From NCBI GenBank assembly GCA_043803015.1, contig JAZDKK010000051.1, positions 17,213 to 81,212 on the forward strand: a stretch of 64,000 nt of DNA, read 5' to 3'. The notes beneath the pieces are model-generated. The model was given only the letters and a program-made list of their open reading frames with translations, did no database searches and had not been told where the DNA came from. Shown here piece by piece: positions 1 to 64,000 of this stretch. Position numbers and translations under genes: made by a program. Origin of the DNA: Verrucomicrobiota bacterium. Its GTDB lineage: Bacteria > Verrucomicrobiota > Kiritimatiellia > CAIQIC01 > JAGNIJ01. How positions within the stretch are numbered: position 1 is the first letter of the stretch; each line of letters opens with the position of its first letter.

Positions 1-236
1 AGGATGCGGGACAACGGGACCTTCTTATGCTTGCTTCCGCAATCGACGATGTGGCTGCCGCATTGCGTCCGCAACACAGGCAGATCCTCGTTGCGCACCA
101 CGAGGGCTGCGGGCCGATCCTGAGCCGTGGCCGCCGGCAGGTCTCCCATCTCCCTCCGGCCGATCCACTTCTGACGGAGGCCGGCGCCGCTTCCCCGCGC
201 CGACACCTGCAGGACCTGGATATTCACCTCGCGCAT
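1..236 (-). CDS. hypothetical protein, N-terminal part (gene continues past the left edge)
   Basis: Minus-strand ATG at 236-234, preceded by a GGAGGGAGG Shine-Dalgarno-like run. The frame is open to the window edge and third codon positions are mostly G/C. Translation begins MREVNIQVLQVSARGSGAGLRQKWIGRREMG. It is absent from the ORF track because there is no in-window stop. No family recognised. Confidence 0.4.
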   Translation of the reverse strand, partial: MREVNIQVLQVSARGSGAGLRQKWIGRREMGDLPAATAQDRPAALVVRNEDLPVLRTQCGSHIVDCGSKHKKVPLSRI

Positions 237-492
237 GCCCGCCTCCCTCCGGAGTGTTGAGAACACTGCACCACGGCATAGTTATGAAATAACTCAACGA
301 GAATGGATGATACATCCACATAAGTCAACGCTTATAACTCAACACGTGTTATTAACAATATTATTATAACATGTTCGGCTACAATTATTTATGGATAGTT
401 TCAGGAAGCTGTAGCGCCGTTCACCGTATGATGTATCCTCGAACTGTGATCATCTGTGTGTCAACACGCAGTATACATGGGAGGGGCGGGTC
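237..492. promoter_or_regulatory. AT-rich divergent intergenic region with short repeats and palindromes
   Basis: Strikingly AT-rich compared with its flanks. It lies between divergently oriented starts (236 minus, 493 plus). Contains ATAACTCAAC twice (about 288-298 and 334-343), TCAACACG at 340-347 and 461-468, the perfect palindrome AACACGTGTT at 341-350, and GTGTTGAGAACAC at 254-266. Confidence 0.4.
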
Positions 493-1341
493 ATGCGAGC
501 AGGATCTTCGATGCGGTCTGAGGGGCTGCGGACGCGGACGTTCGGGAAGGTGAGGGTGTTTGTGCAGGAGCCGGATGCGATACCGGAGCCCTTCACGTAC
601 ATCGACTACGCCGGCGTGGTGACGCGGATCGTGGACGCGTTGCGCGAGGATGACGAGCCGTATCCGCCGATGGCGGTCTGCCTCCGGGGACCCTCGGGCG
701 TGGGGAAGACGGCAGCGGCCTGGGCGGCGACGAAGGCGCTGAAGACGGAGTGCTACACGACGCAGGGCGCCACAGACTGCACGGCGCAGGATCTCGTCGT
801 GTTCCCGGTGCCGACGAACCTGAACCGCTTCGATCCCGTGGCCAGCGGTATCTGCACCGCCGGCATCGAGGGACGGCTGGCGCTCTTCGACGAAATCGGC
901 AAGGTGGCGCGGTATGCGCCGGAGGCGTTGACGCCGCTCGCGGCGATGCTGGATGACCGCCGGACGCTGTGGTCCGATTTCCTGAAGATGCCTTTCCGGG
1001 TGCGGCAGGGGTTCGGGTTCATCTGCACCGCCCAGAACAACGAAATCCTGCCGGATTATGTTACGCGCAGAATGCTGACGTTCACGATCCCTCCTCCTCC
1101 GCCCGCCGTGCTGCTCGAGATCATGAAGGTCAAACTGCCCGCGGCGCCGGGGTTGCTCATGGAAGCGTTTCGAGACTGGGCCTCGCTGCAGACCGGCCTT
1201 ACGCCTCGCGACGCGGGGCTCATCATCCATTTCGCGTTTCGGAGGGCGCGGGTCCGCGGGTCCGCCTTGTCGGGCTGGGACGCGGACGGGCTGGTCCGGG
1301 AGGCTGCCGAGGCCGTCTGCGGCGAGGGGGAGGAGCCATGA
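493..1341 (+). CDS. AAA+ ATPase, AAA_5 / MoxR-McrB-like single module
   Basis: ATG at 493 with GGGAGG about 8 nt upstream. Walker A LRGPSGVGKTAAA, Walker B LALFDEIGK, sensor-1-like ICTAQN. The stop overlaps the next start (ATGA at 1338-1341). Confidence 0.75.
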   Translation: MRAGSSMRSEGLRTRTFGKVRVFVQEPDAIPEPFTYIDYAGVVTRIVDALREDDEPYPPMAVCLRGPSGVGKTAAAWAATKALKTECYTTQGATDCTAQDLVVFPVPTNLNRFDPVASGICTAGIEGRLALFDEIGKVARYAPEALTPLAAMLDDRRTLWSDFLKMPFRVRQGFGFICTAQNNEILPDYVTRRMLTFTIPPPPPAVLLEIMKVKLPAAPGLLMEAFRDWASLQTGLTPRDAGLIIHFAFRRARVRGSALSGWDADGLVREAAEAVCGEGEEP

Positions 1342-3452
1342 ACGCGCGGGGGCTGCCCTGCGGCGCGGCCTGGAACTGTTCTGGCGAGCCCTGGCTGAGA
1401 TACAGGGACACCGGGCTGTGCGTGATTCCATCGCGCCACGGGTCGGTGGAGTTTGCGTGGCTCGTGCACCAAAGCGGCGTCGAGGAATTCGACAAGGTCC
1501 TCGTGGAACTTCCGTCCTCTTATCCCGTGGGTTGGGTGGTGGACGCTGTGGGGCGCATGGATGATGCCGCAGGCGCCATCCTGATCCCTAAGCGCGGACC
1601 GTTCCGGGCTCGCGTGCCTGAGTTCCCGGGAGACCCGGAACCCGAGGAGCGGGTGGTCTTCGTGTCAACGCTCGTGCCGGTCGTTGCCGACTCGATGATG
1701 ATGGCGCTGCGTATGGCCGCAAGGTGCGGGACCGCGGGGCCCAAAGTCGAATTCATCGATGTCGAATCGCCGGGCCACGTCCTGGAGGACGATCCGGACA
1801 TGGCTTTCCCCTTCTGCGATCCGCAGGAGGTGGCAGCGCGGGGGCTCCAGGCTTGGTATGCCCGGTGGGAGCCGACCCTGCGCCGGATGCCGCGGTTGCC
1901 CCGCGATGTCCTGCGCGAGGCGGCCATGGCGGAACGGCTTCGGGCCGGTGTCTTGCGCGAGGGGTGCAAGGCGCTGTTCGTCTGCGGCGCGGCGCACTGG
2001 CCCCGGATCAGCGATCTCCTGGATGGACCCCCTGCCGCAATCCCTGCACCGCTGACCGCCGAAGCCCGGCGCCCGGACGACTTGCGTTTGGTCGCCATCC
2101 CGCCGGTCATCCTGTTTTCCTGGCACCAGATGGACATCCCCTTTGTCGTTGGAGAGTTCGAAGAGGCTGTTCGTGGAAAATCCGAAGGGTTCGATCGCGA
2201 CTCGTCCATCCGCAGACTGCTTTGCCGCGCCAACGAAACGGCGGGACGCTCCGTCCCCCCGGGATCGTTCGATTTCCTGCAGCGCTATCTGAACCGGCGC
2301 GTTCTGGCGGCGGGGCGGTGGTCCTGCGACCTCGACGAGCACCTGCTGGATGCGGCCCGCGTCACCGCCGGTTCACCCTTCGCGCACGTGTTGGAGCAGG
2401 AAGCCATGAACCACAACCCCAGCCTCCCGGACGGAGTCCCATTGGGGCGGGTGGTTCCGGCCGGACCCGGCGGCTACTTCATTCTGGCGGGGGGCGAGGC
2501 CCATCACGTGATGATCGGGTCGGGCGCTGCAGAACCGAACCAGGGGGGGCGCCCCTTCCGGGTCCCGCGCGATCTTGAGCTGACCCCGCACGAGCGCAAG
2601 CAGCTGAAGACCAGCGCCTCGCTGTACATGAAACCGAGTTGCGAGGAGCGATTGCACAAGAACATGTGCGACACGGCGCGCCATCGCGGCCACGAACTGG
2701 TTCCGGAACAACGCCGCTACCAACCTCGCGTATTCCGGGGACACCTGGCGGCGGGAATCGAACCGCGGCGCACCTTGCGCGCCAGGGCCCTTGGCCAGGG
2801 CACAACGTATGTGCGGCATCGGATTCGAGTTGCGCGCAACATACACCACTGCGACGAGTGCCCGGTGGTTTGGATCTTCCACGCCGATCGGCCGGTTCTC
2901 CACAGGGTGGGGGACTTCTTCCCGGATGGCGCGGATGGAGACCAGCTGTTCACGTCCTTCTTCTGGTTCTGCGCCCGGACCCGCGTCGAAGTCGTGCATC
3001 GCAACCGGATCGCGTTCTTCGTCCGGATACACCGCAACGTGACGCCGAGCTGGGACGAGGCGGTGGTGGACCGGCTGCTGCTAAGCAGAATCCCACCCGG
3101 CAAGAAATGCCGCGTACGCCCTTGGAATGACGAATCGCTGTCCCCCTTCTTCTCGGGTCCGGACCTGGCTGTGGCCTGCGCGGTCAAATGGGCCCTGGCG
3201 GACCACGTCATTATCGTGCGTGCGGATCCCTCCTACGCGGTGGGTCCCGCGGCGGCCGGCTATGCGCGCGCGTCGGGCGTGCGACTGCTGACGCTGACCA
3301 CGGAGGCATTCGACCCCATCCTGTTGGCCCGCTACGAACTCGATCACGAGCTGCCCACGAAAGGGGCGTGGCATCGCCCGGACGAGCGATGCCTGCGCTT
3401 CGTGGAGCCCGTGCCGGGATTCGACGCCCAGGAGGAGGGAGCGGTGTCATGA
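1338..3452 (+). CDS. large uncharacterised protein (704 aa), possibly DUF5682/TraB-GumN-like partner of the AAA+ ATPase
   Basis: ATG at 1338 behind GGGGGAGGAG, overlapping the upstream stop. High GC3 frame. The N-terminal CVIPSRHGSVEFAWLV...VLVELP and later FVCGAAHW resemble, from memory, DUF5682-type proteins that pair with AAA_5 ATPases. This family call is tentative. Confidence 0.6.
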   Translation: MNARGLPCGAAWNCSGEPWLRYRDTGLCVIPSRHGSVEFAWLVHQSGVEEFDKVLVELPSSYPVGWVVDAVGRMDDAAGAILIPKRGPFRARVPEFPGDPEPEERVVFVSTLVPVVADSMMMALRMAARCGTAGPKVEFIDVESPGHVLEDDPDMAFPFCDPQEVAARGLQAWYARWEPTLRRMPRLPRDVLREAAMAERLRAGVLREGCKALFVCGAAHWPRISDLLDGPPAAIPAPLTAEARRPDDLRLVAIPPVILFSWHQMDIPFVVGEFEEAVRGKSEGFDRDSSIRRLLCRANETAGRSVPPGSFDFLQRYLNRRVLAAGRWSCDLDEHLLDAARVTAGSPFAHVLEQEAMNHNPSLPDGVPLGRVVPAGPGGYFILAGGEAHHVMIGSGAAEPNQGGRPFRVPRDLELTPHERKQLKTSASLYMKPSCEERLHKNMCDTARHRGHELVPEQRRYQPRVFRGHLAAGIEPRRTLRARALGQGTTYVRHRIRVARNIHHCDECPVVWIFHADRPVLHRVGDFFPDGADGDQLFTSFFWFCARTRVEVVHRNRIAFFVRIHRNVTPSWDEAVVDRLLLSRIPPGKKCRVRPWNDESLSPFFSGPDLAVACAVKWALADHVIIVRADPSYAVGPAAAGYARASGVRLLTLTTEAFDPILLARYELDHELPTKGAWHRPDERCLRFVEPVPGFDAQEEGAVS

Positions 3453-4603
3453 TCGGGGCAACTTCGATGCGGGAGAAGGGGCGGCGGGTTCCCCGCGCCT
3501 TGATGTACGTGGTCCTCGCCCTGGTGACGCTGGGGCTGGTGGTTCTGGCCAGCGCGAGCAGTGTGAGGGGCGAAGTCACGGCCGGGGACCCCGGCTACTT
3601 CTGGAAGAAGCAGATGGCCTGGCTCGGAGTCGGTCTTCCGGCGGGATGGTTGGCTTCCCTGGTCGACTATCGGCGCTGGCGCAAGCTCGCGCGTCCACTG
3701 ATGCTGATCACGCTCTTGCTGCTCCTGCTCGTTCTGCTGTTCGGTCCCCGGATCGGGGGAAGCCGCCGGTGGCTTCACGCGGGCGGGTTCAGCGTACAGC
3801 CGACGGAACTGGCCAAGTTCGCCGCCGTGGCGTTTCTGGCCGAACGGATGTCGCGGGTGCCTCTGCGCGCGGAGAGGCTCAAGGAAGGCCTGCTGGGGCC
3901 GGGCGTGGGCATGGGTCTCATGATTCTGCTCATCATGCTGGAGCCGGACGTGGGCGCATCGCTCCTGATCGGCGCGGTCGGCTGGACCGTGCTGCTGGTT
4001 TCCGGGGCCCGGCTCCTGTACCTGCTCGGGGGCGGGCTGGCGGGGGTTGCCGCCATCGGCGCATACATCCGCTTAAACCCGGTGCGGTGGGGCCGCATCG
4101 AGGCATGGCTCTGGCCGGACCAGCACCCGGATATCGCCTATCATTTCCTCGAAGCCCGGAATGCCTTTGTGCTGGGCGGTGCGGGAATCAACCCCGGGGG
4201 CAGCATGCAGAAGCACTTCTATCTTCCGGAAGCGCACACGGATTTCATCTTCGCGATCCTCGGCGAAGAGTTCGGCGTGTGGGGTTCTCTCGGCGTCGTC
4301 ATGCTCTTCGTGGCGTTCCTCGTGTGCGGCATCCTGATCAGCCTCCGGGTTCACGATCGGTTCGGCCGGCTGCTGGCCTTCGGCCTTACGATGACCATCA
4401 CGCTGCAGGCCTTGATCCACGTGGCCGTGGTCACCGGCGCCGTGCCCACCAAGGGGATCACGCTCCCCTTCTTCAGCTACGGGGGCTCGTCCCTGGTGAT
4501 GGCGCTCCTGCAGGCGGGCATCCTCCTGAACATCGGGGGAGGGGTCGGCCCTCGCGCGGGCGCTGCGGAAGATTTTGCCGGAGATCGCATCCACAGACTG
4601 TAG
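3449..4603 (+). CDS. SEDS-family peptidoglycan polymerase (FtsW/RodA/SpoVE)
   Basis: ATG at 3449 overlaps the upstream stop (ATGA). Many hydrophobic segments. Family motifs GGSRRWLHAGGFSVQPTELAKF, LEPDVGAS, LPEAHTDFIFAILGEEFG and GITLPFFSYGGSS. Confidence 0.9.
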   Translation: MIGATSMREKGRRVPRALMYVVLALVTLGLVVLASASSVRGEVTAGDPGYFWKKQMAWLGVGLPAGWLASLVDYRRWRKLARPLMLITLLLLLLVLLFGPRIGGSRRWLHAGGFSVQPTELAKFAAVAFLAERMSRVPLRAERLKEGLLGPGVGMGLMILLIMLEPDVGASLLIGAVGWTVLLVSGARLLYLLGGGLAGVAAIGAYIRLNPVRWGRIEAWLWPDQHPDIAYHFLEARNAFVLGGAGINPGGSMQKHFYLPEAHTDFIFAILGEEFGVWGSLGVVMLFVAFLVCGILISLRVHDRFGRLLAFGLTMTITLQALIHVAVVTGAVPTKGITLPFFSYGGSSLVMALLQAGILLNIGGGVGPRAGAAEDFAGDRIHRL

Positions 4604-4634
4604 CGCGGGCACGGGGCGCGGAAAGGAGAACGCC

Positions 4635-4955
4635 ATGAAAGCCGACGAGAACAGGGCCGGGAAGAACCGGGAGCTCATCGAGGAGATGGGCTGCTGTCCA
4701 ACAGGCCACTACTGCACGCTGAAGGAGATCCTCATTCGGTGTCCAAGAGACACGCGAACCCTCGTGCTCATCAAGTGCCTCGAGAAGTTCAAGTACGAGC
4801 GAAGCGAACGCGAGCAGCGGGCACTCGACTGGAACAGCGCTCTCGACCTCTGGATCGCCGAAGGTCGCGCGGACATCTTCGCCCGCCTGTTCCGGGAAGA
4901 CGTGCGGGTCGAGGAGCTGTACCGGGCCGTGATGAGCGAGCCGGCACAGCGCTGA
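4635..4955 (+). CDS. small conserved hypothetical protein (K-Y/W-E-x-SE...DW...A..DW motif family)
   Basis: ATG at 4635 with AAAGGAG 6 nt upstream. The motif KFKYERSEREQRALDWNSALDLWI is paralogous to the small ORF at 24929-25150 (HKWYESEKAGHDIGWERACVDWMI). Confidence 0.6.
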   Translation: MKADENRAGKNRELIEEMGCCPTGHYCTLKEILIRCPRDTRTLVLIKCLEKFKYERSEREQRALDWNSALDLWIAEGRADIFARLFREDVRVEELYRAVMSEPAQR

Positions 4956-4969
4956 AGGGCAGGGGACTC

Positions 4970-5440
4970 ATGAAGAAGCCACGAAGCAGAAATCGGCCCC
5001 CCTTTGTGGGGACGCGTGAGCGCACGATCAAGCCGGGCGGATGGCTTGTCATCCCGGCTGAGTACCGGGCGCTCCTGCAAGGGAGGCGGGGTGTGATCCG
5101 GGTGCTCGTGGTGAAAGGCAAGCCGGCGAACCTGTCGTGCTATCGCTTTGAGGATTGGGCTCTCGCCAGACGGGAGCTGATGGCGCTCGGCGGGGACGTG
5201 AGGCGCGGGCGAGAAGCTGCCTTGGGATCATCGCCTCTCATCACCGCGTGTGCTCTTGATTCTCAAGGGCGCATCCGTCTTCCGGACGGTTTCCGGCAGC
5301 ACGCGGACCTCGATCACCGCGTCGTCATCGTCGGCTGTTTCGACTCGTTCGAGCTGTGGCGTCCCCATCGATGGAAGCGGCACACGGCAACCACGCAGGG
5401 GCCGCGTTGCAGGGCGGAATCGTATCTCTGGGGCGGGTGA
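4970..5440 (+). CDS. mraZ: MraZ-like transcriptional regulator (two SpoVT/AbrB-like halves)
   Basis: The second half, LDSQGRIRLPDGFRQHADLDHRVVIVGCFDSFELWRPHRW, aligns by eye to the MraZ DxxGR...VGxxxxFELW half-repeat. The first half is degenerate (IKPGGWLVIPAEYRALL). No rsmH/mraW follows. Confidence 0.65.
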   Translation: MKKPRSRNRPPFVGTRERTIKPGGWLVIPAEYRALLQGRRGVIRVLVVKGKPANLSCYRFEDWALARRELMALGGDVRRGREAALGSSPLITACALDSQGRIRLPDGFRQHADLDHRVVIVGCFDSFELWRPHRWKRHTATTQGPRCRAESYLWGG

Positions 5441-5456
5441 ACCGGAGCGCGTGGAC

Positions 5457-6041
5457 ATGACTCTTTCCGGGATGCCGAAACCGGGGGGCCACGGAGGCTG
5501 GTTGGTCATGGGCGAGAAGAAGACGATACGGCGGAAGTGGCCGGCGCCGGGCAGCTTCTTCCAGGCCCGGCAGTTGAACCGGAACTTCTACTGCAATGGC
5601 TTCGGCTATTGGTCGTATCCCGCCCTCCAGGTCTCCGGGACTGGACGGGTGCAGTGGGTGCATGTCGGGCTGGGTTTCGAGTTCGAGGAGTACAGGACTC
5701 TTCTGTTCCGCCCGCGCGCGGTCGCGGTAACCGATGCGAACAGCACCATCCTCGTGCGATACGAGGACTTCAAGGCGGGGCGGGATCCTTTTCCGCAGGA
5801 GGACTGGACGGAACCGGTATCCGTATATCCTCATCCGGCGATCTGCGAATGGACCGATGAACAACTGCACTCGGAGGAAGGGAAGTTGCTTTCCGTGTAT
5901 CCGAAGGCGGCGAAGGTGTTTGCCGCGACAGGCGAGTTGCCTGACAGGTTCAGGAGCAAGTACCTGACCATCGCCCACCCGATCTTCAGCCGCTACCTGG
6001 CGGTCCTGGCCCCCGCATTTTCAAAAGCTCTTCACAGTTAG
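5457..6041 (+). CDS. hypothetical protein
   Basis: High GC3 frame. Candidate starts are ATG 5457 or ATG 5508 (GGAGG about 10 nt upstream of 5508). No family recognised. Confidence 0.5.
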   Translation: MTLSGMPKPGGHGGWLVMGEKKTIRRKWPAPGSFFQARQLNRNFYCNGFGYWSYPALQVSGTGRVQWVHVGLGFEFEEYRTLLFRPRAVAVTDANSTILVRYEDFKAGRDPFPQEDWTEPVSVYPHPAICEWTDEQLHSEEGKLLSVYPKAAKVFAATGELPDRFRSKYLTIAHPIFSRYLAVLAPAFSKALHS

Positions 6042-6055
6042 CTGGTGAAAAGGAG

Positions 6056-6412
6056 ATGCACATGAACGAGAGACTCGCACGCAAGCTGACGATTCTGAAC
6101 AAGTACGGGATTTATGCGCGGTCATCGGCCCTGCTGGTCAAGACCGCGGCCAAGGCGGGGCCCAACACCGAGGTCACCGTGACCTGCGAAGGCACTACCG
6201 TAAGTTGCAAGAGCATCATGGGCCTGCTGACCATCGAGGGATATCAGGGCCGGGAGCTTCTTGTCGAAGCCCGGGGCCCGGAAGCGAGAGCCGTGCTGGA
6301 AGCGATCACCGAGCTTGTAAACCTGGGATTTCTCTCCGGTGAACCGTGCCTGCCCATTCCGCCGTCGCATTCGGAGTTCGTCGATTTGTCGGCCGAACCG
6401 GAGCAAGCTTGA
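6056..6412 (+). CDS. HPr-like phosphocarrier-fold protein with Tyr in place of the active-site His15
   Basis: Aligns to HPr. GIYARSSALLVKTAAK corresponds to the canonical GIHARPA, and VSCKSIMGLLTIEG retains the Ser46 KSIMG motif. ATG at 6056 or 6062 follows AAGGAG. The Tyr codon TAT is at 6113-6115. Confidence 0.8.
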   Translation: MHMNERLARKLTILNKYGIYARSSALLVKTAAKAGPNTEVTVTCEGTTVSCKSIMGLLTIEGYQGRELLVEARGPEARAVLEAITELVNLGFLSGEPCLPIPPSHSEFVDLSAEPEQA

Positions 6413-6452
6413 AGCCTCTCGCGCCATCGCCTAGCATCGAGCCGGGGTGAAC

Positions 6453-6557
6453 ATGACCGACCGGCACGGTACACCAGCAACACACGAACGGGTGGTCCGC
6501 GTCTTCATCTCCTCCACGTTCCACTACATGCATGGAAATGATCCTCCTGTGTGCTGA
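6453..6557 (+). pseudogene. orphan 5' stub of a DUF4062-type STAND gene (34 codons)
   Basis: Translates as MTDRHGTPATHERVVRVFISSTFHYMHGNDPPVC, then a stop at 6555-6557. Shares a 22-nt identical core (tccgcgtcttcatctcctccac, 6496-6517) with the heads at 11943-11986 and 16355-16398. Ends 25 nt before the next gene. Confidence 0.5.
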
Positions 6558-6582
6558 ATGAAAGATCATATGGAGTAGCACC

Positions 6583-9500
6583 ATGAGCAAACTCGAGAAC
6601 CGCCGCATCCGCATCTTCATTTCGTCACCGGGCGACGTCGCCGAGGAACGCGACCGTGCCCGTCAGGTGGTTGAGGAACTGCGACACCGTTATGCAGGAC
6701 GCTTGGACATCAAGGCGGTGCTCTGGGAGAAGCTGCCCCTGCAGGCCGACATGTCGTTCCAGCAGGGTATCGACCTGGTGCTCTCGCGCGAGCAGGGAAT
6801 CGATGTCGCCGTCTTCATCCTGTGGTCCCGCCTCGGGTCGCCGCTGGGTCCGCGCATCCGGAAACCGGACGGCACGCAGTACCGGTCAGGCACCGAACGC
6901 GAGTTCGACCTGATGCTGGCCGCCAGGAGAGAGAACAGGCAGCGCGACCCGGCCAGCGATTCTCCCAAGATCCTGCTCTACACGCGGAACGACGAGGCCA
7001 GCTTCGATGAACGGCTCCGCGGCCGATCCACGGACGAGAAGGAAGACATGATTGTGCAGAAGAAGCTCGTGGAGACCTTCGTCAAGGAGGAGTTCCGCGA
7101 TGCCACGACCGGCACGAATATCCGGGCCTATCATGTCTTCGGGCAGCCGGTGACCTTCTCGCAGAACCTGAGGGCCCACCTGGAGGAGATCCTGAACCCG
7201 ATGGTCGAGGGTTCCCAGGGAAGCCCGGCCTGGGATGTTACCCGGCTGGGTGCGCCGTTCCGGGGGTTGGAGGTCTTTCAGTTCGAGCACAGCCCGATCT
7301 TCTTCGGCCGCGAGGACGAGGTCCTCGAAGTGCGCCGGGCGCTGCAGCGGAAGGCGAGGGAAGGATGCGCCTTCGTATTGATCACGGGCGCGAGCGGCAG
7401 CGGCAAGTCATCGCTGGCGCGCGCGGGAGCGCTTCCGGCCGTGGTCTGGAACGAGGTGGACGACACGGTGGTCGGCTGGCGATACGCGATCTACACGCCG
7501 GGCCAACTGCAGGGCGATTTGTGCGGGGGCCTGGCCCGGCTTCTGTGCTCGGACGCGGTTCTGCCGGAACTGCGGATCAGCGACGACACCGCCACGGTGC
7601 TGGCCGAGGGCCTCGCGGCCGCGCCCAAGCTGACGGTCGACCAGAGCCTGCGCCCGGCTCTTCAGCGGGCGGCCCAGGGGAAGCACGGCTCCGTGCGCCT
7701 GATGCTGCTGGTCGACCAGCTGGAGGAACTGTTCACCGACAAGCGGCTGACGGACGCCCACCGGGAGCAATTCGTCAATGCGCTCGAAGCGATGGCCCGA
7801 AGCGGCGTGGTCTGGGTTCTCGCCACGGTGCGCAGCGATTTCTACCCATACTGCCAGCGGTTGCCTGCGCTGATGCGGGCGAAGGAAGGGCCGGGCCAGA
7901 TTGACATCCTCCCGCCCGCCGCCGATGCGCTGCGCCGCCTGATTGAGTGCCCCGCCGGGCTGGCCGGTCTCGTCTTCGAGAAGAGAGGCGAGACGTCCCT
8001 TGCGGACCGCATTCTGGATGACGCGACCGCGCATGCCGGGCTTCTGCCGCTGGTGTCCTACGTGTTGCGAGAGCTGTTCGAAAGACGCACGCCGGAGGGC
8101 GTGCTCACGTTCGCGGCGTACGACCAGCTGGGCGGTGTGGAGGGGGCGCTTGCCAAGCGGGTCGAGGCGGTGTTCTCCAGCCTGCCACCCGCTGCGCAGG
8201 CCCAGCTGCCTTCCGTCCTCCGGGGGCTGGTGAGCGTGAGCGGAGACGAAGAGGAGAGCGTGGTCAGGCAGCGCATGCCGATGGACGCGCTTTCGCTCGA
8301 CGGTCCCGCCCGTGTCCTCGTGGACAGGTTCATCCAGGAGCGATTCCTGGTCACGGACAGGACCACGAGCGGGACCCCCATGGCTTCTCTGGCACACGAG
8401 GCCCTGCTCGCTGTCTGGCCCCGCGCCGCCGCATGGACTACCGACAACCGTGACTTCCTGCGGGTCCGGGCTCGAGTCGCCGCCCGCATGAAGGAGGGAA
8501 GCCGCCTTCAGGAGGGGGACGCCCTGCTTGAGTCGGCAAAGCAACACCTGGCGACGGCCGGCGACGGCTTCACGGCGGAGCAGGTCTCTTTCATCCGGGA
8601 GTGCGCACGTGCGGTGGAGCGCGCCCGGCACAGGCGGGAACGCATCGTCATGTCCGTGGCGGCGGCATTTGCTGCTCTCTCCCTCCTTGCGGCGGGGGCC
8701 GGCTGGCTGGCTTGGCAGAAGAGGCAGGAGGCCGCGGCCGAAGCGCGGGCGCGTGCGCAACTGCTCCAGGACGCGGGCCGCAGCGAGCACGCTACGGCCG
8801 AAGGCATGTTTCGCGAGGGAAGTTGGGAAGGCGGTGTCATTCACCTCGGTCGCGCTCTCACCTACGACCCGCTCAACACGACCGCGGCAGCGCATATGTG
8901 GAGCGCGATCGTGCATTGCGCGAACAGGATACCCCCTCCGCTGGTCGGGCGGATCGACTACACTCAGGAACCCGACCGTCAAACGAAAGACCGCGACGAA
9001 AATGCGCGCGATGCGGCAACGATCCAGCACATGGCGCGGCGCGTCATAGGAGAGAACATCCGGGCCTGCCTGTTGCCGGCGGCTCTCATGCTTTTCCCTG
9101 CGGGGTCCTGGCGCGTGGGCGAGCAGGTTGCTGGCAGATGGGCCCGAAGCCGATACGAACAACGCGCAGACATCGGCGTTCATCCGAGGGACGCGAGCCC
9201 GAACGAGCCGGAGTCGCAGGCAAGTCCAACACCGGCAGGCACACAAATCCTGTCCAGGAACATGGTTGGTTACGTAGGGGATCGGTTCTTCGTGTGGGAA
9301 GGGATACCCCACTTCGCCCTGTCCCGCGATGGAACACGTGTCGTCCTCTGTCACTTTGAGCAGGGGTCTGCACAGGTCTTTGCCCTGCCGTCGGGTCAGC
9401 CCGTGGGCGAACGGGTGTTCTTGGGCGATGGGGCATCTTTCCAGGGGAGGGTCGTGCGAGTCGCTGTGTCTCCATCAGGCACGAGCTTCGCTGCCGGTGC

Positions 9501-11304
9501 CTTTGGGAAGGTCGGGGTGTGGAGCGAGTCTTCCGGGCTCCTTTGCTTGACCAACGCGACCGGCGACACCGCCTTGGAGTTCAGTCCGGACGGGCGTTTG
9601 CTTCTCATGGGCGGAAGCGCAGGCGCGAGCATCTACGATGTCGCGGGGGGTAAGGGGATTGAACCGCTCGCCGGACACACGAGCAGAACGGTGGGGGGAT
9701 TCCGGCCGGACGGCAAGGCCATCTTGACGGCCGATCAGGATGGCAATGTGATCCTTCGTCCCATCGATCGTTCGTCGCCCTTCTCCTCCCAGAAATGCGA
9801 GGACGGGATCCTCGATCTTGCCCTGTCCGCTGACGGGAAGTGGTTTGCCACCGAACACCAAGGAGGCAAGGTTCAGGTGTGGGACTTCGAGACCGGCGCC
9901 CCCGTTGGAGCGCCATGCCTGCATCCCCAAGCCGTCTCGGCGGCTGCGTTCTCGCCGGACAGCAGACTGCTTGCCACGGCATGCTATGACGGCAGCGTTC
10001 GCCTCTGGGCCATCGGATCCACGTCTCAACCCCATCTCGTTGATTGCGGTTCTCCAGTTCAGGCGCTTGCATTCAATGAGGATGGCTCGGTGCTGGCGGC
10101 CGCGTGTGGGAAGTTGGGTGGTCGCTGGGGTGAACCGTCTCCCCGGGTGTACGTCGGGCTGTGGCACATCGGCATGGGAGCGGATGCCGCGCCCTACGGC
10201 GCCCTGTCCTGCGACGGATCTATGCTCTCCTTCTGCGGCTCCGGAAGCTTGCTCGCGACAGCAGGGCACGATGGTGTCTTCAGGCTCTGGGACTACAGCG
10301 AGGGATTGCGCGGCATGGACCTGGTTGGAAGGGGCGGCGAAGTGCCGCATCTCTTCCCCGCCTTGGAAGGGCTCTACGAGATTCAGGTACACGAGGCGGG
10401 ACCGAATCTCCCGGATGACGGTGTCTGGTGGATGGCAGAGCATACGGGATGGGTGACCTCGTCTGAGGTGTCGAGCCAGACGGGTCTTCTCGCGCGGAGG
10501 GGCAGAACGCGCGGCGACACGGAAGTCATGAGCAGAATGCTCACCTTCCGCTGCTGGCCGTCTGGGTCTGGCTTTGCATGCACGGAGGTGCTGGAGCACC
10601 AGATCCCGTTTCCTGATGGGGAGAGCGGCAACGTGGGGCGGGGGCCGTCGGTCATCCAGTGGGACGCCGGCAGGGACGCTGTCCTGACCACGGACGCGGA
10701 TGGCGTCACGCGAAGATGGCGAATCTTCTTGCCGCAAGAACCGGCACCCACTTGGGTCAATACACTTGCGGAATATGCTACGGGATGGAGATCCGACGAA
10801 ACGAACTTGACCTTGCTGTCCATGAGCGACGCGGAGCGCGCCGACAGAGAGGCGACGCTTCGCGGGTTGGCGCAGGGCACAAGCGAATGGAGCCGGCTCG
10901 CGGCCTGGGTCCTGCTGCCTCCCTCGCGGCGCCCGGTGTCGCCACTCGACAGCACAACGCCGGCGCAATGGGCAGACAAGGCGATCGAGGTAAACACCGA
11001 AAACGACATACGTGCAGCCCTCGCGGTGAATCCATCCCACCCGTTGGTGAGGATCGCGCTCTGCGGCTTCATTGACGATCCCGATCAGGCTGCATGGATG
11101 GAAGCTCGTGCATTGAATCTGTTGCCGGACGATCCCTCGGTTTGCATTCGGGCAGCCGAGATCTTCATGCTGCGCAAGGATTGGGCGGGCGCTCAAGCTG
11201 CGGTGGATCTCGCCTTGAAGGTCAAACCTGACCATGTGAAGGCAGAGAAGTTGCGGAGTCTACTTGAAGACATTGCTGATAAGGCCCTCCATCCGGCAAA
11301 GTGA
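6583..11304 (+). CDS. STAND NTPase: DUF4062/TIR-like head, nSTAND-type P-loop NTPase, hydrophobic helix, WD40 repeats, C-terminal TPR
   Basis: The N-terminus has RIRIFISSPGDVAEERDRARQVV...GTEREFDLML. PFRGLEVFQFEHSPIFFGRE precedes Walker A ITGASGSGKSSLARAG (about 7381-7413) and Walker B LMLLVDQLEELF. A hydrophobic helix follows (IVMSVAAAFAALSLLAAGAGWLAW). WD40-like units include FSPDGRLLLMGG, DGKWFATEHQGGKVQVWD, FSPDSRLLATACYDGSVRLWA and LATAGHDGVFRLWD. Confidence 0.9.
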   Translation: MSKLENRRIRIFISSPGDVAEERDRARQVVEELRHRYAGRLDIKAVLWEKLPLQADMSFQQGIDLVLSREQGIDVAVFILWSRLGSPLGPRIRKPDGTQYRSGTEREFDLMLAARRENRQRDPASDSPKILLYTRNDEASFDERLRGRSTDEKEDMIVQKKLVETFVKEEFRDATTGTNIRAYHVFGQPVTFSQNLRAHLEEILNPMVEGSQGSPAWDVTRLGAPFRGLEVFQFEHSPIFFGREDEVLEVRRALQRKAREGCAFVLITGASGSGKSSLARAGALPAVVWNEVDDTVVGWRYAIYTPGQLQGDLCGGLARLLCSDAVLPELRISDDTATVLAEGLAAAPKLTVDQSLRPALQRAAQGKHGSVRLMLLVDQLEELFTDKRLTDAHREQFVNALEAMARSGVVWVLATVRSDFYPYCQRLPALMRAKEGPGQIDILPPAADALRRLIECPAGLAGLVFEKRGETSLADRILDDATAHAGLLPLVSYVLRELFERRTPEGVLTFAAYDQLGGVEGALAKRVEAVFSSLPPAAQAQLPSVLRGLVSVSGDEEESVVRQRMPMDALSLDGPARVLVDRFIQERFLVTDRTTSGTPMASLAHEALLAVWPRAAAWTTDNRDFLRVRARVAARMKEGSRLQEGDALLESAKQHLATAGDGFTAEQVSFIRECARAVERARHRRERIVMSVAAAFAALSLLAAGAGWLAWQKRQEAAAEARARAQLLQDAGRSEHATAEGMFREGSWEGGVIHLGRALTYDPLNTTAAAHMWSAIVHCANRIPPPLVGRIDYTQEPDRQTKDRDENARDAATIQHMARRVIGENIRACLLPAALMLFPAGSWRVGEQVAGRWARSRYEQRADIGVHPRDASPNEPESQASPTPAGTQILSRNMVGYVGDRFFVWEGIPHFALSRDGTRVVLCHFEQGSAQVFALPSGQPVGERVFLGDGASFQGRVVRVAVSPSGTSFAAGAFGKVGVWSESSGLLCLTNATGDTALEFSPDGRLLLMGGSAGASIYDVAGGKGIEPLAGHTSRTVGGFRPDGKAILTADQDGNVILRPIDRSSPFSSQKCEDGILDLALSADGKWFATEHQGGKVQVWDFETGAPVGAPCLHPQAVSAAAFSPDSRLLATACYDGSVRLWAIGSTSQPHLVDCGSPVQALAFNEDGSVLAAACGKLGGRWGEPSPRVYVGLWHIGMGADAAPYGALSCDGSMLSFCGSGSLLATAGHDGVFRLWDYSEGLRGMDLVGRGGEVPHLFPALEGLYEIQVHEAGPNLPDDGVWWMAEHTGWVTSSEVSSQTGLLARRGRTRGDTEVMSRMLTFRCWPSGSGFACTEVLEHQIPFPDGESGNVGRGPSVIQWDAGRDAVLTTDADGVTRRWRIFLPQEPAPTWVNTLAEYATGWRSDETNLTLLSMSDAERADREATLRGLAQGTSEWSRLAAWVLLPPSRRPVSPLDSTTPAQWADKAIEVNTENDIRAALAVNPSHPLVRIALCGFIDDPDQAAWMEARALNLLPDDPSVCIRAAEIFMLRKDWAGAQAAVDLALKVKPDHVKAEKLRSLLEDIADKALHPAK

Positions 11305-11362
11305 AGAGAATCGTTGGAATTCAGGAAATGGAGTGACGCGGTCAGAAGAAGGCTGGTGAAGC

Positions 11363-11788
11363 ATGAAGATTATCAAGATACAGACCTTGGAAAAGGGCTG
11401 GTGCGACAAGGACCACGTGTTGCTTCACGCCGCTTTTCAGCTCCTGGTCGATTATGTCGAGCAGGAGAAACCTCAGAACGTGGATTGGACTTGGAATCGG
11501 GAGCCCAGGCATGCATGGGCTGAAATCAGATCGCTATACCGCTGGTGGAAGAAGACGCGTCCAAAGCGAAAAGATCCGCTGATGAGGAGGGGTCTGAAGC
11601 GCCCACCCTGGCGACTCAAGAAGATCCCTGGAAGCGAGCTCCTACAACGTGTGGACTACGACAAGAAGAAGTACGCCGCGTATGAAGCGGCATCGAAGGC
11701 AAGCCTGCGGCTGGACTGGGAGTGGCTCAAGGAGGATCAAAGGAATTTGCACCGACTGATCGAGATCAGGCCGTTCCTTTGGACGTAG
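11363..11788 (+). CDS. hypothetical protein (141 aa), visibly lower G+C than its neighbours
   Basis: ATG at 11363. Translation begins MKIIKIQTLEKGWCDKDHVLLHAAFQLLVDYVEQEKP, is basic and W-rich, and ends in FLWT. No family recognised with confidence. Confidence 0.55.
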   Translation: MKIIKIQTLEKGWCDKDHVLLHAAFQLLVDYVEQEKPQNVDWTWNREPRHAWAEIRSLYRWWKKTRPKRKDPLMRRGLKRPPWRLKKIPGSELLQRVDYDKKKYAAYEAASKASLRLDWEWLKEDQRNLHRLIEIRPFLWT

Positions 11789-11882
11789 AAATGCCGGACC
11801 CGGCCATCCAGCGGACCGGGTTCCCAAGGCACGCAACTGCGTGCGCACCTGGCGCGTTGCGGCCAGATGAGGAGCACGGCGC

Positions 11883-14800
11883 ATGAGCAAAGGAGACGAC
11901 CGGCGTTTCTCCGGCGGGACCAAACCCGCCGCGTCTCCCGATCGCGTCATCCGCGTCTTCATCTCCTCCACCTTCCGCGACATGCAGGAGGAGCGGGATT
12001 ACCTAGTGAAGTTCGTTTTTCCGGAATTGCGGAAGATGTGCGAGTCGCGCGGGGTGACGTGGGGCGAGGTGGATTTGCGCTGGGGGGTGACCACGGAGCA
12101 GGCGGCAGAGGGCAAGGTCTTGCCGATCTGTCTGGAGGAAATCAAACGCTGCCGGCCGTACTTCATTGGTCTCTTGGGCGAACGCTACGGCTGGATTCCC
12201 GATGCCATCCCGCAGGGAATCATCGACAGCGAGCCGTGGCTCAAGGAGCACGTCCACGACAAGAAGTCGGTTACCGAGCTGGAGATCCTGCATGGCGTGC
12301 TCCGCAATCCAGACATGGCGAGCCATGCGTTGTTCTACTTCCGCGATCCGGCCTACGTGAAGTCCGTGCCGGAGGAGAAGAAGGCAGACTTCACCACGGA
12401 AGACACGGAGAGCGCGGAGAGGCTCAAGGCGTTGAAGGAGAAGATACGCGCGAGCGGCTTTCCGGTGCGGGAGAATTATCCCGACCCCAAGGCGCTGGGC
12501 GAATTGGTGAAGCAGGACCTCATCGAGGTCGTTGATCAGCTGTACCCGCCGGGTGAAGAACTCGATCCGCTCGATCGAGAGGCGATGGAGCACGAGGCGT
12601 ATGCCGAGAGCCGGGCCAAGGTCTACATCGGCCGGCAGGCGTATTTCGACCGGCTCGACGCCCATGCCGGCAGCGCGGGCGATCAGCCGTTGGTCGTTCT
12701 CGGCGATTCGGGTTCGGGTAAATCAGCCCTGCTGGCAAACTGGGTGATCCGCTACCGGCAGGCGCATCCTGACGTCTTGGTGCTGCAGCACTTCATTGGC
12801 GCCTCGCCCTGCAGCGCCGACTGGGCGGCGATGCTGCGTCGGATCATGGGCGAGTTCAACCGGAAGCTCGGCATTCAGCAGGACATTCCCGACAGCCCGG
12901 ATTCGCTGCGCAGCGCCTTCCCCAACTGGCTCCACATGGCCGCGGCCAAAGGTCGCGTCGTGCTCGTGCTGGACGCGTTGAACCAGTTGGAGGATCGCGA
13001 TGGTGCGCGGGATCTCTTGTGGCTGCCTCCGGTCATGCCGGAGAACGTGCGGTTGATCGTCTCGACGTTGCCCGGCCGGCCGTTGGATGTGATCGGGGAC
13101 CGCGGTTGGCCCACCTATCTGGTCGAACCACTGAAGCCGGATGAACGCCAAGAACTCATCAAAGAGTACCTCGCGCAACACGCGAAGACCCTCGATCCCG
13201 TGCTCGTCGAGCGCATTGCCGCCGCGCCGCAGTCGGCCAATCCTCTTTACCTGCGCGTTCTGCTCGATGAGCTGCGCCTGTTTGGCGTCTTTGAACAGCT
13301 GGAGGAACGCATCGGCCATTACCTGAAAGCCGCAGACTCCTATGAACTCTACGAGAAGGTGGTCGCCCGGTGGGTGAACGACTACAGCGGCGATGCCCAC
13401 TTGGTCGGTGATACGCTCTCGCTGATTTGGGCTGCGCGCCGCGGCCTGTCCGAATCCGAGTTGCTTGGCGCTCTGGGCAGTAAAGACCAACCGCTGCCGC
13501 GCGCCCAATGGTCACCACTTTTCTTGGCCATGGGTGACGGTCTCGTCAGCCGAGGCGGGTTGCTGACCTTTGCCCACGATTTCCTGCGGACGGCGGTCCG
13601 CGACGCCTGCCTGCCCACTGAAGAGCAACAGCATCAGGCCCACAGCCGCCTCGCCGACTACTTCGAGCGTCAGCCAGGCCCTCGCCGGACCGATGAACTG
13701 CCTTGGCAATTGGCGGAGGCCAAGGCGTGGAGGCGCCTGCAGGCATTGTTAACCGTCCCGGGTTTCTTCTTGGCGGCATGGCATAGCAGCGAATTCGATG
13801 TCAAGACCTACTGGACTCGGATTGAGGCCGATTCACCGTTGCGCATGCTGGATGCGTATCTTGTGCAGACCGAGCATCCCCAGGGAGAATGGGACAAGGA
13901 CTTTCTGGACAGGTTGGCCAAGCTTCTTGCAGGCACCGGCCATTCCGGGGAGGCGATGAAGATATGGTCACACCTGATCGAGCTTAGCCGGGCCACTGGC
14001 GACATGAATAACCTCCAGGCGGGGCTCATCAATCAAGCAGAGATTCTGAAGGAGCACGGTGACTTGGAAGGATCCATGGCGCTGTCCAAGGAAGGGGAAC
14101 GGATTTGCCGCCAATTGGGCAATCTGAAGGACTTGTCAGCGAACCTCTGCAACCAAGCCTTGATCCTGCTGGCGCAGGGGGACTTGGACGCCGCCATAGC
14201 GTTGCTCAAGGAAGGGGAGCAGATTAGCCGCCAGTTAGGCCATGCGGGTATCCTCTCAGCGATTCTTGGTAACGAAGCGCTGATTCTCCATGATCGCGGG
14301 GACTTGGGTGGCGCGATGATGCTGTTCAAGGAACAGGAGCGGACTTGCCGCCAGTTGGGCAATCTGAGCAGCCTTTCATCGTGCCTCGGCAACCAAGCGT
14401 TGATTCTCCATGCTCGCGGGGATCTAGGTGGCGCGATGGCGCTGTATAAGGAACAGGAGCGGATTTGCCGCCAGTTAGGCGATCTGGACGGCCTCTCACA
14501 CACCATCGGCAACCAAGCGTTGATGCTGAGGGATCGCGGAGATCTGGACGTTGCACTGGCGTTGTTCAAAGAACAAGAGCGGATCTGCCGCCAGTTAGGC
14601 TATCTTGACGGCCTTTCACGGGCCCTGACTAACCGATCTGCGATCTTGCAGGATCGCGGCAATTTAGATGGTGCGATGGCCCTCATCAAGGAAGCGGAGC
14701 AGATATGCAGGCAGTTGAACAACCCGGCCGTTCTGGAAGTGATCCTCGGCCGCCAGGCAAACATCTTGTACGTGCGTGGAGACTTGGACGGGGCGATGGC

Positions 14801-16175
14801 CCTGTACAAGGAAGAGGAGCGGATTTGCCGCCAGTTGGGTTCCCCAAATGGACTGCAACGCACTCTCAGCAACCAAGCGTTGATCTTGGCGGACCGCGGG
14901 GACCTTGATGGCGCGATGGCGTTGCATGAGGAACAAGAGCAGATCTGTCGGAAGTTGGGCAATCTGGCCGACCTCTCAATTGCTCTCGTCAACCGGGCTG
15001 CGATCTTACAGGGTCGCGGGGATCTGGACGGTGCGATGGCGCTATACAAGGAAGGGGAAGGAATTTGCCGCCAGTTGGACAACTCGGCCTTCCTACGACC
15101 GATCCTCAGCGGTCAGGCGGACATCTTGCACGCGCGTGGAGACTTGGACGGAGCCATGGCACTGCTCAAGGAAGGGGAACGGATTTGCCGCCAGTTGGGC
15201 AATCCGGGCCCTCTAGCTGAGGTCCTTGGCAGACAGGCGTCAATTTTGAACCTGCGCGGGGATCCCCTAGGCGCAATGGCGCTATACAAGGAAGGGGAAC
15301 GGATTTGTCGGCAGATGGGCGATTTGGCCGCCCTGGCAACGACGCTCGGAAAACTGGCGTGGATATCGGCGGATCGCGGGGATCTGGACGGGGCGATGGC
15401 CCTGCACAAGGAAGAGGAGCGGATTTGCCGCCACCTGGGGAACCAAAAAGATCTGGCCGTATCGCTTTCCGGTCAGTCCAGGATCTTGCATGCGCGTGGA
15501 GATACGGAAGGTGCGGTGGCACTCCTTAGGGAAGGGGAGCGGATCTTTCGCCAGCTGGGTGATCTGGCCGCCCTCGCAACAACCCTCGGCAACGAATCCG
15601 TGATCCTAGCGGAACGTAGGGACCTGGACGGAGCCATGGCGTTGCTCAAGGAAGGGGAGCAGATTTACCGCCAGTTGGGCAATCCCCACGGCCTCGCGGC
15701 GATCCTAGGCAAACAGGCGAATGTGCTGCACATGCGTGGAGACTTGGACGGTGCGCTGGCGCTTTACAGGGAGGAAGAACATATCTGCGGGATGTTGGGC
15801 AACAGGGGCGGATTAGCCACGTCGCTTTTCAATCAAGCACTGCTTCTGTCCCGACGTCGATGCAACCGACGGGAGGCAGAAGCCAAGTGCGCTAAAGCAC
15901 GCGAGATATATACTGCGCTAGGAATGAGTGTGAACTGCTCGCGTGTTCAGGCTCTCCAGTTGCAGATGCGCTGGGGAGGTGTGCTGAAATGGCTGCCCAT
16001 TGGCTTGGGAGCTTTGGGGATCACGCTGGGCTTGTGGAATCCCTGGGTGTGGATCATCGGAGGACCTCTTGTTCTTGTGTGTGGCTTCTCGATTGCCTTC
16101 CGATTGTCGCCCCGTATTCGGTCAGTCTGTCAATCCCACGTTGGACAATGGATCGCTGACTCAAGAAAGCCGTAA
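11883..16175 (+). CDS. STAND NTPase: DUF4062 head, NACHT-like P-loop NTPase, about 16 tandem TPR-like repeats, two C-terminal TM helices
   Basis: The head reads VIRVFISSTFRDMQEERDYLV...FIGLLGERYGWIP...SVTELEILHG. Walker A is VVLGDSGSGKSALLANW (about 12694-12735) and Walker B is VVLVLDALNQLED. A 40-aa unit of the type LGNQALILxxRGDLDGAMALYKEGERICRQLGN is repeated about 16 times. The C-terminus has LKWLPIGLGALGITLGLW and WIIGGPLVLVCGFSIAF. Confidence 0.9.
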   Translation: MSKGDDRRFSGGTKPAASPDRVIRVFISSTFRDMQEERDYLVKFVFPELRKMCESRGVTWGEVDLRWGVTTEQAAEGKVLPICLEEIKRCRPYFIGLLGERYGWIPDAIPQGIIDSEPWLKEHVHDKKSVTELEILHGVLRNPDMASHALFYFRDPAYVKSVPEEKKADFTTEDTESAERLKALKEKIRASGFPVRENYPDPKALGELVKQDLIEVVDQLYPPGEELDPLDREAMEHEAYAESRAKVYIGRQAYFDRLDAHAGSAGDQPLVVLGDSGSGKSALLANWVIRYRQAHPDVLVLQHFIGASPCSADWAAMLRRIMGEFNRKLGIQQDIPDSPDSLRSAFPNWLHMAAAKGRVVLVLDALNQLEDRDGARDLLWLPPVMPENVRLIVSTLPGRPLDVIGDRGWPTYLVEPLKPDERQELIKEYLAQHAKTLDPVLVERIAAAPQSANPLYLRVLLDELRLFGVFEQLEERIGHYLKAADSYELYEKVVARWVNDYSGDAHLVGDTLSLIWAARRGLSESELLGALGSKDQPLPRAQWSPLFLAMGDGLVSRGGLLTFAHDFLRTAVRDACLPTEEQQHQAHSRLADYFERQPGPRRTDELPWQLAEAKAWRRLQALLTVPGFFLAAWHSSEFDVKTYWTRIEADSPLRMLDAYLVQTEHPQGEWDKDFLDRLAKLLAGTGHSGEAMKIWSHLIELSRATGDMNNLQAGLINQAEILKEHGDLEGSMALSKEGERICRQLGNLKDLSANLCNQALILLAQGDLDAAIALLKEGEQISRQLGHAGILSAILGNEALILHDRGDLGGAMMLFKEQERTCRQLGNLSSLSSCLGNQALILHARGDLGGAMALYKEQERICRQLGDLDGLSHTIGNQALMLRDRGDLDVALALFKEQERICRQLGYLDGLSRALTNRSAILQDRGNLDGAMALIKEAEQICRQLNNPAVLEVILGRQANILYVRGDLDGAMALYKEEERICRQLGSPNGLQRTLSNQALILADRGDLDGAMALHEEQEQICRKLGNLADLSIALVNRAAILQGRGDLDGAMALYKEGEGICRQLDNSAFLRPILSGQADILHARGDLDGAMALLKEGERICRQLGNPGPLAEVLGRQASILNLRGDPLGAMALYKEGERICRQMGDLAALATTLGKLAWISADRGDLDGAMALHKEEERICRHLGNQKDLAVSLSGQSRILHARGDTEGAVALLREGERIFRQLGDLAALATTLGNESVILAERRDLDGAMALLKEGEQIYRQLGNPHGLAAILGKQANVLHMRGDLDGALALYREEEHICGMLGNRGGLATSLFNQALLLSRRRCNRREAEAKCAKAREIYTALGMSVNCSRVQALQLQMRWGGVLKWLPIGLGALGITLGLWNPWVWIIGGPLVLVCGFSIAFRLSPRIRSVCQSHVGQWIADSRKP
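14014..15870 (+). repeat. tandem 120-bp coding repeats (about 15-16 units) encoding the TPR array of the 11883-16175 gene
   Basis: Strings such as ggagcggatttgccgccagttgggcaat recur every 120 nt (for example near 14097, 14337, 14457, 14817, 15177, 15297). The repeats are in frame with the gene. Confidence 0.85.
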
Positions 16176-16315
16176 GATTCCGCGGGTCGAGGGAAGGAGG
16201 CGAGTGCCAGCTTGCTCTCAGCCGGCTATGCGGCCCCGGAGAAACGAGCCGATCCTGAATAGAGTGCGCATTGCGGTGCAAGGAAAGTAAACTAGGAAGA
16301 GAGACTTCTCAGATC

Positions 16316-16516
16316 GTGAACGATTCAGGCACACCCGCGGCCACCGCCCCCAACCGCGTCATCCGCGTCTTCATCTCCTCCACCTTCCGCGACATGCACG
16401 CGGAGCGGGATCATCTGGTCACCGTCGTCTTCCCGGAGTTGCGGGAGCGGGTCGAGCAGTTGGGGCCGGAGTTCTTCGACGCGGCGATGGACAAGCTGGC
16501 CGGGTTCTTGAAATAA
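16316..16516 (+). pseudogene. orphan 5' stub of a DUF4062-type STAND gene (no ATG start; GTG 16316 or TTG 16271)
   Basis: Encodes ...NRVIRVFISSTFRDMHAERDHLVTVVFPELRERVEQLG, then diverges and ends in TAATAG. It carries a 44-nt run (16355-16398) identical to 11943-11986. It covers only the first half of the DUF4062 region seen in the full-length gene. Confidence 0.5.
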
Positions 16517-16534
16517 TAGGCGAGGGGAGGGGCC

Positions 16535-16954
16535 ATGCCGACGAAACCATTCCGTCTGGCCGTGAAGGCGGTGATCCTGGACGAGCAGGGGCGGTGCCTG
16601 CTCATCCGGCGGTCCGCGCACAACCGCAACTTTGTCGGCCGGTGGCAGTGGCCTGGAGGGAAGGTGGACGCGGGTGAGGATTTCGCCACCGCGCTGACAC
16701 GCGAGGTGATGGAAGAGACCAACCTGCAGGTCGAGATCACGGGCCTGGCCGGAGCCACCCATTTCGAAATGCCCGCCGTTCACGTGATCCTGCTTTGCCT
16801 GGAGGCGCGTCTCGCCGGGGGCGAGCTCAAGCTGAGCGAGGAACACGACGAAGCCGGCTGGACCCCGCTGGCGGAACTTCGCCGCCTCGAACTCGCCGAC
16901 CAGGTGCGCCCCTTCATGCTCGATTACGTAGCCAGAAAAGGAGCCCAAACATGA
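16535..16954 (+). CDS. NUDIX hydrolase (139 aa)
   Basis: ATG at 16535 behind GGGGAGGGG. Nudix box GGKVDAGEDFATALTREVMEETNL matches GX5EX7REUXEEXGU with the last G replaced by N. The stop at 16952-16954 overlaps the next ATG. Confidence 0.85.
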   Translation: MPTKPFRLAVKAVILDEQGRCLLIRRSAHNRNFVGRWQWPGGKVDAGEDFATALTREVMEETNLQVEITGLAGATHFEMPAVHVILLCLEARLAGGELKLSEEHDEAGWTPLAELRRLELADQVRPFMLDYVARKGAQT

Positions 16955-19581
16955 GCCCTGCCGCTCCCAACCATGCCCTGACCGATCCCCGCGTGGCAGC
17001 AAAACTCAGTGACGAGGACTGGGCGGCCCTGCACGTGCGGCGCTTCCAGAAGGTCCGCCCGCGTTACGTCGCCTACGAGGACGTTCTGAAACAGATCCTC
17101 AAGCAAGCATGCGGCAACCTCGCGCCGCTCGCCATGGTTGAGGCGCGCCCCAAGGCTTTGACCAGCTTTGCCGAGAAGATCCTGCGCAAGCGCAAGCTCT
17201 ACGTAGACCCCAAGGACCCGCTTCCGCCGGATCCGCTGGTCCGCATCACGGACCTCTGCGGTGGCCGTATAATCACCCAGACGTCGGACCAGGTGAATGC
17301 AGTATGTCGGTTCATCGAGCGGGCGTTCGACATCGACTGGCCCAACAGCGAAGACGTCAGCCAGCGCCTGCGTCCCACAGAGTTCGGCTATCGGTCGGTT
17401 CACTACATCGTGCTCGTCAATCCAAAGAAGCTTCAGGCCGCCGGTATCACGGCCACGATTCCCAAGAACGTCCTCGGCCTCAAGGCCGAGATCCAGGTCC
17501 GCACGTTGCTCGAACATGCCTGGGCCGACATCGGCCATGACATGACGTACAAGACCGAAATGAAAGTGCCGGATCGCATCAAGCGCGAGGCCGCGGCGCT
17601 CGCCGCCGTGCTGGAGGACGTCGACCGCGAATTCGGCCGGCTGGTGCGTGGTCTCGATGTGTTCAAATCCAACTTTGGCGCCTACCACACGCGAGACGAG
17701 GTGGAAAGGGAGATCAACAGGCTCCGCATCGTGCTGTCCCGCGATTCGGAGAATGTGGCCCTGGCTGTGAAGATCGCCCAGCTTGCGCTTTCTCTCGGCC
17801 AACACGAGACCGCCCTCAAGATCCTCAAGCCCTACGCGACCAGGCCGCATCAGGGCGTGCAACGGGTCACAGGCGTTGCGCTGACGGACATGCATTGGGA
17901 TCATCCCCGAAGCAAGGAGTTCATCCAGGGCCGGCGGTCTCTTGAAGCCGCCTGCTCCCATCCCGAGAAAGACGCCGAAACGCTCTGTGCCCTGGCCGAG
18001 AGCTGGGCGCGGGAAGATGAATCCAAGGCCCGAGACCTGTTCCATAAAGCGGTTGCCGTAGATGCCACCGAACCGGTGACGCTCAGCCGGCACATCGAGT
18101 TCGAAGTCGCCCACACGACCAGCAATGCGGTGGTCCGGATCGTCGCACCGATGATCCGCAACTCCATGGATCGTTGCCGCAAGGAGATCGGGGCGCGCGT
18201 CAACCTTCCGTACGCATGGGCCAGCCTCGCCGTATTTCATCTCCTCGTCGGGGAGCCCTTCGACGCCCTCAAGGCTATCGCCCAGGTCATCCGGCTCTGC
18301 GACCCGCCCGAAGGCGCAGCGGCCAGCGTGGCCGGCGGCTGCGGCCAACGCGGCCGTCCATGTGCCGCCGGCCGTGCGCTCCTGCGTATGCGCGAGACCC
18401 TGAATCGCATTCGCTGCATCAGCGAGAAGCTCTGCGGCTTCGACTGGTGCGAACGCGCCGTCCTGCTGGGCGTGGCGGCGCGCGAGCGAGACCCTGAGGC
18501 GCTCGCTGCTCTGCGCGAGGCGGCCTGCTGGAAGAAGGACAAGCCGCATGTCTCGGCAACCGACAGCATCGTCGTGCTGGCCGGCGGGTGTGTGCCGGAG
18601 GTACAAGACGCAATCGATGCGTTCAAACCCCATCTGCTCGATGCCTGCAAGGGCCTGTCGTTCACCCTCTTCTGCGGCGGCACCGGTCGCGGCATCAGCG
18701 GTGTGGCCGGTGACATGGCCGAGCAGTCTGGCGGGGCCATTCGGGCCTTCGGCTACATGCCGAAGACGCTACCCCTGAGGATCCATGAGGACACCAATCG
18801 GGCCCGTTTCGCCGATCACTTCTCCAGCCCAGGGAACGATTTCACGCCGTCGGATCCGCTGCAGGGCTGGACCGATATCATTGTGGCCGGAGTGGACCCG
18901 CACCGGGTGAAGCTGTTGTGCTACGCCGGGAAGGACATCGCGTCCTGCGAATGCGCGATGGCCCTGGCTCTGGGAGCTCGGGTCGGTGTGGTGGAAGACC
19001 CGTCTTTGCCCAGGGAACGTCAGTTCAAGGACCCGGACTGGCAGGATCATCCCAACCTGGCCCGTCTCCCGAAGGACACCATGACCTTGCGCGCCTTCCT
19101 GCTGGTGGACGAACTTCCCTGCAAGCGGAAGAAGTTCGAGCACGCCGCGCAGAAGACCCACGAGGAGTACGTCAAGTCGGCCATCCCGAAAGACCCCTCC
19201 CTGCAGAGTTGGGAGGACCTTGCCGAAGACCTCAAGATCTCCAACTTCCACCAGGTGGCCTACGCCGAAAACATCCTCAAGACGGCCGGCTTGGGCATCC
19301 GCGAAATGACCGATCCGAAGAAGAAGCTCCTCGACGTGGAGAAGGCTCTGGGCAGAAAGCGCATCCGGCGCATGGCCGAGATGGAGCACGGCCGCTGGAA
19401 CGTCGAACGTCTCCTGCTGGGTTGGCGCTACGCCGACGAAAAGGATGTGGTCAAGAAGCTGTCCCCGTACCTGGTGCCATGGGACAAACTGCCTGCGAAG
19501 ATCCAGAAGTACGACCTCGACGCCATGCGCGCCCTGCCGAAGACATTCAGGGCGGCAGGGTTGGAGGTGTACAGGCTGTGA
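16951..19581 (+). CDS. RelA/SpoT-homologue (synthetase-only) fused to helical repeats, a LOG/SLOG-like Rossmann domain and tandem RyR-like repeats (876 aa)
   Basis: ATG at 16951 with AAAAGGAG at 16936-16943. Synthetase motifs EARPKALTSFAEKILRK, ITDLCGGRII, GYRSVHYIV, EIQVRTLLEHAWADIGHDMTYK. No HD hydrolase, TGS or ACT region. SLOG/LOG-like FCGGTGRGISGVAGDMA ... YAGKDIASCECAMALALGARVGVV. RyR-like SWEDLAEDLKISNFHQVAYAENILKTAGLGI and EMEHGRWNVERLLLGWRYA...LVPWDKLPAKIQKYDLDAMRALP. Confidence 0.85.
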   Translation: MSPAAPNHALTDPRVAAKLSDEDWAALHVRRFQKVRPRYVAYEDVLKQILKQACGNLAPLAMVEARPKALTSFAEKILRKRKLYVDPKDPLPPDPLVRITDLCGGRIITQTSDQVNAVCRFIERAFDIDWPNSEDVSQRLRPTEFGYRSVHYIVLVNPKKLQAAGITATIPKNVLGLKAEIQVRTLLEHAWADIGHDMTYKTEMKVPDRIKREAAALAAVLEDVDREFGRLVRGLDVFKSNFGAYHTRDEVEREINRLRIVLSRDSENVALAVKIAQLALSLGQHETALKILKPYATRPHQGVQRVTGVALTDMHWDHPRSKEFIQGRRSLEAACSHPEKDAETLCALAESWAREDESKARDLFHKAVAVDATEPVTLSRHIEFEVAHTTSNAVVRIVAPMIRNSMDRCRKEIGARVNLPYAWASLAVFHLLVGEPFDALKAIAQVIRLCDPPEGAAASVAGGCGQRGRPCAAGRALLRMRETLNRIRCISEKLCGFDWCERAVLLGVAARERDPEALAALREAACWKKDKPHVSATDSIVVLAGGCVPEVQDAIDAFKPHLLDACKGLSFTLFCGGTGRGISGVAGDMAEQSGGAIRAFGYMPKTLPLRIHEDTNRARFADHFSSPGNDFTPSDPLQGWTDIIVAGVDPHRVKLLCYAGKDIASCECAMALALGARVGVVEDPSLPRERQFKDPDWQDHPNLARLPKDTMTLRAFLLVDELPCKRKKFEHAAQKTHEEYVKSAIPKDPSLQSWEDLAEDLKISNFHQVAYAENILKTAGLGIREMTDPKKKLLDVEKALGRKRIRRMAEMEHGRWNVERLLLGWRYADEKDVVKKLSPYLVPWDKLPAKIQKYDLDAMRALPKTFRAAGLEVYRL

Positions 19582-19689
19582 CCCGAGTGCCGACGGCGCG
19601 GTAGGGATTTCAGATCTGAGACGGCAGATTTCAGATTGAAGAGTCGGCCCGGCGGCGCTAGTTTCTCCTCCGTCTCACGCTCCGCGGGT

Positions 19690-19766
19690 GTCCCGGTAGC
19701 TCAGTTGGACAGAGCGCTGGATTCCTAATCCGGAGGTCGCGGGTTCAAGTCCCGCCCGGGATACCA
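19690..19766 (+). tRNA. tRNA-Arg (anticodon CCT) with encoded CCA
   Basis: Hand-folded cloverleaf: GTCCCGG TA GCTC AGTTGGACA GAGC G CTGGA TTCCTAA TCCGG AGGTC GCGGG TTCAAGT CCCGC CCGGGAT A CCA. Position 1:72 is a G-U pair. Confidence 0.9.
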
Positions 19767-19887
19767 GTCTTCGCTGCGCAGCGCGGCGGAGCAGCGAAGA
19801 CTGCCTCGGCGTAGTGGCGCGCAGCGCGCCACGAAGCCGGGCCCTTACGCGTCGCGCCTCGAACTTCGCCCGGGCAAGCCATCTTCC
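19714..19887 (+). repeat. direct repeat copy A: 3' two-thirds of tRNA-Arg plus a ~120-nt structured trailer
   Basis: Near-identical to 24183-24365 apart from a few substitutions and an 8-nt insertion in copy B. The trailer starts with the hairpin GTCTTCGCTGC-13 nt-GCAGCGAAGAC and contains GTGGCGCG-CAG-CGCGCCAC. Confidence 0.85.
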
Positions 19888-19962
19888 CTTCCAGGATGTG
19901 GCCCTCAGATTCAGCTTGAAACGATGTGGGGCTGGCGCGAACATCCGTCCGGAGGGAAGGGC

Positions 19963-22900
19963 ATGAACGCGTTGAGGGGGCTGCGTCGGCGGCAGCGAGC
20001 ACTCACCGCGGGCTTCGTCATTCTGGTTGGCCTGTTAGTTCTCTACTCCTTCGCGCAGTACTACGTCTCGGTCACCGCTGAACAGCGGGCGCTCGCCCGA
20101 TACGACGACCTCATCAGCCAGCATGGGATCACGGACCTGGATGCCCTTGTCGGCGAGTTTGCCTACTACCAGTTCGGCGGCCTTCCGTCCCTTCCGGGAA
20201 CCGAGCCTTGGGATCACCATGTCGGTCCTTATCCGGTCGATTGGGAGAACTTTCCCGAGGAGATAACGACCAACCTTGTCGGCTACTGGGAAGGCAATGT
20301 GCCGGTGTATGAACTGTATGTCTTCCAGGACAGTGACACGCGCGAGATCATCTTCCTCAACAGTGACCAGCAGGAAATCTACTCGGTCGAATGCCCCCAC
20401 GGCGACTACTGCGACCCGGCGGCCTACGCCCTCTATCGCCGCCCCGACCTCTACTCCGGCAACTACACCCAGGACGAGATCAACGACTACATTGCCTACT
20501 GCGATCCGGCTAGGCTAGGCCTCTGGATCAAGCTGGTTCCCACGGAGCATCTCTATGAGTACCTCTACGCCCAGGCGCAGGAAGAAGGCTTCTTCCAAGC
20601 CCTGACCGCCGAGATCAACGAGGGCGGTGGTATGCAGATGATGACAAGCGGCAGCGGGGGAAGCGGCCCGCTCAACGATCTGGACGGTGACGGCGTGCCC
20701 AACCGGGACGAGATCGTCGCCGGCACGGACCCCGAAGACGCATCCGACTTCCTTCGGATCACCAACATGCAGCTTGCCGCCTCCGGCCGCGAGATCTGGT
20801 GGCCGTCGGTCAGCAACAGGCAGTACAGCGTAATGACAACCACGGGCGGTGTCGCGCTTCTGAGCCCGCAGACGTGGACCGTGGCGACGCAGTGGCTGGA
20901 CGGGACCGACAGCGTCCTTGTGTTCACCGATACGGTGAGTGATGCGGAGGTGGCATTCCTTCACGTTCAGGTCCGCGGGACGGACTCGAACACCAACGGC
21001 CTGCCCGACTGGTGGGAGATCGAGAACTTCGGCGGTCTGACCAACATCACCGCCACCGGTGACGAGGACAACGACGGCCTGGACAATCGGGAGGAGCTCT
21101 ATTACGGATACTCGCCCACCAACTCAGAGCGCACTCTCTACCACAGCGGGTTCAACGTGGTCGAAGTTGCCACGAACAGCCCCAACCCCGATGACGGGAC
21201 CGAGGAGTTCGATTTCCACGCGGCTGGAAGGCCGTTGTCTCTGGCCGCAGGCGCATCCGATGCAGACTGGGGCGGTCGCATCCCGACGGTTTACGGGGCA
21301 TCGTACAGCTTCAGCGGCGGCATCTTCTTCAACAACGATCAATCCAATCTCTACGTGGGCATCTGCGGGCTGGAGAGAGGAAGCGACAACGCATTCGTCC
21401 TCTTCATTGACTCCGGGTCTGGTGGGGTGACCAACCTTGCCCACCTGAGCGGTAGGCCTTATGCGCTGGGCATTGCCGACAACTTGGGGTTCAACGCCAC
21501 GCAGTTCACGCCCAATGTCGCCATCCTCGTAGGCGACAATCGGGACGACGGCTCGAACAACATCTACCGTACCATCGGCGGCAATGATGTCGGACAGGGC
21601 GTGTATGAGTTATCCAGCAACACCAACATCGCGGATTTCGCGGGATTCAGCCGGACGACGGGAGGCGCGCCGATTTCCCAATGGAGTATCAACGGGTCTG
21701 CAGGCGACTCCCCAAACGCGGGTGTCGAAATCGTCTTGAGCTTGTCTGCGCTGGGCGTGGAGCCCGGGGACACCATTCGAGTCGCCGGCGTCTTCCTGGG
21801 TGGGACATCGGGTGTCAACCGCTGGGTGGTGGAGGAAGCCTACGGGCAGAGCCTCTCGGGAAGTGGTTTTAGCGCTGTGACGCTGGTGGGGGCTCCGGTT
21901 CAGTTGGCCAGCGTTCAGCAGACCCTGCCGCCAAGCACATATCCCGGTTTCATGGATGACGACGTGATGTTTCAGGGGTTCTACTGGGACGTCGAACCTC
22001 GACTGGGCTGGTGGACGAATCTCGCAGGCAAAGTCAGCGACCTAGCCTCTGCTGGATTCACGATGATATGGCTTCCGCCACCCTACAAAGCAGCCAATGC
22101 CGCATATTCCGTGGGCTACGACCCCTTCGATCACTATGACTTGGGTGAGTATGATCAAAGGGGCTCAGTTCCTACCAGATACGGGATGAAATCCGAGTTC
22201 ACCAACTTGATCGCGGAACTCCTCGCATCAAACATCACTCCCATCTGTGACGTTGTGCTGAACCATATGGCTGGTGGGACTAACGTCGACCACAAGTCCT
22301 TCGACTATCCGCACAACATCTTCGAGAAGGGGAGCACCAACTTCCATCCGTCCGCCACCGGTCACAACGACGAGATATTCCCCTACCACCACAACGAGGA
22401 ATTCGGCACTTATGAGCCCTCGGGCATTTACGGGGTGGACAACGACTTCCTCGACCCGCACATGAGGCGGGGACTAAAGCAATGGGGCAGTTGGCTGGTC
22501 ACCAACGTCAACTTCGGCGGATTCCGCTTCGACTACACGGAAGGCATCGAGCCTTGGTATCTCTGGGAGTGGCTGAACTACCCAGCGCAGAGACCCCTGT
22601 TCGGATTCATGGAGTACTGGGCCAATGCCGACGCAATCGAGATGCGCGCATGGCTGAACCTTACAGGTTGGAGAGCCGCAATCTACGACTGGAACTTGCA
22701 GCAACTGCTCGAGGAGATGTGCGAGGACAGTGGTTCGACGTTTGACATGTCGGACTTGCAGGCTCCCAGCCTCCTCGGCATCGAACCGGAATACACCGTT
22801 ACCTTTGTCGAAAACCACGACACGCTGCAACCGACCAACGAAACTGGCGTGGCCACCAACAAGCACATGGCGTACGCCTACATCCTGCACTCACAGGGGC

Positions 22901-23301
22901 TTCCGCTGGTCTTCTATCACGACTACTACGATCAGCCATACTATGTCGGGGGAACCAACTACGCGGGCGTTGCGCTCAAGCCGCAGATTGACCGTCTGAT
23001 TCTGATCCGAAAGGCTACGGTCGCTGGTAGCGTCGCGTATCTCAACACGAACGCCGACCTGTTCATTCAGCAGCGCGACGGCGGGGCGCAGAAGCCGGGC
23101 TCCATCTTGGTCATCAACGACCATCCCTCGAGTACGCTGACCAACCAGGTTCAAACGATATACACGAACGAGTGGTTGATTGACCTGGTCTCGACGAATC
23201 CTGCCACGCTGGTGCAGACGGACACTAACGGCGTGGTTGGTCTTTCGGCTTTGCCACGCGACTACCGGATCTACGGACTGACCAACTCGCTCACGGAGTA
23301 G
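19963..23301 (+). CDS. secreted multidomain GH13 alpha-amylase-family glycosidase with TSP3-like Ca-binding repeats
   Basis: ATG at 19963 behind GGAGGGAAGGG. Signal-anchor sequence LTAGFVILVGLLVLYSF. Contains DLDGDGVPNRDE and DEDNDGLDNREE. GH13 conserved regions present: DVVLNHMAG, GFRFDYTEG, EYWA, FVENHDT. G+C is visibly lower than the flanks. Confidence 0.85.
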   Translation: MNALRGLRRRQRALTAGFVILVGLLVLYSFAQYYVSVTAEQRALARYDDLISQHGITDLDALVGEFAYYQFGGLPSLPGTEPWDHHVGPYPVDWENFPEEITTNLVGYWEGNVPVYELYVFQDSDTREIIFLNSDQQEIYSVECPHGDYCDPAAYALYRRPDLYSGNYTQDEINDYIAYCDPARLGLWIKLVPTEHLYEYLYAQAQEEGFFQALTAEINEGGGMQMMTSGSGGSGPLNDLDGDGVPNRDEIVAGTDPEDASDFLRITNMQLAASGREIWWPSVSNRQYSVMTTTGGVALLSPQTWTVATQWLDGTDSVLVFTDTVSDAEVAFLHVQVRGTDSNTNGLPDWWEIENFGGLTNITATGDEDNDGLDNREELYYGYSPTNSERTLYHSGFNVVEVATNSPNPDDGTEEFDFHAAGRPLSLAAGASDADWGGRIPTVYGASYSFSGGIFFNNDQSNLYVGICGLERGSDNAFVLFIDSGSGGVTNLAHLSGRPYALGIADNLGFNATQFTPNVAILVGDNRDDGSNNIYRTIGGNDVGQGVYELSSNTNIADFAGFSRTTGGAPISQWSINGSAGDSPNAGVEIVLSLSALGVEPGDTIRVAGVFLGGTSGVNRWVVEEAYGQSLSGSGFSAVTLVGAPVQLASVQQTLPPSTYPGFMDDDVMFQGFYWDVEPRLGWWTNLAGKVSDLASAGFTMIWLPPPYKAANAAYSVGYDPFDHYDLGEYDQRGSVPTRYGMKSEFTNLIAELLASNITPICDVVLNHMAGGTNVDHKSFDYPHNIFEKGSTNFHPSATGHNDEIFPYHHNEEFGTYEPSGIYGVDNDFLDPHMRRGLKQWGSWLVTNVNFGGFRFDYTEGIEPWYLWEWLNYPAQRPLFGFMEYWANADAIEMRAWLNLTGWRAAIYDWNLQQLLEEMCEDSGSTFDMSDLQAPSLLGIEPEYTVTFVENHDTLQPTNETGVATNKHMAYAYILHSQGLPLVFYHDYYDQPYYVGGTNYAGVALKPQIDRLILIRKATVAGSVAYLNTNADLFIQQRDGGAQKPGSILVINDHPSSTLTNQVQTIYTNEWLIDLVSTNPATLVQTDTNGVVGLSALPRDYRIYGLTNSLTE

Positions 23302-23305
23302 CATT

Positions 23306-24010
23306 ATGAGAAGCCGCTATCTTCCATTTGCCATGTTCCTTGCGACCGGAGCTGCCGTCTCCGCGGACTACATCTTCAATGTGGACTTCGAGGATCCGCC
23401 ACACGTCGTGAATCAGCAAGTCGTCACAGGGAGCGCCATAGATCGGCCGACATATGCCGAGGCGACGGTGCTCGCCCGCACCAATGTGGCAGATTTCACC
23501 ACACAGGTCGCCTCCTTGGAGCCAGCTGGAGCAATGGCCTTCTTCTACGATCCGGCCGTCACCTCCGGTCTGGTGCGCCTCAGTTGGGACATGGCGGTCC
23601 TCAGTCTGGGGACGGGTGGCGGTTTGGATTCCGCCGCAGTCGCTATACAATCGAGTCCGACTGGCGTGGGCGATGTGTTCATTGACTACGAATACGACTT
23701 TGACTTGGAGATCGCGAATGTTGATGTGGGGACCTACGCCTTGGGCAACCAACATCATCTCGAGTTCCTTTTCGACCTTGACTCAGACGTGTTCAGCGTG
23801 TGGCTGAATAGCTCTCTGGTTCTGACCAACACTGCTGTCAACCCAACCTTCGATATTCAGAATGTCTTGTTCAGCCGCGAAAACCTCCAGAATCCGACGT
23901 ACGCCGTCGACAACTTCCAGTGGGAGATCATCCCGGAACCCTCGACCGCCTTTCTGATGCTGCTAGGCAGCGTCTTCTTCGTGGCTCAGCGGGTGCGCCG
24001 ACGCCAATGA
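23306..24010 (+). CDS. PEP-CTERM sorting-signal protein
   Basis: N-terminal signal sequence MRSRYLPFAMFLATGAAVSA. The C-terminus IPEPSTAFLMLLGSVFFVAQRVRRRQ has the PEP motif, a TM helix and a basic tail. Confidence 0.8.
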   Translation: MRSRYLPFAMFLATGAAVSADYIFNVDFEDPPHVVNQQVVTGSAIDRPTYAEATVLARTNVADFTTQVASLEPAGAMAFFYDPAVTSGLVRLSWDMAVLSLGTGGGLDSAAVAIQSSPTGVGDVFIDYEYDFDLEIANVDVGTYALGNQHHLEFLFDLDSDVFSVWLNSSLVLTNTAVNPTFDIQNVLFSRENLQNPTYAVDNFQWEIIPEPSTAFLMLLGSVFFVAQRVRRRQ

Positions 24011-24182
24011 GGATGGAGAGAAGCCGCCCGCATTGTGGACGGCCTTCGACTGGTACTGGGGTTGGCCCCCCGTGACAGTACCCGTGGCAGAATCCTGCTT
24101 GGAAACGATCTTCTACGTGCTTCTACGTCGCGCACTGTTCTTACACAATCTACTGGATCTCATATGATTGTGCTGATCGCGG

Positions 24183-24365
24183 GCGCTGGATTTCCCGCTT
24201 CCTAATCCGGAGGTCGCGGGTTCAAGTCCCGCCCAGGATACCAGTCTTCGCTGCGCAGCGTGGCGGAGCAGCGAAGACTGCCTCGGCGTAGTGGCGCGCA
24301 GCGCGCCACGAAGCCGGGCCCTTACGTGTCGCGCCTCGGACTTCGCCCGGGCAAGCCATCCTTCC
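24183..24365 (+). pseudogene. direct repeat copy B: truncated tRNA-Arg 3' fragment (anticodon loop disrupted by an 8-nt insertion) plus trailer
   Basis: Homology to tRNA-Arg begins abruptly at gcgctggatt. There is no acceptor 5' strand or D-arm upstream. tcccgctt is inserted in the anticodon loop. The T-arm, CCA and the ~120-nt trailer are conserved. Confidence 0.75.
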
Positions 24366-24404
24366 ACCGAATCCTCGCCTCGAGCCGCGGACGGCCTGCC
24401 GCGG

Positions 24405-24803
24405 TCACGCTCGTCCAGCGTCAGGGTCCAGCTGCAGGCGGAGGGCCTTGATCTTGTCGGCGCCGAATCGCTTCTGGAGGTTCTCCAGCATCTGCTTCTG
24501 GCCGTAGCGGCTCAGCTCGCTGAGCCAGGCGGGATGGACAACGAAAACGTAGAGGATCTTCCGGTCGAGCCGCCCGGGCCGCGCGTGCTGGGCGACCTGC
24601 GGGCCGACCAGCTTCTCCCATTCCGCGACCAGCGTCCTTTCCCAGAATCGGTTCTCCAGCCCGAGGTCCTTCATCACCTGCGGTATGACATCGGCCAGGG
24701 CCTCGGCCGCCGGCGGCGGTACGGGTTCCCGGCGGGTGAGGGCGTGACGCTCGCGTTCGACCTCCCAGCGTCCCCGGTTGAACGACTTTCTCCTGCGGGC
24801 CAT
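24405..24803 (-). CDS. DUF721 / DciA-like protein
   Basis: ATG at 24803. LADVIPQVMKDLGLENRFWERTLVAEWEKLVGPQVAQHARPGRLDRKILYVFVVHPAWLSEL fits the DUF721 pattern (W..ivG..la.ht.p..l..g.L.v.v.s..w..eL). Confidence 0.65.
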   Translation of the reverse strand: MARRRKSFNRGRWEVERERHALTRREPVPPPAAEALADVIPQVMKDLGLENRFWERTLVAEWEKLVGPQVAQHARPGRLDRKILYVFVVHPAWLSELSRYGQKQMLENLQKRFGADKIKALRLQLDPDAGRA

Positions 24804-24928
24804 CGTGCTTACGCTAGCGGGAACCGGAGGGAATGAACAGCCGAAACCCGCTGTGGCGGCAGGGCTTGCCGGCGGGACTACGACGTCCCGGAACGGAGCG
24901 ACACGACGAGTACAGCGATCTCGGGGAC

Positions 24929-25150
24929 TCAACCGGAGGGGCGGGTCTTCGTAGCGGACGGGCCGAAACGGATCATCCAGTCAACACAGGCGCGCTCCCA
25001 GCCGATATCGTGGCCCGCCTTCTCGCTCTCGTACCACTTGTGACGCAGGATATCATCCCTCATGCTCTCCCACTGGCGGAAGAGGAGGGTATTCCGCAGC
25101 CACAGGGCGTCGATATCATCTCGGCCAGGACTCTGTACGTTGTTCTTCAT
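24929..25150 (-). CDS. small conserved hypothetical protein, paralogue of 4635-4955
   Basis: ATG at 25150 (the track start at 25183 is TTG). Motif RHKWYESEKAGHDIGWERACVDWMIRFG. Confidence 0.5.
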   Translation of the reverse strand: MKNNVQSPGRDDIDALWLRNTLLFRQWESMRDDILRHKWYESEKAGHDIGWERACVDWMIRFGPSATKTRPSG

Positions 25151-25440
25151 GTCCCCAACACACGGCTTGCGACACTTTATCAACCAAGGATATAAATACC
25201 CCGCCGCCCGGAAAAGTATAGAGGGACAAGCCCTCCGGACCTAAGTTATAACCATTTGCAAGTCAATTAGTTACGACTATGGTACCAGTCCCTTTCATCC
25301 GGACACCGGAGGATGGGCGTAGGGAAACACCTACACAAGCATGCCTTCTCCAGCGCGTCGCGCGCCCGGGGACCCCGTTACCCTCCCGGCCAGCGGGGCG
25401 GTTGCAATTGCGCGGGGCTTCCCGTACAAAGGACGCCGCC

Positions 25441-27918
25441 ATGGTCAACGTCATCGATCTGAACGGGACCTGGAAGCTCCGGTGGAGCGACGGCGTGCGG
25501 GGCAACATCCACGCGGCGACGCGCGAACAGACCGATCCCGCACGGTATATCGACGCGCAGGTGCCCGGCGAGGTCCACCTCGATGTGTGGAAAGCGGGCT
25601 GGATTGCCGACCCCTATGTCGGCACGAACTGCCTGGCCGCACGCTGGGTCGAGGAGTGCATCTGGGCGTACCGCCGGAACTTCCATGTGCCCCCGCAGGC
25701 CGTCAGGGCCCGGTCGTGGCTCGTCTTCGAAGGGCTCGACCTGAACGCGACGGTTTTCCTCAACGGCGCCGAGGTGGGCCGGCATTCCAACTCGTTCCAC
25801 CCCTGCCGCATCGAGGTCACGGGCAAGCTCCGCAAGGGCAGAAACTTGCTGACCGTGCACGTCGAAGGCGGGCTGTTCGGCGTGTCCGAGAAACGCGGCG
25901 AGGGCTACGGCGCTCACGCCGACCAGCTTCTCCACAAGCGGCACTGGCTGCGCAAGCCGCAGTGCCAATTCGGCTGGGACTGGTCCACCCGCTTCATCAA
26001 CGTCGGCATTTCCAAGCCGGTGCGGCTCGAGTGGACGGGCGAGGCGGTGCGGGTCGATCAGCTCGTTCCGCTGGCGGAGCTCTCGCCGGACCTCCGTACG
26101 GGCTCGGTTCTCACGCGCTGGTTTGTCGAGGGGCTGGGCGCCAAGACCGTCCGCGGCGAGATGACGGTGGAACTGGTGGAAGCCGGTGTGAAAACCAGCG
26201 TCCCCGTCGAGGTAAAGCCCGGCCTGCAGGCCTGCGAGGCGCGGATCAAGGTCCGCGAGCCGGGCCTCTGGTGGCCCGTCGGCCACGGCCCGCAGAACCT
26301 GTACACCCTGCGCGCGACGCTCTCCGTAGGCGGGCGGCGGATCGAGCGGCGGACCGCGCGCATCGGGTTCCGCCACGTGCGCGTCCACCAGGACCTCCAC
26401 CCGAAGGGCGGGCGTTACTTCGTCCTCGAGATCAACGGGAAGAAGGTCTTTGCGAAGGGCGGCAACTTCGTGCCGGCCGACATGATCTTCGCGAGGCTCG
26501 ATCGCGCGCGGTACGACCGCCTGACCGACCTCGCACTCGAGGCGAACTTCAACATCCTCCGCGTGTGGGGCGGGGGGTTGTACGAGAGCGACGAGTTCTA
26601 CGAGCTCTGCGACCGCAAGGGGATCCTGGTCTGGCAGGAGTTCATCTTTGCGTGCTCGAAGTACCCGACGACCGACGAGGCTTTCTTCCAAAGCATCAAG
26701 GCCGAGGCGGGCTACAACGTCCGCCGGCTGGCGGCGCACCCGAGCCTGATCGCGTGGTGCGGGAACAACGAGCTGGAGCAGGCAAACTGGCATTGGGGGT
26801 ACGACCGCGGCGTGGTCCTGCCGGACCACGCGTTCTTCCACATCACGCTGCCGCGCCTGCTGGCCGAGGAGGATCCGACGCGCTACTACCAGCCGAGCTC
26901 GCCGTATTCGCCGGACGGCCACGACCCCGTCCGCGACGACGAGGGCGACCAGCACCCGTGGTCGATCGGCTTCGCGAACACGGATTTCCGCGACTACCGC
27001 AAGATGATCTGCCGGTTCCCGAACGAGGGCGGCGTGCTCGGGCCCACCGCCCTGCCGACCATGCTGGCGTGCCTGCCCGAGGGACAGCGGGACGTGGGCT
27101 CCCTGGCGTGGCAGGTCCACGACAACTCCGTGGACAGCTGGGCCGAGCCCAGCCACGCGCACGAGATCGTGAAGAACTGGCTCGGCCGTCCCATCCGCGA
27201 TTTCTCCATCGAGGAGTTCACGTACTGGGGCGGGCTCCTGCAGGGCGAGGCGCTGCGCGAGTACTGCGACAACTTCCGCCGGCGCATGTTCGACAGCGCC
27301 TCCGCGATTTTCTGGATGTTCAACGACTGCTGGCCCGCGACGCGGAGCTGGACCATCGTGGACTACTACCTCCGGCGCACGCCGTCGTTCCACTTCGTCC
27401 GCCGTGCCCTGGCGCCCTTGAGCGTCGTGCTGGCGGAGGAGGGTGGCGACGTGGTGGTCTTCGGCATCAACGAGACGGGGCACGCCGTTCGCGCGACGCT
27501 CCGCTACGGCTTGTTCAACCTCGGCGGAGGGCTGCCGCGGGACCACGTGGTGACCGTGAACCTGCCGCCGAACGCGTCCACGCCGATCGGGCGCTTCGCC
27601 GTATCGGAGTGGAAAAACCCGCGGTCGTCCATGGCCTTCGCGATGCTCACGCGCGACGGCGAACTGCTGGCGCGCAACCGGCTGTTCCGGCCGTTCTTCC
27701 GGGAGATGAAGTGGGCAAAGCCCCGGGTCCGGATCAAGGTGGAGAAGGGCCGGGCGGTTTTCCAGAGCAACGTGTTCGCGTGGGGTGTTTGCCTGGACCT
27801 GGACGGAGAGACGCCCCTGCCGGACAACTTCTTCGACGTGTACCCCGGGATCCCGTACTCGATCCCCTGGGCCAAGCGCCGCCCGCCGAAGATCCTGAAG
27901 GTGGGGAATCTGGCCTAG
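25441..27918 (+). CDS. GH2 beta-mannosidase-like glycoside hydrolase
   Basis: ATG at 25441. LNGTWKLRW, NILRVWGGGLYESDEFYELCDRKGILVWQEFIFACSKYP and NNELEQ are typical of the GH2 beta-mannosidase group. Confidence 0.85.
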   Translation: MVNVIDLNGTWKLRWSDGVRGNIHAATREQTDPARYIDAQVPGEVHLDVWKAGWIADPYVGTNCLAARWVEECIWAYRRNFHVPPQAVRARSWLVFEGLDLNATVFLNGAEVGRHSNSFHPCRIEVTGKLRKGRNLLTVHVEGGLFGVSEKRGEGYGAHADQLLHKRHWLRKPQCQFGWDWSTRFINVGISKPVRLEWTGEAVRVDQLVPLAELSPDLRTGSVLTRWFVEGLGAKTVRGEMTVELVEAGVKTSVPVEVKPGLQACEARIKVREPGLWWPVGHGPQNLYTLRATLSVGGRRIERRTARIGFRHVRVHQDLHPKGGRYFVLEINGKKVFAKGGNFVPADMIFARLDRARYDRLTDLALEANFNILRVWGGGLYESDEFYELCDRKGILVWQEFIFACSKYPTTDEAFFQSIKAEAGYNVRRLAAHPSLIAWCGNNELEQANWHWGYDRGVVLPDHAFFHITLPRLLAEEDPTRYYQPSSPYSPDGHDPVRDDEGDQHPWSIGFANTDFRDYRKMICRFPNEGGVLGPTALPTMLACLPEGQRDVGSLAWQVHDNSVDSWAEPSHAHEIVKNWLGRPIRDFSIEEFTYWGGLLQGEALREYCDNFRRRMFDSASAIFWMFNDCWPATRSWTIVDYYLRRTPSFHFVRRALAPLSVVLAEEGGDVVVFGINETGHAVRATLRYGLFNLGGGLPRDHVVTVNLPPNASTPIGRFAVSEWKNPRSSMAFAMLTRDGELLARNRLFRPFFREMKWAKPRVRIKVEKGRAVFQSNVFAWGVCLDLDGETPLPDNFFDVYPGIPYSIPWAKRRPPKILKVGNLA

Positions 27919-27999
27919 AATCGTCCTCGTGCTCGTCGTCCTCCTCGTCCTCGACTACCGACGACGAGGACGAGAACGAGGACGACGACGAGGACGATT
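27919..27999. terminator. long imperfect GAC/GAG-rich hairpin between convergent genes (putative bidirectional terminator)
   Basis: The arm aatcgtcctcgtgctcgtcgtcctcctcgtcctcg (27919-27953) pairs imperfectly with cgacgaggacgagaacgaggacgacgacgaggacgatt (about 27962-27999). It lies between the stops at 27918 (+) and 28015 (-). Confidence 0.5.
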
Positions 28000-28014
28000 C
28001 GGGATGGGCGACGG

Positions 28015-28788
28015 TCATCCCCTGCACAGGTTCTTCCTGACGAAGTCGTAGCTCTGCTTGAGCGAGTCGAACGGATCGCCCGGGCAAGTATCCTGCTCCA
28101 CGATGAACCAGCGGCAGCCCGAGTCCTGCGCGGCGGACACGATGGAGGGCCAGTCCAGGTTTCCGCTGCCGACCTCGGCGAAAACGACCTGGTTGTCCGG
28201 CCCGATCCCGTAGTCCTTCATGTGCAGGTTGACGAGCCGGTCCTTCATCCAGCGGCACCAGTCCTCGGGGTCTCCGCCGCCGAACTGGATCCAGTACGTG
28301 TCGAGCTCGGCCTGCAGATACCGGGGATCGGTCTCGGTGTAGATGACCTCGAGCACGGCTCGGCCGCCGACGCGCCGGAACTCCATGTGGTGGTTGTGGT
28401 AGCAGAACGTGATGCCGGCCTCGTGCAGGATCTTCCCGGCCGCGTTGAGCTTCAGGGCGAAGCTCCGTACATCGATCAGGGACCCGAACCTGGTATCACC
28501 CGGCCACGGGTACGTCGTGATGCCGCAGTCGAGCTTCCGGAGCCGGTCCACGAGGCTGCCGGGGTCGGACAGCAGGCGGGCGCCGTCTTCGTGCGTCCCG
28601 CAGCAGGTCAGCCCCTCGCCGCGCAGGATCTTCGCCAGCTCGTCGTCGGCGATAGGGCCAAGGCAGCTGACCTGCACCGCCTCGTAGCCGATGGCCCGCA
28701 CGCGTTTCAGACTGGCCGCGATGTCGCGCGGCGTCTTGAGGTGGTCCCGGACGGTGTACAGCTGGCAGGCGATCTGGCTTGGTTTCAT
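28015..28788 (-). CDS. sugar phosphate isomerase/epimerase (xylose isomerase-like TIM barrel)
   Basis: ATG at 28788 behind GGAGG. MKPSQIACQLYTVRDHLKTPRDIAASLKRVRAIGYEAVQV and later ITFCYHNHHMEF are typical of this family. Confidence 0.8.
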   Translation of the reverse strand: MKPSQIACQLYTVRDHLKTPRDIAASLKRVRAIGYEAVQVSCLGPIADDELAKILRGEGLTCCGTHEDGARLLSDPGSLVDRLRKLDCGITTYPWPGDTRFGSLIDVRSFALKLNAAGKILHEAGITFCYHNHHMEFRRVGGRAVLEVIYTETDPRYLQAELDTYWIQFGGGDPEDWCRWMKDRLVNLHMKDYGIGPDNQVVFAEVGSGNLDWPSIVSAAQDSGCRWFIVEQDTCPGDPFDSLKQSYDFVRKNLCRG

Positions 28789-28910
28789 GGTCTGCCTCCT
28801 CGAACCGCCGCCAGCATAACCCGAACGAGGCAAGGCGGCCAAGGATTTGCTTGCGGTCGAACGCTGTTCGCGTTCAACTACGGCCTGTTCGGAGCGAAAG
28901 GAGAGTCTCC

Positions 28911-29741
28911 ATGCCAGGAACAAACCGGTGTGTCGCGACAGCAGCCGCGGTGCTGGTGCTGATGGGCAGCTGGTCCGGCGCCTTCGGCGCCACGAACAAG
29001 CCGAGCCAGGCCGTCCTCGGACTGTACGGCAAGGTCGAGAGCTTCCAGTGGAAGGAATACGACGACAACGACCACGAACTGCTCGAGGAGTCGGGGCCGA
29101 TCTTCGGCCTCGGCGGGTTCATCGATATCCCCGTCGAACGGTCTGTACGTGCGGAAGGGTTGGCCGAGCTGTTCTTCGGTTCCGTGGATTACGACGGCCA
29201 GACGCAGGAAGGCGTGCCGACCACGACGACCACGGACTACGCCGGCCTGATGGGCGAGGGCCGGCTGTACAGGTCGTTCCCCGCCGGCCGCGATGTGACG
29301 CTGACGCCCTTCGCGGGAGCGGGCGGGCGAAGCTGGCTCCGCAAGATCAACGACGGCGAACACGGCGTGGGCAAGGGGTACGAGGAGAACTGGATCACCC
29401 TCTACGCCCTGGTCGGCGTGAGCGGCCAGGTCAAGGTGGCCCCGAAGTCCGAGCTGTTCGGCCGCGCGGCGCTCCACCTCCCCGTGTTCAACGAGGTGAT
29501 CATCGACTGGTCCAGCCTGGGAGGTCCTTCGGATATCACGGTGAATCCCGGCAAGGAGTTCGGCCTCGATCTGGAAGCCGGGCTGAGAGTGGAGTCCTTC
29601 ATGGCCTCCGTGTTCTATGAGACGCTGGACTTCTCGAAGTCCGACGGCGAGGCCGCTCTGATCGGGAGTGTGCCCTCGACGGTGTGGCAACCTAAGTCCG
29701 AGGGCAGGATGATCGGGCTGAAGGCCGGTCTCGTGTTCTGA
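28911..29741 (+). CDS. putative outer-membrane beta-barrel protein
   Basis: ATG at 28911 behind AAAGGAGAG. Signal peptide AAAVLVLMGSWSGAFGA. Alternating-hydrophobic strands. The terminal sequence GLKAGLVF ends in Phe. Confidence 0.6.
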   Translation: MPGTNRCVATAAAVLVLMGSWSGAFGATNKPSQAVLGLYGKVESFQWKEYDDNDHELLEESGPIFGLGGFIDIPVERSVRAEGLAELFFGSVDYDGQTQEGVPTTTTTDYAGLMGEGRLYRSFPAGRDVTLTPFAGAGGRSWLRKINDGEHGVGKGYEENWITLYALVGVSGQVKVAPKSELFGRAALHLPVFNEVIIDWSSLGGPSDITVNPGKEFGLDLEAGLRVESFMASVFYETLDFSKSDGEAALIGSVPSTVWQPKSEGRMIGLKAGLVF

Positions 29742-29767
29742 TGTCCCATCACGTAGCGGAGGTGATC

Positions 29768-31486
29768 ATGAAGAAAGTCGTTTGCACCTGTGCCGTGTTC
29801 CTGTGCGCGGTCCTGCCGGCCGTACCGCGGGGGGTCGCCCTGCCGGACGGCCAGCACCCGCAATCGTTCACGCGACAGATCACCAAGACCGTCGGCGCGA
29901 AATACCTGCTCGTCCTGCCGGCGGGGTATGCGGCGGGCACGAACCGGTGGCCCCTGCTGGTCTTCCTGCACGGCTCCGGCGAGAGCGGCGACGACCTGAA
30001 CAGGGTCAAGAACAACTGGCCGCGCATCATCGACCAGCACCCCGATTTCCCGTTCCTCGTCGCGGCGCCCCAGTGTCCCAACAACGAGTGGTGGAGCGAG
30101 GACGTCCCGATCGCCCTTGTGGATGAGCTGGTGTCCGCGTACCGCGTGGACGAGGACCGCATCTACGTGACCGGGATCAGCATGGGCGGCCACGGCGCGT
30201 GGGCCGCGGCCTGCTCGTTTCCGGACCGTTTTGCCGCCATCGCGCCCATTTGCGGCGAGTACAGCCCGGACAAAGCAGCGCAGTTGAGAAACGTGCCGGT
30301 TTGGGCATTTCACGGCGAACAGGACCCTGTCGTCCCGCTCCAGGCGTCGAAGGACATGGTGGACGCGGCGGTGGCGGCCGGCGGCGATGCGAAGTTGACC
30401 GTCTTCCCCGGCGTGGGGCACGACGCCTGGCCGGCGGCCTACAACAACCCCGAGCTGTTCCGCTGGATGCTGCAGCACAGGAGGGGGAAGCCGAAGGAGA
30501 TCGCCGAGCTCGATCCGGCGGAGAAGAACTTCATGGACCTCTGGCAGGCGGCGTACGACTACCAGCGGAAGAACCTGGAGCCCGCGCTGGCCGTTTCGAA
30601 GAAGGGCATCATGCCGCACATGATTCGCCGCATGAACCCGACAGCCACCCCCGTCGACGAAATCGTCACCTGGATCTTGCCCAAGGGCTCCAAGTGGAAA
30701 GTGACGCCGGCATCCCAGCAGATCTCGTGCGCGCCGGGCGAGATCGGCATGCTGCAGTTCGAAGTCGGCTTCGGCGGCTCCAGCGGCGACGTCTTCCCGC
30801 TGCCGGAGCGCCAGTCGGTCATCCGCGTCGGGGGCCAGGAATTCCTGAAGACCAGCAAGCCGCCGGAGTTGAACGACAGCTTCTTCCTGGCCTATGCGCC
30901 TGTCGCGAAAGGTGAGCCGTTCACCAACGCGCCGGCCATCGACGGCGATCTCAGCGATGCCGCCTGGTCGTCGTGCAAGGTGGTGACCGACTTCCGCCTC
31001 CAGGACGGCGTCAGCACATCGGCCTATCCGACCGAGGTCCGGATCGGCTATGACAAGGCGGCCCTCTACTTCGCGTTCCGGTGCCACCAGACGAACCTGG
31101 ACCAGCTCGTCCTCAACAACAGCCGGCGCGACGGCAACCTGTGGGAGGACGATTCGGTCGAGGTCTTCCTGGACCACCGGCTGGACCGGAAGAACTACTT
31201 CCACCTCATCGTCAACGCCGACGGATACCTATTCGACGAGATCATCCGCGACCGGAGCTGGAACGCCGAGTTCGAGGCGAAGACCGGGCGCGAGAAGGAT
31301 GCCTGGACGCTGGAACTCCGCGTGCCGTGGGCGTCGCTCGGCATCTCGCGCCCCGGTCCCGGCATCAAGATGGGGCTGGAGTTCGTCCGGGTCCGCCCCG
31401 GGCCGAACTTCGAGACGTCGCAGTGGGCGCCGACCCTCGGCGACAACCACACGCCCACCCGCTTCGGCGTGCTGGAGTTCAAGTAG
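29768..31486 (+). CDS. secreted alpha/beta-hydrolase esterase fused to a CBM9/DOMON-like carbohydrate-binding domain
   Basis: ATG at 29768 behind GGAGG (an alternative ATG is at 29741). LLVFLHGSGESG, nucleophile elbow GISMGGHG, HGEQDPVVP, GVGHDAW. C-terminal IDGDLSDAAWSS...LYFAFRC...DDSVEVFLD...YFHLIVNADG. Confidence 0.75.
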   Translation: MKKVVCTCAVFLCAVLPAVPRGVALPDGQHPQSFTRQITKTVGAKYLLVLPAGYAAGTNRWPLLVFLHGSGESGDDLNRVKNNWPRIIDQHPDFPFLVAAPQCPNNEWWSEDVPIALVDELVSAYRVDEDRIYVTGISMGGHGAWAAACSFPDRFAAIAPICGEYSPDKAAQLRNVPVWAFHGEQDPVVPLQASKDMVDAAVAAGGDAKLTVFPGVGHDAWPAAYNNPELFRWMLQHRRGKPKEIAELDPAEKNFMDLWQAAYDYQRKNLEPALAVSKKGIMPHMIRRMNPTATPVDEIVTWILPKGSKWKVTPASQQISCAPGEIGMLQFEVGFGGSSGDVFPLPERQSVIRVGGQEFLKTSKPPELNDSFFLAYAPVAKGEPFTNAPAIDGDLSDAAWSSCKVVTDFRLQDGVSTSAYPTEVRIGYDKAALYFAFRCHQTNLDQLVLNNSRRDGNLWEDDSVEVFLDHRLDRKNYFHLIVNADGYLFDEIIRDRSWNAEFEAKTGREKDAWTLELRVPWASLGISRPGPGIKMGLEFVRVRPGPNFETSQWAPTLGDNHTPTRFGVLEFK

Positions 31487-31570
31487 CAAGGTGTTGTAGG
31501 GCGGGAAACCCGTAGGGCTTCCCGCCGATGCGCGCGGCGCGAAGCCCCCGGGGCGGGGGGCATTCGCGCC

Positions 31571-31660
31571 CTACAAGACGGGCGGATTCCCCAGCGCCTG
31601 CTTGATCATCTTCGCCATCGCGGGGCCGACGCCGGGACCCGCCTTCGCCAAGGCTCCGGC
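31571..31660 (-). pseudogene. ghost duplicate of the uvrC 3' end (HhH-coding tail)
   Basis: The minus strand reads AGALAKAGPGVGPAMAKMIKQALGNPPVL then a stop. About 40 of 45 nt match the true uvrC tail (31682-31726, ...NAPGVGPAMAKTIKEALV). It lies downstream of, and out of frame with, the real stop. Confidence 0.5.
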
Positions 31661-31676
31661 GGGCAGGCGGCGGCTT

Positions 31677-33134
31677 CTACACCAGCGCCTCCTTGATGGT
31701 TTTCGCCATCGCGGGGCCGACTCCAGGTGCGTTGGCAATTTCCTTCTGGGACGCGCGCCGTAGGCGGGCGACGGACCCGAAGTGCTTCAGCAGGAGCTGC
31801 TTACGCTTCTCACCGATGCCCTGGATGTCGTCCAGCACGGACTCGCGGATCCGCTTCCGGCGCAGGCTCCGATGATACGTCAGGGCGAACCGGTGCGCCT
31901 CGTCGCGAATGATCTGCAAGACCTTGAGCGCGTTGGACTCGAACGGCAGGCGGAGCGGCTTGGCGTCCTTCCAGTAGATTTCCTCGAACCGCTTTGCGAG
32001 ACCGGCCGCGGGGAGATCCTGCAGGGCCAGCTTGTCTAGCTCGGCGCGCGCCGCGCGGAGCTGTGTGATCCCGCCGTCCACGAGCACGAGATCCGGCTTC
32101 GCCCCGCCTTCCTCGATGAGCCGCGAGAACCGGCGCCGGATGACCTCGGCCATCATGCCGGGATCGTCGATGCCCTCGACCGTCCTGATCCGGAACATCC
32201 GGTACCGGCTTTTCTGCGGCAGGCCGTCCACGGCGCACACGAGGCTGCCCACGGCGTGGGTGCCGGAGATGTTGGAAATGTCGTAGGCCTCGATCGCGCG
32301 CGGGGGGTGGGCCAGCCCCAGGACGCCCTGGAGTTCCCCGAGGCCGGCGCGCGCGTCCTCCGCCTTCACGGCCAGCGTCTTCTTCGCCCGCGTCCGCTCC
32401 TTCACCACGCGCCGGAGGAGCAGGAGCGTGTCGCGCAACGCCGCCGCCTTCTCAAAATGCAGGTCCTGGGCTTCCTTCTCCATGGCCTGCCGCATCTCGT
32501 CCAGGTACTCGGGATGCTCGCCGCGCAGGAACGCGCAGGCCAGCTCGACGCGCTCGAGGTACTGCTCCGGCGCGACCTTGCCGATGCAGGGCGCGGAGCA
32601 GTAGCGGACGATGTCGTTGACGCAGTGCTTGTGGTCGATGGGGCCGGGGACGCGGGGGGTGCACCGGCGGAGGCCGAACCGCTTGTCGATGAACTCCAGC
32701 GCGGCGCGCGCCGCCTGCGACGAGGCGTAGGGCCCGAAGTACCGGGCGCCGTCGTCCTTCTCGATCCGGCGCGCGTCGAACCGCGGGACCGCGTCGTTCG
32801 GGTTGACGCGCAGGAGGAGGAAGCGCTTGTCGTCCTTGAAGTCCACGTTGTAGCGCGGCCGGTAATCCTTGATCATCCGGCCCTCGGTCAGCGTGGCCTC
32901 GGCCTCCGTGCGGGTGACGAGGATGTCGAAATCGATGATGCTGCGGATGAGACCGCGGAGCTTGGGGGTGGCGCTGCGGAACGTGGCGTGCCGGAAGTAC
33001 GAGCGGACCCGGTCGCGCAGCGAGGCCGCCTTGCCGACGTACACGATCCGCCCGCGCCGGTCGCGCATGAGGTAGACCCCCGGCTTGTCCGGCAGGACCT
33101 CCAGCTTCTGCTTCACCTTGTCGGGCACGTTCAT
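31677..33134 (-). CDS. uvrC: excinuclease ABC subunit C
   Basis: ATG at 33134. GIY-YIG N-terminus GVYLMRDRRGRIVYVGKAASLRDRVRSYF. UVR motif HFEKAAALRD. IEAYDISNISGTHAVGS. C-terminal HhH GIGEKRKQLLLKHFGS...GVGPAMAK. Confidence 0.9.
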   Translation of the reverse strand: MNVPDKVKQKLEVLPDKPGVYLMRDRRGRIVYVGKAASLRDRVRSYFRHATFRSATPKLRGLIRSIIDFDILVTRTEAEATLTEGRMIKDYRPRYNVDFKDDKRFLLLRVNPNDAVPRFDARRIEKDDGARYFGPYASSQAARAALEFIDKRFGLRRCTPRVPGPIDHKHCVNDIVRYCSAPCIGKVAPEQYLERVELACAFLRGEHPEYLDEMRQAMEKEAQDLHFEKAAALRDTLLLLRRVVKERTRAKKTLAVKAEDARAGLGELQGVLGLAHPPRAIEAYDISNISGTHAVGSLVCAVDGLPQKSRYRMFRIRTVEGIDDPGMMAEVIRRRFSRLIEEGGAKPDLVLVDGGITQLRAARAELDKLALQDLPAAGLAKRFEEIYWKDAKPLRLPFESNALKVLQIIRDEAHRFALTYHRSLRRKRIRESVLDDIQGIGEKRKQLLLKHFGSVARLRRASQKEIANAPGVGPAMAKTIKEALV

Positions 33135-33222
33135 CGGGAGAAGTATACCACGTTCGGGACCGCGGGAGCCCGCCAAACGGGGTATTGCCTTGGCGACCGA
33201 GTTCTGTTTAAAGAAACGGGCC

Positions 33223-34086
33223 ATGAACACGCACATCACGCGCAGGTTGGTCGTACCGGCCCTGGTCCTGTCCGCGCTCGCCGCCTCCGGGCTGACCCAC
33301 GAGGAGCTCCAGTGGCAGGGGTTCGGGGACCGGATCATCGAGTTCAGCGGCTACCGCTGGCGGGCCAAGGAAGGCGGGATCTTCGGCCCCGGCAGGAACT
33401 ACTTCTCGGGGTCCGGGGATAACATCCGGGTGGACGAGAAAGGGCGGCTCCACCTCCGGATCACCCAGCGGGACGGCAAGTGGTACTGCCCCGAGCTGGC
33501 GCTCGTGGACGCGCTCGGCTACGGCGATTACATCTTCAAGACCGTCGGCCGCGTGGACCGGCTCGACCCCAACGTGATCCTCGGCTTGTTCCTCTGGGAG
33601 TACCAGGAGAGTTACCCGAGCAACGACGTCTACAACGGCGCCAACGAGTTCGACATCGAGTTCGGCCGGTGGAAGAATCCCCAGCGGGAGCCGGTGCAGT
33701 TTGCCTGCCAGCCCTGGCAGAAATCGGGCAACGAGCACCGGTACAACCTCCAGCTCGATTCCGACGACGCGCTGTCTTCGCACGCCTTACTCTGGCATCC
33801 GAGCGGCATGGCGTGCCGGAGCTGGCGCGGGCACAACGAACGCCCGGCGCCGTCCGACATGATCGAGAACTGGTTCTACGCGGGCGAGGACTTGCCGCGG
33901 CTTGAGGCGCCGCGCGTACACATCAACTTCTGGTGCATCGAGGAGCCGCCGTCCGACCTCAAGGAACACGAGATCGTCATCGCGGGGTTCACGTTCGTGC
34001 CCTGCGCGAGCCTCGTTCCGCCAGCGCCCGCCCCGGTCCCGGCGGAGACGCCCCGCGCGTGGTGGGAATTCTGGCGCGCCGACTGA
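33223..34086 (+). CDS. secreted GH16-like (lichenase/laminarinase-type) glycoside hydrolase
   Basis: ATG at 33223. Signal peptide LVVPALVLSALAASG. NEFDIEFGRW matches the GH16 E-x-D-x-E catalytic strand (compare DEIDIEFLG in Bacillus lichenases). Confidence 0.6.
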   Translation: MNTHITRRLVVPALVLSALAASGLTHEELQWQGFGDRIIEFSGYRWRAKEGGIFGPGRNYFSGSGDNIRVDEKGRLHLRITQRDGKWYCPELALVDALGYGDYIFKTVGRVDRLDPNVILGLFLWEYQESYPSNDVYNGANEFDIEFGRWKNPQREPVQFACQPWQKSGNEHRYNLQLDSDDALSSHALLWHPSGMACRSWRGHNERPAPSDMIENWFYAGEDLPRLEAPRVHINFWCIEEPPSDLKEHEIVIAGFTFVPCASLVPPAPAPVPAETPRAWWEFWRAD

Positions 34087-34179
34087 TTCTCCCGCCGGAG
34101 GCGGAGAAGTCCAGGGCTTGGTAACGTTGCATTTTCTTGTGACCCCGCGCAGCGGGATGGCCGACCGGGACGTGTGATG

Positions 34180-34362
34180 CCACGGGCTTGCCCCGTGGTC
34201 CCTCACGCGGGATTCCCCAGCGTGCAACGCCCCTCTCCACGCCAGAGCGCGCTCAGAGCGAAGGAAGCCGAAGCGTCCGAGGTCGCTCCTGGCGCGCTCC
34301 GTGAAACGCAGGTTCTTGGCAGGCGGGAACGCAGCGTAAGCATCCACGGGGCAAGCCCGTGG
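34180..34362. repeat. pair of mutually inverted REP-like hairpins
   Basis: CCACGGGCTTGCCCCGTGG (34180-34198) and its exact reverse complement CCACGGGGCAAGCCCGTGG (34344-34362), in an intergenic region. Confidence 0.6.
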
Positions 34363-34381
34363 CCTTTCGGGCCTTTGGCCC

Positions 34382-35698
34382 ATGATTGGAAGAATGCCCG
34401 CCGGCCCCGCCGCCGGCGTTTCGAACGGCCTGCGTCTCGCCGGTGTCTACCCCCGCGGAACCGTGAGCATGCCCGCGGGATCTTCATTTGTATCTGCTGC
34501 ACGCCGGCTGTTTCTTCGCAGGCCCGAAGCGTTCGCCTTCGCGGCGTCCTTGATCACGTCCCTCCTGGTCTACTCGCTGACGATGGCCCCGACCGTCACG
34601 CTGGAACTTTCCGGTTCGCTGGTGACGGCGGCCGACTACCTCGGCGTGGCCAACTCCCCCGGCTACCCGCTGTGGACCCTCCTGGCCTGGTTCTTCCAGC
34701 GGGCGTTCGGCTTCGTCCGGTACCACGGGCATCCCAACCCGGCGTGGGGCGCGGGTTTCATGTCGGCGTTCTTCGGAAGCCTGACCTGCGGCTTGGTGGC
34801 CTGGCTGGTCTGCCGCTCGTGCAGGAACTGGCTGGCCGGCACCTCGGCGGGTCCGGCCGCGCGCCACCCGTGCGCGGCGTGCTGGGCCAGCGGCACATCC
34901 AGTTCGCTGGTCCTGGCCTTCAGCGGAGCGATGTGGTCGCAGTCCGCGATCGCGGCCACGTACACGCTCAACGCGTTCGTGCTCGCCCTGTTCCTGCTGG
35001 CGGCCTACGGCTGGGTCTCGACCGGCCGCCGGCGTCACCTGTACGCCCTGGCGTTTCTGGCCGGCATCGGCATCACCACGGCACCCATCTCCCTCTTGCT
35101 CATTCCCGTCGTGCCGGTCGTGATCTGGGTGAGAAGAGACAGCCTTCGAAACGCCTGGCCCCTGGCGGGCGTGGTGCTGTCGGCGGCCGCAGGATTGCTC
35201 CCGCTGGTGTACCTGCCGTTCGCGTCGGAACAGAATCCTCCGATCAACTGGGCCTACGCGAGGACGTGGATCGGGTTCAAGCACCTGGTCTCGGGCGGGC
35301 AGTATGAGAGGATCGTCTTCCTGAACGTGATCAGGCACCCGGCGATCTACCTCGGGCATCTCAAGGACTACGTCGTGGCGCTGGCGGGGCAGTTCACGTG
35401 GCCGGCCCTGCTGGTGGGGGCGTTGCCGCTCGCCGCGCTGGGGACGCGGGCGACGGCGATGAGGCGGTGGCTGGCGGTGTCCCTGCTGGCGTTTCTCCTG
35501 CTCAGCGCGGGGTTCGTGGCGGCCGCGCATCCATCCCCCGATGTGCAGACGATGCTCATTGCCAGGGTCCACATGATCCCGTCCCATGTCGTGTTCGCCC
35601 TGTGGCTGGGCTACGGTCTGTTCATGCTGGCGACGGCGGAACGGGACCTCGTCGGCCGAAGGCCAATGCATTCCGGGCGCGCGGGGAACATGCTATAG
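34382..35698 (+). CDS. DUF2723-family polytopic membrane protein (PMT-like glycosyltransferase fold)
   Basis: YSLTMAPTVTLELSGSLVTAADYLGVANSPGYPLWTLLAWFF matches the DUF2723 N-terminal signature. Many TM segments. The start is uncertain (ATG 34382 or a later ATG). Confidence 0.7.
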   Translation: MIGRMPAGPAAGVSNGLRLAGVYPRGTVSMPAGSSFVSAARRLFLRRPEAFAFAASLITSLLVYSLTMAPTVTLELSGSLVTAADYLGVANSPGYPLWTLLAWFFQRAFGFVRYHGHPNPAWGAGFMSAFFGSLTCGLVAWLVCRSCRNWLAGTSAGPAARHPCAACWASGTSSSLVLAFSGAMWSQSAIAATYTLNAFVLALFLLAAYGWVSTGRRRHLYALAFLAGIGITTAPISLLLIPVVPVVIWVRRDSLRNAWPLAGVVLSAAAGLLPLVYLPFASEQNPPINWAYARTWIGFKHLVSGGQYERIVFLNVIRHPAIYLGHLKDYVVALAGQFTWPALLVGALPLAALGTRATAMRRWLAVSLLAFLLLSAGFVAAAHPSPDVQTMLIARVHMIPSHVVFALWLGYGLFMLATAERDLVGRRPMHSGRAGNML

Positions 35699-35705
35699 TC
35701 CGGCC

Positions 35706-37490
35706 ATGGATTCCGCGACGGGCCTACCAGCTTCCTCCGGATCGCGCGCGTGGCTGCTCCTGGCGGCCTCTCTGCTCGTCTGCCTTCCGCCGATCCTCGT
35801 CCGCATCGGCGAACCCGAGCCGGACCGGATCATGGAGAACATCACCATCCTGTCGAGCCAGGAGACCTGGGTTCGCCAGCACGCCGGCGAGAAGGACGCG
35901 TGGCTCATGCCGTCGTGGAACGGCCGTCCGCGGATCGAGAAACCGCCCATGAGCGTGTGGCTCAACATGCTGGCCTGGGCGGACCTCGATCCCGATACCG
36001 CGCCGGCCGACACGGTCGTTCTGCGTGCGCGCCTGCTCGGCGCCGGCTTCGCCGTGCTCGCGCTGGTCAGCACCTTCTGGGCGGGCATGAGCCTGACGCG
36101 CGATCCGCGCATGGCCGCGCTGGCGATGCTGGTCACGGGCACGAGCGCGGCGTTTATCCGCCAGGCGCGGTTCGCCACCTACGACACGCACATGCTCGGG
36201 TTCGTGACCCTGGCCGTGGCCGCCGGGCTGTGGGCGATGCGGCCGGCGAAGCCCGAGGCGCCGGCGGGCTGGAGCGCCGCCGGCTGGCTGATCGCCGGCC
36301 TGGCCATGGCGGGCGGAGTGCTTACCAAGGGACCGTTGGCCTACTTCCTGGTGTTGGGCCCGCTCGCCGTGATGGCCCTGGTCGTTCCGCACCACCGGGG
36401 CAGGAACCTGGCGGGGCTCGGGCTGGCGCTCCTCGTCGGGTTGTTGGCCGCCGCGCCGTGGGCCCTCTACATGACGAGGAGCGTGGGGCAGGTGCGCGAG
36501 CGGCTGGCGGTGGAGTACTTCGTTCCGGCCGACGTCGTGAAACCGCCGTGGTACTACCTCATTATCGTCGGCATGGTGTTCCCGTGGAGCCTCTGGCTGG
36601 TGGTCTCGCTCTTCCTGCCATTCCTGAAGGAGAACCGGACTCAGCGCCGCCAGCTCCTGGTCGCCTGGTTCTGGTTCCTGTTCATCTTCGTTTTCTTCTC
36701 CGCCACGTGGGCCAAGGTCCAGCGCTACCTCTCGCCGATCTTCCCGTCGGCCGGCCTGATCGTTGCCCAGCTCTGGGCGCACTACGGCCGGCTCGCCGAA
36801 GAGGGGAACCAACCCCGGCGCATCAACTGGCTGCGCGTGCCGCACTGGGCGGTCCTGCTGATCCTCTCGATCGCCGTTCCGGTTTTCGTCGGCCTCCAGC
36901 CGCGCCTGGTCGAAGCGGGCCGCCTGGAACAGATCGAGCTACCCGGCTTCGGAACCACGGCGGCGGTATGGCTGGGCATCGTCCTGGTCGCGCTCGCCGG
37001 GCTCGGCGCGCTGTGGCATTTCGAAAACAGGCCGTGGCGGGCGGCGGTTGTGACCGCGGTCTGGATGTCGGTCCTGTCCACCGCCGGCTACTCCAGCTAC
37101 GCCCAGTCGTACCACAGCCGCTACGCCCAGCGCGCGGATGCCGAGCGCGTTGCCGCCGCGGCGGCCGGCCGAAGGCTGGTCTACTTGGAACTGGAACCGA
37201 AGGTGGACGTCGAGCCGACCAAGGTCTTCCTCTTCTACGCGCGGCGGATCATCCCGCCGGTCGCTCCCGACGAGCTGGCCGGGCTGGTCAAGCAGGGCGA
37301 GCCCGTCAGCGTGATCATCCGCGCCGGCGCGGGGCGCGAGGAGGTCGTCGAGCGGCTGGGCCTCCGGCGCCAGTTGGAATACGCTGACGATTTTCGGAAG
37401 GGGCGGGTACTCTATACGAACCAGAGGTCAGACGCTCGCCCGCCGAAGCTTCAGCGAAGGCGGGTCAGAGATCAGAGGTCGGCAGAGTAG
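35706..37490 (+). CDS. ArnT/PMT-like (GT39/GT83-type) membrane glycosyltransferase
   Basis: ATG at 35706. ENITILSSQETW...WNGRPRIEKPPMSVWLNMLAW, followed by many TM segments, fits the PMT_2 family pattern. Confidence 0.75.
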   Translation: MDSATGLPASSGSRAWLLLAASLLVCLPPILVRIGEPEPDRIMENITILSSQETWVRQHAGEKDAWLMPSWNGRPRIEKPPMSVWLNMLAWADLDPDTAPADTVVLRARLLGAGFAVLALVSTFWAGMSLTRDPRMAALAMLVTGTSAAFIRQARFATYDTHMLGFVTLAVAAGLWAMRPAKPEAPAGWSAAGWLIAGLAMAGGVLTKGPLAYFLVLGPLAVMALVVPHHRGRNLAGLGLALLVGLLAAAPWALYMTRSVGQVRERLAVEYFVPADVVKPPWYYLIIVGMVFPWSLWLVVSLFLPFLKENRTQRRQLLVAWFWFLFIFVFFSATWAKVQRYLSPIFPSAGLIVAQLWAHYGRLAEEGNQPRRINWLRVPHWAVLLILSIAVPVFVGLQPRLVEAGRLEQIELPGFGTTAAVWLGIVLVALAGLGALWHFENRPWRAAVVTAVWMSVLSTAGYSSYAQSYHSRYAQRADAERVAAAAAGRRLVYLELEPKVDVEPTKVFLFYARRIIPPVAPDELAGLVKQGEPVSVIIRAGAGREEVVERLGLRRQLEYADDFRKGRVLYTNQRSDARPPKLQRRRVRDQRSAE

Positions 37491-37502
37491 GGGCACAGCA
37501 AG

Positions 37503-40500
37503 ATGAGGGGTTCCTGGTTTGCGGCGGCCGTGGTGTGGCTGGTGTCCGGGCCCGTATGGCCGGATATGCTCGCGAACGGGACGTTTGAGACGCCCGGCGG
37601 GACCACCAACTGGGCCGCCAGCGGCTGGACGGCGACGGGAGATGCCTGGCGCGCGTTGCCGGCCGCGCGCAGCGGCGAGCGGGGAGCGCGCTTCAACGCG
37701 GCGACCGCCGGCGAGGCCCTGATCTACCGGGACGTGACCGCTTCGACCGGGACCTACACCTTCTGCGGCTGGCTCAAGCTGGACCCGGGCAGTAACCCGA
37801 CCAACCTGTATCTCCGGCTGGAGTGGAAGGACGCCGCCACGAACGACGTCCAGCCGGCCTTTTCCGCGAGCCTCGCGCACTTGGACCGCGACGCGTTGTG
37901 GCACCAGGTGCACGTCACCGGCTCGTGCGCGAGCAACAACCTCGTGTTCGTCCGCGCGGCGCTGGAATCGCGGCACGGCGCGAAGACGGGCGATCCGTCC
38001 GCGATCCTCTTCGACGACGCCGAGCTGTACCCGGGCGGTTACGCCGGCTCGCCGTTCCTGATGAACGGCGGCTTCGAGCACGGCGAGACCAATTGGTATG
38101 AGTCCTGGTACGGGAGCCAGTGGAGCGTGGTCACCCAGCACGTCGGTAACAGCCGCCGGATGTGGTGGCCTTCGGCCGGCGACTGGGACGCCGTCCTCCA
38201 CGGCTGGCGCGGCCAGCCGTACAGCAACTTCGTCTCGGCCTTCTCTCAGAACATCTACCCGCAGACCACGGGCACGTGGACGTTCTCGATCTATCTTCGG
38301 CGCGAGGCCAGTTTCATCGTGAGCAACGTGCAGCTGCGGCTGGAGTGGCGCGACGCGACGTACACGAACAAGGTCCAGGCGGACACGGCCGTGGACCTCA
38401 ACGTGGTCAACGACAACACATGGCGAAAGTACGCGGTGACAGGCAGTTGCGCTGACGCCGAGCTGTTCGAACTCCGCGCGGTGGCGACTTTTCAGTACGA
38501 CGTGAATCCCAGCGACCCATCCATGTACCTCGACGGCGCGCGCCTCATGCCCGGCGGGTTCACGAACTCCGTGGTCATGGAAGGAGCCTACTACAACCAC
38601 TACAGCCTCGACCCGACGCGCGAGCAGGTGCCGGGGACAAACGGGTACGGGGCGTTCATGCAGATCAGCCACGCGCGGACGACGACCACGTTCTACGCGC
38701 TCGGGGCGTATCCCGACCTGACGGTCTATCCCGACTCGGAAGGGGTGATGGGCCTGTACACGGCGTGGCAGCATCCCGGTACCACGAACTGGGTCACAAC
38801 CCATTCCAACATGACGAAGGTCGGCACGATCACGCTGACCACGAACACGCCGTTCCACGGCGCGCCGACCAGCGGGACGCTCGCGTTGAACGTCTACCGC
38901 TGCGACTGGCAGCAGCCGTGCAGCAACGGCGTGGCGTACGCCGGGCCGATCAAGGTGTGGTACGCGCCCTACCTGGATTCCTACTATGGCGCGGACCTGG
39001 AGGACCGCCAGTACCTGGTGCGGCTGGACGGCGCCTTCACGAACAGCTATCCAGTCGCTCCGCAGTTCTTCCTCTCGAACCAGTGGCACCGCGACTACTT
39101 CTACTACAACGTGCCGCCTCGGATCCTGTCGGCGTTCACCAACGGCACTTTCGCGGATCCCGCCGTCGTCGTCACCAACTGGGACAACACCGGCTGGCAG
39201 GGCACCGGCGATGCGGCGCGCGACGACTGGTCGGCGCACGCGAGCCCGCTCGGCGCTTACCTCCCGGGCTGGTACACGAACTGGATGGAGAGCGGCGTGG
39301 TCTATCGGGCGTTCAGCGAGGCGGGCCTCTTCCAGCCGCTGGCCACGACCGGCGGGACCTGCACCTTCGCCACGTGGCTTCGGAGCGACCCCGGCGTCAA
39401 CCCGAACCGGCTCGAGGTCAAGCTCGAGTGGGTCAACGCGTCCGGCGCGATGGTGCAGGCGGACGTCCGCGATCTCGCGGGGTTCCCGCGCGATGGGAGC
39501 TGGCACCACGTCTACGTCACGGGGACCTGCACCCAGCAGGGCCTCCGCTACGTGTCGCCCGGCGTGCTCGCCCAGTTCTGGGCGAGGGCGGGCGAGCCCG
39601 ACCGCATGCAGGTGGACGATGCCAGCTTTTACCCGGGCGCCTACAGCAACGTGCTCACGCTGGCCAACAACAGCTTCGAGGACGGGAACCCGGGCGACTT
39701 CCGCGGCAGCCAGTGGTACGTCCAGCCGGAGTACTGGGGCAGCTACCGCGCGGAGTGGGGCGGGCGCCGGGGCCTGGCCTCGGGCGTGTTCGAGGGCGCA
39801 GCGACGAACGCCCTGCAGTACACCAACCTCGTCTCGCAGAACACGACGCCGGGGCCCGGCACCTACACCTTCGCCATCTGGATACTGCGCGACACGAACT
39901 TCGCCATGACGAGCGCCGAGCTGAGGCTGGGCTGGTACGACCTGACGCTAACGAACCAGGTGCAGGGCGACACCGTGACGAACTTCGTCACCCCGGCGGA
40001 CAACGCGTGGCGCGAGTACCACGTGACGGGCACCTGTTCCAGCTCGTCGCTGTACGAGGTCCGCGCGACGGTGAGGATCGAGTACCCGCGCAGCGCGCAC
40101 ACCAACGCGGCGACAACGCGGATCGACGACGCGCGCTTCTACCCCGGCGACTACGTGCCGCCGCTCATCATCGACTGGGGCTACCACGGCGGCGGCACGA
40201 ACGACCCGGCCGACGAGCCTGTGCCGGGCGGGGGGTGGGGGTCCTTCTTCCGCGTGGACTATGCCCGGACGACGACCACGTTCTACGTGCTGGCCGAGCA
40301 TCCCACCATCGCGCCGGACGTCAGCGTGACGGGCGTGGTCGGGATGCGCACGGCGTACTGGGATCCCCTGATCACGAACTGGAACGACCTGCGCACGAAC
40401 ATGACGCACGTGGGCGCGATCGAGCTGGTCGACGCGACGCCCTTCCACGGACTGCCCGTGAGCGGCGGCAAGACGGTGGACGTGTACCGGTACCGCTGGA

Positions 40501-41102
40501 CGCAGCCCCTGGATGCCGCGGGGGTCCCGTTCACCCACGCGATGGTCGTCTACTACTGCCCGTACTTCCGGACCTATTCCGGTTCGAACGAGATCGAGAA
40601 CCTGTGGCTGCTGGAGAAGGGAGAGATCCTCAACAACTACCCCACGAATGCCCAGTCGTTCGGGGATTCATTCTTCTTCAAGGACTACCTCTACACCAAC
40701 CGCTGGACGCCGGACCAGGACGGCGACGGCATCCCGGACCTCTGGGAGATCGGCTACTTCGACGAGATCACGAACTGCCTGCCGGGCGCGGACGGTGACG
40801 GCGACACGAACAACAACCTGGAGGAGTACATCGCCGACAGCATCCCGACCAACCTCCTGTCTTACTTCCACGGCCGGATCACGGCGGTCACCGGGTCGCC
40901 GCTCAGCGCGGTCCAGGTGGACGCCCCGACGACCAACAGCAGGCTTTATGAAGCCCTCTCGAAGACCAACCTGCTCACGGCCGATCCGTGGGTGGTCTGC
41001 GGACCCGCCTCGCCGGGCGATGCCGCGGGGACGAACGTGTGGGTGGCCGTGACGAACCAGGGCGGCGTGGTTTTCTTCCGGACCGGGGTGCGCTTGCCCT
41101 AA
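37503..41102 (+). CDS. 1199-aa secreted protein, internally duplicated (2 x ~535 aa of CBM-like beta-sandwich modules) with TSP3-like C-terminal region
   Basis: Signal peptide WFAAAVVWLVSGPVWP. LANGTFETPGGTTNWAASGWTATGDA recurs as FTNGTFADPAVVVTNWDNTGWQGTGDA. ARTTTTFYALGAYP recurs as ARTTTTFYVLAEHP. The C-terminus has DQDGDGIPDLWE and DGDGDTNNNLEEY. Confidence 0.75.
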   Translation: MRGSWFAAAVVWLVSGPVWPDMLANGTFETPGGTTNWAASGWTATGDAWRALPAARSGERGARFNAATAGEALIYRDVTASTGTYTFCGWLKLDPGSNPTNLYLRLEWKDAATNDVQPAFSASLAHLDRDALWHQVHVTGSCASNNLVFVRAALESRHGAKTGDPSAILFDDAELYPGGYAGSPFLMNGGFEHGETNWYESWYGSQWSVVTQHVGNSRRMWWPSAGDWDAVLHGWRGQPYSNFVSAFSQNIYPQTTGTWTFSIYLRREASFIVSNVQLRLEWRDATYTNKVQADTAVDLNVVNDNTWRKYAVTGSCADAELFELRAVATFQYDVNPSDPSMYLDGARLMPGGFTNSVVMEGAYYNHYSLDPTREQVPGTNGYGAFMQISHARTTTTFYALGAYPDLTVYPDSEGVMGLYTAWQHPGTTNWVTTHSNMTKVGTITLTTNTPFHGAPTSGTLALNVYRCDWQQPCSNGVAYAGPIKVWYAPYLDSYYGADLEDRQYLVRLDGAFTNSYPVAPQFFLSNQWHRDYFYYNVPPRILSAFTNGTFADPAVVVTNWDNTGWQGTGDAARDDWSAHASPLGAYLPGWYTNWMESGVVYRAFSEAGLFQPLATTGGTCTFATWLRSDPGVNPNRLEVKLEWVNASGAMVQADVRDLAGFPRDGSWHHVYVTGTCTQQGLRYVSPGVLAQFWARAGEPDRMQVDDASFYPGAYSNVLTLANNSFEDGNPGDFRGSQWYVQPEYWGSYRAEWGGRRGLASGVFEGAATNALQYTNLVSQNTTPGPGTYTFAIWILRDTNFAMTSAELRLGWYDLTLTNQVQGDTVTNFVTPADNAWREYHVTGTCSSSSLYEVRATVRIEYPRSAHTNAATTRIDDARFYPGDYVPPLIIDWGYHGGGTNDPADEPVPGGGWGSFFRVDYARTTTTFYVLAEHPTIAPDVSVTGVVGMRTAYWDPLITNWNDLRTNMTHVGAIELVDATPFHGLPVSGGKTVDVYRYRWTQPLDAAGVPFTHAMVVYYCPYFRTYSGSNEIENLWLLEKGEILNNYPTNAQSFGDSFFFKDYLYTNRWTPDQDGDGIPDLWEIGYFDEITNCLPGADGDGDTNNNLEEYIADSIPTNLLSYFHGRITAVTGSPLSAVQVDAPTTNSRLYEALSKTNLLTADPWVVCGPASPGDAAGTNVWVAVTNQGGVVFFRTGVRLP

Positions 41103-41138
41103 TACAAACGCGCAAAGCCCGACGACGTTGGCACAATT

Positions 41139-41265
41139 CCCTCTCCCCTTCCGCCTTCGCCAAGGCTTCGGCGGACACGTGGGGGAGAGGGCCAGGGTGA
41201 GGGGTAGACTGGCCCACCGCTTCCTGACACCCTCACCCCACCCCTCTCCCCTGAAGGGAGAGGGA
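41139..41265. repeat. cluster of REP-like hairpins (CCCTCTCCC/GGGAGAGGG and CCCTCACCC/GGGTGAGGG arms)
   Basis: ccctctcccc (41139-48) pairs with ggggagaggg (41182-91). gggtgagggg (about 41195-204) pairs with ccctcacccc (41230-39). cccctctcccctgaagggagaggg lies at about 41240-65. The cluster sits between convergent genes. Confidence 0.55.
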
Positions 41266-41296
41266 GCAAGCTGTCAAAGCACTTCTTGCGTTTGCC

Positions 41297-42961
41297 TTAA
41301 TCGCCGACGGCCGGCGACGGGCTCTCCTCGGTCCTCTTCCGCGGCGTGCGGATGGCCTCGACAACATCCTTCAGCTCAGGGCAGCGCAGCATCCGCGCCA
41401 TCAGAAGATAGATTCCCATGGCGACGAGGATGCTCAGCAGGACCGAGAGGATCTGGTTCAGCTTCGGCACCAGCCCGAGGGAGGCACCGAAGGCGAACAG
41501 CAGGTTCCGGCACGCGATCGCGGCGAGGCCCATGACGGCGGCCGCGAGCAGGGCCCGCGCGGCGTTGCCGATGATCTGTTTCCATCCGGGCGAGCCGATC
41601 CGCCGGTGGAGGAGGAACCCGAGCATGATCCCGTTGAACCCCTCGGACAGCACCGTGGCCAGCGCCAGGCCCGCGTGCTTCATGCGCAGGGGCCAGGTGA
41701 GAATGAAGGCGATGTTCAGGACGAAATTGATGGTGACCGCCGCGAGGGCGATCTTGACGGGCGTCTTCGTGTCCTGGGTGGCGTAGAACGTGGGCACGAA
41801 GACCTTGGCCAGGCAGAACACCATCAGGCCCGGCGCGTAGAACTGCAGCGCGAGCGCGGTCAGGTCGGTGGAATCGGACTTGAACTGGTGCCACTCGTAG
41901 ATCATCTGGACAATCGGCCGCGCCAGCACCAGCAGTCCGACCGACGCCGGGATCATGACGAACAGCAGGGTGCGAAGGGAGTGGTTGATCGTCGCCTTGA
42001 TCTCCTGGTGATCGGCGCGCGCGGCGTGCCCCGACAGGACAGGGAGTAGAACGGTGCTGAGGGCCACGGCCAGGATGCCCTGCGGGAAGTAGAGCAGGCG
42101 CTCGGCGTAGAAGAGCGCGGCCGGGGCCCACGAGCCGATCCACGCCGCGAGCAGGCTGTTGACCATGACGTTGACCTGCGTCACCGCCAGCCCCAGCGCG
42201 GCCGGCCCCATGAGCGTGAACACGCGCAGGACCCGCGGGTCCCGCAGGTCCAGCGTGAACCCGGGCCGGTAGCCGCACCGGATCAGCGCCGGGATCTGCA
42301 CCGACAGCTGGATGATGCCGGCCGCGAAGATGCCCCACGCCAGGCCGTACACCTGCTGGCGGGGTTCCGAGCCCATGCGCGGGCAAACCGTGAGGAGAAA
42401 GACAATCCACGTGATGTTCAGCAGGCTGGGGGTCAGCGCCGGCAAGGCGAACTTGTGGTACGAGTTCAGCATGGCCATGGACAGCCCCGCCATGCAGATG
42501 AAAAACAGGTACGGCAGCATGATCCGCGCGAGCGGCAGGATCATGGCCGCTTTCTCGCCCAGGCCGGGGTGGCGCACAAACAAGGTGATGACCAGGACGC
42601 CGAGGGCCACCACGCACAGGAGCACGACGGCAACGAGCGAAATCACTTTCCGGGCCAGGACCCAGGCCTTTTCGTCCCCCTCATTCTTGCGGGCCTGGAC
42701 GAACACGGGGACAAACGCTGAGGACAGGGCGCCCTCCCCGAACAGCGCGCGGAACAGGTTCGGGATGCGGAAGGCCACGACGAAGGCCGAGATCGGCAGG
42801 GACGTGCCGAAGAAACCGGCCGTCAGGAAGTCGCGGACGAGACCGAGCACGCGGCTGATCGACGTGAATCCGCCGATCATAAACGCGGAGCGTATGACCT
42901 TGCTCTTCTCCAAGAAGCGGGTGTCCTTGCTCTCCGTATTCTCAACAAAGCGCCGGGCCAA
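41297..42961 (-). CDS. murJ: lipid II flippase MurJ/MviN
   Basis: SAFMIGGFTSISRVLGLVRDFLTAGFFGTSLPISAFVVAFRIPNLFRALFGEGALSSAFVPVF is the canonical MurJ N-terminus. The start is non-ATG (TTG at 42961 or a downstream TTG). Confidence 0.9.
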   Translation of the reverse strand: MARRFVENTESKDTRFLEKSKVIRSAFMIGGFTSISRVLGLVRDFLTAGFFGTSLPISAFVVAFRIPNLFRALFGEGALSSAFVPVFVQARKNEGDEKAWVLARKVISLVAVVLLCVVALGVLVITLFVRHPGLGEKAAMILPLARIMLPYLFFICMAGLSMAMLNSYHKFALPALTPSLLNITWIVFLLTVCPRMGSEPRQQVYGLAWGIFAAGIIQLSVQIPALIRCGYRPGFTLDLRDPRVLRVFTLMGPAALGLAVTQVNVMVNSLLAAWIGSWAPAALFYAERLLYFPQGILAVALSTVLLPVLSGHAARADHQEIKATINHSLRTLLFVMIPASVGLLVLARPIVQMIYEWHQFKSDSTDLTALALQFYAPGLMVFCLAKVFVPTFYATQDTKTPVKIALAAVTINFVLNIAFILTWPLRMKHAGLALATVLSEGFNGIMLGFLLHRRIGSPGWKQIIGNAARALLAAAVMGLAAIACRNLLFAFGASLGLVPKLNQILSVLLSILVAMGIYLLMARMLRCPELKDVVEAIRTPRKRTEESPSPAVGD

Positions 42962-43010
42962 TCGAGCATTTTCCGAACAACCCCCTCACCCCGGATCCCG
43001 CCGGACATGC

Positions 43011-43118
43011 ACCCGTAGAGCCCGCTTCACGCGGGCTAAGGTAGCCCGGACAAACCGGGCTCTACGGGGAAACGTGACGCCCGCGACCGCGCTGCCGTAG
43101 AGCCCGCTTTACGCGGGC
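43011..43118. repeat. REP-like repeat pair
   Basis: ccgtagagcccgcttcacgcgggct (43011-43035) is repeated as ccgtagagcccgctttacgcgggct (about 43094-43118). An internal hairpin AGCCCGG-acaaa-CCGGGCT lies between them. The second copy overlaps the 3' end of the GT4 gene. Confidence 0.55.
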
Positions 43119-44152
43119 TGGCGTGAGGGCGGCGTGAGAATCGAGCTCAGCAGTTCCGCGAGCCGCCGGCCCACGACCTCGACGGAGTAAAGCTGCTCGA
43201 CCTTGGCGCGGCCGCGAAGGCCGACGTCCCGCCGCAGCGCGGGATCGGCGGCCAGCCGCAGGACCGCCTCGCGCCACTCGTTGTCGGTCCGGCACAGGAA
43301 CCCGTCCACGCCGGATTCGACGAGGTCCGGATTGGCCCCCACCGCCGAGCAGACCACCGGCACGCCGGCGGCCATGTACTGCAGGGCCTTGAGGCCGCAG
43401 TTGCCGCGGGTCCAGGCGCTGTCCTGCAGCGGCATCAGGCCGACGTCGAAGGCACGGATCGCCTCCGTCTCGTCGTCGGGCGACCACACCCGGTAGGCCA
43501 CGTTCACGCCCCTCATGCTGAAGGCCTCGTCGGACACGACGGTCAGCTGCATGCCGGAGATCTTCGGCGAGAGCTCGGCCAGCACCGGCTGGAGCGCGTC
43601 GAGATGGCGTCGCGTCACGTGGCTGCCGATCCACCCGAGGTTCAGCCCCCGGCCGGCGTAGTCGTTCTTCTCCTGGTAGCGGCGGACATCCACGCACGTC
43701 GGCAGGACTTCGACGCGACGCGCCCGGGCCGCGGCGTAGTCGGCGAGGTAACGGTTTCCGGCGATCACGCACGCCGCGGCCTTCAACACCCCCCCGAGGC
43801 GGGCGCGCACCCACAGCCGGTCGGCCAGGGAACGGTGGTCCGGCGAGGCGAAGAGCGCGTCGTCGAAGTCGAACACGACGGGCTTCCCGAGCGCGGCCAG
43901 CCGGCGGATGAACCCCATGGGGAACAGCCGCTTCTGGATCAGCACGAGGTCCACGTGCTCGGCCCGGTGCAGCAGGTACGACTCCTCGGAGATTTGCCGG
44001 AGCGTCGGTCTTCGCTCGGCCGGCGGGACCACCTCGACGTGGAAACCGGAATCCCTGAGCACAGGGAGAAGCTGGTACGCCCGGTAGCGGGCGCTCGAGC
44101 CCCGCGGGCCGGACACGGGCAGGACGAGGATTCTGCGCGGAGACTCGATCAT
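43109..44152 (-). CDS. glycosyltransferase family 1 (GT4-type)
   Basis: ATG at 44152 overlaps the upstream stop. The C-terminal half has the GT1 EX7E-like region (GLMPLQDSAWTRGNCGLKALQYMAAGVPVVCSAVG). Confidence 0.8.
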   Translation of the reverse strand: MIESPRRILVLPVSGPRGSSARYRAYQLLPVLRDSGFHVEVVPPAERRPTLRQISEESYLLHRAEHVDLVLIQKRLFPMGFIRRLAALGKPVVFDFDDALFASPDHRSLADRLWVRARLGGVLKAAACVIAGNRYLADYAAARARRVEVLPTCVDVRRYQEKNDYAGRGLNLGWIGSHVTRRHLDALQPVLAELSPKISGMQLTVVSDEAFSMRGVNVAYRVWSPDDETEAIRAFDVGLMPLQDSAWTRGNCGLKALQYMAAGVPVVCSAVGANPDLVESGVDGFLCRTDNEWREAVLRLAADPALRRDVGLRGRAKVEQLYSVEVVGRRLAELLSSILTPPSRQPA

Positions 44153-44868
44153 GGGCCGGCCGCCCCCTGCTTCATGGCCACGAGGATGAAGTACCGCGGC
44201 GCGAGGGAGTCGACCCTCGTGACCACGGGGCTGAAGCGCTCGCCGGGTTTGAGAAGACTGTTGTAGAGCCTCATCAACACCTTCGGCCGCAGGAGGCGCT
44301 GCTGCCGCTGTCCGAAGACATTCGACCGGTTCGCTTGGAAGCCCGCAGACAGCAGTTCCTGCGTGAGCTCATCGATCGTGAACTCCTGCGCGTGAAACTT
44401 GTTGCCCGGTTTGTCCGCCAGCGACTTCGCCTTGGGCGACGCGAGAGGCCTGTTGGGCGACGAGATGAGAAGGGTTCCCCCCGGCCGCAGGAGGGCATGA
44501 AGGCTGGCCAGCGCCGCCCGGTACTCGGGCACGTGCTCGATGGTCTCGAACGAGACCACGACATCGTAGGGCGTCCCGGCGCGGAACGTCCGGATGTCGC
44601 CCGCGAGGAAGCGCACGTTCGCCGCGGCGTGGTGCTCCTTCGCGTAGGCGATGTGGGCCGGCGAGAGGTCCACGCCGTCCACCCGGAGCGCCCCGGCCTC
44701 GGCCATGAGCTTCGCGCCGTAGCCCACGCCGCACGCGATATCGAGCACGGTCTTCCCCTCCGCGTAGCGGCAGGCGAAGCGATAGCGCTCGAGGTGATCG
44801 TCCTCGATGCGCTTCGGCGCCTTGCCGGGGATGAAGCACTCGCCGGTGAATTCCAGGTCCACGGTCAC
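44149..44868 (-). CDS. class I SAM-dependent methyltransferase
   Basis: Motif I VLDIACGVGYG, plus DVVVSFETIEHV. GTG start at 44868 overlaps the upstream stop. Confidence 0.8.
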   Translation of the reverse strand: MTVDLEFTGECFIPGKAPKRIEDDHLERYRFACRYAEGKTVLDIACGVGYGAKLMAEAGALRVDGVDLSPAHIAYAKEHHAAANVRFLAGDIRTFRAGTPYDVVVSFETIEHVPEYRAALASLHALLRPGGTLLISSPNRPLASPKAKSLADKPGNKFHAQEFTIDELTQELLSAGFQANRSNVFGQRQQRLLRPKVLMRLYNSLLKPGERFSPVVTRVDSLAPRYFILVAMKQGAAGP

Positions 44869-45824
44869 CCTCCCTTGCTCCCGCGCAGGTAGAAACAGGC
44901 GGCGTCGCCTTCTCCCTGCCGGTTCAGTTCCGCAGCGCGCCGCTTGAAGCGCCTCATCTCGCGCCAGCCGAACAGGCTCTTGCGCGACCTCAGGCCCTGC
45001 GCGGTCGTCTCCATCAGCGGCAGGTCCCTGCGGATCAGCTCGCTGGCCCAGAACTGGAGCGCGCCCGAGTCAAACACCACGTCGGCCGTCTCGAAGCCGG
45101 ACCGCTCCGCCAGGAGTTTCATGCTGGCCACGGTGTGGACGAACAGGTGCCGCGGCGCGTCGATGCCCACCCAGTCGGCGCCGTACTCCCGCCAGGCTTG
45201 GGCGGCCACCGGGATGCGGATCAGCACGTACCCCTCGGGCGCCAGGAGCCGGTGCGCCTCCCGCAGGACCGCCGCGGGCGCCGGCATATGCTCGAGCGAA
45301 TGGTGCAGCATGATGAGATCGTACTCGCCCGTGAGCTCGGACAGGCCGGTCTTGAGGATACGCACGCCGTTTCCATAATCGATGCTCTCGGGAAGGAAGA
45401 TGTCCTGGCCCGTCAGGTTCGTGAATCCTTCCGCGGCCATGTCGAGCAGCCTTCGCCCGGAACCGCACCCGACGTCGAGGATCCGGGAATCGAACCGCGC
45501 GCCGGTCTTCTTGAACCACTCGTAGGATCCGTACCGCTTCGAGCGCAGACCCCACAGCCGGTTGGATCCAAGCAGGCAGTACCTGGCCCGGGTGCGCACG
45601 AGGAACGAGCGCAGGGGATTCGGCCGGGCGGGCTTTCTGTTCTCGAGCGAGTAGTAACCCGCCGGGTAGTACTTCTCGAGGTCCGGGGGGATGTCCGCTG
45701 CCTGGAGGCAGCCGCACGCGCCGCACTCAAAGTAGGGGAACTGGTCCCTCGTGCCGAACATCATCTCCCGGGCCGTGAAGTCCCGGTTTCCCGACACGTT
45801 GCCGCATATCGCGCAGGCCGCCAT
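44865..45824 (-). CDS. SAM-dependent methyltransferase with N-terminal Cys4 zinc ribbon
   Basis: ATG at 45824. CAICGN...YFECGACGC, followed by ILDVGCGSG and DLIMLHHSLEHM. Confidence 0.75.
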   Translation of the reverse strand: MAACAICGNVSGNRDFTAREMMFGTRDQFPYFECGACGCLQAADIPPDLEKYYPAGYYSLENRKPARPNPLRSFLVRTRARYCLLGSNRLWGLRSKRYGSYEWFKKTGARFDSRILDVGCGSGRRLLDMAAEGFTNLTGQDIFLPESIDYGNGVRILKTGLSELTGEYDLIMLHHSLEHMPAPAAVLREAHRLLAPEGYVLIRIPVAAQAWREYGADWVGIDAPRHLFVHTVASMKLLAERSGFETADVVFDSGALQFWASELIRRDLPLMETTAQGLRSRKSLFGWREMRRFKRRAAELNRQGEGDAACFYLRGSKGG

Positions 45825-45831
45825 GAGTCCT

Positions 45832-46737
45832 TTACCCCCGCTCTCCCGGCGGAACCTTGCCCTCGTCCACCTCGTGTAGGAATCGGCGGCAGGACTCGAC
45901 GATGGCGCGGTACTGCTCGCGGCGCTCACGCGCGGCTTCGCTCTGTCCGAACAGTTTCGCGCCCAGCGAATGGACCAGCAGTCGGTACCGGCTGCGCCGG
46001 AGTTCCCGCTCCGCGATGCGACGCGATACCTCGGGGGGATAGTGCTTTCGGTAGAACCGGTGCAGGCTTTGCTGCCGCTGGAGCTGGAGCTCGTAGGTTG
46101 GCGTCGCTCCCTCGCTGACGCCGCCGACGTGGGACACCTCGACCGACTCGTTGTAGCCGATGGCGTACCCGGCCTTTCGCAGGCGGAGGCACAGGTCGGT
46201 TTCCTCGCCGTACAGGAAGAACTCCTCGTCGAAGCCCCCGATCTTGTCGAACGCGGCGCGCCGGATCATCATGCCGGCCCCGACCACCCACGCGATTTCG
46301 CCCGGCCCAGGGGAACAGTCCAGCGGCACGTGCCTAGCCCCGGGGTAATGCATCTTGGGCGGGACCCAGCGGCCGTCCTTCATGATGCGCATCCCGCAGA
46401 GCCCGCACTCCGGGTGTGCGTCCATCCAGTCCACGAGCCGCTTCAGGCCGTCCTTCTGCGTCAGCCTGGCGTCCGGGTTCAGAACCAGCTGGTAGCGGCT
46501 GGCCGAGGCGTGCCGCGCCGCCAGGTTGTGGCCGGCCCCGAAGCCGGTGTTCTGCGGACTCGCGATGACCCGGACGCGGTCGCCGTACGCGCGCAGAACC
46601 TCCAGCGTGTGGTCGGTGCTCTTGTTATCGACCACGATGATTTCCGAGGCAACGCCGGCCTGTTCCAGGACCGAGTCCAGGCAGGCGCGGATCGTCGAAG
46701 CGGAGTTGTAGGTCACGATGGATACGCTGACATCCAT
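45832..46737 (-). CDS. glycosyltransferase family 2
   Basis: MDVSVSIVTYNSASTIRACLDSV...IIVVDNKSTD, then NTGFGAGHN and the DxD region. Confidence 0.85.
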   Translation of the reverse strand: MDVSVSIVTYNSASTIRACLDSVLEQAGVASEIIVVDNKSTDHTLEVLRAYGDRVRVIASPQNTGFGAGHNLAARHASASRYQLVLNPDARLTQKDGLKRLVDWMDAHPECGLCGMRIMKDGRWVPPKMHYPGARHVPLDCSPGPGEIAWVVGAGMMIRRAAFDKIGGFDEEFFLYGEETDLCLRLRKAGYAIGYNESVEVSHVGGVSEGATPTYELQLQRQQSLHRFYRKHYPPEVSRRIAERELRRSRYRLLVHSLGAKLFGQSEAARERREQYRAIVESCRRFLHEVDEGKVPPGERG

Positions 46738-46764
46738 GACGGGTTCCCTTGCGCCGCGGGCGGA

Positions 46765-47970
46765 CTAGAGGCCCTTCCGCAGGACTTTCTCCTTCGAGAC
46801 CTGCTCGTAGAGCACGCGCACCGCCTCGTAGTTCTTCTCCATGGAATGTTCCTGCGCCAGCGCCCACTGTGCGTCGCGTGTCGTTTCCCGGGCGGCAGGT
46901 TCGGCGACGCGGAGCATGGCGCCGGCCAGTTCCGCGGGCTCGCACGGCATGTCGATCAGGACGCACCCCGGGCGATCGTGCATGATCTCCGAGGCCCCGC
47001 TGTTCGTGGAGACCACCACCGGCAGGCCGCACGCCACGGCCTCGAGGCAGACGAAACCGAACGCGTCGTAGTACGATGGATGGAGGAGGGCGTCGGCGGC
47101 AGCAAAGTAGTCGATCAGGTCAGGCGCCGACCCGCAGAACTGCACGTACTTGTCCACCCCCAGCCGGCAGGCCATGATCCGGAACGCCTCCGTGTGGCCG
47201 CGGCCCACCACGAGCAGGCGGAGCGGCCGGCCGATCTGCTTCAACACGATCGGCAGGGCGCGGATGAGATCATGTAAGCCCTTCAGCCTGAAGTTGTTAG
47301 CAACGAAAAGGAAGGCGAGCATGCTTTCGTCCAGGCCTATCTTGGCCCGGGCCTGGGCGCGGAGCGGCGCCACGCGCGCCGGGTTGTAGACGGACACGTC
47401 GACGCCGTTCCGGATCATGTGGATGCGGGAGCAACAGGACGGGTAGTAGCGGGCCATGTCGTTGGCGACCCGCTGGGACACCGCGATGAAATGGCGGTCC
47501 GGGTCGTTGAACTGGTGTTCCTCGTTCCGGCGCAGCGCCCGGTACTGCGGCAGGACGCGGTACAGCATCGCACGGAACATGCGCTCGGCGGGGCTCGGCG
47601 CGCTCCACGCATTGTACTTCTCGAAGGCAAGGTGCACGCCGCCGCCCAGCCGCAGGACGTCGCACGGCCACGCGTGGTTGAACGCCTGGACGAGGTCGTG
47701 GGACCGCTGCTCCAGCGCCCGGCCGAGCGCGGCGGCGAAACGGGCGGGACGGTTGCGGCGGGGGTGGGCCGGGACCGCCAGCCGGCGGATGTCGATTCCC
47801 GCCGGGGCGTCCTCCGAGGTCTCCCGGGTGAAGACATCCACGGCGTGGCCGTGGCGGACGAGCCACTGGGCCAGCCCCCACGCGTAGCGCTCGGCGCCGC
47901 CCTGCTTCGGGTTGAAATGCTCGATGGCGAAAGCGATCTTCACGGGACGCCTTTCAAGTCCTCGGGGCAT
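46765..47970 (-). CDS. glycosyltransferase family 1 (GT4-type)
   Basis: KIAFAIEHFNPKQGGAERY at the N-terminus. C-terminal LLHPSYYDAFGFVCLEAVACGLPVVVS (EX7E region). Confidence 0.8.
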   Translation of the reverse strand: MPRGLERRPVKIAFAIEHFNPKQGGAERYAWGLAQWLVRHGHAVDVFTRETSEDAPAGIDIRRLAVPAHPRRNRPARFAAALGRALEQRSHDLVQAFNHAWPCDVLRLGGGVHLAFEKYNAWSAPSPAERMFRAMLYRVLPQYRALRRNEEHQFNDPDRHFIAVSQRVANDMARYYPSCCSRIHMIRNGVDVSVYNPARVAPLRAQARAKIGLDESMLAFLFVANNFRLKGLHDLIRALPIVLKQIGRPLRLLVVGRGHTEAFRIMACRLGVDKYVQFCGSAPDLIDYFAAADALLHPSYYDAFGFVCLEAVACGLPVVVSTNSGASEIMHDRPGCVLIDMPCEPAELAGAMLRVAEPAARETTRDAQWALAQEHSMEKNYEAVRVLYEQVSKEKVLRKGL

Positions 47971-48736
47971 CGGCCCTCGGCGGAGGCTGGTGCTGGAGCT
48001 CCCACATCTTGGCGTACTTCATGAACACGCCGAAGGCGCTGATGCTCGCGATGATCAGGCCCTGGGTTCCGTCGAGGAACCCGTGGCGCAGGACGTACGC
48101 CCTGAGGAACCGGAGGAGGGGCCGGAAGAGGATGTGCCGCCACCTGAAGCGCTCGCCTTGCCGGAATTTCTCCTGCGCCGTGATACCCGAGTACCGGTTG
48201 ATGGTTTCCAGGTGCTCCCGGATGTCGTCGTACGTGTAGTGGCGGAGATGGCCCTTGAGCGTCTGGACGGGGCCGTCCACCACGACATGGTCGTGCGGCT
48301 CCTGGCCCGCGCTGAACCCGCGGTCCTTCCGGAACAGCCTCAGCTTGATATCGGGATACCACTCGCCGTGCCGGATCCACTTTCCGAGGAAGTAGACCTG
48401 CCGGGGGAACTGGAACCCCACGTAGGGGTCGGTCACCGTCTCGAACCTGGCGAGGATCTCCTCCCGGAGCTCGGGCGACACCTCTTCGTCGGCATCCAGA
48501 AAGAGGATCCACGGGGACCGCGCCATCTCGCGGATCAGGTTCTTCTGACCGACGTAGCCCAGCCACTCGTGCTGGTAGACCCGGTCCGTGAACTCCTTCG
48601 AGATCTCCACCGTGCGGTCGGTGCTGAAGCTGTCCACGACGACGATCTCGTCGCACCAGGTCAGGCTTTGGAGACAGCGCCGGATTTTCTGTTCTTCGTT
48701 GCCCGCAGTCACGCAGGCGGAGATCTTCTCGCGCAT
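47954..48736 (-). CDS. glycosyltransferase family 2 (LPS-core type)
   Basis: ISACVTAGNEEQKIRRCLQSLTWCDEIVVVDSFSTDRTVEI, and DADE. Confidence 0.8.
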   Translation of the reverse strand: MREKISACVTAGNEEQKIRRCLQSLTWCDEIVVVDSFSTDRTVEISKEFTDRVYQHEWLGYVGQKNLIREMARSPWILFLDADEEVSPELREEILARFETVTDPYVGFQFPRQVYFLGKWIRHGEWYPDIKLRLFRKDRGFSAGQEPHDHVVVDGPVQTLKGHLRHYTYDDIREHLETINRYSGITAQEKFRQGERFRWRHILFRPLLRFLRAYVLRHGFLDGTQGLIIASISAFGVFMKYAKMWELQHQPPPRADAPRT

Positions 48737-48739
48737 GAG

Positions 48740-49831
48740 CTAGCCCTGTTTACCGGTCGCACGATGCGACTGCTCGAGGCAGTCAAGCGCCGCACGGTAT
48801 ACCTGTTCGGGATGAATCGAGGCCAGGCTTTTCCTGGCTGCGGGCGAGTCGCGCGAGATGTCCCGGGCGCGGACCTCGCTGTTCTGAAGGACGCGGCAGA
48901 TTCGCCCGATCGGGCCGGTCTTGGCGGGGTCCGTTATGCCGTACAGCGCGACCACCGGCGTCCCGACGGCGGCGGCCAGGTGCATCCCGCCGCTGTCGTT
49001 CGCGACGATCAGGTCGCAGGCCCGGAGCAGGGCGATCCACTCCGGCAGGGAGGTCCGCCCCGCGAGGTTCACGGCGGCGGGCCCGATGCGTCGGGCGATG
49101 TCCCCGCAGAGGTCCGCTTCGCGCGTGATGCCCAGGACCACGAGGCCGCAGCCGCGCTGCCCGGCCAGCAGGCGGCCCAGCTCGGCAAAGTGCTCCGCCG
49201 GCCACTGCTTGGACGGGCCCCGCGCGGCGCCGGGGATCACGCCAACCCGCGGCGCGGGCACCGCGGCCAGGCGCTCGCGCGCGGCGGCCTCTGCGGCCTC
49301 CGGCACCTTGATCTGCGGCAGCTCGAGGTCCGCCTGGGCGGCGTCGGGGACCATCAGGTCGAGGTACTCGTACGCCTGGTGCCGTCGGCCCGGCACGTCG
49401 CGCGGCCGGATGACCTGGGTCAGCATGGCGTCGCGCCAGTGCCCCGGCATGCCGATCCGGAGCGGGATCCGGGCCAGCCAGGGGACCAGCGCGGACCGGA
49501 AGGAATGCGGCAGGACGAAGGCCCGTGCGAACTTCTCGGTCCGCAGGGCGCGGACCGTGCGAAGCGTGCCGGACCAGCCCCCCTCGAGCGTCAGGAGCTG
49601 GTCCGGCGCCGCGTGCAGTTTCCAGAGCGGGAGCAGGCCCGGCTTGACGAGGAGCGTGATGCGGGCGGAGGGGTTGGCCTTCCGGTAAGCCTGCAGGGCC
49701 GGCATGCTCATCACCGTGTCGCCGATCCAGTTCACGCCGCAGACCAGGACCCGTTCGCCGAGGTGCTGGGCGCGGTCGCCCGCCGCCGTGCGGCGCGCGT
49801 CACTTGAAGCAGATGCGCTGGATGCATTCAT
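48740..49831 (-). CDS. ADP-heptose:LPS heptosyltransferase (GT9)
   Basis: VLVCGVNWIGDTVMSMPALQAYRKANP and ANDSGGMHLAAAVGTPVVALYG. Confidence 0.8.
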   Translation of the reverse strand: MNASSASASSDARRTAAGDRAQHLGERVLVCGVNWIGDTVMSMPALQAYRKANPSARITLLVKPGLLPLWKLHAAPDQLLTLEGGWSGTLRTVRALRTEKFARAFVLPHSFRSALVPWLARIPLRIGMPGHWRDAMLTQVIRPRDVPGRRHQAYEYLDLMVPDAAQADLELPQIKVPEAAEAAARERLAAVPAPRVGVIPGAARGPSKQWPAEHFAELGRLLAGQRGCGLVVLGITREADLCGDIARRIGPAAVNLAGRTSLPEWIALLRACDLIVANDSGGMHLAAAVGTPVVALYGITDPAKTGPIGRICRVLQNSEVRARDISRDSPAARKSLASIHPEQVYRAALDCLEQSHRATGKQG

Positions 49832-50927
49832 AGAAATCCTCCGCTCCGCTGAGCATTTCGATCTCGACCCTGAGGAAGTAGATGGGCAGGTCGCGCCGCT
49901 CCATCATCGGGAAGCGGACCGCGTCCTTCTCCGTCGAGACGACGGCCCGGGCGCCGCGGTTGAGGCCCTTGTTGATGACGTTGATGATCTCCTGCTGGCT
50001 GTAGCGGTGGTGGTCCGCGTAGCGCTTGTGGTAGAGCACTTTCGCGCCGAGGCGCACCAGCTCGTCCTCGAAGCCCTTGGGCACGGCGATCCCGGAGATG
50101 GCGGCGACCTCGAGCCCCTGGAGGAAGTCCAGGCTCTTGCGCTCGCCGGTGTAGACGTCCTGCAGGTGGCGGGCGCAGTGCCGGCACTCGGAGATCTCGG
50201 CGTGCGGATTCAGCTCGCGCAGCGTTTTCTTCAGGTCCTCTGCGCCGTCGCCCGAGGACTTGGTGACGAAGATGAACGAGGCCCGCTTGATGTTCCGGAT
50301 GGGCTCCCGGAGGATGCCGCGCGGCAGGAGGCGCCGGTTGCCGAACGGATTCGTGCGGTCCACCAGGACGATGTCCAGCCGGTGCTTGAGCGGCAGGTAC
50401 TGGAACCCGTCGTCGAGGATGAGCGTGTCGCACCCGAGCTTGGAGATCGCGTACTGGCCGGCCTTCACGCGGTTCTTGTCCACCAGCACGGCGACGTGGG
50501 GCAGGTTGGACGCCAACATGTAGGGCTCGTCGCCGCTCACGTCGGAATCATGCAGGAGGCGCTTGCCGTCGGACACCACGAGGGGCGGGCTGCCCTTCGT
50601 CCGGCCCGTCACGCGGTCCCTCAGCCTCCTCAGGAAGGACGGTTCGTGCCGCTTGTAGCCCCGGCTGAGGACAGCGACCTTGCGGCCCTGCTTCTGGAGG
50701 GCGCGGGCGAAGGTCTCCACCACGGGGGTCTTGCCCGTGCCGCCGACCGTCAGGTTGCCGACGCTGACCACCTGGCAGCCGAGCGTGTGGGGCCGGAAGA
50801 AACCGTGGGTGTAAAGGTACAGGCGGACCTGGACGATGATCCCGTACAGGCGGGACAGCTGCTTCAGCAGCCAGCCCACGACGGCGGCAGAGCGGCCGGG
50901 CCGGCGGTCCTCGATGACCGTCAGCAT
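49800..50927 (-). CDS. lpxK: tetraacyldisaccharide 4'-kinase
   Basis: ATG at 50927. [41 protein letters not shown]. Confidence 0.85.
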
Positions 50928-51093
50928 GTACGTCTCCAGCTTCTCTGTCCATCGCTGCGACACGGCGCGGAGTCTCCCTGGGTGGTCGCGTGGCCGGTCG
51001 GGATGTTGCCATCTGCGCGGGGAGCCCGTCAACCCGCGGTTTGGACGCGTCCCGCCCGGAAGGGCGTCGCCATCCGCGTGGCGCCGGACTACA

Positions 51094-51714
51094 ATGCCGG
51101 CCATGCAGAAGATAGCGATCAGCCTGCGGATCGTCCCCGGCGACTGGCTGTCGCCGCTGCCGCTGGACACCCTGTTCGCGGCGGGCAACGACGGTCAGCG
51201 GCGCCCGCTCGAAGTGGACGTTGGGTGCGGCAAGGGCCGTTTCCTGCTGGCGCGGGCGGCGGAGCAGCGGGGCACGGATTTCCTGGGAGTCGACCGGATG
51301 CTGCGGCGCATCCGCAAGGTGGATAACAAGGCGCGCCGGCTCGGGCTCGGCAACATCCGCCTGCTGCGGATGGAGGCGTACTACGCCGTGGCCTACCTGA
51401 TTCCGCCGTCGGCGGTGACCACGTACTACATCTTCTTCCCCGATCCCTGGCCCAAGAAACGGCACCACGAGCACCGCCTGTTCAACCCGAGATTCCTCGA
51501 CGCCCTGCACCGGACCCTGGTGCCCGGGGGGCAGGTCCATTTCTCCACGGATCACCTGCCGTACTTCGAGGAGGTGAAGGCGGTCCTGGTCGCCGACCGG
51601 CGCTTCGCCGAGATCCCGCCGTTCGAGCCCGGCGAGGAGGAGAGGACGGATTTCGAGCGCTACTACGTGTCCCGCACGCCTATAGGTCGCCTTTCACTTC
51701 GAAAGGCATCGTGA
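51094..51714 (+). CDS. trmB: tRNA (guanine46-N7)-methyltransferase
   Basis: EVDVGCGKGRFL and FFPDPWPKKRHHEHRL. The start is ATG 51094 or 51103. Confidence 0.85.
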   Translation: MPAMQKIAISLRIVPGDWLSPLPLDTLFAAGNDGQRRPLEVDVGCGKGRFLLARAAEQRGTDFLGVDRMLRRIRKVDNKARRLGLGNIRLLRMEAYYAVAYLIPPSAVTTYYIFFPDPWPKKRHHEHRLFNPRFLDALHRTLVPGGQVHFSTDHLPYFEEVKAVLVADRRFAEIPPFEPGEEERTDFERYYVSRTPIGRLSLRKAS

Positions 51715-53290
51715 ACGGCTTCGTAACGGTCTCCGCGGGAGGCGCGTTCGTCGGCGCCGGCGCGGGCTCAGGCCGGGACCTCGCCCGTGCAGGCTTGCTC
51801 GTGCGCCACGGCGGGGGCAGGCTCGCGGCCTTCTCGAGAAGCGTCTTCGGCCGGGCATCCTCGTCCTGCAGGTCCTCGCGGTAGTACACCTGCACGACGT
51901 AACCGTAGAACCGCCACTGCTGGTTGTACTTCGCCGTCTCCTGGTCGCGGAATCCGCGCGGCACCACGTACGCCGCCGAAACCGACCGCTGGTCCCCCGG
52001 GCTCCAGTAGCCGTCCATGCGCAGGGCTTCCTTGGGCGCGACCGCCCGGGTGAGGCCGACCTCCTTGGACTCGCGGTCCTCGTCGAAGAAGCGGATCACC
52101 ACGCGGACCTCGCTGGGGTCCAGGTCGCGCTCGCCGGGCTTCGGCTTCAGCGTGACCCCGACCAGCCGCATCTCCTCGAACTGTTCGCTCTCCTGGAAGC
52201 GTTGCTCGTCGACCGAGACGATCCGGAGCCGCCGCGGCAGGCGCGACGCCGTGTCCGCAGAGGCCACGGCCGAGGAGGGGCCCGCCGCGGTTTTCTGGAC
52301 CAGCTCCTGGCGCGCCAGCCGCGTGCGCTCCGCGGCGGCCTGCTGGTAGAGTGGCGTGCCCATGCTCCGCTTCATGACCTCCGTCCACTGCTCGCCGGCC
52401 TTCGCCAGCAAGCCCCGGCTCTCGAGGAGGCGCGCCCGCTCGACGTAGGCCGGGAGGAAGTCGGGCGCCATGATCTGGATACGCTCCAGCTGGCGGTCCG
52501 CCTGGACCAGGTTGTGCCGGGCCGCTTCCAGCATCGCCTCGTCCAGCATCTGCTGGGCCTTGGCGGTCAGCGGCTCGACGGCCGGCGCCGCGGCGGGCTC
52601 GGCCTCGACCGGCTCGATTGCGATGGGGACCGGCGGCGGTTGGGCGAGTTCCTGCACCTGCTCGCGAAGGCCTTCGACGTCGGCGCGGAGCTGCTGGATC
52701 TCGTTCGATACGCGGGCCTCGGCTTCCACGGGGGCCACCGGAGAAGCGACGGGTTGGACCGGGGCCGGTGCGGGTTCCGGGGGTGGGGGGGCGGGCGCCT
52801 CGGTCTGCGCGACGGCGGCGGTCTCGGCCGCCGCGGGTGGGGCACCGGCCGGCTCGGGGGGTGGGGACACGCTGAGCACGTCTTCGTGCCACACGGACAG
52901 GCCGACGAGGAACGTCAGCTCGAACAGGATGATCAGGACGATCGCCGCGAACGTCAGCCCCTGCACGTGGCTCACGCGCCGGGCCTCGGTGACCTCGGAT
53001 TGGGCCGTCTCCTGGTACTGCAGGCGCGTGCGGCCCAGCTCGATCACGTCGTTGTGCCGGAGAAGCGCTTCCCGCAGCGGCTGGTTGTTGACCACAATCC
53101 CGTTCATGGATCCCAGGTCGCGGATATGGATGCCCTCCGGCCGCTGCTCGATGACCACGTGCTTCCGGGACACCTCGTCGTCGGGCACGATGATGTGGCA
53201 GTCCGGGTCGCGGCCGACGACCACGGAGCCCTGCTGGACCACGAGGCGCTTCCCTTTGTACGGGCCGCTGAGGTAAACGAGTCTGTACAT
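51680..53290 (-). CDS. FHA-domain membrane protein with Pro/Ala-rich linker, coiled coil and TPR-like region
   Basis: ATG at 53290. FHA sequence VVGRDPDCHIIVPDDEVSRKHVVIEQRPEGIHIRDLGSMNGIVVNNQ. TM helix LTFAAIVLIILFELTFLVGLSVW. Confidence 0.8.
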   Translation of the reverse strand: MYRLVYLSGPYKGKRLVVQQGSVVVGRDPDCHIIVPDDEVSRKHVVIEQRPEGIHIRDLGSMNGIVVNNQPLREALLRHNDVIELGRTRLQYQETAQSEVTEARRVSHVQGLTFAAIVLIILFELTFLVGLSVWHEDVLSVSPPPEPAGAPPAAAETAAVAQTEAPAPPPPEPAPAPVQPVASPVAPVEAEARVSNEIQQLRADVEGLREQVQELAQPPPVPIAIEPVEAEPAAAPAVEPLTAKAQQMLDEAMLEAARHNLVQADRQLERIQIMAPDFLPAYVERARLLESRGLLAKAGEQWTEVMKRSMGTPLYQQAAAERTRLARQELVQKTAAGPSSAVASADTASRLPRRLRIVSVDEQRFQESEQFEEMRLVGVTLKPKPGERDLDPSEVRVVIRFFDEDRESKEVGLTRAVAPKEALRMDGYWSPGDQRSVSAAYVVPRGFRDQETAKYNQQWRFYGYVVQVYYREDLQDEDARPKTLLEKAASLPPPWRTSKPARARSRPEPAPAPTNAPPAETVTKPFTMPFEVKGDL

Positions 53291-53416
53291 CCCGCTGATC
53301 CTTTCCAACGAACCAGTTTCTTTGAGCCCCGGGGGCACGGCAAGAAGAAACGCGAAGGGTCCCGCCCGTACTCCAAGCTTGACCCTGCCGGTCAACTTCC
53401 GCACGATGCGCTGACC

Positions 53417-54865
53417 ATGACCTCGAAAAACGGCAGCGTTTCGCTCGATACGCTGGCGTCGCTCTGCAAGCGGCGCGGCTTCATTTTCCAGAGCTCGGAG
53501 ATCTACGGCGGCATCAACGGCTTCTGGGACTACGGTCCGCTGGGCTGCGAGCTGAAGCGGAACATCAAGGACGCCTGGTGGCGGGCGATGGTCCAGAACC
53601 GCGACGACATCGTCGGCTTGGATTCGTCCATCATCATGCACCCGCGCGTATGGGAAGCTTCCGGGCATCTCCAGGGGTTCACGGACCCGATGGTGGACTG
53701 CCGGAGCTGCAAGAAGCGGTACCGCGCCGACCAGCTCTGCGACGAGCTGGGGCTCAAGCTGGAGTTCGAGACCGGCAGCGCGGCGGAGAAGAAGATCAAG
53801 CTCCCGCCGGGCGCGAAGTGCCCGGCCTGCGGGTCGGCCGAGCTGACCGAGCCGCGCGCCTTCAATCTGATGTTCAAGACGTTCGTCGGGCCGGTGGAGG
53901 ACGACTCGGCCGTGGCCTACCTCCGGCCGGAAACGGCGCAGGGCATCTTCGTGCAGTTCGACAACGTCCTACAGGTCTCGCGCCAGAAGGTCCCCTTCGG
54001 CATCGCGCAGATCGGCAAGGCCTTCCGCAACGAGATCAACCCGCGCAACTACACGTTCCGTTCCCGCGAGTTCGAGCAGATGGAACTGGAGTACTTCATC
54101 AAGCCCGGCACGGACCAACAGTGGCATGAGTACTGGGTGGGGGAACGGCTGAAGTGGTACCAGGCCGTCGGCCTGCCGGAGGGGCATCTGCACAAGTACG
54201 TCTACGGGAAGGAAGAACTGGCGCACTACGCCAGCGCGTGCACGGACATCACGTACGATTTCCCGTTCGGGACGCAGGAGCTCGAGGGCATCGCCGCGCG
54301 CGGCGACTACGACCTCCGTCGCCACCAGGAATTCAGCGGGAAGTCCATGGAGTATTTCAACCAGGAGAGCAGCGAGAAGTTCATCCCGCACGTCGTTGAA
54401 CCGTCCGCCGGCGTGGACCGCATCGCGCTCGCCCTGCTGTGCGAGGCGTTCCGCGAGGAATGGGTGCCCACGGCGGAGGCGGCCGGCGCGCCGGTGCTTC
54501 CGGTCGAGCCCGGCCAGCAGGCGCCGAAGGGCTACGAGGTGCGGACGGTCATGCAGTTCGCCCCCCGGATCGCGCCGGTCAAGGTCGCGGTCTTCCCCCT
54601 GCTGAAGAACAAGCCGGAGCTGGTCGACAAGGCCCGCCAGGTGTTCGAGGTGCTGCGCAAGCGGTGGCCCGCGTTCTGGGACATCGCCGGCGCCATCGGC
54701 CGGCGGTACCGGCGGCAGGACGAGATCGGCACGCCGTGCGGCGTGACCATTGACTTCCAGACCCTCCAGGACGACACGGTGACCCTCCGCGACCGGGACA
54801 CCATGCAGCAGGTTCGGCTGAAGATCGCCGAACTGCCGGAGAAGATCGCGGAGCGGCTCCTGTAG
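53417..54865 (+). CDS. glyQS: glycine--tRNA ligase (homodimeric GlyQS type)
   Basis: ATG at 53417. RRGFIFQSSEIYGGINGFWDYGPLGCELKRNIKDAWW, LRPETAQGIF, FRNEINPR. Confidence 0.9.
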   Translation: MTSKNGSVSLDTLASLCKRRGFIFQSSEIYGGINGFWDYGPLGCELKRNIKDAWWRAMVQNRDDIVGLDSSIIMHPRVWEASGHLQGFTDPMVDCRSCKKRYRADQLCDELGLKLEFETGSAAEKKIKLPPGAKCPACGSAELTEPRAFNLMFKTFVGPVEDDSAVAYLRPETAQGIFVQFDNVLQVSRQKVPFGIAQIGKAFRNEINPRNYTFRSREFEQMELEYFIKPGTDQQWHEYWVGERLKWYQAVGLPEGHLHKYVYGKEELAHYASACTDITYDFPFGTQELEGIAARGDYDLRRHQEFSGKSMEYFNQESSEKFIPHVVEPSAGVDRIALALLCEAFREEWVPTAEAAGAPVLPVEPGQQAPKGYEVRTVMQFAPRIAPVKVAVFPLLKNKPELVDKARQVFEVLRKRWPAFWDIAGAIGRRYRRQDEIGTPCGVTIDFQTLQDDTVTLRDRDTMQQVRLKIAELPEKIAERLL

Positions 54866-54877
54866 CCGCGCGGAGTA

Positions 54878-55918
54878 TTACGGCCAGGCCAGGTTGCGGT
54901 CGGTCAGATTCATCGTGCCCGCCAGGCGGATCGGCTGTTCGCCGGTCAGGATCCGACCGGCCTCTTTCAGAATGCCGGGCTCCGGGAGAAGGACCTGCGC
55001 GCCCCGGGCCGTGACGTACGGAAGGACCTCGTTCCGGTCGATCGAATCCCACAGGATCCCGCCCGAGGAGCACCGCGCCAGCACCCACAACATGCGCAGC
55101 CGGGCCACGGGCCCCAGGTCGGTCTCGATCCCGCGCCAGAGGTGCGGCACGATCAGCGGCAGGCGCACGAGCCCGCCGGGCGTGCGCAGTCGCGCGGCCA
55201 CGGCCGAAAGCAGCTGCTGGTTCCGGCTCATGCGGCCGAAGTCCGTGTCCGGCCGGCGCACGCGGGCAAACTCGAGCGCCCTCTCGCCGTTCAGGTGATT
55301 CCAGCCGGCTTCGAAGCGAAGCGGGTAGGACTTGCCTCCCCCTTTGAAGGGATTGAACTTCGGATCGTGCACCGGTTTCTCGCAGTAGACCTCGATCCCC
55401 CCCAGCGCGTCGACCACGCCGGCGAGCAGATGGAGGCGGACCGCCGTGGCGCCGTCCACCGGGACGCCGATCAGGTCGCTGACGGTCTGGCGGGCCGCGC
55501 GGATGCCCTCCGACGTGGCGTAGTAGTCGCCGAAGAACAGCGCGGCGTTCAGGCGCTCGACGCGGAAGACCGGAAGCCCGCTGAGCGGGACGTAGAGGTC
55601 CCTCGGGAGCGATAGGCCCTTGACCGTGCCGTGCCAGGGGTCGGCGCGCAGGACCAGGATGGCGTCGGAGCGGGCGGGTTCGCCGTCGCGGCTGTCGGAG
55701 CCGAGCAGGAGAAGCGTCAGGGGCCGGTTCCAGGTCGCGGCCAGCACGCCCAGCCACAGCGTGATCGCGGCCACGGGGACGATGACCCAGAACAACCGCC
55801 GCAGAATCCTGCGGACCCCGGCCCCGGTGTCCTCGCCCTCGAGGCAAGCGGCGAGCACGGCATCCTTTAGAGCAGAACGTGTAACGTCAGAATTCATCGG
55901 GGGGCTTTGGCCATCCAC
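54878..55918 (-). CDS. LytR/CpsA/Psr (LCP) family protein
   Basis: TM anchor, then LLLGSDSRDGEPARSDAILVLRADP...LSLPRDLYVP. The start is GTG 55918 or ATG 55897. Confidence 0.8.
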   Translation of the reverse strand: MDGQSPPMNSDVTRSALKDAVLAACLEGEDTGAGVRRILRRLFWVIVPVAAITLWLGVLAATWNRPLTLLLLGSDSRDGEPARSDAILVLRADPWHGTVKGLSLPRDLYVPLSGLPVFRVERLNAALFFGDYYATSEGIRAARQTVSDLIGVPVDGATAVRLHLLAGVVDALGGIEVYCEKPVHDPKFNPFKGGGKSYPLRFEAGWNHLNGERALEFARVRRPDTDFGRMSRNQQLLSAVAARLRTPGGLVRLPLIVPHLWRGIETDLGPVARLRMLWVLARCSSGGILWDSIDRNEVLPYVTARGAQVLLPEPGILKEAGRILTGEQPIRLAGTMNLTDRNLAWP

Positions 55919-56192
55919 AAATGGGAGCGCATTTTCAACATGCGCGGCCCGTTGTCAAGACCGCAACGGGAGAGACGGAACGACGGCCAGGTGCCGGGGA
56001 CGGGACGCCGCGCCGTTTCATGGGTTTTCCGGCCGATAACGTGCGGCCGGTGTCAATCTTCAGATGGACGCTCGAACGTCCCGCGAGAGCGTCTCTCCAG
56101 CACGGAGAGGTCTCGTCACCGCGGCTTGCCACGCCGAGTTCGCACTTGTACAGTGCTGCGAGGCACGACATACATCATCGAGGGGTTCGTTC

Positions 56193-57059
56193 ATGGCAAA
56201 CATCCAGGTTCACTGCGGCTTCTGCGGGAATGAATTCGAGGTGCCGGAGGACTCGGCCAGCACGGCCGCGACGTGCTCGAAGTGCGGCCGGCAGGTCGCC
56301 GTGCCGCTGCCCGCCGCCGAGCAGGAGGGCCGGGTTCGCCTTCAGGTGAAAAGGGACACCCGGATCACCGGCGGCCGGAGCTGTCCGGTCTGCGGCGCGG
56401 CCATGGACGAAAGCGCCGTGATCTGTGTCCAGTGCGGGTACGACTCGCGCACCCGCTCCCGCTACGCGCACCGGCAGGCGCCGTCCCGCCTGCTCAACGG
56501 ACTGCTCACCGCGATGGGGGTCCTGATCTTCGCGGGCCTGGTGCGCGTGTACCTCCAGCGCCGCGCGGGCCCGATGATCCTCGAGGCGCCGGCTCGGGCG
56601 CCTGCCGAATCGCCGACCGGCACCGGGGCGGAGATCCCGGAGGTTCCGCCCCCGGCCGCGACCACGACGGTGAGCGCGGCGCCGGGCATGCCCACCCAGG
56701 CGGTGGCCGCGGCCGCGACGCCGACCGCCGCGACGAACCCGGTGCCCAACGCCGAGGAAGTCAACCGCGCGATGGTGGAGGAGTACCGGCGGAGTCTCAT
56801 CGATTGGTTGGACCAGAAGTACCCGCTCTACGCGTCCGGCGCCTCCGCGGTGCTGCGGCGGGAGAACGGCCGGGTCCACCGTGGCGTGATCTTCGAGATC
56901 AAGCCGGACGAAGTCACGCTCCTGGCCGACGGCGGACAGGTGGCGGTTCCGTATGCGCAACTGGACCAGGCGTCCCGCCTGCGCTGCGATCGTGTTTTCC
57001 GGAATCGCTGGGTGGAGTACCAGGTAAAGAAGCGCACACCCGGGTCCAAAGGTCCCTAG
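56193..57059 (+). CDS. zinc-ribbon membrane protein (hypothetical)
   Basis: ATG at 56193. CGFCGN...CSKCGR and CPVCGA...CVQCG ribbons. TM helix LLNGLLTAMGVLIFAGLV. Confidence 0.6.
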   Translation: MANIQVHCGFCGNEFEVPEDSASTAATCSKCGRQVAVPLPAAEQEGRVRLQVKRDTRITGGRSCPVCGAAMDESAVICVQCGYDSRTRSRYAHRQAPSRLLNGLLTAMGVLIFAGLVRVYLQRRAGPMILEAPARAPAESPTGTGAEIPEVPPPAATTTVSAAPGMPTQAVAAAATPTAATNPVPNAEEVNRAMVEEYRRSLIDWLDQKYPLYASGASAVLRRENGRVHRGVIFEIKPDEVTLLADGGQVAVPYAQLDQASRLRCDRVFRNRWVEYQVKKRTPGSKGP

Positions 57060-57155
57060 CGTCCTGCGAAAAGCGGAAAATCCGTTCAACAAATACCGCT
57101 TGTGCGGGTATTACATGGGCGTTAACCGCTCACTGCGACAAGGAGGTCGAAGGAG

Positions 57156-57731
57156 ATGAAAAGGGTTGGGATTCTGCTCGCCGTCGTCGCCTTTGTCGGC
57201 GTCGCCACCGTGGTTCTGGCCGGGAAGATGGTCAACGCCAGTTTCGAGACCGACTTCGGGTCGCGCGAGGAACTCAACATGTGGGGCGAACACGGCGACG
57301 TCTGGGGCGAGGCCTACCAGGTCCTCGCCGGGAAGGACAAGCCCATCACCAAGGCCCGGACCGGCACGCGAGTTCTCCTGATCAACGTGCCGCCGGACAC
57401 GTGGAACGGCGCGTGGCAGCAGGTTTCCTGGCCCGCGAATGCTCCGTTTGTCGTACAGGCCTACTACCTGATCCAGGGCGGCGACCTCCCGCCCGATTGC
57501 GCCACGTTCATGAAGGCGGAGTTCTACGACGGCAGCGACGGCATGATCTCCTACATTGAGGGCGAGCGGCGGCGGGAGCAGACGAGCGGGCAGTGGGTGC
57601 GCGATACGCTGAAGGGCACCACGCCCGACGGCACAGCCTCGATCCGGATCATTCTGATCGCCGGGAGCAACAAGGGCGGAACCAACCTCGTCAATCGCAT
57701 CTACTGGGACGATTGCGACACGCTGGAATAG
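57156..57731 (+). CDS. secreted single CBM-like beta-sandwich protein
   Basis: ATG at 57156 behind AAGGAGG. Signal peptide. VNASFETDFGS...W...IYWDDC resembles the modules of the 37503-41102 protein. Confidence 0.6.
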   Translation: MKRVGILLAVVAFVGVATVVLAGKMVNASFETDFGSREELNMWGEHGDVWGEAYQVLAGKDKPITKARTGTRVLLINVPPDTWNGAWQQVSWPANAPFVVQAYYLIQGGDLPPDCATFMKAEFYDGSDGMISYIEGERRREQTSGQWVRDTLKGTTPDGTASIRIILIAGSNKGGTNLVNRIYWDDCDTLE

Positions 57732-57738
57732 GCCGAAG

Positions 57739-59433
57739 GTGAAGAAGGGGTCGAACATCCAGGAGCTCAGGGCGACGAAGGAGCAGCTGCTCCGCTCGCT
57801 CAACCTCTTCGACTTGGCGGCCGCGGGCGAGGGCCCCGAGTTTCTCCGGCGCATCGACCAGTCTTACGTGAGAGAGCTGCTCGGGGGTCCGGACCTTCCC
57901 TGGGGCGAGGAAGGCCTGTACCCGGACTCGGCCCGGTTCATCGCGGGCATCCGCTCCTCCGAGGAGGGGCAGGAGTTGAGCCTGTCTTCCGATATCGAGC
58001 TCCTGCGAAGGCTCAAGGACACGGGCAAGGAGCAGGCGCATTACGGGCCGTTCGGGCTCCTCGAAGCCGCTTTCCCGGTGCGAGTCAGGGGCGCGGTCAT
58101 TCACTGCCTGTGGTCCGGCAAAGTGCGCGAACACTCCTTCACGCACAACGAGATCAGCGACCTGGCAAAGTTGTCCGGGCTCTCCAGGGCCGAGGCCGAG
58201 GAGCTGGCCGGCGCGGTGCCGGTGCTGTCGAAGAAACAAATCGACCGCGCCTTCGCGTTCTGCCGGCGCCTGTGCGCCGGGCTGGAGCAGGCGCTGACCC
58301 ATCACCTGCACGCCACGGAGCTCGCCCAGCAGCTGATCCAGTCGGAGCGCACGCAGTCCCTGGGCACCCTGTCGGGCGGCGTCGCGCACCATTTCAACAA
58401 CCTCCTGTCGATCATCCTCGGCTACTCGTCCTTCGTGCTGAACCGCGAGAAGATCTCGCGGGAGGCGACGGAGGCCCTGCGCAAGATCATGGACGCCGCG
58501 CAGCGGGGCCGCCGGCTGACGGAGGAGATTCTGGCGTTCCTCGGGAGCGACACCGAGGAGGACGTCCCCTGCCGCATTCACGAGACCGTGAGCAGCGTGC
58601 TGTCCCTGCTCGAGCAGAAGACCGGCAGCCGCGTGCGCGTGGAGGTCCGGCTCGAGGCCGAGCGCGATACGGTGGTCGCTTCGCCCAGTGCCATCCGCCA
58701 GATCGTGTTCAACCTGCTGACCAACGCGATCGACAGCATGCCTTCCGGCGGGGTCCTGACGATTTCCACGTTGAACGAGCAGATGGCGACGGATTCCGGC
58801 CAGCAGGAGTACCTCCAGCTGGAGGTAGCGGACACGGGAGGGGGAGTGCCCGCCGCCGTGGGCGTGACGGCCGACAGCGAAAGGGTGGGCCTGAAGCTTT
58901 CGAGCGTTTATGGCATGGTCGGGCGCCTGGATGGCACCGTGGTGGTTTCGTCGGACCCCGGGACGGTCACGCGCGTGAAGGTGCTCCTGCCGGTGGCGGT
59001 CGGGGGCGTGCCGGCCCGGCCGGAGAGGAAGGCCCGGCGGAAGCTGGCCCCGAGCCGGATCTGGGTCGTGGACGACGATGCGATCTTCCGCGAGATGTGC
59101 CGGCAGGTGCTGGCCGATGACGGGCACGACGTGGAAGAGATCAGCGGCGGCCGCCAGTTCCAGGACCGCTGGCGCAAAGGCGCGCCGCGGCCCGACCTGA
59201 TCCTGATGGACTTCAGCATGCCCGAGTACAACGGGCTCCAGCTCTGCGAGTGGCTGAGGGCGGACGGCGCCAAGACGCCGGTGATCCTGGTCAGCGGCTT
59301 CACGGCGAGCCAGCCGGACATCCGGAAGGCGCTGCGCCTGAAGAAGACGTTCTTCCTGCAGAAGCCGTTCTCGTTCCGCGAGATGGCCGACACCGTTACC
59401 GTCGCCCTCGGCGAGACCCTGATCGGGGAGTAG
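57739..59433 (+). CDS. hybrid sensor histidine kinase / response regulator (cytoplasmic)
   Basis: GTG start at 57739. H-box GVAHHFNNLLSIILGYS, N-box NLLTNAIDSM, DTGGGV. Receiver domain IWVVDDD...DLILMDFSMPEYNG...VILVSGF. No TM segments. Confidence 0.85.
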   Translation: MKKGSNIQELRATKEQLLRSLNLFDLAAAGEGPEFLRRIDQSYVRELLGGPDLPWGEEGLYPDSARFIAGIRSSEEGQELSLSSDIELLRRLKDTGKEQAHYGPFGLLEAAFPVRVRGAVIHCLWSGKVREHSFTHNEISDLAKLSGLSRAEAEELAGAVPVLSKKQIDRAFAFCRRLCAGLEQALTHHLHATELAQQLIQSERTQSLGTLSGGVAHHFNNLLSIILGYSSFVLNREKISREATEALRKIMDAAQRGRRLTEEILAFLGSDTEEDVPCRIHETVSSVLSLLEQKTGSRVRVEVRLEAERDTVVASPSAIRQIVFNLLTNAIDSMPSGGVLTISTLNEQMATDSGQQEYLQLEVADTGGGVPAAVGVTADSERVGLKLSSVYGMVGRLDGTVVVSSDPGTVTRVKVLLPVAVGGVPARPERKARRKLAPSRIWVVDDDAIFREMCRQVLADDGHDVEEISGGRQFQDRWRKGAPRPDLILMDFSMPEYNGLQLCEWLRADGAKTPVILVSGFTASQPDIRKALRLKKTFFLQKPFSFREMADTVTVALGETLIGE

Positions 59434-59471
59434 GGGGCAGGCGGATCACGGAGCGGCGAAGCTCCTGCGCC

Positions 59472-60845
59472 TCATTCGAACTGTATGTCGTCCAGGCAGA
59501 ACACCACCGGTTTTCCCTGTCCTTCGATCCGGAACAGGAACCCGGTGATCAGCCGGGTCCGGTCGAGCTTCTCGATCGAAAGGCTGTACTTCTTCCACTC
59601 TTTCTGCAAACGGATGACCCCGGTGGATGCGCGCAGTGAATCCCGGGACACGGCGTTCTGGGCCTGCTCCATGCCCACCATGAACTCGACCCTCTCGCTC
59701 CCCGACTCCCCCTTCGCCCAGAACGTCAGCTTCCTTGCCTTGGACAGATCAAACCCCCCTGGATAATCGCCCCAGTTGTGGCCAGGGTGCTGCCACGCGA
59801 CCGTAACCCAATCGGCGGCGTCCTCGTACCGGACGTAGATGCAGGTCATTCCCGAGTGCGGCGCCAGATCCCACGAGGTATCGAACTGGAGGGCGCCCTT
59901 GTTCCCCAGCCGGCCCGTCGCTGCGTACGTCTCTTTGAGCCCGCCGTCCGAGTAGACCACGAACGGGACATCCACAACAGGAGCGGGGTCGCCGGGAAGC
60001 AGGGTGTCCGTGATCGAAGCCTTCTGCCACCGGAAATCGTCGCCGTGGCCGAGGGGCGTCGAGGCCAGCACGTCCTCCGGCACGAGCGGCGGGACGTCGG
60101 CCTTGTTCTCGAGGAGTTCACGATACTGGTCCTCAGCCGGCTTGGCCCTGGGCTGTCGCGGCTTCTCGCGCCGGTGCTCCGCGCCGGCCTCCGGCGAAGC
60201 TGTCGTTGTCCGTTCCAGGGCCGCGGGCCGCACGGGGGCCGGCCGCGGGGTCGGATCCCAGCGCTGCGGCGCCGGTTCCTCCTGCGAAACCAGCTTCGCC
60301 CTTCCGTGCTCATCAAACACCAGCTTCTGAACCTTGGCCGACCCCGCGGGAGCGCGCGCCGCGGACCCGGTCAAGTTGTCCCAGACCGTGTGCCGCGCGA
60401 GCAGGAACGGCGGAACGCAGGTGCAGAGCAGGAGAACGAGCCCGTGCAGTACCCTCCGGGTGGCGAGCAGCCTCACGCCCATCAGGAAGGATCCGATGAA
60501 GAACGGCACATAGCCGAGCGCCGCCCGAGGCAACAGGACCTCGAGGAGGATGCCGACGACAACGCATACCCAGCCCACGACGATCTCCTGGGGGTGCGTG
60601 TCGTTCGGCGGTTGCGCGGCGGCCTCCTTCGGCTCGGCGGTGGTATTCGCCGGCTGCGGCTGGGACTCCTCCTTGGCCTTGCCCGAAGGAATGCGGATCA
60701 CGCGCTTGAGCGCAGGAGCCTTGGCCGTCGGGACGGGAATCGTGACCGGCCTGCCGCAGACGGGGCAGTTCACCGTCTGCCCTTGCTCCGAAGCGTCGAC
60801 GACGAGGTTCTTCCTGCAGTTACCACACCGGAAGACGATTTCCAT
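59472..60845 (-). CDS. zinc-ribbon membrane protein with C-terminal CBM-like domain (hypothetical)
   Basis: ATG at 60845. CGNCRK...CPVCGR, TM helices, and a C-terminal beta-sandwich-like region ending in VVFCLDDIQFE. Confidence 0.65.
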   Translation of the reverse strand: MEIVFRCGNCRKNLVVDASEQGQTVNCPVCGRPVTIPVPTAKAPALKRVIRIPSGKAKEESQPQPANTTAEPKEAAAQPPNDTHPQEIVVGWVCVVVGILLEVLLPRAALGYVPFFIGSFLMGVRLLATRRVLHGLVLLLCTCVPPFLLARHTVWDNLTGSAARAPAGSAKVQKLVFDEHGRAKLVSQEEPAPQRWDPTPRPAPVRPAALERTTTASPEAGAEHRREKPRQPRAKPAEDQYRELLENKADVPPLVPEDVLASTPLGHGDDFRWQKASITDTLLPGDPAPVVDVPFVVYSDGGLKETYAATGRLGNKGALQFDTSWDLAPHSGMTCIYVRYEDAADWVTVAWQHPGHNWGDYPGGFDLSKARKLTFWAKGESGSERVEFMVGMEQAQNAVSRDSLRASTGVIRLQKEWKKYSLSIEKLDRTRLITGFLFRIEGQGKPVVFCLDDIQFE

Positions 60846-61059
60846 GATTCTCCGTCCCGGGAAAACCGCGGCTGGCGGGCGAGTCTAGCGGAGGCACCGA
60901 CGCGAGGCAAGCAGGAAGGCGCAGGGGTAGTCTCGCGCCGTTTCGGCTTTCGGGCCGCCCGCGCGGCGGAGTCTCCCGCGCGAGAAGGCCGTCCGACCGC
61001 GATTGACAGGTTTCCGCCGCAAACCTATATTGCCCCGTTGTTTGAATGGGCGATCGGGC

Positions 61060-61129
61060 GGGCGATTAGCTCCCGCCTTCGTGGCGCGTGGCGCGCCACT
61101 ACGGCGGGCAGGCGGGTTGGCTAGAGTAC
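61060..61129 (+). pseudogene. broken copy of the tRNA-Val 5' part, split by a 43-nt REP-like hairpin insert
   Basis: GGGCGATTAGCTC (61060-61072) and GTTGGCTAGAGTAC (61116-61129) match positions 1-13 and 15-28 of the tRNA-Val at 61485. The insert contains GTGGCGCG-TGG-CGCGCCAC with flanks equal to the reverse complement of the tRNA-Arg trailer core. Confidence 0.55.
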
Positions 61130-61160
61130 CTGCAAAGAGGGACAGCGCAGCATTTCGACG

Positions 61161-61442
61161 GTGGACCCATACTCAGTGTATCTCATAGTCAGCCGTAACC
61201 ACACCTACCGCCATGTCGGATTCACAAGCGACCCCTTGCGCAGGCTGGCTGAGCACAACCAAGGCAAGTTGAGGACGACCGCTCCCTACGCCCCGTTTCG
61301 TATGACCATACTTCGCCGATCGCCCACGCCGAATGAAGCCAGGAGAGCGGAACGCTATTTCAAGTCTGGATTCGGAAGGAAGCACATCGATAGGCTTCTC
61401 AGGGCGGAAACCCCCACATTGACTTGGCTGGAGGCACCTTGA
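61161..61442 (+). CDS. small GIY-YIG nuclease-family protein (UPF0213-like)
   Basis: GTG start. SVYLIVSRNHTYRHVGFTSDPLRRLAEHNQG...EARRAERYFK fits the stand-alone GIY-YIG pattern. Confidence 0.7.
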   Translation: MDPYSVYLIVSRNHTYRHVGFTSDPLRRLAEHNQGKLRTTAPYAPFRMTILRRSPTPNEARRAERYFKSGFGRKHIDRLLRAETPTLTWLEAP

Positions 61443-61484
61443 CTTTCACGCGGTGCCACCTACTATCTGTGTGCTTTGGACGTG

Positions 61485-61561
61485 GGCGATTAGCTCAGTT
61501 GGCTAGAGCACTTCCTTGACATGGAAGGGGTCGGAGGTTCAAGTCCTCTATCGCCCACCAG
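61485..61561 (+). tRNA. tRNA-Val (anticodon GAC) with encoded CCA
   Basis: Hand-folded: GGGCGAT TA GCTC AGTTGGCTA GAGC A CTTCC TTGACAT GGAAG GGGTC GGAGG TTCAAGT CCTCT ATCGCCC A CCA. Confidence 0.9.
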
Positions 61562-61680
61562 GCTTCGCTCCGCAGCGCAGCGGAGGAGCGAAGCCTGCCA
61601 CGGCGAAGTTGCCGACCGAAGGGAGGCAACGAAGACGGGCTGGCACGGGACGCTGCGGAGCTACGCCCTGGCAAGCCACC
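61562..61680 (+). repeat. tRNA-trailer element, third copy (diverged)
   Basis: GGCTTCGCTCC-13 nt-GGAGCGAAGCC, then CTGCCACGGCG, then ACGAAGACGGGC, then CGCCCTGGCAAGCCA. This is collinear with the trailer after tRNA-Arg, with compensatory stem changes. Confidence 0.65.
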
Positions 61681-61738
61681 GAGGCCGGGACGAGAGGCAA
61701 GCTGAAGGTAAGGAGACCGACTGCTGCTGCAGTACTGA

Positions 61739-63484
<1,746 letters not shown>

Positions 63485-63545
63485 GGCCAGGGGATGAGAA
63501 GAAGAGATCCGGGCAGAGGGATCTCGCAAACGCAGGAGGCAGACT

Positions 63546-64000
<455 letters not shown>

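Follow-up and report, generated by a model that had tools for sequence, protein, structure and literature searches.

Two orphan DUF4062 heads in a Verrucomicrobiota NLR-like gene cluster are probably remnants of lost STAND genes

A DUF4062-type gene head occurs three times in one gene cluster of a Verrucomicrobiota bacterium, once on a full-length gene and twice as a short open reading frame (ORF) ending immediately ahead of another gene, raising the question of what the two orphan heads are and how they arose. The window, that is, the whole stretch of DNA analyzed, is 64,000 nt long. Rereading its sequence confirmed the initial annotation in placing three DUF4062 heads in this cluster, of which only that of 11883-16175 (copy 2) belongs to a complete gene. 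The cluster, at 6.4 to 19.6 kb, consists of NLR-like conflict genes all read in one direction and is flanked by an HPr gene on the left and a tRNA-Arg on the right. Its members are two intact STAND genes, each with a TIR-like head, a NUDIX gene, a RelA/SpoT-RyR gene and two stubs (stub 1 and stub 3):

6056-6412, + strand: HPr-like gene, left border of the STAND cluster (Pfam PTS-HPr, E 2.8e-17)
6453-6557, + strand: stub 1, 34-codon remnant of a DUF4062 head (sequence; no Pfam hit)
6583-11304, + strand: intact STAND gene, 1573 aa, nSTAND1 + WD40 (Pfam nSTAND1 5e-86, WD40)
11363-11788, + strand: 141-aa ORF between the two intact STAND genes (no Pfam or PADLOC matches)
11883-16175, + strand: copy 2, intact A-type DUF4062-NACHT-TPR gene, 1430 aa (Pfam)
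11943-11986, + strand: 44-nt string encoding RVIRVFISSTFRDM(Q/H), identical to 16355-16398
16316-16519, + strand: stub 3, GTG-initiated 66-codon ORF plus double stop (sequence, Pfam fragment, nucleotide identity)
16477-16481, + strand: deletion or replacement junction of stub 3 (blastn against L091, four-way alignment)
16488-16517, + strand: sigma-70-like promoter match in the stub 3 tail (TGGACA, 18 nt, AATAAT, with TG)
16535-16954, + strand: NUDIX hydrolase gene, 139 aa (Pfam NUDIX 7e-24; PADLOC PDC-S07 4e-24)
16951-19581, + strand: RelA/SpoT-homologue (RSH) gene with C-terminal RyR, 876 aa, its start overlapping the NUDIX stop (Pfam RelA_SpoT 1e-16, RyR 3e-10; PADLOC PDC-S33)
19690-19766, + strand: tRNA-Arg(CCT), right border of the STAND/NUDIX/RSH cluster (ARAGORN)

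In both intact STAND genes, a P-loop NTPase of the NACHT or nSTAND type is followed by TPR or WD40 repeats, and no body homology was found after either stub. The head of copy 2 is a bona fide DUF4062 domain (PF13271, 58.7 bits against a gathering cutoff of 24.7), and residues 21 to 196 align to the DUF4062 structure of human TEP1 (11gz_A, E 2.8e-34), the SVTELE region included. The SVTELEI of copy 2, aligned to SVTEMEV of TEP1, is the likely site of the catalytic glutamate, which is conserved in DUF4062 and is given as E97 in KpSwz (10.64898/2026.05.01.722283). The gene at 6583-11304 has a weak DUF4062/TIR-like head of its own (RRIRIFISSPGDV; Pfam DUF4062, 21.7 bits, below the cutoff), its N-terminus matches PADLOC PDC-S60, and it is unrelated to the subfamily of stub 1. 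A complete fold comprises five strands and five helices in ~180 residues, of which the stubs fall far short at 34 and 66 residues (~22 and ~50 of them homologous). With so few of those residues, and without the region of the catalytic glutamate, the stubs cannot be enzymes.

Stub 3 has no ATG, ends in a double stop and lies 18 nt ahead of the NUDIX ATG at 16535, all as initially described, and to this can be added an in-frame GTG at 16316 that opens a 66-aa ORF ending in TAA TAG (16514-16519). In the NCBI annotation the ORF appears as a DUF4062 protein (P0001), and Pfam DUF4062 matches it at 25.7 bits, over profile positions 1 to 23 of 82 only, i.e., as a fragment. A B-type DUF4062 head, broken at about codon 38 after RVF, makes up its first ~53 codons, and the last ~13 are NUDIX upstream DNA read through. 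Over 113 nt, the head is 95% identical in nucleotide sequence to that of an intact B-type gene with a DUF4062-NTPase-WD40 architecture in L008, from an unrelated metagenome; identities are 91 to 93% with other close B-type heads (L012, L016, L092 and L002), 79 to 86% with more distant ones and 73% with copy 2. By sequence comparison, stub 3 is thus B-type and copy 2 is A-type (DUF4062-NACHT-TPR), and stub 1 looks non-A, so that the heads are not, as initially supposed, one head present three times.

The junction of stub 3 can be mapped against L091, whose NUDIX gene is 88% identical at the nucleotide level and to which blastn aligns the window only at 16481-16928, i.e., from 54 nt before the NUDIX ATG. 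In a four-way alignment, homology to B-type heads stops, and homology to the NUDIX-upstream DNA of L091 starts, at 16477-16481. Upstream of the aligned part, L091 carries the 3' end of a STAND-WD40-like gene and neither head nor stub. Because L091 aligns only from 16481, the odd tail of stub 3 and its double stop represent the NUDIX gene's own upstream promoter-like DNA. The match at 16488-16517 was the sole hit to a sigma-70-like consensus on the + strand of 5900-19950; the double stop starts within its -10-like box, and its TGGACA is conserved in the stub-less L091. An apparent in-frame continuity from stub 3 into the NUDIX gene (blastx HSPs extending to 16597) was judged spurious, given its low identity and the two intervening stops. 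The window and L091 share just ~450 nt (the NUDIX gene and 54 nt upstream), and their RSH genes are only 31% identical, indicating that the NUDIX gene was recently swapped as a unit. In L092-L094 and in L001, and seemingly also in L091, an intact STAND gene is followed by NUDIX and RSH/RyR genes, an order taken to be ancestral.

Stub 1 starts with an ATG at 6453, just 40 nt past the HPr stop, and consists of 34 codons (MTDRHGTPATHERVVRVFISSTFHYMHGNDPPVC) and a stop (6555-6557); a gap of 25 nt then separates it from the WD40 STAND gene, whose ATG is at 6583, in agreement with its first description. It bears the motif RVVRVFISSTFHYMH, in which the otherwise invariant RD has become HY (two substitutions), and has no Pfam DUF4062 match. 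Its breakpoint falls at about codon 13 to 22. Among relatives of the WD40 STAND gene, sought in order to map the stub 1 junction, the best matches were at most 63% identical, and no close relative of the locus was found. By analogy, stub 1 is most likely the remnant of a lost DUF4062-STAND gene.

We consider it likely that both orphan heads are deletion scars, the leftover 5' codons of dead DUF4062-STAND genes in a fast-changing defense cluster. The initial annotation had offered scars of displaced STAND paralogues as one of its two readings, and this one is borne out by the absence of body fragments (blastx of the window against 27 full-length family members recovered only the two intact genes and stub 3), by the junction of stub 3 mapped against a stub-less contig and by the RD-to-HY change in stub 1. 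The cluster would once have held further DUF4062-STAND genes, of which stubs 1 and 3 are what remains of the 5' ends after loss of the NTPase and repeat portions, the genes having belonged to the widely shared B-type DUF4062-NTPase-WD40 lineage rather than to the lineage of copy 2. In stub 3, the loss would have spared the head up to about codon 53, joined it to DNA that begins 54 nt ahead of the NUDIX ATG and taken out roughly 4 to 5 kb if the lost gene was of the size of intact B-type genes (1370 to 1650 aa). It may have occurred by simple deletion or as the illegitimate end of a recombination event that imported the present NUDIX allele; against plain deletion, the recent exchange of the ~450-nt NUDIX unit would fit an incoming cassette equally well. 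Stub 1 would be a similar remnant, older and with more mutations, immediately ahead of an unrelated intact STAND gene. The sequence data show the coordinates, the subfamily assignment, the junction, the missing bodies and the recurrence of comparable stubs in other contigs; from these we infer the deletion mechanism, and likewise the reason for the persistence of heads considered below. A role of the stubs as adaptors resembling EADs, in which a STAND gene and its effectors carry one and the same small head, was ruled out because stops separate the stubs from the next genes and because the stubs are fragments of an enzyme domain.

Similar leftover heads are common in other bacteria. Stub frequencies were taken from metagenome loci, themselves selected by their heads; the many short matches from a protein homologue search were not used as a stub frequency because that search gave only proteins of query-like length. 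Breakpoints were read by eye, automated blastx HSPs having run through stops and given spurious ends. Among ~100 heads from other contigs, about half of the ~70 with enough downstream DNA are disrupted, with a strong 5' bias. Routes of disruption are mixed: one gene is split by an IS (L003), and others retain their body behind a frameshift or nonsense mutation (L013, L017, L034, L044, L052, L054 and L064). Many head-only stubs of the comparison set sit beside intact paralogues and NUDIX or RelA-SpoT-RyR genes. Substitutions in the invariant motif occur in 4 of 23 stubs and 1 of 39 intact genes (P = 0.06). In different genomes, B-type stubs precede NUDIX-RSH genes, TIR-STAND genes, His_Phos_1, AbiE, toxin-antitoxin pairs and an AAA_14 ATPase, so that the junction variation across genomes that had been predicted does exist descriptively.

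Random decay fails to predict two features of these loci. The first is that ~20 head-only stubs were counted against 0 headless bodies with upstream DNA (in ~0.65 Mb around other heads), an asymmetry resting mainly on 4 secondary stubs versus 0 secondary headless bodies because the loci were chosen by their heads. The second is the tightness of the junctions, the distance from the break to the next co-oriented gene start being mostly 45 to 110 nt. The excess of heads over bodies is the sole surprising part of the pattern.

Both features would be expected if the stubs, although scars, were kept as translated leader ORFs (along with any upstream promoter) that sustain expression of the downstream array, a reading that is possible but doubtful. 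An early stop would turn the rest of the gene into a long untranslated body and thereby cause polarity, favoring deletions that extend through the body as far as the next gene but spare the head. Consistent with this, the density of first stops over codons 1 to 150 is ~4.5 times that over codons 300 to 900, stubs keep their start codons, and stub stops lie near the next co-oriented start (window, 25 and 18 nt; L004, -4 nt; L092, 3 nt). The head selection of the loci weakens the argument from asymmetry, however, and the NUDIX gene possesses its own promoter-like element, conserved where there is no stub (L091). Moreover, the same scan returned no promoter match at stub 1, 40 nt after the HPr gene, and heads elsewhere often lie just 3 to 45 nt behind an upstream gene and so have no promoter of their own. 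A generalization of this reading would make orphan DUF4062-STAND heads a regular end-state, with the translated head kept as a leader for downstream genes and the untranslated body purged; the head, often of the horizontally spreading B-type, would therefore precede many different cassettes across phyla. This broader proposal is unlikely. Nor do the stubs resemble regulatory leaders: invariant residues are substituted in their peptides, whose tails are unrelated, and RNA folding of 16300-16560 gave a z-score of 0.01, no better than shuffles. An anti-Shine-Dalgarno (CTCCTCC) hairpin or structured leader was likewise rejected, since Ser codons vary freely across 76 heads and 16300-16560 folds like shuffled sequence.

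The preferred reading, that the heads are scars, leaves the nucleotide identity between copy 2 and stub 3 to be explained. The identity of 11943-11986 and 16355-16398 is exact, as is the 22-nt core in stub 1, both as first noted; the repeat reaches 117 nt at 80% identity, and the 20-mer core occurs three times in the window against 0.01 expected from shuffles. It had been argued that identity at synonymous sites goes beyond conservation of the protein and points to recent gene conversion. The first part holds with respect to codon usage: local usage alone would yield identical encodings with P ~3e-6 and is insufficient as the sole cause, one commonest string instead being used family-wide. The second part is not supported. 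Conversion of a short tract, of 44 nt or more, within this genome is quite unlikely to have made copy 2 and stub 3 identical here, even though they share an orientation and are separated by 4.4 kb, their alignment is just 64% identical outside the 44-nt run, and this run is longer than in 99.7% of inter-contig pairs (a 44-nt identical run occurs in 0.3% of random pairs overall and in 0.1% of those with equally diverged flanks). The 44-mer recurs exactly in an intact gene of another species (L001) with flanks only 52 to 58% identical, and stub 3 has identical runs of comparable length with unrelated contigs, of 43 nt with L042 and L075 and of 53 to 54 nt with L012 and L092. In addition, the head of stub 3 is far closer to a foreign B-type head than to copy 2 (95% versus 73%). 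Codons vary at the positions of the 44-mer among the 76 heads compared, and the string in the window is the commonest variant, each of its codons being the commonest at its position. The encoded motif, FISSTFRDM, is also present in human TEP1. The 44-nt identity is best read as a deeply conserved motif written in the family's commonest codons and not as a recent exchange between copy 2 and stub 3.

The initial annotation's other reading, in which recombination targets the conserved head and its promoter, as a hotspot or landing pad, so that bodies and cassettes are swapped behind one expression signal, is very unlikely. The variety of genes behind B-type stubs and the recent exchange of the NUDIX cassette are in its favor, as is a concentration of breaks read by eye (~8 of ~25) within codons 38 to 47 after RVF. 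Breakpoints in other genomes nevertheless spread from codon 13 to >120, 20 junctions compared share no common motif, and the ORFs scanned in 0 to 31 kb include no integrase or recombinase, features that also separate these loci from site-specific exchange of the shufflon, integron-like or phase-variable kind. The three window copies have no common upstream or promoter homology, and the NUDIX gene has promoter-like DNA of its own. Swapping at a homologous head predicts full-length hybrids, not stubs ending in stops, and the mixture of disruption routes (IS insertion, frameshift, nonsense, deletion) also argues against it. That the stubs are metagenome assembly chimeras formed at shared k-mers is extremely improbable: although the window appears to be MAG-derived (P0001 and P0229 are NCBI MAG proteins from an 87.8-kb contig) and B-type heads of different organisms share long exact strings, a jump at a shared head k-mer would reach another head and yield a full-length chimera, the junctions lie outside the shared strings (with no shared 21-mer across that of stub 3), and stubs of this kind are also present in a 1.8-Mb contig that, to judge from its record name, may be a long-read assembly, and in an element recovered repeatedly, in assemblies of several samples.

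The head of copy 2 is the same domain as in the DUF4062 TIR-like NADase proteins (Swarozyc, Evangelion and the N-terminal domain of TEP1), a family reported in defense islands and as horizontally spread. Systems of the Swarozyc/Evangelion type are single-gene proteins with other auxiliary regions, whereas the head here is fused to NACHT/nSTAND NTPases and TPR or WD40 repeats; the stubs, holding the first strand and helix only, cannot be NADases. The arrangement of N-terminal effector, STAND NTPase and repeat sensor is that of Avs/bNACHT STAND proteins and of eukaryotic NLR clusters, whose birth-and-death evolution likewise leaves arrays of paralogues with many truncated members beside intact ones. 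In plants, the TIR domain of TIR-only and TN genes is intact, and such genes can have a function; in contrast, stubs of the type seen in the window stop inside the domain, 13 to 50 residues after RVF.

Orphan cassettes of polymorphic toxin, Rhs and CDI loci also involve a conserved segment repeated within a locus and modular exchange (here, of the NUDIX cassette), but there a short conserved piece is followed by a variable toxin tip with its immunity gene, and recombination in the conserved part admits new tips. The parallel drawn initially with such displaced cassettes breaks down because the conserved piece here stands alone and ends in stops 18 to 25 nt before genes with their own starts, heads and upstream regions. 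Ordinary pseudogene remnants, produced by deletional bias or IS elements, share the mixed routes, the decaying conserved residues and the absence of a body, although disruption of DUF4062-STAND genes is unusually frequent (about half of ~70 heads) and strongly 5' biased.

For annotation, these results imply that two "DUF4062 domain-containing proteins" are most likely gene remnants and that gene conversion should not be deduced from the 44-nt identity. Should an unbiased survey confirm the pattern, head-only stubs would provide a simple sequence marker of recent immune-gene loss, a caution for domain-based counts of DUF4062 defense genes and a testable idea on how operon polarity shapes gene decay. 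More broadly, the comparison set suggests very fast turnover of bacterial NLR-like genes that carry TIR-like NADase heads.

The genes between 6056 and 19581 all lie on the + strand and are separated by short gaps:

6056-6412, +, HPr-like gene (domain search)
6453-6557, +, stub 1, the first of three DUF4062 heads: 34 codons, ATG at 6453, stop at 6555-6557
6583-11304, +, STAND gene, 1573 aa: weak DUF4062-like head, nSTAND1 NTPase, WD40 repeats (domain search)
11363-11788, +, 141-aa open reading frame (ORF) without matches
11883-16175, +, copy 2, the second head: DUF4062-NACHT-TPR gene, 1430 aa
16316-16516 (16519 including the second stop), +, stub 3, the third head: 66-codon ORF from GTG 16316
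16535-16954, +, NUDIX gene, PADLOC match PDC-S07
16951-19581, +, RelA/SpoT homolog (RSH) with a C-terminal RyR domain, PADLOC match PDC-S33
19690-19766, tRNA-Arg(CCT), next after the RSH gene

Both PDC-S07 and PDC-S33 are candidate defense families in PADLOC. The positions given for the three heads in the initial annotation were all confirmed, as was its statement that only copy 2 continues into a complete gene (a 1430-aa ORF). Stub 1 does end after 34 codons, with 25 nt between its stop and the ATG (6583) of the WD40 STAND gene, and stub 3 indeed has no ATG and closes with TAA TAG at 16514-16519, 18 nt before the NUDIX ATG; it has an in-frame GTG at 16316, and the ORF from this codon is exactly the DUF4062 protein annotated at NCBI for a MAG with the label Verrucomicrobiota (P0001). 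Because only about 22 (stub 1) and 50 (stub 3) homologous residues are left, the stubs cannot form a DUF4062 domain, which is a TIR-like NADase with a catalytic Glu that occurs in defense islands and in human TEP1 (10.64898/2026.05.01.722283; see also 10.64898/2026.06.25.731849). The evidence supports the view that stubs 1 and 3 are scars, i.e., gene remnants of this known defense-gene family, and for stub 3 this is essentially demonstrated by a junction mapped against a stub-free contig.

Residues 21 to 196 of copy 2 align to the solved TEP1 domain (11gz_A, E 2.8e-34), an alignment that takes in FISSTFRDM(H/Q) and the SVTE(L/M)E segment. The motifs IR.FISSTFRDMH and IDLRWGVTEEE are preserved near letter for letter in human TEP1 and bacterial heads (11943-12470 in the window), which, judged from sequence, appears unusually deep for a defense-type domain. 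Further along copy 2 (14024-15763) are 13 tandem 120-nt units, which encode 40-residue TPR repeats; the units have a mutual identity of 61 to 75%.

The heads had been described as one head present three times, a description that fails because copy 2 and stub 3 differ in subfamily. Copy 2 is of the A-type (DUF4062-NACHT-TPR), sharing DMQ.ER..LVK.VFPELR..CE.R.VT..EVDLRWG.T.EQAAEGKVLPICLEEI with an intact gene of a Phycisphaerae MAG (L001). Stub 3 carries the sequence DMHAERDHLVTVVFPELRERVEQLG(L)EFFD of the B-type (DUF4062-NTPase-WD40), whose intact genes continue as VDLRWGVPAKDANGETANSWEYCRQWIDRVEPFF; their proteins, which have an NTPase and WD40 repeats, measure 1370 to 1650 aa counted from the head. 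A comparison over 113 nt puts stub 3 at 95% identity with the intact B-type gene of L008 and at 91 to 93% with four other close B-type heads (L012, L016, L092, and L002), falling to 79 to 86% for more distant ones (L015, L014, L023, and L039), all of them from unrelated contigs, as opposed to 73% for copy 2. Stub 1 has H after Met (YMH), as in non-A types, and an N-terminal leader resembling those of stub 3 and the L004 stub; it appears non-A-like and is too short for firm assignment. Across unrelated metagenome samples (L008, L012, L016, L092, and L002 against window 16355-16476), B-type heads are 91 to 96% identical in nucleotide sequence, synonymous sites included, which fits a recent horizontal spread of the lineage.

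The junction of stub 3 can be mapped by means of a close relative of the NUDIX gene, on a 3.2-kb contig (L091). By blastn, L091 aligns with the window solely over 16481-16928 (L091 436-882; 88% nucleotide identity), a stretch that begins 54 nt before the NUDIX ATG and does not quite reach the NUDIX stop; the DNA upstream is unrelated. In a four-way alignment, the window tracks B-type heads up to ...GAGTTCTTCGAC(G) and from GCGGCGATGGACAAG onward tracks the L091 NUDIX upstream region. Upstream of this point, L091 carries no head; an ORF ends there whose 3' portion is similar to the C-terminal region of the L004 DUF4062-STAND-WD40 protein (58% over 59 aa by tblastx). Since homology switches to L091 here, the stub 3 tail AAMDKLAGFLK and its double stop are native NUDIX upstream DNA read in the stub frame. 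This DNA contains TGGACA, 18 nt, and AATAAT (16488-16517), the only + strand sigma-70-like match in 5900-19950, and the TGGACA is conserved in L091.

In L092-L094 and L001, an intact STAND gene lies upstream of NUDIX and RSH/RyR genes, and in L001, L012, L064, and L069, a DUF4062 head comes directly after an RSH-RyR or RyR gene, a recurrence indicating that a STAND gene beside NUDIX-RSH is the normal neighborhood. In the window, the STAND gene beside NUDIX has been cut down to about the first 53 codons. Between L091 and the window, the RSH proteins have an identity of only 31%, so a recent exchange moved the ~450-bp NUDIX segment (88% nucleotide identity) as one unit between otherwise divergent loci; the stub junction may be either a simple deletion or an illegitimate end of this exchange. 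NUDIX and RSH-RyR (or RyR-only) genes recur beside DUF4062-STAND genes in many PVC-type contigs (window 16535-19581; L001, L004, L005, L012, L039, L057, L064, L069, and L092), and the grouping may be a multigene nucleotide-signaling defense module.

Orphan heads are common elsewhere. Metagenome contigs searched with back-translated sequence yielded 80 head loci, to which protein look-ups added more, and where the downstream DNA is long enough, roughly half of the heads have a premature stop. Some retain the body behind a frameshift or nonsense change (L013, L017, L034, L044, L052, L054, L064, and L068), one is split by an IS (L003), and about 20 are true head-only stubs. Stubs directly precede STAND genes that are intact and have TIR-like heads of their own (L004, L026, L009, L050, and L005, the last fused in frame), NUDIX then RSH-RyR (L039), TPR-HATPase then RSH-RyR (L005), His_Phos_1 (L005 and L092), AbiEi/AbiEii (L085), toxin-antitoxin pairs (L002), TIR_2 genes (L011 and L041), and an AAA_14 ATPase (L025). 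Counted in codons after RVF, the breaks fall anywhere between 13 and more than 120, with some crowding at 38 to 47.

The 12-kb contig L005 carries three stubs (1827-7150): that at 1827 has no stop and runs in frame into an intact TIR_2-NACHT-TPR gene, that at 6001 precedes His_Phos_1, and that at 7027 stands before TPR-HATPase and RSH-RyR-SLOG genes. Two unrelated elements, one of which was seen in 36 contig blocks, have a RyR-only ORF (94 to 113 aa) followed within 15 to 43 nt by a B-type stub of 57 to 78 aa (L085-L090, 5644-6174 in L085; L092-L094, 11294-11858 in L092), which looks like a surviving RSH-RyR/STAND junction cut on both sides. In the L041 stub (6025-6300), 17 unrelated codons with two stops take the place of DLRWGVPAKDANGE before homology resumes in the same frame (TANSWEYCRQWIDRVESFFVCILGQ), apparently a local and heavy change rather than simple truncation.

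Around heads (about 0.65 Mb), there are no headless NTPase bodies with upstream DNA versus about 20 stubs, 4 of which are secondary, i.e., not the reason that the locus was fetched. First stops per 100 codons number 0.19 in the first 150 codons versus 0.04 in codons 300 to 900, with 4 of the 23 early-stop events coming from loci found by a search biased toward short proteins, and the distance from break to next co-oriented start is usually 45 to 110 nt. Random deletion predicts neither this asymmetry, nor the early stops, nor the tight spacing. One explanation would be that one-directional arrays purge untranslated pseudogene DNA (through polarity and deletional bias) and spare the still-translated head, a tentative addition to the scar model that we consider rather doubtful, a real caveat being that the loci were ascertained by their heads.

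The 44-nt run shared by copy 2 and stub 3 (11943-11986 and 16355-16398) is exact, as reported, and nested in a 117-nt repeat at 80%; stub 1 has a 22-nt exact core in common with them, and the core 20-mer occurs 3 times in the window versus 0.01 expected. The initial annotation took the synonymous identity as a sign of recent conversion. Its reasoning holds in that local codon usage alone cannot explain the identity (P about 3e-6 for identical encoding of 14 residues), but recent conversion does not follow. Among 185,579 representative genomes, one other species has the 44-mer without a mismatch, within an intact 1071-aa gene whose flanks are only 52 to 58% identical to the window copies. Codons vary across 76 nonidentical FISSTFRDM heads (Ser being TCC, AGC, TCG, etc.), and the window string has the commonest codon at every position; its 27-mer is the commonest overall (7 of 76 heads), and several other contigs contain an exact copy of the 35-mer core. 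Between stub 3 and non-B heads (L001, L042, and L075), identical runs reach 43 to 44 nt, and between stub 3 and B-type heads (L012, L016, and L092), they reach 49 to 54 nt. Because runs of at least 44 nt are rare between contigs (0.3% of 4,729 pairs, compared with 9% for runs of at least 22 nt), a short conversion tract between copy 2 and stub 3 keeps a slim chance, but nothing requires one. The proposal that the head and its promoter form a hotspot for swapping bodies is not supported: the three window heads have no upstream homology, the ORFs scanned include no recombinase domain, 20 junctions share no motif, and RNA folding of 16300-16560 gives a stability no greater than that of shuffled sequence (z = 0.01).

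A blastx search of the whole window against 27 full-length members recovered only the two intact genes and stub 3 and no further STAND remnants. A search for close relatives of the WD40 STAND gene at 6583-11304 found none (best, ≤63%), so the origin of stub 1 rests on analogy; an RD-to-HY change in the invariant motif suggests that it is an older remnant.

Third-position G+C content in likely genes is 0.73 to 0.79 in the first 24 kb and 0.83 to 0.93 (mostly ≥0.85) from 25000 to 64000, a shift covering the whole left part of the window and not just the STAND cluster. The 3' half of tRNA-Arg(CCT) and ~120 nt downstream (19690-19888) are repeated 4.5 kb away at 24199-24365 (96% over 167 nt), flanking an amylase-like gene (19924-23301) and a PEP-CTERM gene (23306-24010). 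The pair looks like an att-type duplication of an integrated element; no integrase was seen.

The pair of remnants in this window is of modest significance, and the general pattern of orphan heads is of somewhat more.

Follow-up and report, generated by a model that had tools for sequence, protein, structure and literature searches.

A 64,000-nucleotide stretch of DNA from a Verrucomicrobiota bacterium (the window) carries a small NUDIX hydrolase gene joined to a gene for a multidomain, synthetase-only RelA/SpoT homologue (RSH), which raises the question of what such a pair does, what it responds to and whether it serves defence. All genes, domains and sites given below lie on the + strand. 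The NUDIX gene (16535..16954; 139 aa, MutT/NudG type, Pfam NUDIX E 7e-24) is translationally coupled to the larger gene (16951..19581; 876 aa), its TGA (16952-16954) and the ATG at 16951 forming a 4-nt overlap (ATGA) in the ORF listing. An alternative, longer RSH ORF begins at a TTG at 16795; the ATG at 16951 is supported as the true start because an AAGGAG Shine-Dalgarno sequence lies 8 nt upstream and because the N-termini of 30 homologues and the gene calls of a relative agree with it. In that relative, independent calls likewise give a 139-aa NUDIX overlapping the RSH gene by 4 nt. The coordinates and near-canonical Nudix box of the initial annotation are thus confirmed; the box, GKVDAGEDFATALTREVMEETNL, departs from GX5EX7REUXEEXGU once, with Asn for Gly at the penultimate position. 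A protein identical to the 876-aa product is present in NCBI as a MAG entry, 'RyR domain-containing protein [Verrucomicrobiota bacterium]'.

The RSH synthetase domain spans aa ~20-236 (17008..17658; Pfam RelA_SpoT at aa 66-203, E 1e-16) of a protein whose AF2 model has a pLDDT of 84.5, and it adopts a RelQ/RelP-like fold, with RelQ/RelP structures (5dec, 6ex0) matched in Foldseek at a TM of ~0.7. Every synthetase motif read from the sequence at the outset is present, and HD, TGS and ACT domains have no Pfam match in the protein. Among 69 sequences (the window protein and 68 homologues), R66, K68, K76, K80, D101, G104, R106, Y147, E180 and Q182 are kept in 68-69. Against PDB, a profile of the domain matches RelQ with E 3e-14 and CapRel with E 0.1. 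Since the synthetase is much closer to RelQ/RelP than to CapRel, the parallel drawn earlier with toxSAS enzymes and CapRel stands as a functional analogy and not as membership.

Behind the synthetase lie ~280 aa of helical, TPR-like repeats (aa ~248-524; 17692..18522), delimited by AF2 secondary structure and a weak TPR_19 match; homologues give clearer TPR matches in Pfam, and Foldseek of the region returns the TPRs of SPINDLY and OGT. The next segment is a SLOG domain of the LSDAT (TRPM-type) family (aa ~535-720, with the fold covering aa 528-726; 18553..19110), assigned from a domain model (pLDDT 91.6), Foldseek and Pfam matches in homologues. Its top structural matches are LOG TM1055, nvTRPM2, DprA, LOG and TRPM4. 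The window's own SLOG segment has no Pfam match by itself; LSDAT_prok is matched in 9 of 23 family members. A glycine loop (G576-G577-T578..G581), Q638, W640, D642 and E667 are near-invariant. The C-terminus (aa ~727-876; 19130..19578) is a tandem RyR, or R12, domain (Pfam RyR at aa 805-873, E 2.5e-10). The two half-repeats read there initially are borne out, because the entire segment aligns, in sequence and fold, with the Repeat1-2 domain of RyR2/3 and a Bacteroides thetaiotaomicron RyR protein; repeat 1 is divergent (H737, Y740) and repeat 2 canonical (H813, W816, S838, D855). The four original domain calls (NUDIX, RSH, SLOG and RyR) therefore hold.

Precedents make SLOG and RyR plausible as ligand sensors. 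The SLOG domain of ThsA is reported to be activated by 3'cADPR (10.64898/2026.03.01.708072), and the N-terminal SLOG region of TRPM2 that is among our top structural matches belongs to structures of ADPR-type complexes (9jje, 8sre). RyR-domain proteins of phages either bind 2'/3'cADPR or cleave it, using H75, W78, H100 and D117, and most RyR homologues assayed bound the signal without cleaving it (PMC13232231; 2026 preprint). The equivalents H813, W816 and D855 are kept in 63-68 of ~68 family members, while 51 of 68 carry Ser where RyDEP has its phosphate-binding H100. This RyR-cADPR biochemistry, together with the NADase-type neighbours described below, points to a NAD-derived ligand. Such a ligand was not among the initial proposals.

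The NUDIX is of the NTP-pyrophosphohydrolase type, which would be compatible with alarmone as its predicted substrate. In NCBIfam it scores best with MutT and NudG-like models, none of them reaching the cut-off; among solved structures the closest is 3grn (a MutT-related M. mazei protein; 2e-19), with MutT, CTP pyrophosphohydrolase and NUDT18 next. E. coli MutT and NudG are reported to hydrolyse (p)ppGpp and the Bacillus Nudix enzyme NahA to act on it (PMC5845004, PMC7593582, PMC7584652). Across the family the two genes are linked: a NUDIX gene adjoins the RSH gene in 32 of 47 well-flanked loci (~68%), the pairs of other loci often show the ATGA overlap, and the two genes co-diverge (rho 0.60, p 3e-6). 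Non-orthologous NUDIX genes occupy other positions at some loci, and NUDIX is recruited more than once in the family. Eight of ten N-terminally extended members are NUDIX-RSH fusions.

Might the pair then be an autonomous, toxSAS-like toxin-antitoxin or abortive-infection system? The RSH protein would be the toxin and NUDIX a type IV (product-degrading) antitoxin, with the TPR-SLOG-RyR tail directly sensing a phage protein or phage-induced metabolite, like the C-terminal domain of CapRel, and the STAND genes nearby unrelated. The pair has a promoter-like site of its own in addition to its coupling: TGGACA-18 nt-AATAAT, TG-extended (16488..16517), matches the consensus at 10 of 12 positions directly upstream of the NUDIX start. 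The region has two such sites, where shuffled sequences would lead one to expect 0.3; this is a consensus match alone and does not imply function. Neutralisation of toxSAS enzymes by a product-degrading hydrolase is a proven route (PMC7229694), and the two proteins match PADLOC candidates separately, one each (NUDIX PDC-S07, E 4e-24; the 876-aa protein PDC-S33). We nevertheless judge this reading unlikely, if well short of negligible. NUDIX is missing from about one locus in three, among them those of the closest Planctomycete homologues, which have 10-kb flanks, so NUDIX is not the indispensable antidote of a constitutive toxin. The fusions, ill-suited to a separately regulated antitoxin, argue for an enzymatic, HD-like partner in cis over a classical one; the synthetase is nearest to non-toxic enzymes; and SLOG and RyR are modules that bind small molecules. 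The role of antidote first proposed for NUDIX is revised accordingly; its co-conservation is borne out.

The family is large and patchily spread. RSH-protein relatives fall into 1,498 clusters (50% identity, E<=1e-30), and more than 150 clusters of full-length members (50% identity, E<=1e-165) show the complete architecture, which excludes chance. The locus is found in 267 of ~185,600 species genomes, spread over many phyla of bacteria and several lineages of archaea; the genes flanking the pair differ between lineages, and the contexts are STAND-rich and sometimes integrase-linked. We know of no established (p)ppGpp signalling in archaea, yet archaeal members exist. In one relative, the pair has an integrase and a tRNA at its flanks. 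This distribution bears out the initial view that the locus is not a syntenic housekeeping one, and it also tells against a physiological, non-immune role, in which an accessory alarmone synthetase/hydrolase would couple NAD/ADPR status (redox or DNA damage) to a stringent-like response. The kinship with the housekeeping enzymes RelQ and RelP, the mirroring of bifunctional Rel by a NUDIX plus a synthetase, and the GC content of the pair, close to that of its flanks (0.636-0.65 vs 0.65-0.67), would suit such a regulator. With so few genomes scattered over such distant phyla and archaea, unconserved flanking genes, recurrent siting in NLR-like gene clusters and the integrase beside the pair in a relative, we consider it very unlikely.

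In the window, the pair closes a block of STAND genes. Upstream, 11883..16175 encodes a DUF4062(TIR-like)-NACHT-TPR protein of 1430 aa (Pfam DUF4062 7e-16, NACHT, TPR_MalT/TPR_12), which is a candidate for the sensor and NADase acting ahead of the pair; DUF4062 acts as a TIR-like NADase, yielding ADPR (PMC13174449; 2026 preprint). The 1430-aa protein carries a 'CLEEI' Glu motif common to DUF4062 neighbours at other loci. The second NLR-like gene (6583..11304) encodes a 1573-aa DUF4062-nSTAND1-WD40 protein (nSTAND1 5e-86, WD40, weak DUF4062 2e-4). Between the two NLR-like genes and the pair, an 81-aa ORF (16271..16516) holds only the first ~25-50 residues of a DUF4062 domain (1.3e-5, model positions 1-23); by eye, its translation shares ~70% identity with the N-terminal end of the protein encoded at 11883, and the ORF is probably what is left of a third STAND gene. 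A tRNA-Arg(CCT) (19690..19766), 109 nt past the RSH stop codon, forms the right-hand edge. On the far side of this tRNA, 24199-24277+ repeats its 3' half plus downstream sequence.

The STAND-rich island and the adjacent tRNA noted at first are thus both present, though a tRNA adjoins only 6 of 60 loci and is no trait of the family, and the STAND genes are probably more than island background: they are specifically of NADase types, close and co-oriented. Of 78 loci, 37 have a STAND NTPase with a TIR or DUF4062 N-terminus no more than 5 kb away and 22 have one no more than 1 kb away; the density of these genes drops with distance from the RSH gene from 1.9 to ~0.6 per 10 kb, and 79% of them share the orientation of the RSH gene, all of which speaks against the toxSAS-like pair with its unrelated STAND genes. 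The neighbouring TIR domains match Pfam TIR_2 down to 8e-26, retain the catalytic Glu in 35 of 40 cases and in some cases match the ThsB_TIR model. In about half of the loci no TIR/DUF4062-STAND gene was found within 5 kb, so the partnership is facultative or the signal source is encoded elsewhere. Among the 47 well-flanked loci, 13 have NUDIX and no such gene, a pattern favouring the toxSAS-like pair, and 9 have neither. RyR-only proteins also occur in the same neighbourhoods.

The reading that we prefer, and hold at about even probability, sees in the pair the effector module of an anti-phage, abortive-infection-type conflict system in which a NAD-derived signal gates alarmone synthesis. Triggering of the neighbouring TIR- or DUF4062-STAND (NLR-like) sensors would produce a NAD-derived nucleotide; SLOG and the tandem RyR, held on the TPR scaffold, would bind this ADP-ribose or 2'/3'-cyclic ADPR-type signal and turn on the RelQ/RelP-like synthetase, making the large protein a ligand-gated small-alarmone synthetase. 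The resulting alarmone burst, most likely of (p)ppGpp, with (pp)pApp or tRNA pyrophosphorylation as alternatives, would arrest growth. The co-translated MutT/NudG-type NUDIX would be the hydrolase half, clearing basal or residual alarmone to set a threshold and allow reset, in parallel to the HD domain of bifunctional Rel/SpoT. The data show the identities of the domains, the conserved residues, the linkage and fusion of the genes and the phyletic pattern; ligand, product, NUDIX substrate, direction of signalling and immune role are all things that we infer. The patchy distribution over bacteria and archaea, the integrase and tRNA beside the pair in a relative and the match of the NUDIX to a PADLOC defence candidate also speak for this reading. 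The co-location with STAND genes could be mere defence-island clustering, which would count against this mechanism, because DUF4062 proteins and many TIR-STAND proteins are regarded as executioners that deplete NAD on their own. Further points against it are the loci with no such STAND gene nearby, the Ser at the H100 position of RyR, the lack of a Pfam match for the window's own SLOG segment, the absence of ThsA from the 50 best structural matches of the SLOG model and the existence of archaeal members.

The same components could also end TIR signalling. RyR and SLOG would bind up cADPR-type signals or cleave them, and NUDIX would break down the ADPR that results, so that the host is guarded against the NADase-STAND systems it encodes, with the RSH domain as an accessory. 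The NUDIX class includes ADPR pyrophosphatases, H813 and D855 (equivalent to the catalytic dyad of RyDEP) are conserved, and the RyR-only neighbours would fit. However, the strictest conservation of all is that of the RSH catalytic residues, making alarmone synthesis central; the window NUDIX is MutT/NudG-like and not ADPRase-like; and binding without cleavage prevailed among the RyR homologues assayed (PMC13232231). We give this alternative very little weight.

No description of the architecture was found in the literature searched, in line with the first impression, and the NUDIX-RSH-TPR-SLOG-RyR gene pair is apparently undescribed so far; it suggests a new way for microbes to convert an infection signal into growth arrest. 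RelQ/RelP (SAS1/SAS2) share the synthetase-only fold and motifs, including the GYRSxH G-loop and the catalytic Glu of EIQVRT, and are the best matches in sequence and structure, at only ~20-27% identity. They are single-domain tetramers of ~210-230 aa, whereas here ~640 aa of TPR, SLOG and RyR are added and a NUDIX is paired or fused. The toxSAS enzymes (FaRel, FaRel2, PhRel, CapRel, Tas1) are likewise stand-alone RSH synthetases acting as growth-arresting effectors, neutralisable by an adjacent product-degrading hydrolase (SAH ATfaRel; PMC7229694), and CapRel has a fused regulatory C-terminal domain of its own. Besides the marginal sequence relation to CapRel, the partner here is a NUDIX and not a SAH of HD type, the regulatory part is built of sensor domains for small molecules and toxicity is hypothetical.

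Type I Thoeris (ThsB TIR plus ThsA SIR2-SLOG) would share the signalling logic proposed here, in which a TIR-family NADase passes an ADPR-derived signal to an effector SLOG, and TIR genes adjoin the SLOG protein. Here the effector is an RSH synthetase and not SIR2, RyR and NUDIX are extra, the small ThsB gives way to TIR/DUF4062 domains on STAND NTPases that have WD40 or TPR sensors, and the SLOG is of the LSDAT/TRPM type, with ThsA absent from the best 50 structural matches of its model. Swarozyc, Evangelion and bNACHT/Avs resemble the neighbours, which bear DUF4062/TIR N-termini on NACHT, NB-ARC or nSTAND1 NTPases with TPR/WD40 sensors; the DUF4062 systems are described as self-contained NAD-depleting executioners, and neither of the two DUF4062 preprints mentions an RSH, SLOG, RyR or NUDIX partner. 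Phage RyDEP belongs to the same Pfam family and fold (RyR R12, PF02026) with the His, Trp and Asp ligand or catalytic positions kept, yet it is a small viral anti-defence homodimer, while here tandem repeats, with Ser at the H100 equivalent, end a multidomain host enzyme. TRPM2 (N-terminal SLOG/MHR1-2, C-terminal NUDT9-H NUDIX) combines an LSDAT-type SLOG and a NUDIX in one ADPR-responsive system, although it is a eukaryotic ion channel with an ADPRase-derived NUDIX, unlike the MutT-like NUDIX and enzymatic output here. In long bifunctional Rel/SpoT, finally, a hydrolase precedes the synthetase and a regulatory C-terminus follows; NUDIX takes the place of HD and TPR-SLOG-RyR that of TGS, helical, ZFD and ACT/RRM, with no ribosome-binding domains, and the NUDIX-RSH fusions repeat the same order.

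The initial annotation described a NUDIX gene coupled to a large RSH gene, and the arrangement is exactly as it was read: the TGA stop of the NUDIX ORF (16535-16954, plus strand, 139 aa) shares bases with the ATG (16951) at which a second ORF starts; this one ends at 19581 and encodes a protein of 876 aa. An alternative TTG start would give a 928-aa form of the large ORF. The ATG is preferred: an AAGGAG Shine-Dalgarno sequence lies 8 nt before it, 30 aligned homologues have N-termini that agree with it, and genes called independently in a verrucomicrobial relative include an equal 139-aa NUDIX that likewise overlaps the large gene by 4 nt. There is no convincing compositional anomaly, the GC content of the pair not being distinctive in the window.

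An AlphaFold2 model of the large protein, built on a 31-sequence alignment (pLDDT 84.5, pTM 0.73), consists of an alpha/beta part (aa 1-236), helical repeats (aa 248-524), a Rossmann-like part (aa 540-718) and a helical C-terminal part (aa 730-876), which places the repeats between the synthetase and the Rossmann-like segment, as had been proposed. The NUDIX, RSH, SLOG and RyR calls of the initial annotation all stand on the combined evidence of Pfam, AlphaFold2 with Foldseek, and residue conservation, and membership of the proteins in these superfamilies is established. For the RSH domain, Pfam RelA_SpoT (PF04607) matches aa 66-203 (1e-16, 61.6 bits versus a cut-off of 27), and the top Foldseek matches of the N-terminal domain in the PDB are the small alarmone synthetases RelQ/RelP (TM approximately 0.7, E 1e-6). 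In an alignment of the window protein with 68 near-full-length genome homologues, archaeal ones included and down to approximately 33% identity, the ATP-binding and catalytic residues R66, K68, S72, K76, K80, D101, G104, R106, Y147, E180 and Q182 are kept in 68 to 69 of the 69 sequences; they cover the RxKxxxSxxxK, DxxGxR, G-loop Tyr and ExQxRT motifs. HD hydrolase, TGS and ACT domains gave no Pfam or NCBIfam match in the large protein, and the model has no extra N-terminal domain, so that both lines agree on a synthetase-only RSH.

With regard to the toxic small alarmone synthetases (toxSAS), the family profile matches RelQ/RelP in the PDB at E 3e-14 to 9e-9 and CapRel (7ztb, 9erv) at E 0.1, so that sequence does not place the protein in a validated toxic subfamily in this comparison, which covered, of the toxSAS, CapRel only. 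A GYRSxH G-loop is common to the window synthetase and RelQ. The PADLOC candidate PDC-S33, which is a candidate and not a validated system, matches the RSH domain at 1.2e-14 over the synthetase part only of its 349-position model. A phage origin of the RSH domain is unsupported, tblastn against GenBank phages giving weak matches of at most 33% identity. As a separate observation, the RSH domain has a match at 4e-38 to the PHROG family phrog_9640 (function unknown, profile of 365 positions), far better than to any solved structure.

The Rossmann-like segment, modelled alone, reaches a pLDDT of 91.6, and its top structure matches (E 1e-5 to 1e-3) are LOG, the N-terminal domains of TRPM2 and TRPM4 (in TRPM2, the ADPR-binding region), DprA and Moco-carrier proteins, all members of the SLOG superfamily. 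Pfam LSDAT_prok (PF18171, 'SLOG in TRPM, prokaryote') matches 9 of 23 family members (best E 5.6e-5) and gives no match for the window segment; two fused relatives pass its curated cut-off (25.8 and 26.3 bits versus 25.4). The glycine loop G576, G577, T578, G581 (GGTxxG), together with Q638, W640, D642 and E667, is near-invariant in the 69-sequence alignment. At the C-terminus, Pfam RyR (PF02026) matches aa 805-873 (2.5e-10, 40.9 bits versus a cut-off of 27.4), the domain matches a B. theta/hRyR chimera by sequence (E 1.7e-17), and Foldseek retrieves the Repeat1-2 (R12) domain of RyR3 and a Bacteroides RyR protein. Repeat 2 keeps H813, W816 and D855. When the numbering of RyDEP, a phage RyR-domain anti-defence protein acting on 2'/3'cADPR, is mapped via the B. 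theta and RyR alignments, the corresponding His is present in 68 of 68 members, the Trp in 63 of 68 and the Asp in approximately 63 of 65; 64 of 68 members have Ser, Asn or Thr at the phosphate-binding His position of RyDEP, mapped in the same way.

The window protein is identical to an NCBI protein from a Verrucomicrobiota MAG. Searched with a profile, 1.84 billion representative proteins yielded 1,498 clusters at E≤1e-30 (approximately 1,500 at 50% identity); the best 150 representatives all have E≤1e-165 and are nearly all full length, and 267 loci in one-genome-per-species records encode a relative. Hosts include Planctomycetota, Verrucomicrobiota, Lentisphaerota, Desulfobacterota, Chloroflexota, Gemmatimonadota, Proteobacteria, Bacteroidota, Actinomycetota, Nitrospirota and Omnitrophota among the bacteria, and Bathyarchaeia, Methanomicrobia, Methanoregulaceae and Thermoplasmatota among the archaea. 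The RSH-TPR-SLOG-RyR family is thus patchy and horizontally spread, and, with flanking genes that differ between lineages, the pair is not the conserved syntenic housekeeping locus that would have spoken against the initial proposal. A physiological regulator of NAD status would have to be squared with this distribution, and we consider it highly improbable.

The small protein matches Pfam NUDIX at 7e-24. Its Nudix box (GX5EX7REUXEEXGU) is near-canonical, as had been noted: the one deviation is Gly to Asn, where homologues have the canonical Gly, and the catalytic REx2EE is intact. PADLOC candidate PDC-S07, again not a validated system, matches nearly full length (3.9e-24). The nearest relatives are MutT, NudG, NUDT18 and NudI, with NCBIfam equivalog scores all under their cut-offs, and these do not support an ADP-ribose pyrophosphatase (ADPRase-type) NUDIX. 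A NUDIX of MutT/NudG/NUDT18 type speaks against the module as a terminator of TIR signalling, which is the least probable of the readings that we weigh. The nearest solved NUDIX relative is 3grn, a 'MutT related protein' of Methanosarcina mazei from structural genomics (E 2e-19 over 117 residues) and a possible template.

In approximately 50 of the 78 fetched loci the RSH gene has an adjacent NUDIX gene, mostly directly upstream on the same strand and often with a 4-nt overlap; the NUDIX gene is directly downstream in approximately 9 and on the opposite strand in 4. Where at least 3 kb are available on both sides, it is present in 32 of 47 loci (68%). The identities of the NUDIX and RSH proteins to those of the window co-vary (Spearman 0.60, p 3e-6). 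Even in loci with an RSH protein that is 62% identical, downstream and opposite-strand NUDIX proteins belong to a separate class at greater distance (28-37% identity), which indicates that a NUDIX activity has been recruited repeatedly. Moreover, 13 of the best 150 representatives carry an extra 120-200 N-terminal residues, and 8 of the 10 such members tested are single-chain NUDIX-RelA_SpoT-TPR-SLOG-RyR fusions (P0127, P0175, P0176, P0201, P0210, P0236, P0249 and P0263); the other two (P0148 and P0166) have an extension of like size with no Pfam match. Linkage, co-variation, repeated recruitment and, most tellingly, the fusions argue that the NUDIX is an integral enzymatic partner. Yet about one third of the loci lack a NUDIX, including those of the closest Planctomycete homologues with 10-kb flanks, and the NUDIX is therefore not an indispensable antidote.

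In the window, the STAND/RSH block (6583-19581) lies on one strand between a dcw-cluster-like region (MraZ, FtsW) on the left and a tRNA-Arg on the right. Two DUF4062-STAND genes (6583-11304, DUF4062-nSTAND1-WD40; 11883-16175, DUF4062-NACHT-TPR) are directly upstream, and a DUF4062 fragment separates them from the NUDIX gene. This 81-aa ORF (16271-16516) contains the N-terminal start of DUF4062 only, shares approximately 70% identity with the beginning of the protein encoded from 11883, and has a consensus match to a promoter inside it (16488-16517). It is probably what is left of a third STAND gene, cut short at the promoter-like site of the NUDIX gene. Short DUF4062 or TIR fragments likewise adjoin the RSH gene in three other loci (L036, L056 and L018). 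The C-terminus of the 11883-16175 protein (15990-16175) reads as two hydrophobic, transmembrane-like helices (WLPIGLGALGITLGLW...IIGGPLVLVCGFSIAF), an ending that is unusual among NLR-like proteins.

The tRNA singled out by the initial annotation does mark the right edge of the block in the window, but it is not a trait of the family: any tRNA lies within 10 kb in only 6 of 60 loci, and a tRNA-targeted island is not a general feature. The tRNA-Arg 3' half and at least 34 nt downstream are directly repeated (19722-19800+ and 24199-24277+, approximately 4.5 kb apart, 2 mismatches in approximately 79 nt). The repeats look like att-type scars of an integrated segment without an integrase, and they enclose an amylase-like gene (19924-23301) and a PEP-CTERM protein gene (23306-24010), not the STAND/RSH block. 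In a verrucomicrobial relative (L011/L079-L081, approximately 6190-7390), the RSH gene is followed by an opposite-strand phage-type integrase and a tRNA-Val; its NUDIX gene is preceded by an Exo_endo_phos family gene and a TPR_NPHP3 fragment.

Unbiased clustering of flanking ORFs yielded three recurrent neighbour families besides NUDIX: TIR-NB-ARC-WD40 proteins (27 loci), whose N-termini match Pfam TIR_2 down to 8e-26 and in some cases also ThsB_TIR; DUF4062-NACHT/nSTAND-TPR proteins (23 loci); and other RyR-domain proteins (23 loci). Our reading of this neighbourhood was changed by three 2026 preprints on RyR-domain proteins and DUF4062, none of which mentions RSH, SLOG or NUDIX partners. In the Swarozyc defence system, DUF4062 is a TIR-like NADase with ADPR as its product (PMC13174449), DUF4062 'Evangelion' systems provide anti-phage defence, and it took until 2026 for nucleotide binding by RyR/R12 domains to be demonstrated, in phage anti-defence proteins (PMC13232231). 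In a sensitive HMM scan, 37 of 78 loci have TIR or DUF4062 domains within 5 kb of the RSH gene, and 22 have them within 1 kb; the density of these domains falls from 1.9 per 10 kb (less than 1 kb away) to approximately 0.6 per 10 kb (5-10 kb away). These neighbours are co-oriented with the RSH gene in 79% of cases, and 35 of 40 TIR domains retain the catalytic Glu. The main rival to a functional link is an autonomous toxSAS-like module with the STAND genes as island bystanders; loci with neither domain within 5 kb sit readily with it, the density gradient and the shared orientation much less so, and we regard it as rather unlikely.

The RyR neighbours comprise TrkA_N(RCK)-RyR (approximately 600 aa), AAA_16-RyR (870-1020 aa), double-RyR (876 aa) and stand-alone RyR (160 aa) proteins (L030:4677-6470, L055:12876-14696, L022:10217-12820, L023:15327-18398, L046:5969-8596 and L036:14011-14490). 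A TrkA_N-RyR neighbour and the RSH protein have the whole tandem RyR module in common (37% identity, E 5e-24), family-specific Ser included, and the module may be a ligand sensor or adaptor common to several effectors of one system. The idea that the 870-1020-aa neighbours are paralogues in which an unchanged TPR-SLOG-RyR sensor serves another effector is rejected, since only the RyR module is common and the rest is AAA_16 or TrkA_N. In NUDIX-less Planctomycete loci (L001:12671-15514 and the syntenic L014, L016 and L025), a 948-aa protein, encoded 73 nt after the RSH gene, combines an AAA_16 (STAND-class) ATPase with a 550-aa N-terminal region without Pfam match. A ClpB-like double-AAA+ protein also recurs near the RSH gene (the L039 copy has 1300 aa and a long N-terminal extension), as does a BtpA-family gene in 5 loci; the loci with either (L038, L039, L050, L053, L055, L062, L068 and L006) are mostly from Gemmatimonadota.

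As the most economical reading, we propose that TIR- or DUF4062-headed STAND sensors of NLR-like type would cleave NAD+ once triggered, and that the large protein would read an ADPR-type product through SLOG, RyR or both. Reading of the ligand would release the RelQ/RelP-like synthetase, so that an alarmone would build up and arrest growth, presumably as an immune response. The co-translated and sometimes fused MutT/NudG-like NUDIX would hydrolyse the alarmone, setting a threshold and providing a reset, like HD in Rel/SpoT. Nudix enzymes reported to act on (p)ppGpp include NahA of Bacillus and, in E. coli, MutT and NudG (PMC5845004, PMC7593582, PMC7584652). Of all this, the architecture, conserved residues, linkage, fusions and distribution are observations; ligand, product, NUDIX substrate, the direction in which information flows and the immune function are inferred. 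We give the model as a whole an about even chance. In an improbable variant, the RSH domain would instead modify the ADPR-type ligand, by pyrophosphorylation at the adenosine-ribose 3'-OH or another conversion of the NADase product, into a new messenger that the NUDIX would trim or erase; the module would then act after NLR-like NADases, in bacteria and archaea, to convert or amplify their signal.

The alarmone model is the milder version, and would be the first case of TIR/NLR-type immunity wired directly into a stringent-response alarmone. If true, it would join NAD-derived TIR/NLR immune signalling with (p)ppGpp-type growth control, two systems that have been studied separately, give the RyR/R12 domain a host-side, effector-linked role and add NUDIX-for-HD replacement to the RSH design repertoire. 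To our knowledge, alarmone biology is essentially unexplored in archaea, where the family also occurs. The model also bears on why TRPM2 combines SLOG and NUDIX and on whether RyR R12 domains sense cADPR, and purified protein with defined ligands would allow a direct test of it.

The initial annotation took the system to be a candidate undescribed module, and we found no paper on SLOG with RelA/SpoT and RyR or NUDIX in the searchable literature, a scope that leaves out the founding SLOG paper (Burroughs et al. 2015, NAR). The RSH-TPR-SLOG-RyR plus NUDIX architecture is real, widespread and apparently undescribed. In Kaur et al. 2020, the RelA nucleotidyltransferase domain appears solely among the rare domains of vWA-MoxR systems (PMC7159879), and the toxSAS classification paper, which contains no such architecture, establishes that toxic SAS enzymes can be neutralised by a product-degrading hydrolase (PMC7229694). 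A SLOG domain is reported as the 3'cADPR sensor of Thoeris ThsA (10.64898/2026.03.01.708072); the window has no SIR2 or ThsA match, and PADLOC reports no Thoeris model. Since membership in either is not established, toxSAS and Thoeris are functional analogies only. Thoeris consists of a ThsB-type TIR protein and a ThsA effector, with SIR2 or TM and a SLOG or Macro sensor, whereas here it is STAND NTPases that carry the TIR domains, as fusions.
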